DNA of 64,000 bases. Source: Blasia pusilla (lineage: Eukaryota). The stretch covers positions 35,092,001 through 35,156,000 of the forward strand of contig CM114271.1 of NCBI GenBank assembly GCA_050084515.1. Direction: 5' to 3'. The position numbers and the translations under genes were made by a program. Below the pieces are notes generated by a model that worked only from the letters and a program-made list of their open reading frames with translations, was not told where the DNA came from and ran no database searches. Shown here piece after piece: positions 1-64,000 of this stretch. Each line of letters opens with the position of its first letter. Position 1 is the stretch's first letter.

Positions 1-967
1 TAACCATTTCTAGGCAAGCTGTCCGATTCCGACAAGTTGGCTGCTTAAGTGATCGGACTCTTTCCCTGTGAGACCAACTTCTGACGCATTGTGGCGGGCT
101 TCTTAACTTTTGGCTCGTTCCCCTACATTCGTCAAACCAGTTGTAGGCTTCTTTTCTTGTCTAAGATGTGCAAGATTCCTACTACCTGTCGGATTGCCAT
201 TTCGGATTCCCAACCTGTTGGATTTTTGTGGGTGTAGGGTGGAAGGGAATCACTTATCAAAATCTTTCCTTTCTTATGGTGAGCTTGCTTGCAAGGGGTG
301 CAAGTCATCTGATTCCGATGGGTTGCAAGAGTTGCAACCTGTAAAATTCCGATGGATTGCAAGAGTTGCAACCTGTAAAATTCCGACGGGTTGGGAGGGG
401 TGCAGCTTCTCGGTTTCTCAAATTTAGGATCTGAATGAAGGGACATCAGTTCCTCTTTACTCCAGACAGCTAACAATCTTTCACAAAGTTGGTCTTGAGC
501 AGACATCATTCATAACCAACACAAAGTTGGTTATGAGGCAATTCAGGGGAGGCCATGATGCAGGCAAAAATCCCTGCAAAAAGAGAGGTTGGCATCGTAC
601 CGATGCGCATCCGGGTGGTCCTCCAACAAAAATACCCATGGGCATTGCTTATTGTAGACCGAGAGAGGCAATGTTAAGAAACTTAGGCTCACATGGAGAG
701 TGATGGAAAAATATTTGTAGTGGTCTTATGATGTCTACTTTTTTTTCGCCCCCTGGAAAAAGGAGGTTTCTTTAGGCCCGAGTGTGGACCACTACCTACT
801 CTCTTCTAAAGATTTCATGAATTTGAAAGCAAAAAAAAATTTCAAATATGTCAAAAAGTTTTGAAGAGAGGAGGCGGATTTGGCCCTTTTTTTTTTGAAG
901 AGAGACTCTCCTCTCTTCCTCTTTTCCTCTCCTCTCTTACTCTCTCTTGCCAGAATACCAGCCCCCA

Positions 968-3113
968 TGGTCGAGCACTTCTCAAAGTGAATAGAGTTTA
1001 TTGCATTGCTGGAAAAAGCGAGTGAGGGAGTAGCGTTTGGCTTCCTAGATTGAATGCTGAGTCAATACGGCGCACTAGTTGAGGTGTTGAGAGACCAGGG
1101 TACAGAGTTCCGTGGGGAGTTTCAGGCCTTGTATGATCAGGAACTGATCGACCACCGCACTACTTTGTGAGATCATCCTGAGGAAGATGGACTAGCGGAG
1201 CGGGTTGTGTAGATGGTAAAGAGAGGACTACACAAGTATGGCTTGCAAAGAGGTCACCTAGAAGATTGGGACCTTCAGTTGCCGTGGTTGGCGATCGGAT
1301 ATAGATTCAGCAGGCAGATATCCTTAGCATCTTTCTCACCGTATTTGTTGCTTTATGGCCGAGAGCCAAATTTACCTGCGGCCATTGGTCAAGATGTTGA
1401 TGAGGTGTTGAACCTTGATGACCGTGATGTATGGATGCAAGCATGTTCTCAGAGGGCTGAGTTGTTTCGGAGAGTGATGCCCATGGCGTTTGAGAACTTG
1501 GCGATTGCGCAACATCAGGATACGTAGAGGTATGCAACTATTTGGTGAGGTGGTTATTGACCTACTATCCGGAGGTTTCATCACGGAGACTATGTCTACT
1601 TGCAGCAATCGGCATCCACGACATGGGATATGATCACAGGGCGCATCATCTTGAGAGTGCGTGAGGTTTTGCCATCCGTGTTCTCTTATTGGAGAGACGC
1701 GATGGTATGGTTTGGAAGGACCATGTGCATAACTGTGGGCCATGTCATCTTCCAAACATTGACGGTACAATTGATCCGAGCTTAGCAATAGTTCCTGCAG
1801 GCTTGCGGTGTATGTTGTGTGGTTCCACCCGTGGTGCAATCACTATGCTAGTTTGTGATGGATGTTCGAGAGGATTACATATGGCATGTTTGACCCCACC
1901 TCTCACTAGGGTTCATGTCGCGACCCTCATGACCAAACAAGTGCCAAGCGGAACATCGAACATTAGCGGGCTCACGCTAAGATGGTTTGCGCGTTGGAGT
2001 AGTCTCAAAGAGGAGACAAGAGACGAGACGCGAGCGAGGCGTAGCGTTTCAGATGTTGTGGTCGCGACCAAGAAACCTTGACCAAACGCAGAATGAGACT
2101 TGAAAGAAGTCGAGTCTAGGAAGTGGGTTGCCAAAGGAAGAATCCGGATTTGGAACGCCACTAACGTTTGAGAGTTTCCGACTGTATTTATGGCCATAAC
2201 TTTTAGCGCCAAGATGCGTTTGGATTAAATAAGGGTTCGTTAGAAAGCTTATGGAAAGCCGGTTCAAACGCACTAAAGATCTTTGCAAACGCTTTAGCAG
2301 TGGCTGAGAAACAACCCGGAAACGACTGTAAGTAGAGTCGGGTTGAGGGCCACAATGAAGGGCCCGACCCTCCTTTTCTAAAGGGGGGTTTATTGGAGAA
2401 CCCCAGAAGTACTAGTAAGGGGGAAGGTCTTCGAGAGTGCTTGGAACCCGAACCCCACTTTGGGCGCCGCGGGGTGGCTCAAGGGCATGGAACGGAACGC
2501 GAGTTTGGGAGTTGGGTTGGAAAACCTGCACCAAGTCTATTGAGGCAATTTTAGACATCCCTCTTGGATTTCACCCCATGACTCAATTACTTGGATCTCG
2601 GTTTGGAACTCACACGAGATCCGTTGAACAGTTGGGATCGCTAGGCGCGCAAGTCCCGTTTCAGATCCCTGGACTAACCAGGAAGTCTGTTCCAAGTCTT
2701 GAAGGACTTGCCGTGTTTTGGAAACTAGGAACTAAGGAAGGTTGAGCTTGATGAGACGCCGAGTTGAGAACTCGGTGGGTTGGAACGCTGGTTGGCCCAA
2801 ACCCGACTAACGAGAGTGCATGTTTTGGTGCAGATCGGCGATGAGATCGTGACCTACTGAACGTACGCTTCCGCAACACCAAAGATTGACGTTCAAGGAG
2901 AGTAGGGGCGCGACAGTTCCTCAGGGACGATGGATGTATCCCAGATGTACATAGAGTAGGTAGTTCTACATTCCAACTTGTGTCTGTGACATGGATGACA
3001 AGAAGGCAACTAACGATAGGGCCACATGAGCACCTGGCCTTCTTGCTCTTAGCTTCCGAGAGATGTATGTCATGGTACGTAGGGATAGAAGGCTATCTGG
3101 AGTTAGAGGGACC
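968..3113 (+). mobile_element. Decayed 3' fragment (integrase core, PHD finger, 3' UTR) of the DNMT/PHD Ty3 family, interrupted by a solo LTR
   Basis: MVEHFSK..., DWDLQLPWLAIGYRFS and CMLCGSTRGAITMLVCDGCSRGLHMACLTPPLTRV|PQGRWM align with 53571-54739 (-). The 3' UTR TATCTGGAGTTAGAGGGACCTA matches the reverse complement of ~53405-53430. Confidence 0.9.
1916..2915. mobile_element. Solo LTR (1000 bp) inserted in the PHD-coding sequence
   Basis: Termini TGTCGCG...CGCGACA. Flanks GTTCA (1911-1915) and GTTCC (2916-2920). Removing it restores PPLTRVPQGRW. Homologous to 26787-27810. Confidence 0.9.
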
Positions 3114-3147
3114 TACATACTTTCAAATTATAATAACTTCTTGTAAC

Positions 3148-3433
3148 CAAGGTTGCACACATAAAAAATCCATGTATATGGACTTATGTCCGTCCCTAGG
3201 ATGGGCATGTTTGTGTGGACTTAGGTACTCATGGCCCGCATTCGAGCCCGCACAGCCGCTACAGGCCTCATGCATGCTAAAAATTGAGTGCGGGATCGAC
3301 CACCCCCATTCTACATTACGGACTTGGAGGGCTCGAGGGCGGCATAAGGGTGGGTTCGAGTATGGGCCGGAGACCCGTTGCAATTGGGCATATTCGTCCC
3401 ATGGACGAACTTGTGCATTTCCAAGCAACGTTG
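3148..3433. mobile_element. hAT-type MITE, copy 1
   Basis: TIRs CAAGGTTGC / GCAACGTTG; perfect 8-bp TSD CTTGTAAC (3140-3147, 3434-3441); non-coding, GC-rich interior. Confidence 0.9.
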
Positions 3434-3499
3434 CTTGTAACCCAATTTATACATTGTTAGAACAGAGTATGAAGTCAAGAGTGGATGAATGAGACTTTC

Positions 3500-4060
3500 T
3501 TGCAAATTCCAATATTTACAAATGCATGATTGGAAGTTTGATTTATTTTACTATACTTATGCTACACTTTAGCTGTATAGTTGGCTTGGTGAGTTAATTC
3601 ATGCAACAAGATGGAAACATCACCTTGATGTTGTGAGGAAGATTATACAACATGTGAAATTCTCTTTTGAATTAGAACCTTCTCCAAATTTATAGTTGTA
3701 GGACCTCCTAGATGTTGATTGGATACGAAGTGTGTTTGATAGACACTCTATGTCTAGTTATTCTCTCATCTTAAGAATCGCAATTATAAGTTGGGTTTCA
3801 AAGAAGCAAACTCTAATGGCTTTATCTTCAATAGAGGTTGCGTGTGGAGGAGCAACCAATACAGAATATGAGGCGGTGTGGCTTTATGAATTACTCAAGA
3901 CCTGGTGTAATGTATGCAAATAATTTTAGTAGCATAAGACTTACTAATAATCTTGTGCTTGATACTTGAACAAAGCACTTAAAGATGCACTACCAAAATG
4001 ACTTGATCATAGAGAAAGTGCTTCCAAGAGACTTGAAGGAGGTCTATTTAGATCCATTAG
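3500..4060 (+). mobile_element. Ty1/copia RT-RNase H remnant
   Basis: Broken frames read MIGSLIYF, VGLVS*FMQ and DVDW...DRHSMSSY...AIISWVSKKQTLMALSSIEV, the copia RT end and RNase H signature. Confidence 0.8.
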
Positions 4061-7000
4061 TTACTAAATGAGCACATAGAATGTGCAATCCTAAGTCCTT
4101 TTGTAGGGAAAATCAAAAGTATTACCCAAATATAAGATTGTATGACTTGATTTATGAATATCTTTCTGACTCTTTCAAATTCCAAAGTGGTAAATTGTAA
4201 ACTAGATTGCATACATACCAATTTCTATCTACTCTCGTGACTACTTTAACATTATTTTTATCATGGCTCCAACCAATATTGCTTTTTTTTTACTTTTCTC
4301 ATAGCTCCATATTTCCTCATCAACCATTGATCTCTTCTTCTAAACTCAGGTGTACACAAACAAGGTGCCCTAAAGAGGTCTTAAACTCAAGGCATATATT
4401 TTTTATTCCCTCAACTAATAATTTAACATCTATATAAAAACTCACTCAAACATTCGTTGGAGTGTAATGTACATATCAGATCAACCTACAACATGACAAT
4501 CTAAGATCCCATCCCACCATAAGATCTCAAGGTAAAAAGACTCAAATTTACAGAGTGTCATATAGGAAAGGTTTAGGTTTTTCTATGTTACTGGGCTTAT
4601 TTATGAGAGAATGGACTCCAAGTTCTTATCTCTTAGGGCTATTTTATCCTAACCCTCTCCAAGGCTTCCCAAGGTAACTAATGCACCTAGACCTAGACCT
4701 AGCCCCAACGAATTATCCCATTCTTGATATATAAAATGAACTACGCTCCTAAGTAGCTTCTTTCCTACAATAGAAACTCCTAAAATTGAGTCAAATAGAG
4801 GGTTAACTCACTTGTCCCCAATATCTCCTTTAAAATACACATTTTGTTTGTATCTTATTCTACTTATTATTTTTAGCTTCTAGAAAATACATAAATTCAT
4901 AAATAAAAATCATGGATGAGCGGAATGGGAAGGGGGGGAGGTATGAAAGATGGCATGAATTTGTTCATCAAAGTGACATAGGACTACTTCCAAATTTTGA
5001 CATGCGCATGGAAAAACTCCTCATAAGATAGGATGTAAAGTAAAAAAGTGAAGAAAGGGAGTTGTTACATTCATAATAAAATCAAATTTTTAAAAAGGAT
5101 GGATGAGTAGAACTTAAACAAAAGGTGTGAACAACAAACAATAGAACATCCGAATGAAATATCAAGACAAAAGATAAGACTATTGCATAATACTATCAAA
5201 GGAAACCACTTGCATATTTGAGATCCTAGGATTTTTGAACAAAACACAAAAGTTGATATGATGCTTAAAAAAAAGCGGAAAGAAATAAGGAAGGATGAAG
5301 GGACAACATGGGAGATGGATGACATTTCACAATTGAAAAATCCAAAGAGAGTGTTTCAAGAACAATCTACATTATTAAAGTAACACGGTTCTTCTTGTAA
5401 GAAGAAAGCATTATTTTCTCTCTTTGGTCTAAGCCTTTTACAATAGGAGAAAATTTAGGTCTTTTTAATAATGTCTTAATTTTGTGACAAGAAATTGACA
5501 AGTATATTGCAAAAGTATGCGCGTACGAGTATGGATAGAAGACGAGATAGGGTGATCATATTCACCTTGTCTTCCTTTTCGGACCCTCTTCTTGTATCAC
5601 GTTTGTCCATCCATTCAATTTGGAGTTGATGGTGTTATCCATCTTTCCTTGGCTTTCATTGTTTTCCTCTCCAACCTTCCTACTTGGCTCCCTAGTTTTT
5701 TTGCATAGACATTAAGGAATCTGCATAAAACCCCATTAAGTGGTTTTCTTTTTCTTTTATAAGGTTTTTGTTTTTTGTAAATATGAGCTTCAATTCCCGT
5801 GAAGAAGCTTACGGTCCTCCTGGGAATTGAAGACCCAAAATACTACCCAAGAAACCAAATTCATATGGTAATATGTCACCATGATAAAAATGCTTATGTA
5901 TTGAGAGAGACATAGAATAATTTACACTTAAGAAACCACCCCGGTTTGGATTTTTTAAGAGGTTAGGGAAGAGGGTTCTCAAGAGGCTAATCCTAACTCG
6001 GCGGAAAAAAACTCTTAGAAGAGATGAAGGGACGAGGGCAACACGGACTTAAGGTGGTTCCCAAAGAGAAGAACGGAGAGGATAATTAATACTAACACCG
6101 GGACTAATTTAATTAGTTATGAAAGGACAAAATTCAAGCTGAAAAAATTAAAATTTCATATCAAATATCATAAAAAAAGTTGAGGAAAGTACATAGCAAC
6201 TTGTATTTTGCAGCCTAGGATCAACTATTGTAAGGTTATAACCAAACATAACTAAAACAAAATATAAAAAGTATAAAAAAAAATTTAATAAAAAATAACT
6301 TTTAAGGTGCAGGCACCGTATCCAAAGCTCCATCCATTGAACGCACTACATGAGCAAACAATCATGACACGGGATGCATTGAAGACCACGAAGCTGTGGA
6401 ATACGGGCACTAAATGTGCAAAGGGCAAGGAGAGTACAGCAGCAGGAACTACGGAGGGACGAGAAGTATGTGAGCGAAAGAACGGTACCGTGCTTGAATA
6501 AGGCAAGGACGGAGCGGGCACGATGCACCTACTCTGATCACTTCGGCGGACTGACAGGCCCTTCCTTCCTGTGTGGAACTTCCCGGCTGCGGATTGGACA
6601 CGCGTGAGGGGCGGTGAGGGCGCTCACGGGATAGCAGTCATTGCCATCGCGAGCTGCCAGTAAAATAGAGAATAGACAAGCATAGTTCCACTGTTTGTTT
6701 CGAAATGACTCGCCGAGAAAAGACGACAGAGAGGAGAGAAGAGAGAGGAAAGGAAGAGAGAGACGGTAGGCCAAAAAAAGATTATCTCAATTTTATTCTA
6801 TTTTTCAGAGGAGCGTATACAGAACGTATTCCATCGTAAGTGAGTCGCACCGTCGAGTACAGTAATTTTGCTGAGGGGAGTTGAACTGTTTAGATACGAG
6901 CTGCTGAACAGATGGAGATTGTACCCATTATAAAGTTCTACCAGTCGTAGAGCGTGAAAAGGAGTGGGCCAGACCTTGAGTAGCAACTTCTTTGCTGAAG

Positions 7001-10000
7001 AGTCCATCGTGGAAGATGGTCTGCGCGAAACGAAATCCATGAGAGCTGAGTTACTTTCCATGTCGCAGATGCTTGTATGCAAAAAGTGTTGCATCGTTCG
7101 TGTGTGCTGCGCTAACAGACCAGAGCGAGAACTGCATTTTTAAGAGGGCCAAGCTGTCTGTTTCTAGGCTGGGATATGTCGATGGATGAGACCGTGCAGG
7201 GATTTCGTATTGGTCGGTATGGGTAAAGGTGATGTAAGTGTTTTTTTCGGTGAGTGTGCAGAAAACAGAATAGAGTGGTGGAGTGGTAGATATACGGTAA
7301 AGCTGACAGAGCCCTGGCAATGTCTCCACGCGTGCGAACACCAGCATCCCCATTTCTCGCTGCCACACGGCATGTATCGGGAACAGGCAGCCTCACTTAC
7401 CTTCGCGATTCTCCTGAGATCCCTCATTTAACTCGATGATTCTCCTGAGATGACGGTCGGTGAAGAGGTAAGCTTCGAACTCAGCCTGCCTCATATGACA
7501 TACGCAGGTGACCGTCTTTCCAACTTTGATCACCTTTCGGGGGTTGTATACTTCACCGAATACGCGCACTTATTGCGTAGTTACTGTCTCATCCGGGACG
7601 CCTGAGGAATGCCCATAGGCGGCCGGGTGCGCCCTAGGGCTGGAGTACCTTCAAGTAGGTCAAGTCCGGTTATCGCAGCTCACTGCTGTGACGCCTCGTG
7701 GCCACCACCACAGGTGACTTAGATTATGCACATACCGTGACGGAGTGTTGTTGTAATCAGTCAACCTCGGCTGATCTAGTCAAACATTGGGTAGAGGTTC
7801 AAGCTCAGACGTGACGGTATACCCCAGAAGAATTTCGCTCAATCATACCGGTCACGAGGAAAATTGGAATCAAGAGTTGAAGTTGGTGAACATAAGGGAA
7901 CTCCATTCCCACATCCAGGAACTTTAAGCCGTGCCAACATGAAAGAGTAGGGTAAGGTATTCCTTCTTATCTGCACCGACGACGGAAGGAAGGTGTGGAT
8001 CATTGCGATCCGTGATTGCCAGCTCATACCCAGCATTTGACTGGAAAAGTTCTGGCGGATCTTCATGCGAGTGAATGGAGACATCAACCAGTTTTAACAC
8101 TAGTTTTCTAAGCGGTGCTTTATTGTTTCAGTTACCTCTTCCGGGGCAGAGAGGACACAAAAACAGTGGCCACCCGTGAAATTCCTAGTGCCAATCATGA
8201 AACGAAGACCAGGCAGCAGAAACCTGCAGCAGCGTGGTGTACACTACTGTCACCTCTGACTGTGAACTATTGACAGCTAGAGACTTTGTATTATTAGCTC
8301 CAAGGATAGCCATGCAATGTGAACCACCACCACAATATCTCTGAGTATACCGTGTCAATCGACTACAAAAGGAGATCTAGAGTGTACTTAATCCCAGCAG
8401 TATGGAGGGGAGCAACTGACACTCCATCATAACCGGCTTAGTTTCACAGATTATGGAACGAATCCCGTCTAATCTGATTCCTTCGTGGCCAATTTCATAG
8501 AAGAGTTTCTTCGCTACGAGCATATCTATCGATGACATACGTGTATTTAAATTGAAGTGTATTGAGGTTTCAAGCATGTGAAAGGCATGGAAGTCAGAGG
8601 CCCTTACGCGCGAAACAAGCCAGTCCATGTCTAGAGCTTGAAATATTCATCTCCACTCGACGAGACACGAAAGGTAATCTAACCAAAAGCATAACCGAGC
8701 GAATAAACCAGTGGACGGCAAATCAGAAAAAACCCCTGGAACGCGAGGGCATCAAATCGGAAGGCAAAACTCCACTGGTTGGATGCGGATACACAATGAG
8801 AACGCAAAGAAACGAGGGGGGTTCGAGTGTGAGGACAAATCATGAAAGTTTCAAGTTTCTCCAAAACCACAAATCTTACATCTTGATCAGAAAACCATTT
8901 ACCCCAGACCTGCCTACAGTAACTCATTGTCTAGGGATCCTCTAACTAAATTGACAGTATAACCGAACCCTGCCTTCCAGCTGAACGTGTTCGCTACTTC
9001 CGTTCAATGAAGAAAGTCAAGCTTGGCACCCTTTCGGGCATGGTCCCTGACGCGTTCTGACTCTCTGACCCAGGAAGGTTTACGTCCAACCGGGTCCAGA
9101 TAAAAGAATGAGAAAAAAGGGGCGAAAAGAAGAAAGAAAAAAAGGGACCCAATAGTTGCAATTCGAGCCTAAAGCAATGAATGGCATCATGCACGCAGAG
9201 ATGCACACGGGACCTACAGTCCCTGCAGGAAGTAGAACACATAGACCAATGCGCACTACCTCATAAAATCTAAAGAATGTCCGGGCTTCTAAAACCCTTC
9301 ACAGGGTCTCTGTAATGATCACATGAGGCTGCACGATGCATCTTCCGTGTGGCCAGCCTGGGACATTCAAAGAATCGGAAAATGGGTCGGAACACAGAAG
9401 GAGTTTGACCTAGTATATCAAAACCAAGGGCAAGATTTCACGCCCACTATTTCGTCATATTCCCTCCACAATCCGTCGTGAGCAGCAACCGACCGACACA
9501 ATCTCCAGTTGACACCCCGTGCGCTTGAACAGAACAATGCATTCCCTCCTCTTCGTGTTGTACCCCACAAAAGAGCTTCAAAGCTTTCCTCTGGTATGTG
9601 TACTAATATCGACACGCGCTCTTTTACTTCTCATCACGAAAGACGAAACATGAGGAGATAGCAGGCTCGATTAGGCAGCCCGTACGCGTATCGACAATAC
9701 ACATCGGCACAGAGCGAGGACTCAGCTGCGCAACTCCGCCGCTTCTCAGTTGACCTTCCATCTCGTGACCTGTTGTCGACCCCATCACCCCTCGGGAACG
9801 AAAGAAAAATCGGACATTCTCTCGTTGGGAAGACAAAAACTCGCGTAAGAGGGCAGAAAACTATTAGGAAATGTATAATCCTCGTTAATCAACCGTTCGT
9901 CCACCTTACGAACTCGGAAAATTGCGCAAGTAGAATCTGAGGGAACGAAAAAAACTAGCACACCGAATCTCCAATTGTTAGTTGGAAGTCTTCCTCTTCC

Positions 10001-10273
10001 CACCCACATCCTTCGCTCTTCTTCGACCTCTTCTTTACGCCGCCTATCTGTCCATACCTGTCACGCTCCTGTATGCACAAATGCGCAGTCTACACTTCTT
10101 GCACTTTTGCTCGCTCCTCTCTCCATTGTCGCTCGGAGAAGCCCCACTCAAACGATCATACAAACTTGTTCAGATGTCGTACGATTCTCTTCCACGTTCG
10201 AATTCCACTTTCGATCACGGTCAACCGTTGCTAGTCCTCTGATCGATTCATCTATCTGAAGGTGTAGTTTCTT

Positions 10274-11821
10274 CTATAGTTGAACGATAGCGGTAAGATC
10301 GTTGGGGTGCACCATGTAAGGCATGTCGGTCACCCACTGCCACTGCGCACGAGCCGTTTTCAGGTCGCAAACACAGCAGCGAATGCTCATCAGATTGGGG
10401 TAATTCACCTCGTACAAGTAGATCATACATTGATTGTCCTTTCCAGCGACACATCCGATATACCAAAGCCAGGTACCCTTCTCGAGAGGTGGAATGGGGG
10501 CAACTTCAACCCACTCCATCTTGGACTCCTCGAGTTTCCATACACTGATCGAGGTCTCTTCCTTCATGTGCGGCCCATCTTCCACTTTGAAGAGCTTACC
10601 CCCGCAAGACACCAAGTGAAAATGGTGGTAGCGAGGAGGAGCAGTAGAGTTGTGAGTCATAGGAAGCCTACTCCACTGGCCCTTTTCGACATCGTAAGAA
10701 GCGACCTCGTTAATGAGGTTCAACCTCCGCGAGTAAACCAAAAGCTTTCCATTGTGAACCGTGCCGAAACGAACCTCACGGAAAGACGAGGGCAGACTCA
10801 TGATGTAGCTCCATCGATTCGTAAGAGGATCGTAAATCTCGGCCGAGCAAAGAGATCTCCGGGACAGACCCTTTCCTCCAGCCACGATGAGCTTCGTCCG
10901 CTTTGCCCCTTTCTCTCCCTTCTCCTCTATCACTCCTACGGCTGGCATGTCCCTAGCGTGGTGCATGGGCGGCATCTCCTTCCAGGTGTTGGTGACGGGG
11001 TTGTACACCAAGGCGCTCGACGAGGGGCAGCAACCGCCCACGAGATAAATCAATCCTCCCCCCACGACCAAGGAGTAGTGATTTCTCCCTGCGAGGATCG
11101 GAGCTCTAATGAACTGAGACTTCTTATAGACGGGATCGTAAGCCAGAATGGCGGCCTCGCTGTCTCGAGATTCGGGTTTGAAGATGAACAGCCACGGTTC
11201 ATGATACCCGGAGAGCGCTCGGAGGTGGAGGAACGACGGGGAGAGCAGAAGGGCCCTCCATCTCTTGCACACAAGGCGGAGGCGCACGAGGCATCTCCAG
11301 GGCAGCCTCACGAGACAAAGCTCGAGGAGATCGTTGGGCAAGGAGTTTTGGTCCATCAGACTCTCTTCTTCAAACGGTTGCCATCTCTCCTCTTCCCTCC
11401 TCAGCTTTTGCTGCTCCAAAAGCTTTCGAGATTGAAGACGGGTGTGGGCGGCCGGACCCGAGCCCTTACCATTGTTCACGTCTTTCCCATGGGCGCTGCT
11501 TTTCGCAACCACGGGCTTGTGCGAAGGCTGATAGCGAGACAGCTGGGAAAAGTGGTACGACAGATGATTGGTCTGCGAGGGGGTCAAGGAGCGGGAGAAA
11601 GATGAGGATTGTGGTGGGGGAGGAGGGGGAGCGAAAGAAGAAAACAAGGACGAGATAGTGGTGGCTTGTGACGGAGGTGCCGGGGGAGCCTGAGAGGATT
11701 GTTGCGAGATGGGATCGTTAACGAGCAGTGAAAGCTGGGGCGCAAGAGATGCGAGGGCGGTGGGCGGACAGGGAAGGGAGTGGGAATGGGAAGAGTTAGG
11801 CTGGTTAGGAAAGGATTCCAT
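10274..11821 (-). CDS. F-box/kelch-repeat protein, 515 aa from the first ATG, intronless; resembles Arabidopsis At5g42350 (CFK1-like)
   Basis: Open ORF with a Pro/Ser-rich N-terminus, F-box LPNDLLELCLVRLP...VCKRWR, the PWLFIF linker, and kelch repeats (IYLVGG...YNPVTNTW..M..AR; LIVAGG...AEIYDPLTNRW). The ORF track start at 11836 is a non-ATG codon; the first ATG is at 11821. Confidence 0.93.
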   Translation of the reverse strand: MESFPNQPNSSHSHSLPCPPTALASLAPQLSLLVNDPISQQSSQAPPAPPSQATTISSLFSSFAPPPPPPQSSSFSRSLTPSQTNHLSYHFSQLSRYQPSHKPVVAKSSAHGKDVNNGKGSGPAAHTRLQSRKLLEQQKLRREEERWQPFEEESLMDQNSLPNDLLELCLVRLPWRCLVRLRLVCKRWRALLLSPSFLHLRALSGYHEPWLFIFKPESRDSEAAILAYDPVYKKSQFIRAPILAGRNHYSLVVGGGLIYLVGGCCPSSSALVYNPVTNTWKEMPPMHHARDMPAVGVIEEKGEKGAKRTKLIVAGGKGLSRRSLCSAEIYDPLTNRWSYIMSLPSSFREVRFGTVHNGKLLVYSRRLNLINEVASYDVEKGQWSRLPMTHNSTAPPRYHHFHLVSCGGKLFKVEDGPHMKEETSISVWKLEESKMEWVEVAPIPPLEKGTWLWYIGCVAGKDNQCMIYLYEVNYPNLMSIRCCVCDLKTARAQWQWVTDMPYMVHPNDLTAIVQL

Positions 11822-12298
11822 GGAGCAACGGAGCACACCGATGCGTCTCTAAGGTCAAGAGACTAAACTAACAGCCGATTCCCCGGCACTCCCACCACAA
11901 CATTCATCACTCTGCCCTCGAATCCGCACTTCGCCCCCATGAAATCCACCAGTCAAAACCGACCGTCGCACGGCGCCACAGCAGACGCGCAACACCTCGC
12001 TCCGTTTCCCCTCGCCTCCAATTTCGACATAATTGCCTCCGCACCGAGTCCCCGCCCCTCTACATCCTCTCCCAACGATTGAACGAACCCGGGACTTCTC
12101 CACGCGAGACACTCCACACGCCGACTCGTCACGACTTCGCAACTCCGCCCAAATCTTCCCTCAAATCCCACCCCTTCCCTCCCTTCCCTCCCAATCTTCA
12201 ATTGACCAATCGATTCCGCAACTCTCGCTCGTTGACGCAGCGAAGAAAGTAAAGGCCGAGCCAAGAACGAAAAGAAAGTGTCCACGGGGGGCTCCCTA

Positions 12299-12355
12299 GC
12301 GCGCGCGCGCACACACACACGCACGCACGCACGCAGGCAGGCAGGCAGGCAGGCA
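12299..12355. repeat. Compound microsatellite (GC)n(AC)n(GCAC)n(GCAG)n upstream of the F-box gene
   Basis: Read directly: GCGCGCGCGCGCACACACACACGCACGCACGCACGCAGGCAGGCAGG. Confidence 0.9.
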
Positions 12356-15300
12356 ACAAGGCGAGCGGAGCGGGGCAGAGCACAGAACGCGAGAGAGAGC
12401 AAGACAGACGGACAGACAGACAATCAGGAAAAAATCAGGCCAGCAGGAAGGAAAGGAGACGAGTGCGCACTGCGCTCGCTCACGCACCAGAGCAGAGCAG
12501 AGCGGAGCGGAGCAGAGCAGAGCGGCAGAGGGAGACAAACAATAGGAGAGCGGAGGGGAGGAGGAGGGGAGGAAGAGAACGACAGGTGCCTCTCCTTTCC
12601 CGGGCCTACTCTCCCGCAGCTGTACCGAGCCTACAGGGTCTTGCGGATCGGGTCTACCGTAGCATCGCCGCGTCACTCCCCAAGCCTTCCTTTGACGACC
12701 TCTTGTCATGCTCATGTCACCAACCAACCCCTCTCTCTCCCTCTCTCCCTCCCTCCCTCCTCCTCCCCTCGTTTCAAGAACGCTCACACCCCATCTGCCT
12801 CGCCGTAGTATGACCACATGAATGCTCGAAACCTGATGTACTTGCAAATAGTTTGATTCCAAAAGGAGACCTAGCACCGGGTCCAGATGCTGGATTGGGT
12901 TGCCATGTTTAGAGGAAATATCTCGTGGATAAGATTTGGTTCCATAGCCATGCCAAACACATTTAATTGCTAAATCTGAATAAGTTACCCATGGAGTGAG
13001 TCTCCTTAGTCCAGGCCATTCCTTAAGAAGCTCTTTAGGAAACTGCTAGAAATTTTAGATGGAGTTATTTTTTTCTCGAAACCATTCTGGTTATGATTAC
13101 AGGACATTACAAAGGTTTTAATGTGGCTAGTGGTGGAGGCTTATGTGCATCGATAATCAAATAATCGTGTGAAAGACAATGATCAAATATAAAACCCTTG
13201 TTATATGCAAAAGTAAGAGCAACCGTGCAATCGGTTGGCATAAGTATGGATCTTCCATGCTTTTCCACTTTACAACACTATTAGATAAGAACCTACATCC
13301 ATGCAAATATTTTCTTAGAAGCTTTGCCACCTCTCTTGGAGGCTTTGACATCTCTAATATCTACTTGGTGTTGTCTCCTCTAAGCCGAAAATGTCGGCTG
13401 GTATTTAAGCTCCAATGCTAGTAGAATCTTGTATGGATGAGAGATGAAGTCCAATCTTGAAAAAAAAAATCCATGCACATATAGAATCCCCTCTAATCTT
13501 AAACAAGTGTGAATCTACTATTTTCCAAGGGACTTTCCTTTTCAAGAGAGGGCTTCACTTCTTTGGAAGTAGAAGTCCAAAAAAAAGGTAACCCCCTCTC
13601 CTCGTATTATAGTATAGATGTTGGAAAAAAAAATGAAACAATTTGCACAATCTTCTCCTAGATACCTTTTGAAGCCAAGTCAAAAATCGCATAATTTATG
13701 AGGCAGACATTTTGGTCTCCAACCATATGTGTAAAGGAATGTCATATATGTGGCCATTTATGATAAGTTACCACCAACATGAAGATGAGGTGATATTCCA
13801 AGAGAAGGTTGATCTAGGGTTCTTCTTATCTAAGATACATAATGTTGAATATTTTCATCTCCAACTAAAAAAATTCTAGGAAAGAAAATGATGAGGCTAT
13901 GTGAGATGACCAATTGGATATCAATCAAAAGATTGGCTTATCGGTAAGCTCTATTACAAGAATATAATGGATCTTTTTAAGGTTAAAAAAACCCATGTGA
14001 CACTATATTCGAGTAGCAGAGTATATAGTTAGTGGTTGAAATTTGTCTTTTATCAAAATCCTCCCACCATCTATAGTCGAGCTATTCAACCATATGATTT
14101 AACTTCTCTATTAGAAGTATCAAGTATGATATTTTTCATTTTGGATTTTCTTTTGATTTTTCTCTCTTTGTGCTCTAGGATGGTGGTTTTTCTCGTGTGT
14201 TTGGTATCCTCTTGGTGTGTGTGTGTGAATCGGCAATCCTATAGGGAAAATAGTGAGATAATAAGACAAAATAGTAAGAAGTTTGCAATTTTATCCCTTA
14301 ATTCACATTCGATATTTTGGGAAGGAAAAATGAATATGAATAGAAGAAAGAAATGATTTCATTAATATATGCTAATTTGGTGGGAGGATTGGATGGGGAG
14401 GAGTAGGTATTGTGTAAATTTTTATGGAAGGGTAGAATTATTTATAGGAATTTGGAAAGTTTGGAATTATTTGTAGAATGCCTCTCTTGGCATTCAACAA
14501 TTCAAATTTATGTATGTATACTTTTGGCATCCATGATATCAATATTGATATTTTGGATAGTAAGTCTCTTAAAGTGAAGTTGTAAGAAAACATAGTCACT
14601 TTTAAGAATACATATAATATTATGATATGTGTTCTATCAAGTGATAGTTGTACACATGGACCAACAACAAATATTATCACCTAGAAAAAAATTAATGTCT
14701 CATTATTACACCCTCACCTATGATCAAGCATGCCTTTTTCTCCCAAAATCTCTTTTCCTCTTTTCTTCATTTTAAATTTTCTTATTGATTAGAGGAGGCA
14801 TGACATAAGAGGTTCACCCCTTAATTTGAATTGTGATAAACTCTTTTCAACAAAAAATGAAAAGAAAAATGAAAAGATCCACCAGGGAAAGAAACAACCG
14901 GAATACAAGAAGTCAAAAAAATATATTCTACATTGGAGAGAGACCCTTCATTTTTTAAACTTTTCTCTTCTTAACACTTGGCACTTTCAACCAATAGCAT
15001 CGCTTGCCTTCTAAGCCAATAGGATCGTACAAAATTGATTTGTAATGGCACTTGAAAATTTTGAGAGTTAATTATCATTTTGGGAAGTACTTTAAACTTT
15101 TGCATAGCTCAGGCCAACACTAGTTGTTTTTTAACTCTATCTAAGGATAGATAAAGGCAAGTTCCAAACAACCGATAGCATCTGGGAAATATAAATTAGA
15201 AATTAGTGTAAAAATTGAAATAGAAGAAAAATTCTAATATTTTAATATCATTGCTATTGACGTAAGACTATTTCAACCAAAAAATCTTCAGGGTATTCTC

Positions 15301-17792
15301 TTAAGAGATCACTTCAAAAGAAAGAAGTATCGTATTAAAAACACTCCCATGCATTATATTTTAATGTTTTCTTTTCAAAATGAAGCCATTTTCTAAAGAA
15401 TTTAACATGTCATCATGGAAACGTGAGCAACAAAATGGAAACATAATTTTCAAAAAGATTGTGAGATGCAACCTTGATATCCACTTATTTGAATCACTTT
15501 AATTAATTTATTTATTTTATGCGGTCATGCTTGATTTAATAAAGCGGTCATGCATGGTAAACTGACCTGACACGCAGCTCCACAATAACGAGCTCGTTTA
15601 TAAGACCGCTCAGTAAAAGAACAACTCGCTGGCAATTCTCTCGATTCGACACTGGAGTGTTGAGAGCACTTAAGATCCCCGTCGAAGGACACGGGCCGGC
15701 AGCGGAGGCGTTGACGCCGTCGAAGCGAGGGCTTACACCGTCGTCGTACACACGCCCACGGGACCTCACTCGCCGTCAACGGCCGTCGTAATCTCTCCCT
15801 CCTATGGCGTTGCGTGGGTAGGTCGGCGAAATATGCCGAGGGTGTTTAGGAAACTTCAAATCTCGTTAACTCCTAATCTACAGAAAACATAATCGTTCTA
15901 TAAATAGTAATTTCTAATTAAATAATACTGTCTGGAGTAAACGTCCTCACTACTGAAGTCCACGGGTCAGGCTGCTCGGTGAGTTCGCCGGTGACAGGGA
16001 GAAACATGAATTCCGTAGGGATTTCTCAAACCCGTTAATTCATAATAAACCCCTTGCATTAGCCGCCATTGGCTAGATTAGGGCAAGGCCCGGTAAGTTG
16101 GTAACCAAGGGGCAGGTAACGCAGTTAGTACCGGAGAGGGCGGGGAGAACAGAAGCGCACACGGAGCGCCACGTGGTCAACTCGGGAGCCATCTAGGCTA
16201 CATACAGCACGGTACTTCTTTGAGCACCGATAATCGTGGTTATGAAGCATGACATTCATGAGCCATCCATTGTCATCATGCTTGGAAAGAACACCGCAGT
16301 TGTACAGATTGTACGTCCATGGCGATGATCCCATGACTCCCATACCGATCCCGCAGATTCCCGCTGCGTATGATGACCACGGACACCAGACGGTGACCTT
16401 AGCATTTTTACAAAACGGGGAGCGCTTAACCTCAGGTAAAGCCGGACTGCTGCAGGACAGGGTGTTGGACGATTCGATCATGTCGGATCAAAGGTGGGGT
16501 GAGGGAAATATAGGTTGACCCGGTTTATTAAACCAGAGCGCAGTTAAAAATGTTGATCCCGACCAGCCATCTGCACCGTAGGGTCAGCTGAACCGAAGGC
16601 TTCTCCATTACCCTATGAGGATGCTCCAAGACTAAATCTAGGCCCGCGTAACCTGTTCCGGGTCGTTGTACCGGTTTAGGTTAGAACTCAAAGCGTTGTG
16701 TGTCACAGGGCGATTGTTATTTTCGTCACATGCCTTGGAAATTTGAATGGATGGAGGACTAAGCAGAATATGTTACCTCTCCAAATATTAGGGCGTTTAG
16801 TTTCGTCCTTCGGACGGCTAGCTTTGTATTCAAGTCACACATTTTTATTTTAACTATGCGATGCACGTTATATTCTCGAGAATAAAATTAACTTTCGAAT
16901 AAATGTTTTAATCTATGATAATATTGGAGAGTGGCCCTTATTTTACAAATTCTCTCCTTTTGGCACATTGAGCCGATTTGATAGTTCACCTTTTGAACCA
17001 ATAAGATCTTTTGAGAGTTAATAATGGAAAGTAATTTGAACTCGTCCATCATGGACTCACACTAATTAGTTATATATTTTGAAAAAAATAAAACAAGACT
17101 TTTTAAAATTTTATTGAAAGCTTTTGTGGGGGGTTAAGAAGATGGAAAGGAGAAGTACAAAAAGACATGGAGTACAGAAATATTCACGTGTGTATATGCG
17201 TATGGAGGGAAAGTCCAAGTAGTGGAGGGAATTTTTTTTAATTAGAATCTTTCCAAAACTCATTCTAGGAGAAAACGGGGAGGAAGGAGATGAGGAAATG
17301 GCATTATTTAACTCGAGCTATAGAGTAAGAGGAGAGAAGGGAAGTGGAGAGAGGAGAGCATTGAAGTTTTTATAAAATCCACATGCTAAGAAAAATGACA
17401 CATATGGAGGAAGGTAAGAGGTATGAGAGCATTGAATTCACATAAGAGGCCATAAACACATCCTAATTTATCCTAACAAGATCTCTATAATTTGATACAA
17501 TTTGAATCTGCATGTCTCTTTTTCATAAGTAGCATTCTACAAGCCTTACAATTGTAATCAACTTGGCCCTTGAAAATATAGGTGCATAAATTATAGCATT
17601 GTAGTATGGGCCGTAGTCAATAGTTTCTTAATCTATTTTGAGTTTTTTTTTTGAATTATAACGACCTCTACAAGTACAAGTTGAATTAAATATCACGTGC
17701 AATGGCTTGTCACATCTTTTGTAATGGATTGATGAGCAAGGTGAGCATTGAATTCACTGTAGGAAAATGGGTTTGATTGAGAGAGAGAGAGA

Positions 17793-22632
<4,840 letters not shown>

Positions 22633-23736
22633 TGTGTTGGTGCCCCATTCAACATTTCATGCAAGTGCTCACATGAGCAAGACTTGTTGGTTTCTTGGCT
22701 TTGTATGTTTATTTTTTTCGTACATAAGATAGGCACAAATAAGCATTGCCCAATTTTTGGTAGAATTGTGAATAGGGGGACAAGTTCCACCATGTTGGGG
22801 CTTTTGGAAGTATTTTATTGCTCTTTGGTTTGTTTATTAATATATTTGTAGAAAATTTGTCAAAGCGTTGCCAAACTTTTCATAAGAATTGAAGCCAAAA
22901 TCTCTACAAATATCGCTTCCAATTACAAATTGCAGTGTCGATGCATGATCGTGTGGACCAACAAGGCACACTGTCCAAAAAATGGCTTGTTTTTTTTACA
23001 TATGAACGTGAAATAGTGACCATTCCTACGTGTCTACCATAACCATCACATGAGGATGAAATTTCATATTTTTGTGGTAAGAATCAATTTAGGGCTAGCC
23101 AAGTAAAAAAATTATTTACTTTTAGAGGGCATCAAATGAAACTTGTGATTTAGAGGTATATTTGAGTGAAAATCTTATTTATAAGGATTTGAGCCTTTTT
23201 TAAGAAAAAATGGTCCAACTTACTTAAGATTTCGTGAGTTGATTTTTTATAAGGGGGTCGTAGAGTTAAGAAAAGAGAAAGGTAGACTTTTGAGTAAATT
23301 TTAAATAGAACCTATATGCATACATGTATGATATTCAACAAGCATTGACTGTCTATTGCTTGCTATTCGTCGATTATTGTTTGACTTCTATCCAACCATT
23401 GATAAGAAAGGAGCTACTCATTGACATGGTTGAGTCACCTTTTTTGCACTACTACGCATAGTAACTCGCTTTATGTTGATTGAGTATCGTGCTCTAAAGC
23501 GTGAAATCGCAACACACCACCAAATCACCGATTGTCGCGATGTGTCACTCGATCTCGATTGTGGAGCCGCATCGGACCTAAGGAATGAAGCATATGTATT
23601 AACAATAAAGGAGGGGATGTTGTTGGTTCCCCTATCTTTTTATTGAGTGTCATGCCATTTTTAGTTATTTTGTGTCAATGTTGTCACACCACACCATCAA
23701 GGAAGATTGAGTACCATTAGCATCGAGGGGTATGAC

Positions 23737-24188
23737 CATGGTTGCACATGGATAGAGTCTGTGTGTGCAAACATCTCCATGTCCGCAAACTTATGGCCGT
23801 CCTAGGGATCTACATGTCCATATTGGCCCGGGTATCCGCGGCCCGCACCTAAGCCCGCCTAGCCCGTCACGTAGTCCTTGGCGGTCCAAGCCCACACCCG
23901 TTTTGTGTCTTGCATGGAGCCTGCTCAAGGCCCCTAGGTCGGGCTCAGACCCTGCATATGGCGGGCACGTGGGTCCTCATCCTGCCATGCAGGCCTCAGC
24001 CCGCCCAATGGGGGTCTAGCTTCCATGAGATCTTGCTGCGGGTTCCATGCAGGCCACAAAACGGGTACGTAAAGGCTCAGCCCGCCCAGGTCTATGCGAC
24101 AGGCTTGGTGAGCACAGGGGTGGGCTTGGATGCGGGCTGCGTGTGCCTGAACGGCATGTCCGGACTTGTCTATTTCCGTGCAACCTTG
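23737..24188. mobile_element. hAT-type MITE, copy 2
   Basis: TIRs CATGGTTGCAC / GTGCAACCTTG; TSD GGTATGAC / GGTATGAA (7 of 8); interior similar to 3148-3433. Confidence 0.88.
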
Positions 24189-26786
24189 GGTATGAAGGGC
24201 TAACGGGAAGAGTATTTCTTTGTGATCAATTTGGGGTAGAGTTTGTAGTTGGCAAGGAGCCACAATGAAAATGGAACCCGTGGAATTCTAGTCTTTTTCC
24301 TTGCACTTGTGAGGGATTTCCATGTATTAGGTAACATGTTTGTCGTAGTATTGGGATTGTATAGATGCTTGGAGAAACATTGATGTATGGGGATAGGGGA
24401 TGTACATCCATGTGGTATATCCACATCAATATTTGTCCAATGTTGATGAGAGGATAGATTAGTATTGACTATTGCTACATTGCGCCACTTGTTGCCTTGT
24501 CAAACATGTCTCAAGTTCAAAGAATGTAGGTTGAGTTCCACACATTTATAGTTTCAAGTGATTGAGAGATTATTTGTGGGGTTTAAGAGTTATTGATCAT
24601 GTGAGGGGGTACAAGAGTCATCATAATATCCTTTCGGAATTTTGAGAGGCAAGGTGGTATACCAGAGAGTAATGGTATAGGTTTTACATGGAGTCTTGTG
24701 AGATATTGAGGGACACTTTTACAGCATATAATGGTATTTTCCAACATCTAGAGGAGGTGTCCATGGATGATTATCATGAGTTGTCCCTCAAATATGCGTT
24801 ATAGATTGAAGTCATGGGACTCTACTATGATCCATATTATGTATCATCAACCTAAGCCTTTTTCAATAGGAAGGAGGATCTAGGAAGGTTACTTCCTCTA
24901 CCACTATTGATATTTATTGAGGGGTAAGTTGGACTAGAGCAATTACGTTGTCTAGTCAAGTTAATTCTAGGTTCAACCCCATGGTTAAATTCTTTGCAAA
25001 GTTACAAAGGAGCTATCAAAGGGTACAGACCAAGAAGTTGTGGAGCATCCAAGACTTCCATAAGTGCAAACGAAAGAGTTTGCAAGAGGTATTTACTCGC
25101 ATGCATTGATTGATTAGTGTCAATTGAGGAGTGATAGAGGCTCATGTTGTCCAAGCATGGTATGGGATATTGGAGCAGGACCTATGGAGACGGGTTATGG
25201 ATACGACACTTCTATATCACATACCTATCTACGTTGAGAGATGTATCTGAATTGGTTGAGTGCATTAAGCTCAAGATGGCCAAGGAGAGTGTAACAACTT
25301 TGAGCCATTTGAGAGAGATTGTACAAGTGCACTCACCTCTGATGCAATAGTGGGTATCCCAAAAGAGGAGTACAACATTGCGAGTACAATAGGGTTATCA
25401 TGACCTTGTACCACATAGACCCATGTTATCGTATATAGGTCAACAACAACCAAGAGTTATTATTGGAAATCTGGGGGAGCTCATTGTCAATAAGACTGCA
25501 TCTGTCAGGTTAGTGGACACATGCTCCAACCTTTGGGAGTATATGGGCTTCCACCAAGAGTATTTCAATATATAAGATCACAATTAGTGTTGTGGTTATA
25601 CATATGCTAGGTGTTTTAACCTAAAACTTGAGCTATATCCAGATTGGATTCCAAAGAGGGCCCTAGACTATGTTGGAGATCCGGATAGGACTAGAGCTTG
25701 TGGAGTAGGTTGTCTAATAGGAGGATGAGGAGTTGAATATGCTCATGGAGGAGGTTGAGGTCCATCACCTACACAAGTTAAGGGAGATTGTGGGCATGAG
25801 GATGGGATGGCTACTCATATAGAGCAATAACAATAAGAAATTACATCAATGGCTTTGAGATTATCGGAAGTTAGATTCCTAGCATTGATGCCGCAGGTAG
25901 CAATAAGGGATATGGAGGATCCTTGTTGGATGTGTAGGGATGCACATATGGAGGCAACTAATGTTGTTACATATGGTGCCGTAGCAGAGTTGGATCCATA
26001 GAGTGGTGAAGCGAGGAAATAGACCAAGCTCCTTAAATCATTTACATTGACGGAGGCAATGGATTTTAATTAGAGTTTTGGGATGGTGTTGGAACATAAT
26101 CATGACAGGAAAAAGGAGAAGCAAGTGTGATGAATCCTATTGTTGGTGCTCAAGAGTAGCCTTTGGCAACCACATTCTTGGGAGTGGCCATGATCATGTA
26201 CCGCGCTCCATGTCTTTCTACTACTATTAAGGTCACATTGGAAGTTACACTTGCCAAGGTGTACCTTCCAATGACATAAGATTTTGGTGAGGCTTAGATT
26301 AGGATATTTGACAAATGATTCTATGGTGAGAGCAAAGGCAATAATGATTCATATAGAGTCCTATGATGCCTTGGTTAGTGGAGCAATGTAGTACCCAATG
26401 GAGTTTACCCTGGAATATTGGAACAATAAAATTTCTTTTGGCCAAGATGGAATTCTTGTGATGGTCGACTTAGCTTATTGTTAGTAGGATTCACTTGTGA
26501 AGTGATCGAGCGGTGAGTCAGAAGATGGTGACTCTAGCAGTGCCATCATCTAGCCTAGAGATTTGATTGAGGATCATATCCATGTAGAGAAAAAATATCT
26601 GACCAACACCTCTATGGAGATAAATTTCATGGCAGTGGCATCATTTCGTGGAGAAGAGGTGACTTGAATACTTTATGGGGCTTGAGTAAGGAGCTTTAAG
26701 TGTTGGCAAATGAGCATGTGCAGATGGCATGGAATGAGACCTTTGTATCAGAACGAGATAAGTTAGAGGAGCTAAAGGTAGCAAGG

Positions 26787-27810
26787 TGTCGTGACCCTCA
26801 TGACCAAACAAGTGCCGATCGGAACATCCCAACTCTAGCGGGCTCACGCTAGGATGGTTTGCGCTTTGGAGAGGTCTCAAGAAGAGACAAGTTAGGAAAC
26901 GCAAGTGGGAGACGCAAGCAAGGAGAGCATTTTTAATGTTTCATGTGTTTATGGTCATGACTAAGGAACCAAAACCAAACGTAAACTCGGACTTGAGCGG
27001 AGTCAAGTATAGGATGAGACGTGGCCAAGGAGTGAGAACCAGATTTGGAATGTGATTAGCGTTTGGGTTTTGGACTGTATTTTTAACTATAAATTTTAGT
27101 CTTAAGGTGCATTTAGAACAAGTAAGGTGGTGTTGGAAAGCTTATGCGGAGTTGGTTCCAATGTACTAAAGATCTTAGCAAACGCACAAGTAGAGGCTAA
27201 GATATTGGCCAAAAACAACTATGCAAGGAGTCGGTTGAGGGCCAAAAAGAGGGGCCCGGATGTCTCTTCCCTAGAGGTAGGGGAAGGGCAGGAATCCCCA
27301 TAAGTGATAGTAAGGGGGAAGGTCTCAAAGGATGGTTGGGACTTGAATCCCACTTTGGGGCGCCGCGGGGCGACTCAAGGGCACGGACTGGATCGGGAGT
27401 TTTGGCGTTGGGATTCGAATCCCGAACCAAGTCCAATAGAGTGGATTTTGGAGGTCCCTATTCAATTCCAACTTGCAACTCATTTTTTTGGTCTTAGTTT
27501 GGGAGCTCATGCGAGGTCCATTGGATAGTTGGGAACTCTAGGAGTGCAAACGCCGTTTTAGGTGTCTAGACTACCCATAAAGTCTATCCCAAGTCTCGAA
27601 AGACTTGCCTCTGTTGGGAAGGTAGGAATGAGGAAAGGTTGAGCTTGATGAGGTTCCAAGTTAAGGACTTGGTGGGTTGGAAGGCCGATTGGCCTAGACC
27701 AGACTAACGTGAGTGTGTTTGGGTGCAAATCTGCAATGAAAATGTGTCCTATTGAACGTACGCTTCCGCAACACTAAAGGTTGATATTCAAGGGGAGTAG
27801 GCACACGACA
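26787..27810. mobile_element. Solo LTR (1024 bp), same family as 1916-2915
   Basis: Termini TGTCGTG...CACGACA; perfect 5-bp TSD CAAGG (26782-26786, 27811-27815). Confidence 0.93.
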
Positions 27811-28453
27811 CAAGGAGTACTATGTTATTAGCCTTGGACACCATACCAATTGTATGGCTTCTTCCACAAAAGGGTGTGAAGGTGGTGGATCTCATTAAAA
27901 AGATCAACACTAGGTTGGTTATTGTGTTATAGGCAAGAATGCATGTATAATAGTATTTGTATATGGAGCACAATAAAGTTGTGAGGCATATCTCACTCCA
28001 ACATGTGTTGCATTTGCAATTATATTTTCTTGATTGGTTATCTCTGTCTATCGTTCAAGGCTACTAGATTTCCTTATTTAAGGATATCTCCTTGTTGGGG
28101 ACATAGGACTTGGATCAGATGGTGACCATTGATTTGTTCATTGGAGGTTGGTCATGTTAAGGCCAATCAAGCGCTACCTAAGGAGGTATTTTGGGCAACC
28201 CTCGATCTAGGTTATTTTGGAAGATGGTGAGGATCTTGCGACATTTGTTAGAGCACTAATATTGTTCTCTAGCTTAGATTCTAGATATTGTATTGATTTT
28301 GGATGATTCTCGTGCATGCATGGTGATTTTCTTTTTTTTTTCTTGGATTGGTTTAGCAATTTTTTTGTATGGCAATGATTGTAGATTCATGAGCATATAG
28401 TTTGCACCTCTAATAAAAAAACCTGATGCCAAAAAAGGTTTTGAGGAGGGCGT

Positions 28454-29731
28454 TGTCGTATAGTAAAATCAACCAGTGTGTAAACTCCTTCGTCATTAAG
28501 TGTTAGATAGAGTTTCATTAGTATTAAGTAAATTGGCTTAGAAAAAGGATATTCTTATGTTTAAACCTCTTTATGGTGCCTCTTTTATGCGGGCCCAACT
28601 TTAGGAAAAGGAGGTAATAAATAAAAGATGACTTTATAAAAGTAAAGTAGTTGCTTTAATGAAAAGCAAAAGTAGTCTTGGTTGGTGGCTAGGTTAGTTG
28701 GGGTAATTTGGAAAATATCATGTGGGTAAAAGAGGATATTTTGGAAGAGATAAGAGGAAATCTACTTGTGTCAAAATGTGATTGGCTAAGCCTTGAGAGG
28801 AAGCCATGTGGCACAAGATAAGATAAGCTCTATTTCGTACTCTTGTGGATCCCTTGTGAGTATATAAAGAGGAGGGACCTTCAAGGGTTCATCACCTTCT
28901 ATTCCACATCTTGAGTCTCTCGTGTCTCTCTTGAGTGTATGACTTTGGGATTGCTTGCTCTTCCAATGAGAGTGGATCACCCCTCTTGGAAGAGTAACTT
29001 GATCATGGTCTATTCTTCGAGAGGTTTCTAGAGTGTGGTGTGTGTGTGTGTGTGTGTGGGGATGAGAGGTTTGTCACTGTAGAGGAGTTTAGTCATACTA
29101 AAATAGCGGATGTTTTGGCTTGTTACTTTCCCAATGAGAGTGGATTACCCTCTTGGGAGAATAACTCGCCAAAACCCATTCTTGAGGAGAGTAGAGAATG
29201 TCATCAAGCATGGATAGGGGTGGAGCACGAGCTGTGCCCAACTTTCCTTTCCTAAATCCTTACCATGTCAAGGTACTCTTTGTAGATAGGCACTGGTTCA
29301 CTCGCTATTTAGTTTATCACTTTGGGGAGGCGTTCATGAACCAGGTCATGCAATCTCCAACTCAGGTGATTCTTCCTATCGTCACATATGGAAGGACATG
29401 GGATTGTACTTTGTATGTCCTTATATAGCGATCCATGGATGTCAATAGGCCTGGTCAAGTAGGGTTTAACACTAGTTGTGCTATCTTCCTCGTGTACAAA
29501 CGTAAAATAGTTTATAGGGATTTTATAGTTAGGAATTTCGGGGTCCGATGTTACGAAGAAGTGATCGCCTCGGCACTTCCATTTGTGATACCTGTCGTGA
29601 GAGAATGGAGAGTGTACATCATAATTTTGTATTGAAAAAGGAGAACTTATTAGAGAGTTCACCTTGCATCGACCGCATCTACCGCAGCTAGAAGGCCCGC
29701 CCTTGCTCGAAGAAAGATTCTCGACACGACA
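28454..29731 (+). mobile_element. Solo-LTR-like insert (1278 bp) with a 4-bp TSD, inside the decayed DNMT domain
   Basis: Termini TGTCGT...ACGACA; GCGT on both sides (28450-28453, 29732-29735); removal restores VLRRAYARAEHPSH. TATATAAA at 28861 and an imperfect ~60-bp internal duplication (~28961, ~29128). Confidence 0.85.
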
Positions 29732-32700
29732 GCGTATGCAAGAGCAGAGCATCCCTCCCATTTTTCGGTGGATTCCATCTTGGATCTTGTACATCAATCA
29801 AAAGAAGTGACGCACAATGGTTGATCTCCATTGGTAGTAGTCAACAAGGTTGGCATGCCACATGCACCCTTTCCTAAATTTGTGAGTTTTCTTGTTTGAT
29901 ATGCATCTAAGGAGGTATGCTTAGCTTGGTTTGGGATGATCACACACAATAGTTTGTGGAGCCCAACGTCGATGAGAGAAAGCGTGTGATGGGCTTTCTT
30001 ATGAGAGTGATGGCAAAATTGTTATTATTAGAGGCATGTTGATGTCATCTTTTTGGTTAGGCGATGGACTTCAAAGTATTTCGTGACATAGATTCTCAAC
30101 CTAGGCATAGTTGAGCAACATCATATACAATTGTAACATATGACTTGTATTGCACTTGTTGGTCTTGTGCCTACTAATACAACACAAGCAATAGTTGGGG
30201 GTGAGATCAATGGTGATTAAGAGAAACATACATTGACTTCATGGAATGTGATGTAGGTGCGTTGAGAGATGATGATCATTACAGTATGTATGGTGCATGG
30301 TGTTGCATATCAAGGAGCACCAAAAGATGAGATATCAAATTTGGTTGAAGATGAGCAGTGTCATTGATATTAAAGAGGTTGCACCAAAGCCCACGCTTGA
30401 GAGTCATAAGAATTGTTTTGCATATAATATACATGATTTGGGCATGTTGAAGGGTCCAAGAATCTGCATAAAGTTGTCTAGTGACACATAGATCTCTCAA
30501 CAATCTTGTGGGTAGATATAATGACATGAAGAGGCCTTGATTCAAAGCAAGAGCTAGGACTTGATCAAGACAAGACTAGTAGAGATGTTGCATGGAATAT
30601 ATCTATTTGCCACAATCATGTCCTCGAAGAAAGATATGCATAGCAACTAAAAAATTATACGGATGTGTGGAGATTATTCGTGTATCAATCGGCGAAAAAA
30701 GTGTGATAGGTATATCATGTCCACTCCTTAGAAGATCTATGATACTATTGGGGATGCAAAGATCTTCAATACTTGAGATCTTCAAGGTAGATAATTAGAA
30801 TGGATGATAAGCAAACGACAATATTTTGGGGCATCAACCCTCATTGGAATAATTGTTTATACATAATAGTGACGATTCTTATCATTTAGGTTAAGAACAC
30901 CCAAGCAAAGTTTAAGAGATTTCTTTATAGAATTTTGGCAAGTCTCAATTTTGCTAGATATTACATTGATGATAAAGTAATCTTTAGCATCACAATGGTG
31001 GAGCATCAGTGACATCTTGTGGAGGTGTTTTAACGATTACACTTACATTAGCTAAAGCTACATCCAAGCAAGTGTAGTTTTTTCTATGATTAGATTGAGT
31101 ACCTAGGTCAAACCATATACCCAAGTGGGACTTGGTGTTAACAAACAAAGGTAGAGGTTATCTCACATATTCCATATACTATAAATATGAGTCGAGTTCG
31201 CACGTTCATGAGCTTAGCAAACTTCTATTAACAAAACATAAAGGGATTCAGTATGATCATAAAGTTCCTAACCTTTTTAACCAAGGTAGATCATGAATGG
31301 AAGTAGGGAGATGAGCAAGACTCCTTGAGAGCATTTCAGATACTCAAGGATAGATTGAGGTTTGCGTCTATCTTGAAGATATCTCTTAGGGGGCACACTT
31401 TCCAACACATAAAGTGGGAAAGGAACCCCCCCTAAGAGGTATGCTCATCATACTTGGAGTAGTTGTGAGACTAGACTCTGTGTAGAGGGTTCATGATGGC
31501 TTACACTAGTCACTCAAACAAAATATTGCAGATCCAAAGTATAACTTGTATAAGATAGTGTGGATTGTTGTGCATTTCAAATGTTACTTATTTGGTAACC
31601 CCTTCATCTTCATTACTCATCACCAACCAGTTAAGTGGTTGTTGGAGTTTGATAAGCTTACACGAAAGATTTCCAAGTGGGCTTTACTATTGCAAGAGTA
31701 TGACTTCCATGTGGTACATCAACTTGGGAAACTTGATTGAAATGTAGATGGATTGAGTCATAACCCAAATCTAAGTTAGTTAAATGCCATTGGTGCTCTT
31801 TTGCATGGTGAGAGTGATAATGAGATGATGCTTAGATGGCACGCATCTACATATTTTGGTTTTCTAGCTATGGAGAGTCATGTTGTTTTGACTTTTATGA
31901 CAAGGTCCAGAGAGTCCTTAGAACCGGAATCCAGTGAGGAGGCGACATGTGGCCAAGATATGAATGAGGATGGGGAAGTCTTGGAGTAGGTACATACTGG
32001 TAGCTTGCGAGCATGATGGGCATAAAAAATCAAGATCAGATCCTACAACAAGCTAGAGGGTTCATTTGGAAGGGACATATTTCTTACAAGTTTGGGAGGA
32101 TGGTAGAGTATGAGTGGTGACTCATCCTTCGTAGATAGCATAATTGGTGTAGCATGGCCACGAAGAGTTGGAATGCCTTATTTAGAGTGAAGCAACATAC
32201 AACTTACTAAAAGTACAATATTGGTGGCGAGGCATGCAGATAGACATACAACAATTTGTTGATAAATGCATGTTGTATGATCAGGTCTAAGCATCATTCA
32301 ATGCTCTTACTTCATAATTGCATCTAATTCTGATCATGAGTTTATGCTACAGTTGGAGTTTGGATTTTTCATGGCCTTTACTTTTGACGAAGCATCAAAG
32401 TTGTTACATTTTGATGATGGTCATTCACTTCTTGGAGTTGATAGATTTGGTTGCATTTCACGACTAAGCAAGTGAGGGAGTAGTTTATATTTTCCTAAAT
32501 CGAGTATTGAATTAGTATGGCGCACTAGTGGAGGTAATGACATACCAGGGTAGATAGTTTTGCGGGAAGTTTTAGGCATTTTATGATCTAACATTGATTG
32601 ATAGTCGTACCACTTCGCGAGATCATCTTGAGGCGGATGGACTAATGAAGTGAATTTTCCAAATAATGAAGAGGGGTTTGTGCAAGTATGGATTGCAAAG

Positions 32701-35700
32701 ATGCCACATATGCAATTGGGGCCTATAATTTTCTTGGTTGGCGATGGGATAGAGGTTTAGCAAGGAGACATCCTTAGTATCCTTCTCACCTTATTTTAAA
32801 CTCTATAGATGAGAGCCTTCTTTACCTATTTCCATTCGTCGTAATGTTGGTCAAATGTTGAACCTTGATGATCTTGTGGTATGAGTGTGAGAATATTCTC
32901 AATGGGCGAATAATTTTTAGAGTCATATCCATGAGATTAGAGAATTTGGCTATTGCACAACCATGAGACATATTGAGGTATGTAAGGAAAATGTTAGAGA
33001 CCAATGATTTAGAGCCTTCATGAGGGACACTATATGACATCTATAATATTGGGCATACTATCTTTAGATTTTATGAGCTATTGACATCCGATGTTCTCTT
33101 ATTGGAGGGACCTGATAGCATAATTTGGAGGTATATGATGTGTATAGTTATATGTCATATCACCTTTCTAACATTGATAGGACAATACACCAAGCTTAGT
33201 TGTAGTTCCGACAAGCTTATATTTTATGTTTTGGAGATTTGCTCAAGGTGCACTCATTATGCTAGTTTCTGATGGATGGTTGAGAGGATGGCAGCTGGCA
33301 TGTCTGGCGCCACCTCTTGCTAGAGTTCCTCATGGATGATGGATATGTCCAAGATGTATATAGAGTAGGTACTAGGTGGTCATATATCTAGACTTGTGTT
33401 AGTGATATGGATGACAAGAAGGCGATTAATGACGGGGCCTCATGACCATCTGACCTTTTTGCTCTTCACATCATAGATTTGAACCCTTTTTCTTTCCCTC
33501 ACAATTGGATCAATGTTTATACATTGATCACCCTTTCCTTCAAGACTACAAGTATGTCATTACAGACATTCCTATATGTAGACAAGCTTTGCAAAAATTT
33601 GATACTGTGCCCCATGATGTACAATGACATACTTAACATATTTAATGAATACAACACAAATATTTTACATATTCACTTGAAATTTTATAATAACACAACA
33701 ATACCATACAATAGTGCAAAATTCCTTTTTTCCCATAGATAAGTTGTTCTACTTCCCTCAATTGGTGTGCTTCCTTGAAGATTGAATCCATCGTGAACTC
33801 TTTTGAGCATACAATGTGTTGCTTAGCAAAATACTCCTCAAAGGAATGAGGCTCTTTGGTATCAAGCACATACTCTATCCACTTCAACTTTCTATAATGG
33901 CCTTGAGTTTGAATTTTTCCATGGAACTACTTGCTATTTAAGGTAATAAACTTATCACATGTTGACTTCAAATGCGATTTTTTAGGAGAAACAACCAAGA
34001 AACTCCTACCATAATTTCTTAAATGCACATACGAGTAAAAGCCTCTTATTGATGGAACCAAATAATACATTAACTCTTGCAGCTCCTTGCACTTGCTTTT
34101 CCAAACCAATGACGTCATTTCTCCAACATTTGAGGTACTCCCCATATCCACAAGGGTAATTAAGGCTTGCTAAGCCCAAAAAATGAAATTCCAAACCCAT
34201 GCCTCTTATGGAACCTTTTATGAGTAAAAAAAATCAAAAGGGATGCATTTATGACTCAAAGTAGGAGTTTTATGTTAAGTTGCAAGTACCTCCACTCACA
34301 CTTGGCAAGAACACGCATTCGCATATTGTGACTGGTAATAGCAATGCCTTTTTAAACTATGAAATAACCATTTTCCAAGTACTTGGACTCACAAAAAACT
34401 TGCGAGTCTCATTACTCCCAACATAGTCATGCCTTGCAACAAGAAAACTAGTCGCAACAAAGCCGCAAGGTAATTGCACGAAATGCAATCGCAAAGTGAA
34501 CTCGTAATGGACTCACAAGACATCCTCAAAGTTGATTATTGGACCAAAAAATTAGCCACACGATGATCAAAATCCCTTGTAGTGCTTGTCAATCAGTTAT
34601 AACAACTTTGGTATTTTTTGTCTTATTTTTTGTTTCTTGGTATTCTAAAGGAAAGTGCTACAAGAATTTTGGCTTGAAGTTCCTAATCTCTAAGCCCTTC
34701 CATAACAACTTCAAATCACAAGTCAATAGAATAGATAGCATGGTTGCACAAAAATAGACAAGTCCGTCCCTAAGACAAACATGGAAGGATAATTACGAAT
34801 ATGCATTCCAAGATATGGGGCCCACACTTTTTCTTATGGTGGGAAGGAAGGGGAGGGCGATTAGGGTAGCAAGGTGAGAGGGACTGAAAATGGGATGAGG
34901 AAGCAATGAGCAAGTGCATAATATGGAGGCAAGTGGGGGGCAAGAGAAAGAGAAAATAATGGGTCTTACATGGACAAGTCCTTCCTTAGGATAGATGTAA
35001 GTCCAAGGACATGGACTTTGTCCACATGAAACCTTGATAGGCACCCAAATGAAGTAATAAGATATTTTTTGAGAGCTTCATATACTCAATTATTTCACTC
35101 TCAAGTCCTTTAGCAACCAAAGGGTAATATTTAGCACGGTTAGATTGATTACTCACAAAGACCCAATAGGAAGAGATATACGGTTCATGTTGTAAGATAA
35201 GGATAAAATACTCATTTAAGAATTTACCTACAAGTTATGTACAACCCAAAAGAAAAGTAATCAAAAAATCCTTCATTTGAAATAAAAGTAGATTATCCTT
35301 GTCAACATGAAAATGTCAAATGTATGAATACGAGAAGACGATGATGGAGATATATGATCATTAACATATTAATGCTAAAGGATGTAATGTGAAGATGTTG
35401 GCATATAATTACAATTCAAGATTAAAAGGTTAGAAAATTTCCCATTTGACATAGTGAGGCATCCAAAACTTATGATTAGAAATCTCTATTATTAATATCG
35501 TTAACTCTTAAAAGCAGTGCAAAATGTTGTGTAAATAAGGTATGTATTTTTGTCTTAAATTCCTAGTTTCCTTTGCAAGAAAATTTCCAACCATCTTTTC
35601 CTACTAGAGTGTTTTCGATTTCCAATATTTTCCCCTAGTTTTGTTTCCCTTTCCAATTTTTTATAATTTGAACAAAGGTTTTCTCTATAATAATACACAA

Positions 35701-36408
35701 TTAAACTAATGGTTATCATCTGTTTTCCTTGTGTAGGAAAGTCTTCCAAGAAATGCAATAAAGGCATCATTTGCATATCCCTATCACCCTTGGTTGGGTC
35801 AAGTATCATACCAAGCTAGATAGAACTTTTGAGTCAAAGTAGTTTTGTCTTTTGTTCCTTAATGATTTTTGACCCATTGCAAACCATTAAAGACTTACTA
35901 AATTATTTCTTTAATAAGATCTTTAAATTATTTGGATATTATGTGGCTTGAGTTCTACGTTTGAGAAGGCTAATGCAGTGCCTAAATTTTTTGATTTTGA
36001 CTTTGGTTACAAAGAAAAAATAATTCTCGTAAGCCATGAAAGTAATCACTTTAGATTAATATTTGGAAAATTTTGGGTTATATATTTGTGGGCACAAAAT
36101 TTGCACGCTTGGAGATTATAATCATGGTCTCCATATTTATGAATTTTGATTGCATTGCGATTATGATTAAGAACTTACGAAGTGAAGTAATTCATAATTT
36201 CTTCTCCTTATTGTCAAAAATTCAATAAAGATTAATTCTTACATACTTGAAGGAAGGAAAATGGTATCTTTGTTCCCATCCCTCCATTTTTTGAATCATT
36301 TTTTATGTTCACCCTAGTGGGAAGAGTCATTTAATGAGTTGGAAAAAGAAGGAAAAGAGCTTATTAATAATGCTTTGAGGATTCAATTCTTCTTAAGCCA
36401 TTTCATGG

Positions 36409-36411
<3 letters not shown>

Positions 36412-36472
<61 letters not shown>
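36412..36472. repeat. (AG)30 microsatellite
   Basis: Uninterrupted AG run. Confidence 0.98.
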
Positions 36473-36474
<2 letters not shown>

Positions 36475-39400
36475 TCACACTTGCACAAAGTATATAGTTT
36501 ACATAAAGTTGGTCTTCAAAGATTTCAACTCTTAAGAAACTCTACTATGCTTTAAGTTAATCAAAACCTTTTGTTAAAGTAGTCAAGATTCCCTCGAGAA
36601 TCATCAACTCTCCCTTTTGATAGTCCTTCTCTTTCAAATGTCACTACTTATTATCAATAATGATGTTATTAGTGTGCCTTGGTAATGTCAAAATGAGCAT
36701 AAACATTAGTGTCGATACGACTAGCCAAAGTGATGGGTGCTTACTCATCTCATTGTCCTTTCAAATTTGACCAACTACTAGCTTTTGTGTCAAATTTGTT
36801 TCAAATATTTAATCATGTAGTTTATGGAGTTATTTTTTGTTCTCATTGAAATCATTTTTATATTATTTTCCATACTTCTTGCCTGCTTCTCCTCTTGGGA
36901 TGTTGTTGACTTTATACTTTCCTTATCCTCTTGTGAGGTTTTTCTATTTAAGAAAAGTGGATCTATCTATTGAAAAGGATAATAAGACAAAATTTAGTAT
37001 CTCTCTTGCATACTTGCTTCCTTGTAGAGGGTTCAGTTGAACTTTGTTTCAATACTCTATCTAATATAGGAGATCTTTCGAATTTTACTTAAGTACATTT
37101 TCTTTGAGATGGACATGCTTTGTTTTTTCCAAAAAGGTCATGAGCTCACATGTTTTAAGTCCTATTGGTCATATTTAAAATACTCATATCATTTACAAAT
37201 TATTTTAAATTATTTGAATACCAGGTGGATGTGACAATTATTAAGTAAGATTCACATCCTTATATGATTTCAAATTAGAGACCAATTTTTTTTGGGGGAA
37301 ATTAGGTCATAGACACATTTTTCATAAGAATATACACTTTGAAAATTTTATATTCTTAAAAAGGTTCCAACCTTAAAAATAAGAAAATTCGAAAGGATGA
37401 GATGTAATGGTGACACATATCAATACATGGGATCTCTAATTGTGACATTACCAAAAAAAGAGTTACATAAGCCTAGGTATCTTCTTCTTTGCTAAAACAA
37501 TTCCATAGCCCCTTTAAACCATCCCAAATGGGACTCCTAGGTCCTTGTATCCCCGACCTTATTACAATGATTTTTGTAATATGAGTTACAACACCGGTAA
37601 GGCTAAACTCCCAAATAAGGCTTTGTAGGATATAAATAAATAGTTTATCATAATTATGTAAACGACCTTACAAATGTGTATCTTATAGATTTTAAGTTGG
37701 AAAGTTGAACTCAATATTTTGTTGAGTGGAAATCGTTCTCACCCCTAATATGGTTACAAGTATGGCCCTTAGTAATGGACAGCCAAAGTGTCATTAAGAT
37801 AGAAACATAAAAAAATGAATAAACAAGGTTACAACATTTAAATATGATAGTGCTCGATAAATGATATGCTTGACATGCCTTTAAAGTTTTCTTTGTCTAT
37901 TTATGTGATAGAAGGGCGTTGTGTGAATCCTAAGAATCCTCATCTTTTAAACCACGATGGGCATGATGTTGTGGCCGTTTCAATCGACATTTATGCCGAT
38001 GGGATAAAAAGCGATAGAGGGATGGTTGGCAATTGTTGGCTCTTATATGTGAACTACATTTTGTTACAAAGGAGAACATGCATTATTTTTTATTCCTGAC
38101 TGGAGTGGGGACTGTGGCGTACCAATGTAGTGAATGTAGCATGACTCTATATGTGAGCAATCCAATTGACAATATAAGGCCTACAAGAACATGTGGCATG
38201 ATTTTAAGTTGGATGTTATGAGATCGAGAGCGGCGTTCATGTGTAGAGAGAGGCGCAACTCGACGCAGGAATTTTGGATTCCCTAATTAGATCGGATATA
38301 TACATGAAATGGAAGGTTGACGTGGTAGTGACCGACGTCATAGTTGAAAATCCTGCGACTGATTTAGTTTAGGCATATGTGTTAAGATGTTAGCCTAAGG
38401 GAAATTGATATATAGAGGAGTAGTAGTGGTGGCATGGGAGAAGAATCATCTTTATGGTTTTCATCATAAAGGACATCGCTCCATCCCATTAGGTATTGAG
38501 ATATACGGAGGTATGGGCGAAAGGTTTCATTCTTTCCTTATTGAGTGTGCCCATCTTCTCCACTCAAGGAACAAGTTGCTTTAGCTACTATACCACTATA
38601 ATTTTAGACATCATGTCTAAATCCTCAAGTTGGATCCATCCCTCTATAAGGCATCCAAGACTATTGTCTTCTGCAGCGGGTTTAGGTTGTGGGAGACGCC
38701 TTAAGGTTGCTAGATGTTCTCTTGCTAAGAGTCACGTATCTTTGACTATCGGTGATATTATTTGTAAAATGAATGAACTTAGATTTTAGGGGGACTCCTC
38801 TTCTCTCCTCCTCTCTTTCCCTATGACTCTCCCCTATGAAAGGATGTCCAATGCATTGCTTTTTTCTTCTTCACCCTAGTAGGATGTAGCCTTGATATTC
38901 TCCATCTGGTTGAGTCCCCTTCCCTATACTTTGCATGGATTTCCCCTTTTTTTAAATTTCTCGATTTCAGATAGAACAACTAAAGAACTCCAAATTCAAT
39001 TCATAAATCAAATCAAAATCATATTTATTTAAAAATAAAGAAAAGAAGTGCGCCCATCATAACTGGTCCACCAAGACCAACCCGTGTTGTGAGCGGGGCC
39101 GACAGGTGGAGTGAAGGGAACGTCTAAACCCATAGCATTTAAAATATGAAGATAAAAAGTTTTTCCTTGTGCGTCTCTCTCGTTAACGAAGCGCGTGCGT
39201 GGAAAATATTATAAAACAGGTTAAAGTAGCGGAGTGGCTTACGTGTATGCCTTCCCATGCATCTTATGAAGAGTTTATAGGATTATTTAGTGACCAATGA
39301 TTAGTACTTTTGCATGAGGCAGAGTGACATGAAGAACAGCCCATGAGATACCTACCTTTGAATATATCCTCATCATAGAGGAGAGGAAAAGAATTCTCGC

Positions 39401-42223
39401 TTACATCATGTAATTGTTTTGAATTCTGCGTTGATGGGTGAAAAGAATATAATGCAAACAAAGGAATGTTCTATTTATTTCGTTTTAATTGAAAGGATTG
39501 CATACGGATAACTAATTCTTCTTCCAAAAAGATTTCAATTAACTGAAAAGAAGGAAAAGTAGGCATGACAAGTGCTAAAGATACCTTGACTCGGGAGGAA
39601 AACGAAAATATCTGAATTTCTACTTTTCATTTTTATTTTGTACTAAAGAAAAGGTCACCATTTCGTCCCATTTGAAAAAAGGCGTGCATATTTCGATGGA
39701 ATTATGGTTAAAAATAAGTATTCGAATTATAACTATTATCCCATAACAAATAACATAAAATCTATAATAAAATAAGCCTAATAATGAGTATGTGAAAATG
39801 GATGGAACCGACAGGAAGACGAATTAGATATCCGTAACTTTTGAAGATACGGATTATGTAATGTCCCAACTCTTCGAGCCATCAAGTCAAAGTCGCATAC
39901 ATCATACATGTTGCATTCCCTTCACCATGCCATCTCAGATGACGGCATCGAGTGCGGAAGTGACGCGTGCTAGACATCGAAGCACCGCGTGCTGAGTCAT
40001 CACTTGGGTAGTTAAGTTTTGGCCTCTTGTGAGGTCGGCACGTCGCAAAGTTTAGGTGATCGTCGGGAGTTTAATAGTTTTTCGAATATGTTGTTTCTTT
40101 CTTTATCTATATTATTTTGAAAATTCATTCTTCTTATATATTTTTTACATTTTGAGGTTGATGTTCATGGGCATGTCATAATTACATACATTAAAGAAAA
40201 TCTAAGAATTTCATATGTTTTAACATAGTTTTATTTTCCCCTAATTATGATCCTCAAAGATGATTTGAGGCACTAACTATTTCCATCTTACAATAAGATT
40301 GCCACCACGATGATACAAAAACCATTTGCGACATGCAAGCCTCTTGCTTGTAGATCATACATATGCCTCACATATAATAGTTATCCCTGGTAAATCATGT
40401 TTGATATCATTGAGAAATTTAGAATCGATAATTTGAGTCTTCCAAACTTGATTCAAGATCTATCACCATATGAATCGGAAAAAATGTAAATTAAATTCTC
40501 AACATAAAAATTCACTAGGAAGGGTTGGAATGGTTCTTGCATCCCAATCAAATTATCATACCATGTTTGGAGTAGAATGTGTGGGACTCATTTTTTTAAA
40601 TAATTCAAACTTTGCACCAACAAAGCCCATTACATATTATATGAAGCAGCACACTTATGATCCCTAAATTTTAAATAGTCCCTAATAAAATTTACAAGGA
40701 GTGGGATCCATCTCACGGCACCCTTGCCTTGACATTGTTGATGATTGTCGATTGTAGAGATGGATGGATGTTGCGATTCTTCTTGTCAACTATCAACAAT
40801 GTACATATCTCCAATTATCTTTAGGAAGAGATCCTTTCAACTATTTTTTTTGTTCACTTTTATGATTATTTTTTTTCAACTAATGATCATTATGATGCAT
40901 TGGTAAATTAAGTCAGGAAACAGAAGAGGCACAATGGTAGTAGAGCCCAATAGTCAAGCCCATGTCGTGGGATGAGTTGGATTATTTTTTTTCTAGAATT
41001 AAGAGGTTGGATTTCTTGTAATTGGGGCATCCTTTTTTCAAGAATTTTGGCCTAATGATTGTATAGGATGGTAATCCAACCAAGGAGATCCATATGCTTG
41101 AGCCTTTTAATTATGACATGAAGAAGCTCAGTGAAATCAACAAGATCCTCATACCAAAGACATTCTAAATCTTATCTGAGGATACTGTGTGCGACAATGT
41201 GTCATTGCTTTGAATTTATGGTCTCCAAAAATAAATACATAAATGATTGACAACCATTGCTTTGTGTATGTTTCTAGTTGATGAAATGCCTCGTCTATGT
41301 TGGAAGGCTTTGTACAGAACTGTAGATGATTTCAAATATTTTCGCTAGAAAAGGTATGTGCATGCTTCATTTTCTTGGAGTTGCTCCTCTACTCCTCTTA
41401 GTTAGCCTTGCAAAGAGACTCCTACGTTCACCCTTGTGAGCGGAAGACTTGGGTTGGGTTTTAAAACTTAGTTGCACACTTTACGAGGAAGAATCCAAGA
41501 AGATATTTCCTACCTAGATTTGTGTTCCGAATCTCATAAAATGCATATTTTCCCCCTAGAAATCCTTATCCCAACCCTTGACCTAACTCCTTTGGTTGCT
41601 CCATCATCCAAGCTAGAGAGAATGTGGTGGCTATCTTCAAGGTGCGTCCCTAAGAGTATCCTAGCTCATAACTTGAAGGCCAAATACAAAATATGGTCAA
41701 ATTTTGATTCCAAATAGTGAGTGGGTAGTGAAGGAGAGTTCCTCCAAACACTCCTATTGATACTTGTAGAGTTTAGTTTTCCTCCTCTCCATCCTAATTA
41801 TCCACTCTAGCCACTACTTTTGGCCCTCAACCCAAATGTTGATCAAGATCTTCCATTTCCAAGTCTCACATCCCTTCGTATGTTTTCCCTAGTTCATGCA
41901 ACCAATTCTAGCCCTTTCTAAATAAGACTTGTCTCTAGATGCACAACCATCTTAACTAGTCTTAGCCCATGGAACGATATGCCACACTTGGGTCTTTAAG
42001 GTTGATCTGAGGTTGGGTTTCTCGCCCATTTTGACCTTCCCATCATGGATCATTCCTTTGTGTCCCTCGTCTAATTACTAGCCAATATAAGATCTATCTC
42101 ATTTTTTTTCACTAAAGAAAATCCTCCTTTCACCCACGATCATGAATTTCTTGCAAAGTTCATATTGGTGTGCTCATTCTAAGACTTAACTATTCGCAAC
42201 TTTAAAATGAAAATAGATAAGCC

Positions 42224-42307
42224 CCTTAAAATCAATGGCACATTTATCCTTTCTTGGTCACTTCGGGAAGTGACCGAGAAAGCATAAATATGCCATTGAT
42301 TTTAGGG
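42224..42307. repeat. Near-perfect palindrome/hairpin with ~41-bp arms and minimal loop
   Basis: AAAATCAATGGCACATTTATCCTTTCTTGGTCACTTC-GG-GAAGTGACCGAGAAAGCATAAATATGCCATTGATTTT; 3 mismatches in the inner 37 bp. Confidence 0.9.
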
Positions 42308-42363
42308 AGGAATGTAATTATTTAGGGGAGATGGATATTTTCTAAAGGTGATTTTCTAACTGG

Positions 42364-42923
42364 GTTTTCGTTCGATCGAATTTCGCTAACTCATCGTGTA
42401 CGATCCATATATGTACTTTCCTTCAAACATTCTACCATTTGGGCAAAGCCTAATTTTCGTACTATCTGCATGCGTCTGCGCAAAACACCATGGCTATTAT
42501 GAGCTTAATATGTGTGGAGACATTGAACCCTCAAACTAGACTTAACATTCATTGGCGGGTCTCTCGAATAATAGTATAGACTTTCTATATGTGACTTTTT
42601 CCGAACTTGCAGACAACTATATACATAGATATAACTTAGTTGCAAAGCCAATTCCTTTTGAATTTTAGTTACGATCCCTACAAGAAGTGGATTCCAACTG
42701 CAGAGCTTGCATAATGGAAGTTACTTGTAACTTTCTTGACCTTAGGATGCGAATTTTGAACAGTAGGATGTTAGCATATTAAGCTCATAATAGCCATGGT
42801 GTTTAGCGCAGACGCATGCAAATAGTAAGAAAATTAAGCTTTGCCCAAATGGTAGAATGTTTGAAGGAGAGTACATAAGTGGATCGTGCATGATGAGTTA
42901 GCAAAATGTGATCAAACGAAAAC
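42364..42923. mobile_element. Foldback/MITE-like element with ~147-bp terminal inverted repeats
   Basis: 42364-42510 is the reverse complement of ~42776-42923 (for example CCTTCAAACATTCTACCATTTGGGCAAAGC / GCTTTGCCCAAATGGTAGAATGTTTGAAGG). No clear TSD. Confidence 0.8.
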
Positions 42924-42947
42924 GGAGACTATTATCATATTATACTA

Positions 42948-42975
42948 CTAGTGAGGTGCCCGTGCGATGCACGGG
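42948..42975 (-). mobile_element. Helitron 3' terminus
   Basis: Minus strand reads CCCGTGC-ATC-GCACGGG hairpin, 7 nt, CTAG, then T, the canonical plant Helitron end. The 5' TC end was not located. Confidence 0.8.
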
Positions 42976-43265
42976 AATAAAAAGTGTTTGAAAATTTTTG
43001 TTACTGTATAATTTGTGAAGGGAAGGGATTAATGATGCAACACACAAATTCAAATCTTTTTTATCGCTGCTTGCATAAGCCACTTGCTGAATATGTTGGG
43101 AGAAAGCCATTAGGAAGATGCTAAAAAACCATGCTACATATTCCACCTACTAACAAACGAGGAGTAGGAAGAAAAGCCCTTGTGAAAACCTCTCAGTCAA
43201 GTTCCAAGTCAAGATCTCTTGTATAGTATTGCACAAAATATGCCGCAACACCACTTGAAGGAGGG

Positions 43266-46200
43266 TGTTGTGCGCATACACATCGCTACACAACCCACAT
43301 TGCTAGTCACATCTACACACCACACAATACCAATCTTCCCCAACATACGGGTAGATCCACACATAAATGAAACATACTCATGCATATCTATTGGGACCCC
43401 ATAACAGAATCAAGAGTAGTAAAAATGGCTCACCCGGCCTAAAACTCCACTCATGAATCTACATCGGCATATTGAACCACATGCACCCTCTACTATGAGG
43501 GAATCCGGATGCTAGCACCCTAACTCCTACACACCCACACACGTCTATGCAAGAGAGGTGCTCCTAAGGCTCAACATGAGAAAGATGGCTTGAGAAAGCC
43601 ATCTCTCTCACTCTTATACCCTTGGGAAGAGCCAAAAGGCTCTTTCCCCAAAAATAGCCTCCAAACGGTAACATGCGTGCACAAGTTACCGAGGACCCGT
43701 TGATTCACTCAACGGGTCACCTGACAGCCTAAAACCAAAATAGGTAAATCACCATAAACGATGTTCCCGACACAACAGACTTGTCGCCTACCTCATCCGA
43801 CATCTCGGGATGAAGTTACACCCGAACAACCCACCGACTCATTATTCCGTCGACGCGATAGAACTCTACCTACGTAGAAATAAGCTGTGACAACTCTCGT
43901 GCCCATACACATCGCTATACAACCCACATTTCTGGTCACATCTACACACCACACAACACCGATCTTCCCCAACATACAGGTAGATCCACACATAAATGAA
44001 ACATATTCATGTATATACACCGGGACCCCACAACCACCCCCTAGCTGGCAGTTGGGTCCCCCTAACTCTAGATAGCACACACATATATACCCAACAAGAT
44101 CTCCTATCCTACACACATCTAGCACCATCGACGCCGTCATCCTCGGACACTGCCGCACTGCAGCAACCCGCCGTGTTGATCCCTCCGAAGAGATCTAACA
44201 CTCTCGTACCCTGCTCCAACATAGGCATGGCTCCACGCCTGCCTCACGAGCTCGTCTGCACTCCACACATCTCAACGCTCGTCCCCAACAACAATAAAGC
44301 AACTCTGCACCATGGGAATAGACACCCACCCTAGCATGTCTCTCCGTGGGACTATCCGCTACAGGAATGTCCTCCGCATGTGTGCTCCTCTCCCCAAACC
44401 ATCCTGATCAGCGAACACCACCTATGAATGCTGCCAACGTGGTCATCGTATCCTCACGTGGTCAACCACCACTACTCCCTGCAAACTGCACTGGTAGATG
44501 GCTCCCCCGTCCATCACTTGATCGCCACCCTGGCCGATAATAAATTGTCTCCTCCCAAAAATCCAGAATAAAACCTAGAGGGTACAACACCGTACTCCCT
44601 ACCAACACATCATACGACTCTGTCAGTGTAGTAATCGCTCGAGTGCGCACCATCTGTGAATGCTGCTAACGTGGTCACTGTATCCTCATGTGGTTGACCA
44701 CCACTACTCCCTGCAAACTGCACCGGTAGATGGCTCCCCCATCCATCACCTGATCGCCACCGTGGCCAATAACAAACTATCTCCTCCCAAAAATCCAAAA
44801 TGAAACCTAGAGGGTACAACACCGTACTTCCTACCAACACATCATACGACTTTGCCGGTGTCGTAATTGCTCGAGTGCGTACCATCGCACTATCCAACTC
44901 ATGCTCTGGTTGGAGTCTAACCACCAACTCTTGTTGAGTCATGAACTGCGTGGGTGATACGCCCCAAATAGAGGTCTGTATCTGAAAGGGACAACACTCG
45001 ATGTCGCCTTTCCGTAATCCCAAGGCCAAACACACCGCCTTCCCTAACATCAAGGGCTGCGCTCCCGAATCAAGTAGGACGCGTTGCGGGTGGTACACCG
45101 TACCTGTGGGACTAACCAAGCGAAACACTCCTACTTAGTTATCCAACAACATCACAACTGGTGTGATCATGGCTCGCTCTATGGCCGGTCGAGCTGGCAT
45201 GTCTACCAACTTTGCCGCTGCCGCATGCCATAACTCAATGGGGGATGTCTCGAGCTCCTGCTCCGAGGGCAAGTCCATCACCTCCTCAAATACCTCTAAA
45301 CGAGCGGCAGTAATCTCTCCACGCTCACACAACATGGCGGCCAGCTGGAACACCTCCGCTGGTCCAACTCCCAATATCGCCAACTCCATGGCGGAAAAAA
45401 ACAGAGCGTGGCTCACCCTAGTGGCCACCTCCAACAACATGGTCAACACTGGCTCCTCCCGAGCCAGCATAGGAGTTGTCTCTCCAACTCCTCGTGACGT
45501 CGATGCACTGTTCCACTGTGGGTACTACCAGTCGTCGAGGCACCATCAACGGTGTATGAAGTGCCTCTGACAAGGTGAATGACTCCGGAACCCTGGCTTG
45601 TCGCCCATCGGTACCCTCCTGTGGGTTAATCTCAACCCTACCTCTCGATGGCTTGGTTACTCTTGCTGCACCTTGAGTCACCACCGCAGCAGCCTCAACC
45701 TGAGCCGCACTACACATAAATCCCATCCCCGTAGAATCCTCACCAACATCGTGGTATGATGTGGAGGTTGACTCCACAATAGCTACTCTTAGCTCTGGGC
45801 CCACCTGTAGCTGCATCATCGTCATGGCAGCAATCCTTTGCTCCAACTAATCGATGCGCGTAAGGAGCGCTGCATCGAGTGCACGTCCTCCATCTCCCAT
45901 GACTGGTGATGGCACTCTACCACTATGATCATCTACCACTCAATCTCCACCAACTCTCTCGCCCCCAAGTCCTCTGCCTACCTTAGGACGTACATCTCGG
46001 CAAAGATCATAACAGCTATCCCTAGTGTGACCATATCGGTGACAATGATCACACTATAATTGTGGTGGGGCCATCCTTTGTGGCTCCTGGGCAATCGGAG
46101 GCGTCCGTGGTCCTCTCCCATGTTGTGGACAGTCCCTTTGCCTATGTGACCCACCACACGTCCAACAAGCCAACCCTGGACCCTGTTGGGAAACATACGT

Positions 46201-46385
46201 CGGAACGGGCCATTGCCTCATCGGCTCACGATACCCGCCCTTCTCTAGGCCCACCGGCCTGCTCCCGTGGTACTGGTGCATGCTGGGGTTCATGTGGGTC
46301 TACTCCTACTTGTCGACTCATCATATCCCACGAAAACCCCGTGGTCATCACGTGCTCCTCACTCATGTTGAGCTCTATTTAGGAT
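43266..46385 (-). mobile_element. Internally deleted, 5'-truncated relative of the DNMT/PHD Ty3 family with a split-repeat 3' end
   Basis: Gag knuckles CWTCGGSHRQRDC and CDHCHRYGHTRDSC; protease VLLDSGAQPLMLG; DNMT motif I RVLDLFGGIN (~44175-44210), then a jump to the 3' UTR. A 140-bp repeat at 43266-43405 and 43895-44034 brackets a ~487-bp block ending GTGACA. Confidence 0.88.
44423..44886. repeat. Tandem duplication with a ~232-bp unit in the protease C-terminal region
   Basis: 44423-44654 and 44655-44886 both encode MVRTRAITT...SYDVLVGSTVLYPLGFILDFWEE on the - strand. Confidence 0.9.
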
Positions 46386-49300
46386 CAAACTCCTTATCAC
46401 AAGGTATGCAACAAACCTTTGGCATAGATGTAGAAGTAGAAGGGTTATAATGAGAGAAGGTGAAGGTGCATGAGGTGATGATGGACGACAATGAAGGGGT
46501 AGGTAGGTTGGGGAAGGAGGAGGAGGAGGAAGAAGGGGGATAATGATAGAAAAGGTAGGAGTTGAAAGAAAGGATGGAGATGAGATACGTGAGGATGGAA
46601 ATGTAATAGGATTCGATAATAATGGATTGAGATTATGTTCAATAGGAGTAGAGAGGATATGCAAGAAATGTAGAGAGTGTAATAGGTGTATGAGTATCTA
46701 GAGAAAAATGGTGAGCTCCACGAATTTATGATGAGGAGGGAAACTAGGGAACTTGCTATCCCACACTTGTTCTTGCAATGTGGCCCGTATTTGGTCCGTG
46801 CCCTGCATGTGCCTCTCCTACGCAGATTGGACGTGGGCTAGATGCGGGTCAAAATTTTTCATTTAATATGAAAAAATAGCCCTCCCTCACAAGGTGGATG
46901 TGGGTTAGGATCGTGGGAGAGATGTGAGCAAAGGGAGAGGATGTAGTGCAGGATCTGGTGCGGGCAAGACGAGCCCGAGTGCGGAATGCCAACACTCGGG
47001 CCCGCACGGACATGTCCATCCCTAGTATACAAACACTAACTTTGTCTGTGTAAAACTTTGGCCCGTCAAGATTATCAAAATAAGACCAAACACACCAAAT
47101 ATCAACACTCAAAGAGAGTTATGAAGGAAATTGGAAACACTAAGAAAGAGGATGTCAGGAAAAAGTGAAAGCAACCCACCAATGACTGATATGAAGGAAC
47201 AAGGTCGTAATGTTAGGGCCGATCACTACCAAAAGATTGAGAAAAACAAGAGGAATCCTTTGAACCTATTGTAACTAGGAATCGCAGAGTAAGAAGAACG
47301 AAATATGTGAAATTGCCTTGAGGAATCTATAAGCATATTAAGGAAGTAGATGCAAAGATACCGAGAACTTTGGAAAATCCCAACTCAAGTGAAAAAAAAT
47401 ACACACACAATTCAAGCTTGAGAAAATAAAAAAGTTGAATTATAGATCGAAAAGATTGGAACACAATTAAAATAGTTACAAGCAAAACCTTTAACTATTA
47501 TCCATCTCCTCCTCCAACAAGTTCAATCCTTTTCCATCAATGACATGAATTATTTTATTTTTGAATGACAAGCATCAAACATAAAATAAAAATAACATTA
47601 TCCAATAATGATATAGAATTATTATCTCTCCATACGATTATGATAAAATTGAAAATATATGACAAGAATTAAACTTTGCTGTAACACGTGAACGTAATAT
47701 GATATAATCCCTCGACTTCAGTTATCGTTTTCTAACGGATAAGACAATGGATTTTTGGATTCTCTAATCCCAAGATCGTGTGTTTTTATTCCTTCCACGA
47801 ACTTCTGGAGAAATAATTTTTTTCCAAAGACGCTGATACCATAAAATGCCAAAATTACGACGTCCCAAACTGCGTAGCTATGTACATACAATCATCACAC
47901 CATATCCCGTACAAGATACCGTATATATTGGGACAAACGTCAATTAGGACAACCCTTGAGTCTGCTTAGCGTTCCAAATTAGTGGGAACACCCTCCGCCA
48001 CGGTCCTAGACGAGTGACCAGTCTAGACCTACAGCCTTCCTAGGGGAATTGAGGGTACAGTACTGTCTGCATAGGTTGGAATAGATTCTACCGATCTAAA
48101 TATATAGGTTTCCTTATCCATCCCCATATACGAGTAATTGTACATCTATCTTGAATACAGTTTACGTGTACATGGAAACAGTGCACAGCCGATCACCATT
48201 ACACCACACACGTATGTTCCCCTTTTACCCACCCACCCCATACATCATAACTGTATTTTTGGGAAAAGGTTTTGTTTCCAGAGTAGACCAAGAGTTATGA
48301 ATTACAAACTAGAAATTCTTGTAAAAAACTTGTAGGATTCTATAGGGCACACTAGTCTATTTTTGAAGAAAGGAAAAAGAGTTTCCTCGTTTGGAAAGCG
48401 TTTCATCATACACGAATAGTTTGGAATCTGAAGATCATGGTGTGGCGTAAATACGAGATCTCCCTCTTTTGCGGAAGAATGTAGTTTAGAAATTCGTTCT
48501 GGTCCATGGAAAGACTTTGGGTCCCACTTAGAAGTTCCGTTGTCATTATGTCTTCTTTGCTAATCACGTCTTAATGTGGCTCCCACTATTTCGTTCATGG
48601 CTTGCATGCTTTCCACAAGAAGACAACAAGGAAATACGGAGTTACATCTGGAATTCTGTGCACCAATGGGGAGATGATACGTGTTGGAACCTCTTAACTT
48701 CTCCTAACCCTCTAACTTTCAAATAAATCATGAGGTTACATTTAAGAAAAAAGAAAATATGCTTACCATTCGTTACCATTCGTTAGCAAGGATATCACAT
48801 ATTTATATATTATTATTGGAGAGATTTTTTTTGAAAATTTTCTCTTTTTGACACTTATATTTTCAGTCAACAAGATATTGGCCTTTTGAGTCAACAGAAC
48901 TGTTGAAAATTAATTTAAAATGATATGAAAATTCTGAGAGTTGATTATGAGAGGTAATTTAAATCCGGGCATTGAACGAGCTTACATGAGTGAAAATTAG
49001 AACGAGAAATGACATGTTGACATCATATGAAGAAGGTGTCATATATAATTAGCTTTAGTAAGAATGCTTGTGCAATGCAATTGAGTCGTAACCTAGAGAC
49101 GATAGGTATGGGAAGTTCATTTTCCGGAAACCTATGATTGTTGGCAACCAAATGTTAATGTTGAAAATTACGCAGAGGGTTCTGGTATGAAAAGACAAAT
49201 AATAGAAAGGTAGCAAGTATCCACGATTAATTTTACATTCAAGTGAATATTTGATATTAAAAAAATTCACGCGGTGCATTTTTGGTAAATACTTGGTCCG

Positions 49301-49599
49301 TCGAAAAAATTTCGGAGCCTCTTTGCCTTTATATTCCAAGTATCACATAGATTTGAACATATCTCCAACTTCCAATCTAGTTTCAAATCCTTGGCAAGAT
49401 TGGAAATTGGTCAAGCCTCCCTCCCTTAGGAGCCAAGGATTCAATCTCTCATATGCCATCTCTTTCCCCTCCTACTACTCTTATCAAAATAACATCCCTT
49501 CCAGGATTTGAACTAGCTAGACCTTCCACCATTTGGGAACCAAGGATCCTATCCCTTTATAATACTTTAAGCTTATAATAAAAAGCTCCTAAGTAATAC

Positions 49600-51305
49600 A
49601 AAAGAATACTCACACATTATATTCTAGCAATATTAGCTAATACAAGTAGCCCAAAGAACTTATAGTGCAAAGATGACTTCCAACTTACCATAGCCCATAA
49701 GTCTTAAAAGTTTATGTTTTCCACTCAAAAGGTGGAAAGAAATAAAATTTCAACTTTCTATCTTTCCACAGAAATAAGCTTCAAGGACTGAACTTCATGT
49801 TTCATCTCTTTAGGGTTTACAAGTGCAACCTCCAAATTATCCCTCAAAGACAATGCCACTCCAAAACGTACACATAACTCATCTACATATGTACAATGTC
49901 AACTCTTCAACCCTACTTGCCTTGAAGGCATATTTAGAGGATTCAATATCCTCATTACACCAAACAAACTATTATCCCTTAAGTGGTTGTGTAAAACATG
50001 CATATACACTCTCAAAAAGATTATTTTGGAAGGTAAGAGCAGCCTCCAAATCCTTTCTAGTCGGATCTCTCACTACATCGATGTTATGGAGCTTTCATCC
50101 CCTTATGTAAGATTGCAAGCGTTTTAGATATCCACCACCGTGCGGAGGGTGTTGAAATCAAGTAATAGACAATAATTTGTATCCTCTGAGAAGGGAGAAG
50201 CATTTAAGTTGTGGTTCTCCATTAAAAAGTTCATTGTGATGGAAAAATTCAGAACTCACTATATCACCAATAGTACTAACATCTATAAATTTATATTGGA
50301 AGACTTTACTCAAGTTAGCAAGAGTGAACAAAATATGAGCTTGAAAGTAGAGTTGGTTGCACATGAATAAAGTCCGTGTGTGTGGGCATGTCTATGCCCA
50401 CGGACTTATTTCCATCCTAAAGAAGGACATGTCCGTGCAGGCCCAGGTACGCACGACCTGCAGTTGATCCGGCCAAGCCCGCTACGTAGATCCGGACGTG
50501 CCGAGTCTGCACCTACTTTGTGGCCCAAGTGAAGCCCGCAAGGTTGACTGGGCCCCCAGTAGGTGAGCTCAAGCCCACACACATGGCGGGCTCAACTGTG
50601 GGCCTTGTGCACGCATGGCTACTCGCCTACCACAAGCTCCGCGCGGGCTACAAAGTGGGTTCAGGCTTAGCCCGCCCGGGTCTACACGGTAGGCTTAGAT
50701 GCGGGCCGCGGGTACCCGAGCGGCATGTCCGTCCCATGGACGGACTTGATCGTTTCCGTGCAACCTTGGTTGGTAGATCATTTGAAATGATCTCAACCTA
50801 TTATAAAGATTAGTAGCATTACCATCGTCCTTGGATGGGGAAATATTTCTGAAATATCTAAGAATTGATTCCAACAAATCACACAATTTAGTAAACGCTT
50901 GCTAATATAAGAACTAAAAAAATATAAAATGCTAATATAAATTTTTTTATGATACCTCTTCATAAATCTCTCCATTGAACTTGTCATTGAACTTCTCTTG
51001 CAATATTGCCAGAGCACACTTCCTCTTGGAAGACCTACTTAAATATCCAACTATAGTGTTTAGGATGGAATCTATTTTTGTTTATATATGGATCCTTGCA
51101 AGTTGGTGCTTTGACTCTTGTCATAGCAACCAAATTGGTTCTATTTGCAACACAATGCATAAATAACAAGAAGGGATTTAGCTTCATTAGTTGCGAGGCT
51201 ATCCCATTTTGACTCCCTACCATAGTTGAGGATCCATTAGAGGCCAAAGCCGCCATTTTCATGGTCTCTAGTTCCGAGTCCTTCACCAACTCCAAACGGT
51301 AATTA
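49600..51305 (-). pseudogene. hAT transposase remnant (ZNF862-like type), interrupted by MITE copy 3
   Basis: ASNGSSTMVGSQNGIASQLMKLNPFLLFMHCVANRTNL matches the DGAS.M.G...GV...P.L...HC.AHR.NL pattern. ILFTLANLSKVFQ lies downstream. Left boundary approximate. Confidence 0.7.
50355..50768. mobile_element. hAT-type MITE, copy 3 (left end clipped)
   Basis: GGTTGCACATG... / ...TTTCCGTGCAACCTTG. The right flank GTTGGTAG partly recurs at the left (GTTGGT). Interior homologous to copies 1 and 2. Confidence 0.82.
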
Positions 51306-51308
51306 GTA

Positions 51309-52490
51309 ATGGCATTTGAAATTTCTCTAGACATTGCATCAATTCTAAACCTTGATGAATGCAGAGGAGTAGCTAGGCCGAGCCAGACCACTAGTAGCAT
51401 AAAAAATAAGCAAGGTGATACGAGGGATTCTTTCAACATCCAAGGAATAGCAATTGCAAATAACATGTGGGCGAAGTGTTTATACGAATGTGGAATACCA
51501 TTCAACGTAGTATGGAAAAATAGTTTCAAGCAAGCGGTATTGGTAATAACAAACGTGAAGGGTTACTCAGGTCGTAGTTATAATTCATTGCATACCACTC
51601 TACTTGAGAAACATATGGGGAAGGTGAAAGAAAAGATGGATGGCATATTGGATAATTTGTGTTTGGGGATCATGATCATCATAAATTCTTGGACCAATGT
51701 GAGGAGTAAGTCTTTAGTAAACATCATGGTCTTGTGAGTCGTGTCCACAAGGTGAGGTCATGATCGCCTCGGTAGATATCAAGGGGCAATCCCAAATGAA
51801 TGAATGGTTGGCAGATCATATAATGAGGACTATTATGCACATAGGTCCAAATTAAGAATGTGTTGCAACTTATGACAGACAGCGATAGCAATGAGCAAGC
51901 AACTTATTGAAGCAAAGTTTCCATATATTCTTTGGGGTGGATGTATATCACATTCTCTTGATCGGGTATGCAAAGAATGGGATAAGTGGCCTTATGTGGA
52001 TAAGATTTTTTCACAAGCTAGTGAGATGGTTGAATTTTTTAAGACAAGAACTCGGGTGTTGGCCTAATTCATGGAAACCAACTAAGTGAAGAGATGATTG
52101 TTGCCTCTTGCAAACACATGCTTTGCAACAAAACATATTATGTTGGGATATGTCTTAGAATTGAAGGAGGGGTTCCATGCCATGGTTTCCACAAATTATT
52201 TTTAGGGAGTATTTCAATGGAAGGGATGCGAGGCAAATGAAGAAGGCACGAGAGATTGGGACTATTATGGCCTATTATAATATTTGGATAGAAGGTGAAA
52301 AGTTTTTTGTTGTGGCTTTTCCAACTCTTATTCCGTTAAGAGAGTGTGATGGTCATAAGCCAATGACGAGGCATATTTATTGCCATATATTTGAGATAAT
52401 TGAAGAGACCCTTTTTTTTCCTATAACTCCATGGCCTAGTGTGGAATCGTGGATGGAGGATATCACGGTTTTTTTATGACAATGTTGAGA
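51309..52490 (+). pseudogene. hAT transposase remnant (DUF659 type)
   Basis: WAKCLYECGIPFNVV, SYNSLHTTLL, NSWTNVRSKSLVNIMV and the CxxH motif FWGGCISHSLD (~51930); several stops and frameshifts. Confidence 0.85.
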
Positions 52491-52510
52491 GCTACAGAAA
52501 TGACTATTCC

Positions 52511-52632
52511 TACATGTCACATGTCACCTCCTCACTAGCCTCTAGATCTAAGGACCCTCTATCAGACCTCGCCATCAAAGTCTTGACACCCTGACTCTCC
52601 ATAGCCAACAAGCTCAAATAGGCCGACGTGTG
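52511..52632 (-). mobile_element. Left piece of an older family copy into which the 52633-62958 element inserted
   Basis: Encodes SAYLSLLAMESQGVKTLMARSDRGSLDLEASEE, homologous to 55020-55135; continues at 62959. Confidence 0.85.
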
Positions 52633-52743
52633 TGTCATGCGTATATACATCGCTGTCATCCAACACACACACAAACATGCACGATCCCATGCTAACTCAT
52701 GGCATCCAAACAACGAGACAAGAAGTACCAAAATATCTCCAAT
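52633..52743 (-). repeat. Repeat A, terminal copy at the element 3' end
   Basis: TGTCATGCG...CCAAAATATCTCCAAT, repeated at 53259-53386. Confidence 0.92.
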
Positions 52744-53256
52744 AAAGTAAGATCCAATCTCTCTCTACACAATCTCACACCATAGCTCTCAAAGGTGTGC
52801 ACTCTCTTTCATGTCAAACCAAACCCAGTCTCCTAATGAGAGGCTTGGGTTTCACTCACAAGGCAAGGGATCATAGCTCCACCGCCTCATGCCAAGAGGT
52901 TCAACAAAGAGTGAATGAGCTCTCAAGCTCTCTCTCCTTGGGATATATATCCCTCCCCTCTCCCAAGCTCTCTCCATGGTAACCTATTCTCCTAAGTCAC
53001 CTCCTTGGCTCTTGACCTGATGTAGGAGGTCAAGGGTTACTTACCAAAAATAGAAAGTTGATCATATACTCAAATGGTACTTATCTAAAATAGTAAGTTC
53101 CTCAATATGGCTCCAAACGAGCCAAAACGAAGGGGAAACCTACTCTCTCAGGTTTCTCGGGCCTCAGTAGGTCATCCTCGACCTCCTAGGCCTGTCCTCC
53201 ACTACTCTTGAAGACGTTTTACTAGATCTCGCCGATCTATCCTAAAGGATGTGATA
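52744..53256 (-). repeat. Repeat B, LTR-like internal 3' copy
   Basis: Aligns with 62451-62958; by-eye count is about 19 substitutions and 3 indels over ~505 bp. Confidence 0.95.
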
Positions 53257-53258
53257 GT

Positions 53259-53386
53259 TGTCATGCGCATACACATCGCTATACAACATACATCGCTGTC
53301 ACCAAACACACACACAAACACCCACGATCCCATGCTAACTCATGGCATCCAAACAATGAGACAAGAAGTACCAAAATATCTCCAAT
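53259..53386 (-). repeat. Repeat A', internal copy separated from B by 2 nt
   Basis: Junction ...GGATGTGATA|GT|TGTCATGCGC...; same sequence as A plus a ~17-bp internal duplication. Confidence 0.92.
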
Positions 53387-53570
53387 TGCCCCCTAGTTGG
53401 TGGTTAGGTCCCTCTAACTCCAGATAGCCATCTATTCCTACCTACCATGACATACATCTCTCGGATGCTAAGAGCAAAAGCCCGGGTGCTCATGTGGCCC
53501 CATCGTTAGTCGCCTTCCCGTCATCCATGTAAGAGAAAAATTCGGGATCGAAACCTACCTAGTATCTCCT

Positions 53571-54830
53571 CTATGTACATTTGGGACACATCCATCGTCC
53601 CCGAGGAACCCTAGTGAGAGGTGGCCTCAGACATGCCATATGCCAACCTATCGAACAAACATCACAGACTAGCATCGTGGCCGCACCACGGGAAGAACCA
53701 CACAACATACAACACAAGCCTGCAAGAACTACTGCTAAGCTCAGATCCACTGTAACATCAATGTTAGGAAGGTGACATGGTGCACAATTACGCACATGGT
53801 CCTTCCATACCATACCATCGCGTCCCTCTAGCAAGAGAACACCGGATGGCAAAACGTCACGCACTCTCAAGATAGTGCGCCTGCGATCACATCCAACGCC
53901 GCGGTGCCGCCGCCTGCGCCGCAAGTAGACATAATCTCCGTGATGAAACCTTCGGATAGTTGGTCGATAACCACCACCCCGAATAGTCGCATACCTCAAC
54001 GTATCCCGATGTTGCGCAATCGCCAAGTTCTCGAACGCCATGGGCATCACTCTCTGAAACAACTCAGCCCTTTGAGAACATGCTCGCATCCATACATCTA
54101 GGTTATCAAGGTCCAGCACCTCACCAACATCTTGACGAATGGCCGCACGTTAATCTGGCTCTCGGCCATAAAGTAGCAAGTACGTTGAAAAAGATGCTAA
54201 GGATGCGTGCTTGGTGAATCTGTATCCCATCGCCAACCAGGGCAACTGGAGGTCCCAATCTCCTATGTGACCTCTTTGCAAGCCATACTTGGGTAAACCC
54301 CTCTTCACCGTCTGCACAACTCTCTCCGCTAATCCATCCGCCTCGAGATGATCTCGCAAAGTCGTACGATGGTCGATGAGCACTGATCACACAAGGCCTG
54401 AAACTCACCGCGAAACTCGGTACCCTGGCCTGTCAACACCTCAGCCGGTGTGCCATAATGACTCAACACTCTATCAAGGAAGGCATAAGCTACTCCCTCA
54501 CTCGCTTTGTCAGGAAATGCAACCAACTCGATCCACTTCGAGAAGTGCTCGACCATCACCAACACATAACGACTGTGACGCTTTGTCAAAGGCAAAGGTC
54601 TTGCAAAATCCAAACTCCATCTATACCCTAAGCCCATGATCGCTAATGGATGCAACTGTGGAGTCGGAGCATTGAACGATGCTCGGACCCGATCACAAAC
54701 CATGCACTTGGCAAAAAATTGCTGAACGTCAGTCTGCATGCCTCACTACCAATACTCAATCTGGAGCAAGTTGTACGTCCGCTTCACCCCAAAGTGACCC
54801 AACTCCTCGTGGGCACGCTCCACTAGTCGT
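53571..54830 (-). pseudogene. DDE integrase with a C-terminal PHD finger (PHD at 53574-53714)
   Basis: HHCC AHEELGHFG...CMVC; core WSLDF...VEHFSKW...LTGQG...GLAERVV; C4HC3 PHD CMLC...MLVCDVCSIGWHMACLRPPLTRVPRGRWMCPKC. Frameshifted. Confidence 0.93.
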
Positions 54831-55218
54831 GCTCTCAACGAAGGATGTGGCACTATGCGTACTGTGCCATCCTCCCAAACCCTCAAAATATGTGTCCCCT
54901 CCCAACGGAACCGTCTGGCCCGCTGTAGGATCCGATCTCGCTCTCTAGCACCCACAGTGCTCGCAACGCTGTCAGTACAAAGGTACTCCAAGACTACTCC
55001 ATCATCATGAATATCTCGGCCACGTGTCCTCTCCTCATTGGCCTCGGGATCCAAGGACTCTCCACTAGACCTCGCCATCGAAGTCTCCACACTCTGGCTC
55101 TCCATAGCCAACATGCCTAAATAGGCTGACGCGTGCCATCCTGGCACTGACTCCTCATCACTCTCTCCATGCCATCGAGCTCCAGTCGCATCTCGTTGAC
55201 TCGAGCATGGGTTAAGAC

Positions 55219-56646
55219 TCAACCCATCTGCATCCTGGTTGAGCGTCCCAAGTCTATGTACCACCTGAAATCATATTCCTGCAACAATAGAGCCCATCTC
55301 GCAAGCTTCCCTGTAAGCTTGTCAGACTCCATCAACCACTTCAGTGGTTGATGATCAGTGATGATGGTAAAGGGGTTGCCGAATAAGTAACATCTGAAAT
55401 GCGTGACACCCCACATCGCAGCCAAGCACTCACCCTCATACGAGCTGTACTTCGCCTCTCCAGCGTTGTTTGAGCGGCAAGCATAAGCCACCACGAACTC
55501 TCTACCCTCATCATCATGTTGGGTGAGCACCGCTCCAAGCCCCAACATGCTCCAATCTGTGTGCAACTGGAAAGGACGCCCCCGGATCCGTCTCCTCAAG
55601 ATGGGCGCAGACGTCAATCTGTCCTTGAGCAACTGAAATGCTCGCTCTTGGTCATCCCCCCAGTGCCACTCATGATCCACCTTTTCAGCAAGGTCAGGGG
55701 CTTCGCAATCGAATTGAATCCGTTGATGTACCGCCGATAGAAGTTCGCCAATCCCATGAATGGGCGAACACGGCTCACATCTATAGGGCGTGGAATGCGT
55801 GAGATAGCCTCTACCTTTGTATGCTGAACATCAAGGCCCCCTAGGTATATCGTATGACCCAAGTACTCAATTTGGTCGTAGAAGAACTTGCACTTGCTTG
55901 GATGTAGCTTGAGCCCATGTAATTGCAATTGTCGAAACACCTCCTCTAGATGTCGCTCATGCTCCTCAACCGTGGCGCTAAAGACTATGATGTGATCAAT
56001 ATAACACCTAGCAAAATCCAGACTAGCCAAGATCCTATCCATGACCCTTTGGAACTCAGCCGGAGCGTTCTTTAACCCAAATGGTAAGAACAGCCAGTGG
56101 TACAAACAATCCTTCCCGTGAGGATCGATGCCCCAAAATGCCGTCTTCTGCATGTCCTCCAATCTGATAGGCAGTCGATGGTATCTGGCTCGCAAATCCA
56201 ATGAACTGAAGACCTATGCGTGACCAATCACATCACAAATCTCCTTTAGGGGCGGGCATGGCATACCTATCGGACTTCGTCTGTCGATTGATAGGTCGGT
56301 AATCCCCACACATCCGCCTATCCGTCCAGTTGCCATGCACATGCTTCTTGGCGCGCATGACAGTGGCAGATGCATACTCCCCATGGGACATCTCCACTAG
56401 TCCTGCTCTGACCAAGTCTTGGCTCCTACTCTGAATCAGAGCCCTCTCCATATCACTGTACCTATAGGGTCGTCGGAAGATCGGCATGTCACTCGACAAC
56501 TCAATGCGGATCCCCGGTCCCTTCAGCGTACCCAAATCCTCCATGGTAAATGAAAAGCAGCTCCTATAACTCTTGAGGAACTGATGTATCCGGCGCCGCT
56601 CTCCTACTGTCAACTTAGGGCCCATATCTGGCTCCCAAGTCTCCAT
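55219..56646 (-). pseudogene. Ty3/gypsy reverse transcriptase and RNase H
   Basis: RMCGDYRPIN, DLRARYHRL, KTAF, LPFGLKNAPAEFQR, CYIDHIIVFS (YxDD mutated), YLGH; RNase H HTDWS, YEGECLA, TDHQPL. Confidence 0.95.
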
Positions 56647-56989
56647 CGTGACTACGGTAGGACTCTCAGGTGCGGGTATTGGTGGTTGCTATGGTGCAAC
56701 CCCATCTTGAACAACAACACTCGGCTGCTCTTCTACTTCCAACTGCAAATTCTGATCTCCTCCACATGCAGTGCTCAATACCATGCTCGATGCTGTGGCT
56801 ATCATCTTCTGGCGTACCTGCAAAAAATCCCAAGAAGTCCAAGGGTGTCTCTCCCGATCTCCCCTGGTGTGTTGATCTCCTCGGGTCTCGCCCCTAGCCA
56901 CTGCCTCCACCGTCTCCGTAGGCATGGGGCTCACCAACGCTACCGCTGTGATCTGTCGCGATCTCATCTGACGCTGCTCAGCTACTCCC

Positions 56990-57934
56990 AAGATGAAGAT
57001 CCATGTCAAGCAGTTCAGGTCCATCGCCTGACCCAAGACATGGCGTCGTGATGCCTCTGATACTGACGGGACTGCCGTCACTCCTGTGGGAAATCCCATC
57101 GCCCACTCTCTCTCGTCGGCGTTAGGCTCCACCAACCTTTGAACTTGGTAATCCCAAACCAAGCCACGATCGGCCTCCTTGTATGCATAGGAAGCGGGAA
57201 AACTCACAAACGTGGGAAAGGCTGCCCGCAACCTACCTACCCTATTGACCACAGTCAGCGGTGGTCGATCATCGTGCCTCACTGCTTGTGATCGAAGACC
57301 TGGATCTAGAATGGAATCCACTAACAAATGGGAGGGGCGCTCCACTTTTGCATATGCCCTCCATAACACCGCATGGGGCACCAAGTTGGTTCACCATAGA
57401 CGCAGGGGATGGGCTCTAGAACCTACACTCGCCGCATCCAAGAACACTTCTGGGCCGATCCAGGCACGCACCTGATGAGCACTTGTCACCACCCGTGACA
57501 TGGAGTCTCCTAAGATGGGCACATTCTTCCGAATGTAGATTGGAGAACGAGACTCGTGCTCCTACAACTGCCGTAAGACCCTCAACATATCCCAAAACAA
57601 TCTGGACCGAGTGTCGCCCAACCGCTACCTCGTCCAACACACAATTGGCCCTAACATGGCCAACCGGGATTGACCAAATCAATGGTCCCTACCCGCTCTA
57701 AGTCCTGCGCCCCCAACAAGGAAATATCCCTCGGTAGGGAACTCTGGTACCCTGTACCGTGGACGCAGACAATAAGTCGGGAAAACGGAGGCGTAACTGC
57801 GCCACATATCGTAGTGAGACGCGCCTCGCAACATCATCACTCTCCACATATAGGTACTGCTGTACTCGCACTCCTGCTTGCAAAACAACAGCTAACCTGG
57901 TGCTAATCCCTCCAAAGAGATCTAACACTCGAAT
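56990..57934 (-). pseudogene. DNMT3-like C5-cytosine methyltransferase catalytic domain within the retrotransposon polyprotein
   Basis: Across frameshifts: motif I IRVLDLFGGIST; II YLYVE; III RDIS; IV IDLVNPGWPC*G (catalytic PC at 57654-57659); RSRLFWDMLRVL; VI YIRKNV (ENV); VIII LDAASVGSRAHPLRLW*TNL; IX-X EREWAMGFPTGVT...SRRHVLGQAM. Confidence 0.92.
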
Positions 57935-58329
57935 ACCCTCCTCCGGGATACACCACATAATGGGTGTGGTATCCAAGGGTGTCATCGTAGCACTCCCTGA
58001 TACCTTGGGTTCCTCAGACCCATCCCGCTCCGGTACAAACACCTCGCTCCACGCGGTCTGCATGTTCTCATTTGCCAATCGTCGAAGCTTCTCAGTCGAG
58101 CCCCACAGCGGCACCACTCCTCCACGGAATGATGCAGCTACCATAACACTCCTCTCCATAGAAATGTCAGGAACGGAAGTATCCTCTACATGGACATATC
58201 CCTCAATCAAATCAATGGGCCAAGTGATGGCATTGCTAAATGTTGCTAAGGTCGCCATCTCTCTTGGCCGTTGCTTGATAACTCCACCTATGAATTGAAC
58301 GGGTAATGAACTAAGGCGCCCATCACTTG

Positions 58330-58696
58330 ACTGCCATCCTGGTCTGTAGGATGCTGACTCCTCCCAATAATCCAGGGCAAACCCCATCGGGTATAACACA
58401 GCTCCACCCACCAAGACGTCATAGGACTCTGGATCAGTCACTATAGCCTTGGCTCGCACCACGGACTCATCTATAGGATGTCTCGGGCGAATTCTCACCA
58501 CGACCTCCTGTCGGGTGATATACTGTGTGGTACTTGCTCCACCCAAGGATATCTGTATCCGGAATGGACAACACTCCACATCGGCTCTCGTCAAGCCCAA
58601 TCCTCTAAATGACGCCTTCCCCAACATCAGAGGTTGCGCTCCTGAATCCAGCAAGACGCGTTGCGGACTAAAAGCTCCACCTCGGGGACTCACCAA
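58330..58696 (-). pseudogene. Retropepsin-like aspartic protease
   Basis: VLLDSGAQ catalytic motif and YDVLVGG; in the same open frame as DNMT motif I (ORF 57698-58696). Confidence 0.9.
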
Positions 58697-59490
58697 CTGG
58701 AATACCTCTCCTCAGTTATCCAGCAACATAACACTAGGAGAACCCATGGCACGCTCTATCGCGGGTCTAGCGGGCATCTCGGCCATCCTAGTAGCCATGA
58801 CTTGCCATGCATCGGCGTGGGCGGCCGAGCATCCGCTCTAAGGGCAGGTCCATCACCTCCTCTGCAATCACCTCTGAACGTGATGCAGGAACTCCAACTC
58901 TACGCTCACATAGTGAAGCGGCCAGCCAAAAAGCCTCGGCGGGCGTACCCCCCAACGTCATAACATCGGAAGCAGAAAATAAAGGAGTGCGGTACACAAC
59001 AGTGGCGGCCCCCAACAACGTGCTCGACACATGCCCCTCATGAGCATCAACAATAGGAGTCGTCGTACTTGCTTCTCCCATCGCCCTCCGTGCCTGCACA
59101 CCAACAACATCACCAGCTCTCCAAGAACTCTGATCAGGACCCATGGATGGGGTCCTCATCGCCTCGGACAACATGAAAGACTGAGGAAGCCTAGTCTGTT
59201 TCCTGGCTTCCCCTCGCTGTGGATCCAACTCTGCGGCTGCTCCACTCGTCACAACTGCGGCGGCCTCCATCTGGGAAACCCCGCACATCCAATCAGGATC
59301 TTCCAGATCTCTGGCTGCTTGATATGATGTCGATGCCACGGATCTGACATCGGGTAACCTCAATGCCATAGCGGCAATCTGCTCATGCACTGCGATCGGC
59401 GAGCCACCATCCCATCCCACCACGCCCGTCGTCTCCTCGGGCGCGTCTAGGTGGTAGTACTCTACCTCCTCCACGGGCACCTCCACCACC

Positions 59491-60879
59491 CTATCGGGCA
59501 ACTCCAGCTCCTCGTTCCCCAACGGGACCACTTGATGCACGATCTCTAGGTTCACCCGGACCGGCTGCTTGCCCTGGTGCCCTCTCTGGCTCTCGGTCCA
59601 GACGTAACTTAGGATGTAAATTGAAACACCTAGCGCGTGTATGACCATACCTCTGACAATAGTCACACTGATAACCTCCTGGTGCAGCACCATCTCCTCC
59701 TCCCGCTTGAGGCGCGTCCATGACCCTAACGAGTGCAATGGCGCTGATGATGGGCTCCACCACATGACCAACAAGTAATAGTAGGCGACTACTGTTGAGC
59801 TGCATATGAAGGCGCAGGTCTCTGTGCCACGGGCTCCCAGTATCCTCCTTGAGCTCGTGGTGCCAGAGTTGACCTATCTCGGAGTCCACGTTGTTGCACA
59901 GGTGGTGCAGCCAATCGTAACTGCTCTCGCCCAGAACCCATGGTGGCTACGCTCTCCTCCGCCATGTTGTGCTCAATGTTCTTGGCGGTCCTAAAAACAT
60001 CTCTCAACGTAGGGGAGGTGTTCATAAGAAGCACCCCCTCCCGCACCCGTGGCCGTAGGGTCTGGTCCAGCATCGCGTACCATGACTGGATAGCCTGAGC
60101 CTGTGTCACCCCCTGAGTGACGTTGATCAATCGGCGCAAGCGAGTGTAAGCCTCACGTAAACTCTCAGCCGAGCACCTGTGGAAGTTTTGGATGCTCCGC
60201 AACTTTTCCGTCCGTACCCCCTGGTAGCTTGCCCTCAACTCAGCAAAGAACTCAACCACGGGGTTGAACCTGGGATGAACCCGACTAAACGGTGCAAGTG
60301 CTCCAGTGCGAGTGACCCCTCCTAAAACATCACTTGTGGAAGAGGAAGTAGCCTCTTCTGACTCCTCCTCCTCATCTGGGAACGGCTCCGTCCATGACAC
60401 ATAGTGGGGGTCGAGTAGAGTCCCCATGCCTCAATCTCCTGGGCATATTTGTGGGAGAACTCATGGTAATCGTCCATGGGTGCCCCCTCTAAATGCTGGA
60501 ACATACCGTTCCATGCTGTAAACAAGTTGAACTCTCTAGAGTTCGTGGCCCAGTGGGAGACGCACCAACTCCTAAACTCTGCTATGAAATCCTACAACTC
60601 AATCGTACCTATTGCGCCTGAAAACCTACGCGGTCCTCTACCCCGGTCGTCCATCTCGTACGCCCAATTGGTAGGACCACTCACAATGTGTGGCGATGTG
60701 CTCACAAACTCCTCTACACCCTCCCCCTCATCTGACGATAACACAGAAAGAGGTCGAGGTGGTCCATGAAGTGAAGACCCTCGGAACCTCACGCCACTCT
60801 GTGTAAAACCTCTAGAGCTACTCTTGGGTTCACCACCTCGCCTCTCAAAGTCCCGAACGGACGCCGTGATGACCCTCAT
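59491..60879 (-). pseudogene. Gag with two zinc knuckles
   Basis: Gag-like ESLREAYTRLRRL; knuckles CWSCGGAHHQRHC (~59735-59775) and CDYCQRYGHTRARC (~59630-59670). Confidence 0.85.
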
Positions 60880-61779
60880 GCCCTTCTCACTTGATCACTC
60901 TTGTCTCGTGAGTAATCCCTCAATCACTCATCCCAAACATGCGGCACTCGATCTACACTCTTCCTCCCCGAGACATGTAACGTGCGGCAATAAGCGGAGT
61001 GGTGGGGCAAATCGACCAGGCTATCATTTCATCGATAACCTACCCTCAACTCCGAACATCCCACATAGGTCTATGTCCCCTAAACCACATACATAAATGA
61101 TGCTCTCAGCTCCACACACCCAATATCCCCAAATAAACTACCAAATCCGAGAATCCCTCACACGTGCAGGGTAAAGGACCAAAATGGGTAACCTGAACAC
61201 ATGTCAATGTTGCTCCTCAGCAACTGCAAATCTCGACCCCAACTCGGTCGTGGAGACAACTCCTCCAATCAGCAAGTCATACTTCTCCCATACTGACGTT
61301 GCTCAAAACTCCTCGATAGACGGTGCGGTTCCAGTGGAACAGTGCAAAGATTGCAAAGCGGCACGGGCGACTACTTAACGGCACGGCCCTCGATGATGGG
61401 ATGCGGCACTCGGCGGCATACCCTCCTCAATCAACAATAAACCCACACTCTGCTCCACAATGCTGGAGCGGCTCCGTGATCGAGACGCTGCGTGCCGCCA
61501 CGAGCGGCACAACGCGGCAATCGGCGGCGCGTTGCGGCTACGGGCGTCACGGCACGGTACCCGATTGTCGTTGAGCGGCTACCAATCACAAAATAGCAGC
61601 ATGAAATAAAAACTCAAACACTATAACAAGAGGTCATATGCCATCACAGGTTGATGATGGTAGCGGCCAAAACAAAGTACGTGATGGCGACGCAAGTCCG
61701 AGAATCAACGAACGTTGTGGAAAACCCTCCACTCCGTAACGACGACAATGGCAACCAAGGGTGGACAACACACGGTGGA

Positions 61780-61905
61780 CCATTGACGGTGATGGTTGAC
61801 TATTGATGGTGACGGCCGAAGGGTGATGGTGACGGTTGACCATGGACGGTGACGATTGACCGTTGATGGTTGACGGTGACTATGACGGTGACTATGACGG
61901 TGACG
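61780..61905. repeat. Degenerate short tandem repeat (GACGGT/GATGGT units) in the 5' UTR of the Ty3 element
   Basis: GACGGTGATGGTTGAC...GACGGTGACTATGACGGTGACTATGACGGTGACGG. Confidence 0.8.
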
Positions 61906-62450
61906 GCCGCCGCTGGTGTGGCGGCTGGTTTAGTGTTTGCACAATTTAACCCTTAAAATCGCCTTGCAATGGTAGTTTTGCAAGATTGACCATAACTTTT
62001 TGCTCGCAACTCCAAATTACGCACTGTTTGTTGCACAATATTTAGAATATTTAGAATCATTCATTCCAGTAAAAACTGACGGGGACTGTCGTAAAGCCCA
62101 ATGTCTCTTTCTCCTACACAAAAATTTGGTAGCGCTTCCGCGCTTATTCCTCCCAAAAAAATGTAAAACTTGTAAAAATGCAAATCAACAAGTGACATGG
62201 TGCTCCCGGAAGCACCAGTATGGGGCAACCCGCCCCCATACTCAATCCCTATCAGAAATTGGGCAGCGCTTCCGCACGCCACCCTTCCACACAAAATTGA
62301 CAAATGCAAAGAACAATCCAAGCAACCCTTGCTCTAATGAGCACTCCCAATGAGCCGTTAAACGGGGAACACGGTCCCCAACCTGCAAAAACAACTAGTG
62401 ACCAGCGAGCTCCCCCATGAAGCTCTCTCACTCTCTCATTCTCTCTTTGT

Positions 62451-62958
62451 AAAGTAAGATCCAATCTCTCTCTACACAATCTCACATCATAGCTCTCAAA
62501 GGTATGCACTCTCTCTCATGTCAAACCAAACCCACTCTCCTAATGAGAGGCTTGGGTTACACTCACAAGGCAAGGGATCATAGCTCCGCCGCCTCATGCC
62601 AAGAGGTTCAACAAAGAGTGAATGAGCTCTCAAGCTCTCTCTCTCCTTGGGATATATATCCCTCCCCTCTCCCAAGCTCTCTCCATGGTAACCTATTCTC
62701 CCAAGTCACCTCCTTGGCTCTTGACCTGATGTAGGAGGTCAAGGGTTACTTACCAAAAATAGAAAGTCAATCATATACTCAAAATTGTACTTATCTAAAA
62801 TAGTAAGTTCCTCAATATGGCTCCAAACGAGCCAAAACGAAGGGGAAACCTGCTCTCTCAGGTTTCTAGGGCCTCATCCTCGACCTCCTAGGCATGTCCT
62901 CCACTACTCTTGAAGACGCTCTACTAGATCTCACCGATCAATCCTAAAGGACGTGACA
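62451..62958 (-). repeat. Repeat B', LTR-like 5' terminal copy
   Basis: Matches 52744-53256 but has no adjacent repeat A; ends GTGACA on the + strand. Confidence 0.95.
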
Positions 62959-63402
62959 CGTGCCATCCAGACACTAATTCCTCGTCACTCTCTCCATGCC
63001 AACGAGCTCCAGTTCTATCTCGTTGACTCGGGTATAGGTTATGACTCAATCCATCTGCATCCTAGTTGAGCGTTCCAGGTTGATGTACTACTTGGAAATC
63101 ATACTCCTGCAACAATAAGGCCCACCTCACAAGCTTTCCTATAAGCTTTTCGGACTCCATCAACCACTTAAGTGGTTGGTGATCAATAAAAATGGTAAAG
63201 GGGTTGTCGAATAAATAACATCTGAAATGCACGACAATCCATATTTTAGGCAAGCATTCACCCTCATACAAGCTTTACTTCATCTCTTCAGCGTTGTTTG
63301 AGCAACTAGCGTAAGCTATCACAAACTCTCTACCCTCATCATCATGTTGGGTAAGCACTGCTCCAAGCATCTACATACTCCAATCAGTATACAACTAGAA
63401 AG
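62959..63402 (-). mobile_element. Right piece (RNase H region) of the older host copy
   Basis: YEGECL...IDHQPLKWLMESEKLIGKLVRWALLLQEYDF; homologous to 55135-55572. Confidence 0.9.
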
Positions 63403-64000
63403 TATTGAAGATTGAGTTACAGTCAAGCTCATGAGACACCTGAATTGCTACATTTGGTACTCACACGAAGTAGGGAAGCTTCATCTTGATTAGTCAATTA
63501 AGCGCGATTATCTTAATTAGGGTTAGTTAATCATAGTTAGTCTAACTTGAGACTATTATTAAGATTAGGGTTAGGGTTTCTTGTACATACCCTATATAAT
63601 TGAGAAGGGGACTAGCCTCCACTCATTGAAAATTTTATTCTCCATGGTGGTGTGTGAGTATGAGAGCCGTTTTCCACCAGTTATGCTTCTTTAGCAATTT
63701 TCCACATGGTATCAGAGCGATAGGAGAACATCACTTGAAATTCTTGGTGTTTGAGGAGAGAAAAGAGGCAAGAGAAGGCACAATTTCAGTTTGGAAGAAG
63801 AAAATTTTATTCAGAGCTCAGTGGGTGCAGATTTCAAGTGGAGCTTTGACGGCGATAAAACTTCCGAGGTATTTTTAAAGGCTTTCCCGGTCGATTTAGC
63901 CATATGGGTTTGCAAAGGCTACAACCACGCCCAAAGGTTGGCTCAAGATATCTTGTAGATCTTTTCAAGAGCTTTCCAATGCATCCAAAATTGCTCGATT
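63403..64000 (+). mobile_element. 5' LTR (~63403-63706), PBS and leader of a conventional LTR retrotransposon running off the window
   Basis: Host homology stops at 63402; TATATAA at ~63593; LTR ends CA (63705-63706) directly followed by TGGTATCAGAGC. Confidence 0.85.
63707..63718 (+). promoter_or_regulatory. Primer binding site complementary to the 3' end of initiator tRNA-Met
   Basis: TGGTATCAGAGC immediately after the LTR-terminal CA. Confidence 0.9.

Follow-up and report, generated by a model that had tools for sequence, protein, structure and literature searches.

How does a retroelement that encodes a DDE integrase come to carry split repeats, and how might such an element replicate and integrate? 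The element that raises this question occupies the minus strand from 62958 to 52633 of a 64-kb window from Blasia pusilla (the window being the whole stretch of DNA analysed). In its own orientation it consists of a repeat B', an internal region, a repeat A', the dinucleotide AC, and then B and A, with TG..CA at its ends. A preliminary description, whose coordinates for these parts are correct to the base, held that the element has neither a primer-binding site (PBS) nor a polypurine tract (PPT) and that its ends are rebuilt from the internal junction.

A gypsy-type element with split repeats

The two B repeats are 94.4% identical over 515 alignment columns, and A' and A are 94.9% identical across a 99-nt ungapped core, with A' containing a 17-nt internal duplication (Table 1). 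At the internal joint the sequence is ...GCGCATGACA-AC-TATCAC..., compared with TGTCAC... at the true 5' terminus; as first proposed, the joint consists of two integrase ends that abut across a 2-nt spacer. Base 52743 can be assigned to either B or A. The flanks (62959-63402 and 52518-52632) adjoin each other in a homologous stretch at 55021-55574 (84% and 81%), which is the element's own homologous region and served as the reference for flank continuity. Because the flanks are contiguous there, the element is nested in another copy of a related family, the boundaries of the insertion are fixed and a 4-bp duplication is defined, namely CACG (62962-62959) and CACA (52632-52629), which differ by a single CpG-to-CpA change. 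The outer copy aligns in a tblastn search with the homologue P0011 over 63394-62978.

The element is organized as gag-PR-Dnmt3-like methyltransferase-RT-RNase H-DDE integrase-PHD, the methyltransferase being inserted between PR and RT. The domains RVT_1, RT_RNaseH, Integrase_H2C2 and rve follow one another in the order of a gypsy-type Pol, and the best PDB matches of P0011 are Ty3 RT (4OL8, E 4e-48) and Ty3 Gag-Pol. By tblastn, 57752-56824 is 58-66% identical to the Marchantia proteins P0003 and P0011 across their PF00145 stretch, and all 25 PDB matches of P0003 are DNMT3A/B/C; Pfam gave no match to the window's own methyltransferase fragments, even at E 10, so this domain is shown through its homologues. 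For PR, a DSGA motif alone was seen, by eye. Scanning 23 ORFs of at least 80 aa produced no Phage_integrase match, in agreement with the initial observation that a tyrosine recombinase is lacking; the DDE integrase, TG..CA ends and target duplication listed with it are all present. Among the matches listed, the nearest named proteins come from liverworts and a moss (39-74% identity), and Klebsormidium proteins do not appear among the matches listed in two protein searches (30 and 120). Protein cluster data include a DNA-methylase cluster in Streptophyta. The window element belongs to a gypsy-like plant retrotransposon of bryophyte type that has its own DNA methyltransferase, and it is a dead, degenerate copy.

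Table 1. Positions in the window of the split-repeat element, its surroundings and the second element
Feature	Position	Strand	Basis or remark
Outer related copy (RNase H/integrase region) hosting the insertion	62959-64000, continuing at 52632-52518	-	Flank homology
5' target-site duplication, CACG in element orientation	62959-62962	-	Sequence read; flanks contiguous in 55021-55574
B', 5' repeat, starts TGTCAC	62451-62958	-	Comparison with B; no A adjoining on either side
TATA box, TATATAT, within B'	62652-62658	-	Starts 32 nt upstream of predicted self-primer site
Predicted transcript 5' end and self-primer (CTCATTCACTCTTTGT)	62611-62626	-	15/16 nt complementary to 62450-62435
Predicted self-priming PBS, directly 3' of B'	62435-62450	-	Complementarity
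gag-like ORF	59792-60430	-	Retrotrans_gag E 0.014, below Pfam's cut-off; aligns to Marchantia polyproteins
CCHC knuckle	ORF 59491-59946	-	By eye
Dnmt3-like C5 DNA methyltransferase domain, frameshifted	56824-57930	-	tblastn to P0003 and P0011
Reverse transcriptase	55617-56688	-	RVT_1, E 5.9e-25
RNase H	55222-55830	-	RT_RNaseH, E 1.2e-35
Integrase, H2C2 zinc domain and DDE core	54332-55270	-	Integrase_H2C2 E 1.9e-7; rve E 7e-11
Integrase C-terminal region ending in PHD finger	53574-54149	-	PHD E 6.7e-11; 344 homologues
PPT, AGGGGG, 2 nt upstream of A'	53389-53394	-	Sequence read; G-run conserved in relatives
A', U3 start of 3' LTR, ends ...CATGACA	53259-53386	-	Repeat comparison
2-nt spacer AC between abutted integrase ends	53257-53258	-	Sequence read
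B, remaining U3, R and U5 of 3' LTR, starts TATCAC	52744-53256	-	Repeat comparison
Trailing A, second U3-start copy joined to U5 end, ends ...CATGACA	52633-52743	-	Repeat comparison
3' target-site duplication, CACA	52629-52632	-	Sequence read, flank comparison
Second element, diverged, internally deleted, same 3' module	43266-44042	-	Sequence comparison within window
Parts of second element	AGGGGG 44042-44037; A' 44034-43895; GT 43894-43893; B 43892-43406; A 43405-43266	-	

The layout across the lineage

The split-repeat layout is real and common to the whole lineage, far beyond chance. It recurs in a second element in the window, and the A'-NN-B-A module lies directly 3' of the PHD stop codon in 36 of 80 related metagenome loci, spread over three sequence subfamilies; a third internal joint from the same species is present in DNA contigs. 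The element ends exactly at the A' end in 21 of the 80 loci. Merging the loci by 3' flank leaves 46 distinct insertions, of which 29 are long, 16 are short and one is polymorphic, and a single insertion has the long form in L049 and the short form in L066. One scan confirmed at least 512 relatives, and the lineage is abundant in bryophyte-type DNA.

Ordinary paired A+B LTRs, which the preliminary description had set against its own reading should most copies carry them, were found neither among the 80 loci nor among 61 B copies. The 80 loci also yielded no mirror form (B-A-NN-B-PBS...A), canonical 5' LTR or solo B-A unit; two x-B-A cases are damaged A' copies, and one A-B-x case is a contig edge. 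Upstream B' copies run from flank through B' to leader with no adjoining A in all 17 copies from the loci and in the window's own. Two further window copies, at 967-3115 and 24231-33472 (the latter with no ORF of at least 120 aa on its strand), end in the 3' UTR before A' and are uninformative on the layout.

The start of B (TGTCA) and the end of A (TGACA) are constant over all subfamilies. All 38 relatives in which the search motif matched the internal joint have a 2-nt spacer, the length that this motif fixes. The spacer dinucleotide is GC, AC, GT or AT in 35 of the 38. The idea that the spacer is re-made every cycle was not upheld, the spacers fitting an ancestral GC with transitions; AC (16 loci) is nonetheless far above GT (3). 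Eleven elements could be examined for a target duplication, of which seven match at 4/4 bases, three at 3/4 and one at none. The position of the B|A joint differs by a few nucleotides between close copies, as expected if this joint is re-made each cycle; ordinary mutation in a T-rich context could also account for the variation.

Predicted priming sites and a possible route to integration

Both landmarks of conventional reverse transcription have counterparts here. In 34 of 36 loci the 16 nt upstream of A' contain a G-run of at least five, compared with 122 of 10,800 random windows, and a purine run of at least eight precedes B in none of the 36. The bases directly after B' are perfectly complementary to a site in B over 17 nt in L002, 15 nt in L046 and L069, and 13 nt in L024 and L066, lengths that none of 1,000 shuffles reached in each of these five elements. 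Among the 13 elements examined, three others have 10, 10 and 9 nt, and in five (L020, L049, L039, L007 and the window element) the perfect match has decayed to 6-8 nt, the window element retaining 15 of 16 nt with one mismatch. TATA-like motifs lie at the equivalent position in relatives, roughly 25-35 nt upstream of the complementary site in B. The two paired sequences differ between subfamilies and yet stay complementary, and the pairing therefore covaries. On this evidence the post-B' site is best read as a Tf1-type self-priming PBS for which the predicted transcript 5' end would serve as primer.

These results divide the initial claims. There is indeed no TGG-type PBS after B' and no purine tract before B, but the conclusion that the element lacks both sites fails, with the PPT located before A' and a self-priming PBS predicted after B'. 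The suggestion of tRNA-independent priming gains support from this predicted site, and the comparison that it called for between the B'-proximal region and the transcript ends gives perfect complementarity of 13-17 nt to the predicted 5' end in five of the 13 elements. Because the PPT precedes A' and the PBS follows B', the conventional U3-R-U5 unit is A+NN+B, and a PAT/Ngaro-style rebuilding of the ends from the internal joint, as originally envisaged, is not required.

The element family is transcribed in the sense direction. Stranded RNA reads carrying the same species label as the window span the internal region and B in all three RNA runs. About 3,350-3,480 of about 3,750-3,930 reads per run are 90-95% like the window copy; nearly all come from other copies, so the depth steps at B' and the low depth over the trailing A are weak evidence. 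The sole cluster of read ends near the B/A border comprises five molecules at 52763 in one run.

We think it somewhat probable that these elements combine conventional reverse transcription with integrase opening of U5-joined-U3 DNA at a palindrome internal to U3. The LTR in the replication sense would be A+NN+B, with the PPT directly before A and the self-priming PBS directly after B; the TATA box, transcript start, R and U5 would all fall within B, and we read B' as a truncated 5' LTR that retains the 3' part of U3 together with R and U5. The integrase ends do not sit at the LTR tips but face each other inside U3 as the palindrome ...CATGACA-NN-TGTCATG.... First, a 2-LTR circle or tandem-LTR DNA would form, in which the U5 end of the cDNA is joined to a U3 start; integrase would then cut the palindrome of the PBS-proximal LTR on both strands, leaving two CA-3'OH ends with 2-nt 5' overhangs that insert with a 4-bp duplication. 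The predicted product, B-PBS-internal-PPT-A-NN-B-A, is exactly the integrated copy that is seen, and its trailing B|A joint would be the U5|U3 circle joint. Short copies, ending at the A' end, arise at least partly by deletion between A' and A. It is a serious but tentative possibility that, throughout this bryophyte/charophyte gypsy lineage, a built-in U3 palindrome is the attachment site and integration proceeds obligatorily via U5-joined-U3 DNA.

Some observations sit less easily with this route. One of the 11 testable elements has no target duplication, and primer complementarity has decayed in 5 of 13. The two palindromes of a symmetric 2-LTR circle are identical, which predicts the mirror form as well, and none of the 18 visible 5' ends shows it; a circle would then need bias, rapid collapse or another means of joining U5 to U3. 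One such means, which we regard as unlikely, keeps the same LTR, PPT and PBS and makes the U5|U3 joint during reverse transcription, without a circle. The plus strand at the template end would jump end-to-end onto a U3 start, extending the right end only. Integrase would act at the left on the start of B in the 5' LTR, and at the right either on the end of the appended A, giving the long form, or on that of A', giving the short form. Such a jump would explain both the absence of the mirror form and the coexistence of long and short forms, and the B|A joint, with its 0-1 nt of ambiguous origin and its small shifts, resembles template jumps. Neither this element nor its relatives provide evidence of template jumps, however, and since one or more of the short forms are alleles of long ones, a dedicated route to the short form is unnecessary; the present data do not separate the jump from the circle.

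Far less probable is replication of the PAT/Ngaro/DIRS kind, in which a transcript would start within B' and finish within the trailing A and the termini would be rebuilt from the A'-NN-B joint with no use of PBS or PPT. The repeat order is formally A1-internal-B1-A2-B2, and a legend in de Mendoza et al. (2018, PMC5890265) calls the repeats of KnitGypsy-Dnmt3 DIRS-structured. Yet the conserved PPT and the covarying PBS point to a conventional LTR, the scan of 23 ORFs gave no tyrosine recombinase match, 10 of 11 elements have a 4-bp target duplication that is perfect or has one mismatch, and the closest PDB relative of the RT/RNase H homologue is Ty3. A local rearrangement, nested solo LTR or assembly artefact at one locus, which the degenerate state of the element and its position in a transposon nest might suggest, is refuted by the second window element and the independent metagenome loci of three subfamilies, with the module also in DNA contigs of the species, and is vanishingly improbable.

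Comparison with known systems

The layout is less novel than initially assumed, as it already appears on a gypsy element in the legend for KnitGypsy-Dnmt3 of Klebsormidium nitens, which is described as having gypsy domains and repeats structured like those of DIRS elements (de Mendoza et al. 2018, PMC5890265, Fig. 4c). Judging by titles, abstracts and passages, this is the only prior description of such a layout on an integrase element. Both elements have a gypsy-type Pol with an internal Dnmt3-like methyltransferase and DIRS-like repeats; the comparison is by description, and the host there is a charophyte alga, whereas the nearest named proteins here are from liverworts and a moss. The passages on KnitGypsy-Dnmt3 in that paper are silent on PBS and PPT, on the sequences of the element's ends, and on any target duplication or mechanism.

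Self-priming has been predicted for Tcn1, a Tf1/Sushi-related group in non-seed plants (Neumann et al. 2019, PMC6317226). As in the Tf1/Sushi group, the elements here have no tRNA PBS, and their U5-adjacent bases are complementary to the predicted transcript 5' end; that group differs in having ordinary full LTRs with the integrase ends at their tips, and a chromodomain in place of the PHD finger and methyltransferase. Elements of the PAT, Ngaro and TOC1 type (DIRS order) share the formal repeat order. They rely on a tyrosine recombinase and are not known to duplicate their target site, in contrast to the DDE integrase, TG..CA ends, 4-bp duplication, PPT and PBS described here. Compared with Ty3/gypsy elements, the PBS and PPT exist, but the integrated copy begins and ends inside the LTR, no A is found at any of the 18 5' ends, and an additional A is present at the 3' end. 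REM1 of Chlamydomonas was considered as a precedent and set aside, its integrase being truncated and reversed according to a passage in a review, which is a different oddity.

This anatomy has practical and mechanistic consequences. Standard LTR finders would mis-delimit or miss the lineage. A published oddity, gypsy domains with DIRS-like repeats, gains a concrete anatomy of PPT, predicted self-priming PBS, palindromic integrase site and 4-bp duplication. The Dnmt3-like enzyme and PHD finger could tie integration to chromatin marks. Should the inferred step prove true, the lineage would allow the question of whether LTR circles can be integration substrates to be addressed in a natural setting; the family is transcribed, and its hosts include a genetically tractable liverwort. 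If the U5-joined-U3 reading holds, the "dead-end" LTR circle would be a real substrate and proviruses would be circular permutations of the cDNA.

A mechanistic parallel exists with retroviral 2-LTR circles, for which work attributed to Delelis and colleagues in 2007 and Thierry and colleagues in 2015 reportedly describes integrase cleavage of the palindromic LTR-LTR junction. Foamy-virus integrase cleaves this junction in 2-LTR circles (Delelis et al. 2005, PMC1180852). The shared feature is a palindrome of two abutted integrase ends whose cutting gives linear, 3'-processed DNA. In retroviruses, however, the palindrome arises only by joining of the LTR tips, a route considered minor, whereas here it has a 2-nt spacer and is built into every U3, and the tip-to-tip joint (B|A) stays intact in the integrated copy.

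Repeat layout in the window and in related loci

The minus-strand element at 62958–52633 carries two repeat segments, A and B, each present twice, with a leader and coding region of roughly 9 kb between B' and A' (table). The two copies of B share 94.4% identity across 515 alignment columns, and those of A share 94.9% across a 99-nt ungapped core; the internal joint between A' and B reads ...GCGCATGACA-AC-TATCAC.... The sequences flanking the element (62959–63402 and 52518–52632) join up in a homologous stretch at 55021–55574 (84% and 81% identity), which is part of the element's own RNase H/integrase region. Because the flanks are contiguous there, the studied element must lie inside a different element, a member of a related family. 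This nesting fixes the boundaries of the studied element and reveals a 4-bp target duplication (CACG on one side, CACA on the other, a single CpG-to-CpA difference). Repeat alignments, flank contiguity and target duplication all bear out the coordinates and layout given in the preliminary description.

Coordinates of the studied element and of other features of the window
Feature	Position	Strand	Remarks
B'	62958–62451	minus	5' repeat; true 5' end reads TGTCAC...
TATA box	62658–62652		
Predicted PBS pairing	62450–62435 with 62626–62611		
Leader and coding sequence	between B' and A'	minus	~9 kb
Candidate PPT	53394–53389	minus	AGGGGG
A'	53386–53259	minus	followed by dinucleotide AC
B	53256–52744	minus	start TATCAC
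Trailing A	52743–52633	minus	3' end of the element
Second element, A'	44034–43895		preceded by AGGGGG, followed by GT
Second element, B	43892–43406		start TGTCAC
Second element, A	43405–43266		
Tandem repeat	44416–44886		two copies of a 232-nt unit, 90% identity
Inverted repeat	42364–42512 / 42775–42923		149 nt, 91% identity, ~260 nt apart
~1-kb repeat	1916–2915 and 26787–27810		73% identity
Truncated family copies	967–3115 and 24231–33472		
AT-rich sequence	3115–4600 and 33472–35000		
Dinucleotide microsatellites	22510–22628 and 36412–36475		long, perfect, one shared unit

A second element in the window, diverged and internally deleted, has the same 3' module as the first, and the B sequences of the two are unrelated. 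The tandem units inside it match the studied element around 58317–58438, and the inverted repeat just downstream of it may mark the termini of a small DNA transposon. The ~1-kb repeat, probably a solo LTR or a mobile element of another kind, interrupts the two truncated family copies at different positions and has no counterpart in the studied element at 57995 or 53607. In both truncated copies, the 3' UTR breaks off at AT-rich sequence, which contrasts with the GC-richer DNMT elements and by eye looks like other transposons.

After aligning the C-terminus that carries the PHD finger to 22 homologues, we scanned metagenome contigs, confirming at least 512 relatives among 600 candidate stretches. 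When the best 80 of the 512 were classified, 36 showed the long form, in which A'-NN-B-A (NN, 2-nt spacer) directly follows the stop codon, and 21 showed a short form that stops exactly at the A' end (...CACGACA, with unrelated flank beyond). The other loci are broken off before the A' end (7), have no similar 3' region (8), lie on contigs too short for classification (7) or run into B at the contig end (1). Merging loci by 3' flank gave 46 distinct insertions, comprising 29 long, 16 short and 1 polymorphic. Around the 61 B copies in these 80 loci, all of which were examined, we found the A-B-A arrangement of the 3' module in 35, B without A on either side in 23 (17 of them the 5' repeat, 3.4–9.9 kb upstream of the PHD match), B followed by A and preceded by a damaged A' in 2, and A-B at a contig edge in 1. 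Ordinary paired LTRs, whether A+B, which the preliminary description had set against a split-repeat layout as a family trait, or B+A, occur at none of the 61 B copies; the family trait stands, and the layout is not a local accident. Two loci differ in the size of this module, L005 by a large insertion that extends B to 1,171 nt and L064 by a large deletion that reduces the A'-to-A spacing to 250 nt, and the A'-NN-B and B|A joints are intact in both.

Candidate replication signals and the integration ends

The preliminary description reported neither a primer-binding site (PBS) nor a polypurine tract (PPT). This holds for the sequence before B, where none of the 36 long-form loci has a purine run of at least 8, and fails elsewhere: 34 of the 36 have a G-run of at least 5 inside the 16 nt preceding A' (compared to 122 of 10,800 random 19-nt windows from the same loci), and the bases directly 3' of B' are complementary to a site in B, ~25–35 nt downstream of a TATA-like motif. 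Measured as the longest perfect complement against 1,000 shuffles per element, this complementarity extends over 17 nt in metagenome locus L002, 15 nt in L046 and L069 and 13 nt in L024 and L066 (0/1,000 shuffles each), 10 nt in L025 (8/1,000) and L050 (14/1,000) and 9 nt in L003 (44/1,000); in L020, L049, L039 and L007, it extends over 6–8 nt, no better than shuffles. The window element has 8 nt of perfect complement, or 15 of 16 positions with one mismatch. The paired words vary by subfamily (CAAAGAACTATG..., AATCACCAAAAGT, AATTCTAGAAAAACT, CAAAGAGAGAATG) with complementarity kept, which we interpret as the signature of a functional pairing.

In Tf1 self-priming, the 5' end of the transcript itself serves as primer at a PBS adjoining U5, and the position of the predicted PBS agrees with this rule. 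Self-primers have been reported in Tf1/Sushi elements and predicted for Tcn1 of non-seed plants (Neumann et al. 2019, PMC6317226). Given a PPT before A' and a PBS after B', the conventional replication LTR would be A+NN+B, with U3 predicted to span A, NN and the initial part of B, and R and U5 to occupy the last 118–176 nt of B.

All three sequence subfamilies share a B start of TGTCA(T/C)G and an A end of C(A/G)(T/C)GACA. The internal joint is this A end abutted to this B start with two bases between, best kept in L002 as the perfect palindrome CATGACA-GC-TGTCATG. A motif search with the spacer fixed at 2 nt matched in 38 loci (AC 16, GC 14, GT 3, AT 2, AA 2, TT 1), and a further copy in a DNA contig of the same species has the spacer AT and an intact TGTCACG start. 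Integrated copies run from the B start to the end of the trailing A. In the 11 elements that show both termini, the target duplication is 4/4 bp in L002 (AAGG), L024 (TTTG), L039 (CATA), L050 (ATGT), L003 (ACTA) and L007 (TACA), and also in L049 (CCAA) if a 15-nt terminal duplication is counted as part of A; it is 3/4 bp in the window element, L046 and L025 and absent in L069. As judged from these motifs, the integrase ends appear to be located inside the replication LTR.

A proposed model for replication, integration and the short form

Conventional reverse transcription of R-U5-PBS...PPT-U3-R would yield (A NN B)-PBS-internal-PPT-(A NN B). The integrated B-PBS-internal-PPT-A-NN-B-A can be read as exactly two A-NN-B LTRs, permuted: one would have been split at its palindrome, placing its halves at the two ends of the element with loss of the 2-nt spacer, while the other stayed intact, and the trailing B|A joint would be the U5 end joined to the U3 start. 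We propose that the cDNA tips are joined, as in a 2-LTR circle or in tandem-LTR DNA, and that the palindrome nearer the PBS is then cut on both strands after its two CAs. Given the 2-nt spacer, the products would be two CA-3'OH ends with 2-nt 5' overhangs, presumably the form that processed retroviral ends usually take. The LTR–LTR junction of 2-LTR circles has reportedly been considered as an integrase substrate in HIV. Foamy-virus integrase is reported to cleave the palindromic LTR–LTR junction of such circles (PMC1180852).

At the B|A joint of the window element, one base (52743) is of ambiguous origin, and the position of the joint varies by 0–5 nt between close relatives; these shifts fit, without proving, its re-making in each cycle. 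More speculatively, the GT-rich trailing A might act as a downstream polyadenylation element at the end of R.

From a symmetric 2-LTR circle, a mirror form, B-A-NN-B-PBS...A, would be expected as well, and its absence from all 18 visible 5' ends counts against the circle. No circular molecule was seen. It is possible that the choice of palindrome to be cut is biased or that the mirror form collapses quickly through recombination of its two close B copies. Alternatively, the U5|U3 joint may be made at the right end only, by an end-to-end template jump, a route that offers a reason for the missing mirror form.

The long copy L049 and the short copy L066 have both flanks in common. For at least one short copy, then, the insertion is that of a long copy minus NN-B-A, a loss that recombination between A' and A would produce. 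Short copies could also arise from a 1-LTR circle or from linear cDNA cut at both palindromes. Target duplications are retained in the short copies L003, L007 and L025. Whether produced by recombination or otherwise, a short copy, lacking a 3' R, should be replication-incompetent. In the L049/L066 pair, the element is diverging faster than its surroundings (88.8% identity in the interior, 96–97% in the flanks); separately, RNA and DNA reads differ from the window copy mostly by transitions, as expected for methylated cytosines.

Encoded proteins, transcripts and relation to known elements

The Pfam domain order is RVT_1, RT_RNaseH, Integrase_H2C2, rve and a C-terminal PHD finger; the frameshifted segment between the protease region and RT has no Pfam match. 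An ORF at 57701–58711 matches 30 longer proteins from Marchantia, Calypogeia, Sphagnum and metagenomes (39–64% identity), of which 18 contain PF00145. Window positions 57752–56824 are 58–66% identical to those proteins precisely over their C5 DNA methylase-scoring stretch. All 25 PDB matches of one such methylase-bearing homologue are DNMT3A, 3B or 3C, and the PDB entry nearest to the RT/RNase H part of a homologue is Ty3. The studied copy is dead, with stops or frameshifts breaking every domain, and its host is probably a bryophyte.

We mapped three stranded RNA runs with the same species label on the studied copy. Sense-strand coverage extends across the element in all three, at a depth of ~10–30 in the 5' half, 50–100 from RT to PHD and 30–50 on B, with antisense mostly more than 10-fold lower. 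Only 3–6 reads per run are at least 99% like the studied copy, compared to ~3,350–3,480 that are 90–95% alike, indicating that the transcripts derive from other family members. A depth step inside B' (~50–100 at 62644, 110–150 at 62574), low depth on the trailing A (5–9 at 52678) and a lone small cluster of read ends at 52763 are at most suggestive. Many reads cease to match the studied copy right where A' starts (loose read ends at 53389), which implies that A differs between subfamilies, and reads in all three runs (10, 11 and 11) skip 90 nt of A' (53299–53388), pointing to expressed relatives with a shorter A. Reads in the three runs (10, 12 and 5) also join 55449 to 56521, skipping 1,071 nt of RT/RNase H; the junction lacks canonical splice ends and suggests a transcribed, internally deleted family member.

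A split-repeat layout on an integrase element is already in print: the Fig. 4c legend of de Mendoza et al. (2018, PMC5890265) gives KnitGypsy-Dnmt3 of Klebsormidium nitens a DIRS-like repeat arrangement with gypsy domains, and a 2026 preprint mentions 'Gypsy-DNMT3' of streptophytes. The window element is a further case of this kind, from a bryophyte-type genome. The literature searched yielded no account of a PPT before A, a self-priming PBS after B, a palindromic integrase site inside U3, a 4-bp duplication in such elements, or the long/short polymorphism or any mechanism; the 2018 figures and supplements may bear on this. We rejected membership of the DIRS order because the studied element has a DDE integrase and target duplications, and none of the 23 ORFs scanned matches a tyrosine recombinase. 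Its predicted proteins assign it to Ty3/gypsy, and it differs from classical members of that group in apparently breaking the rule that the LTR tips are the integration ends.
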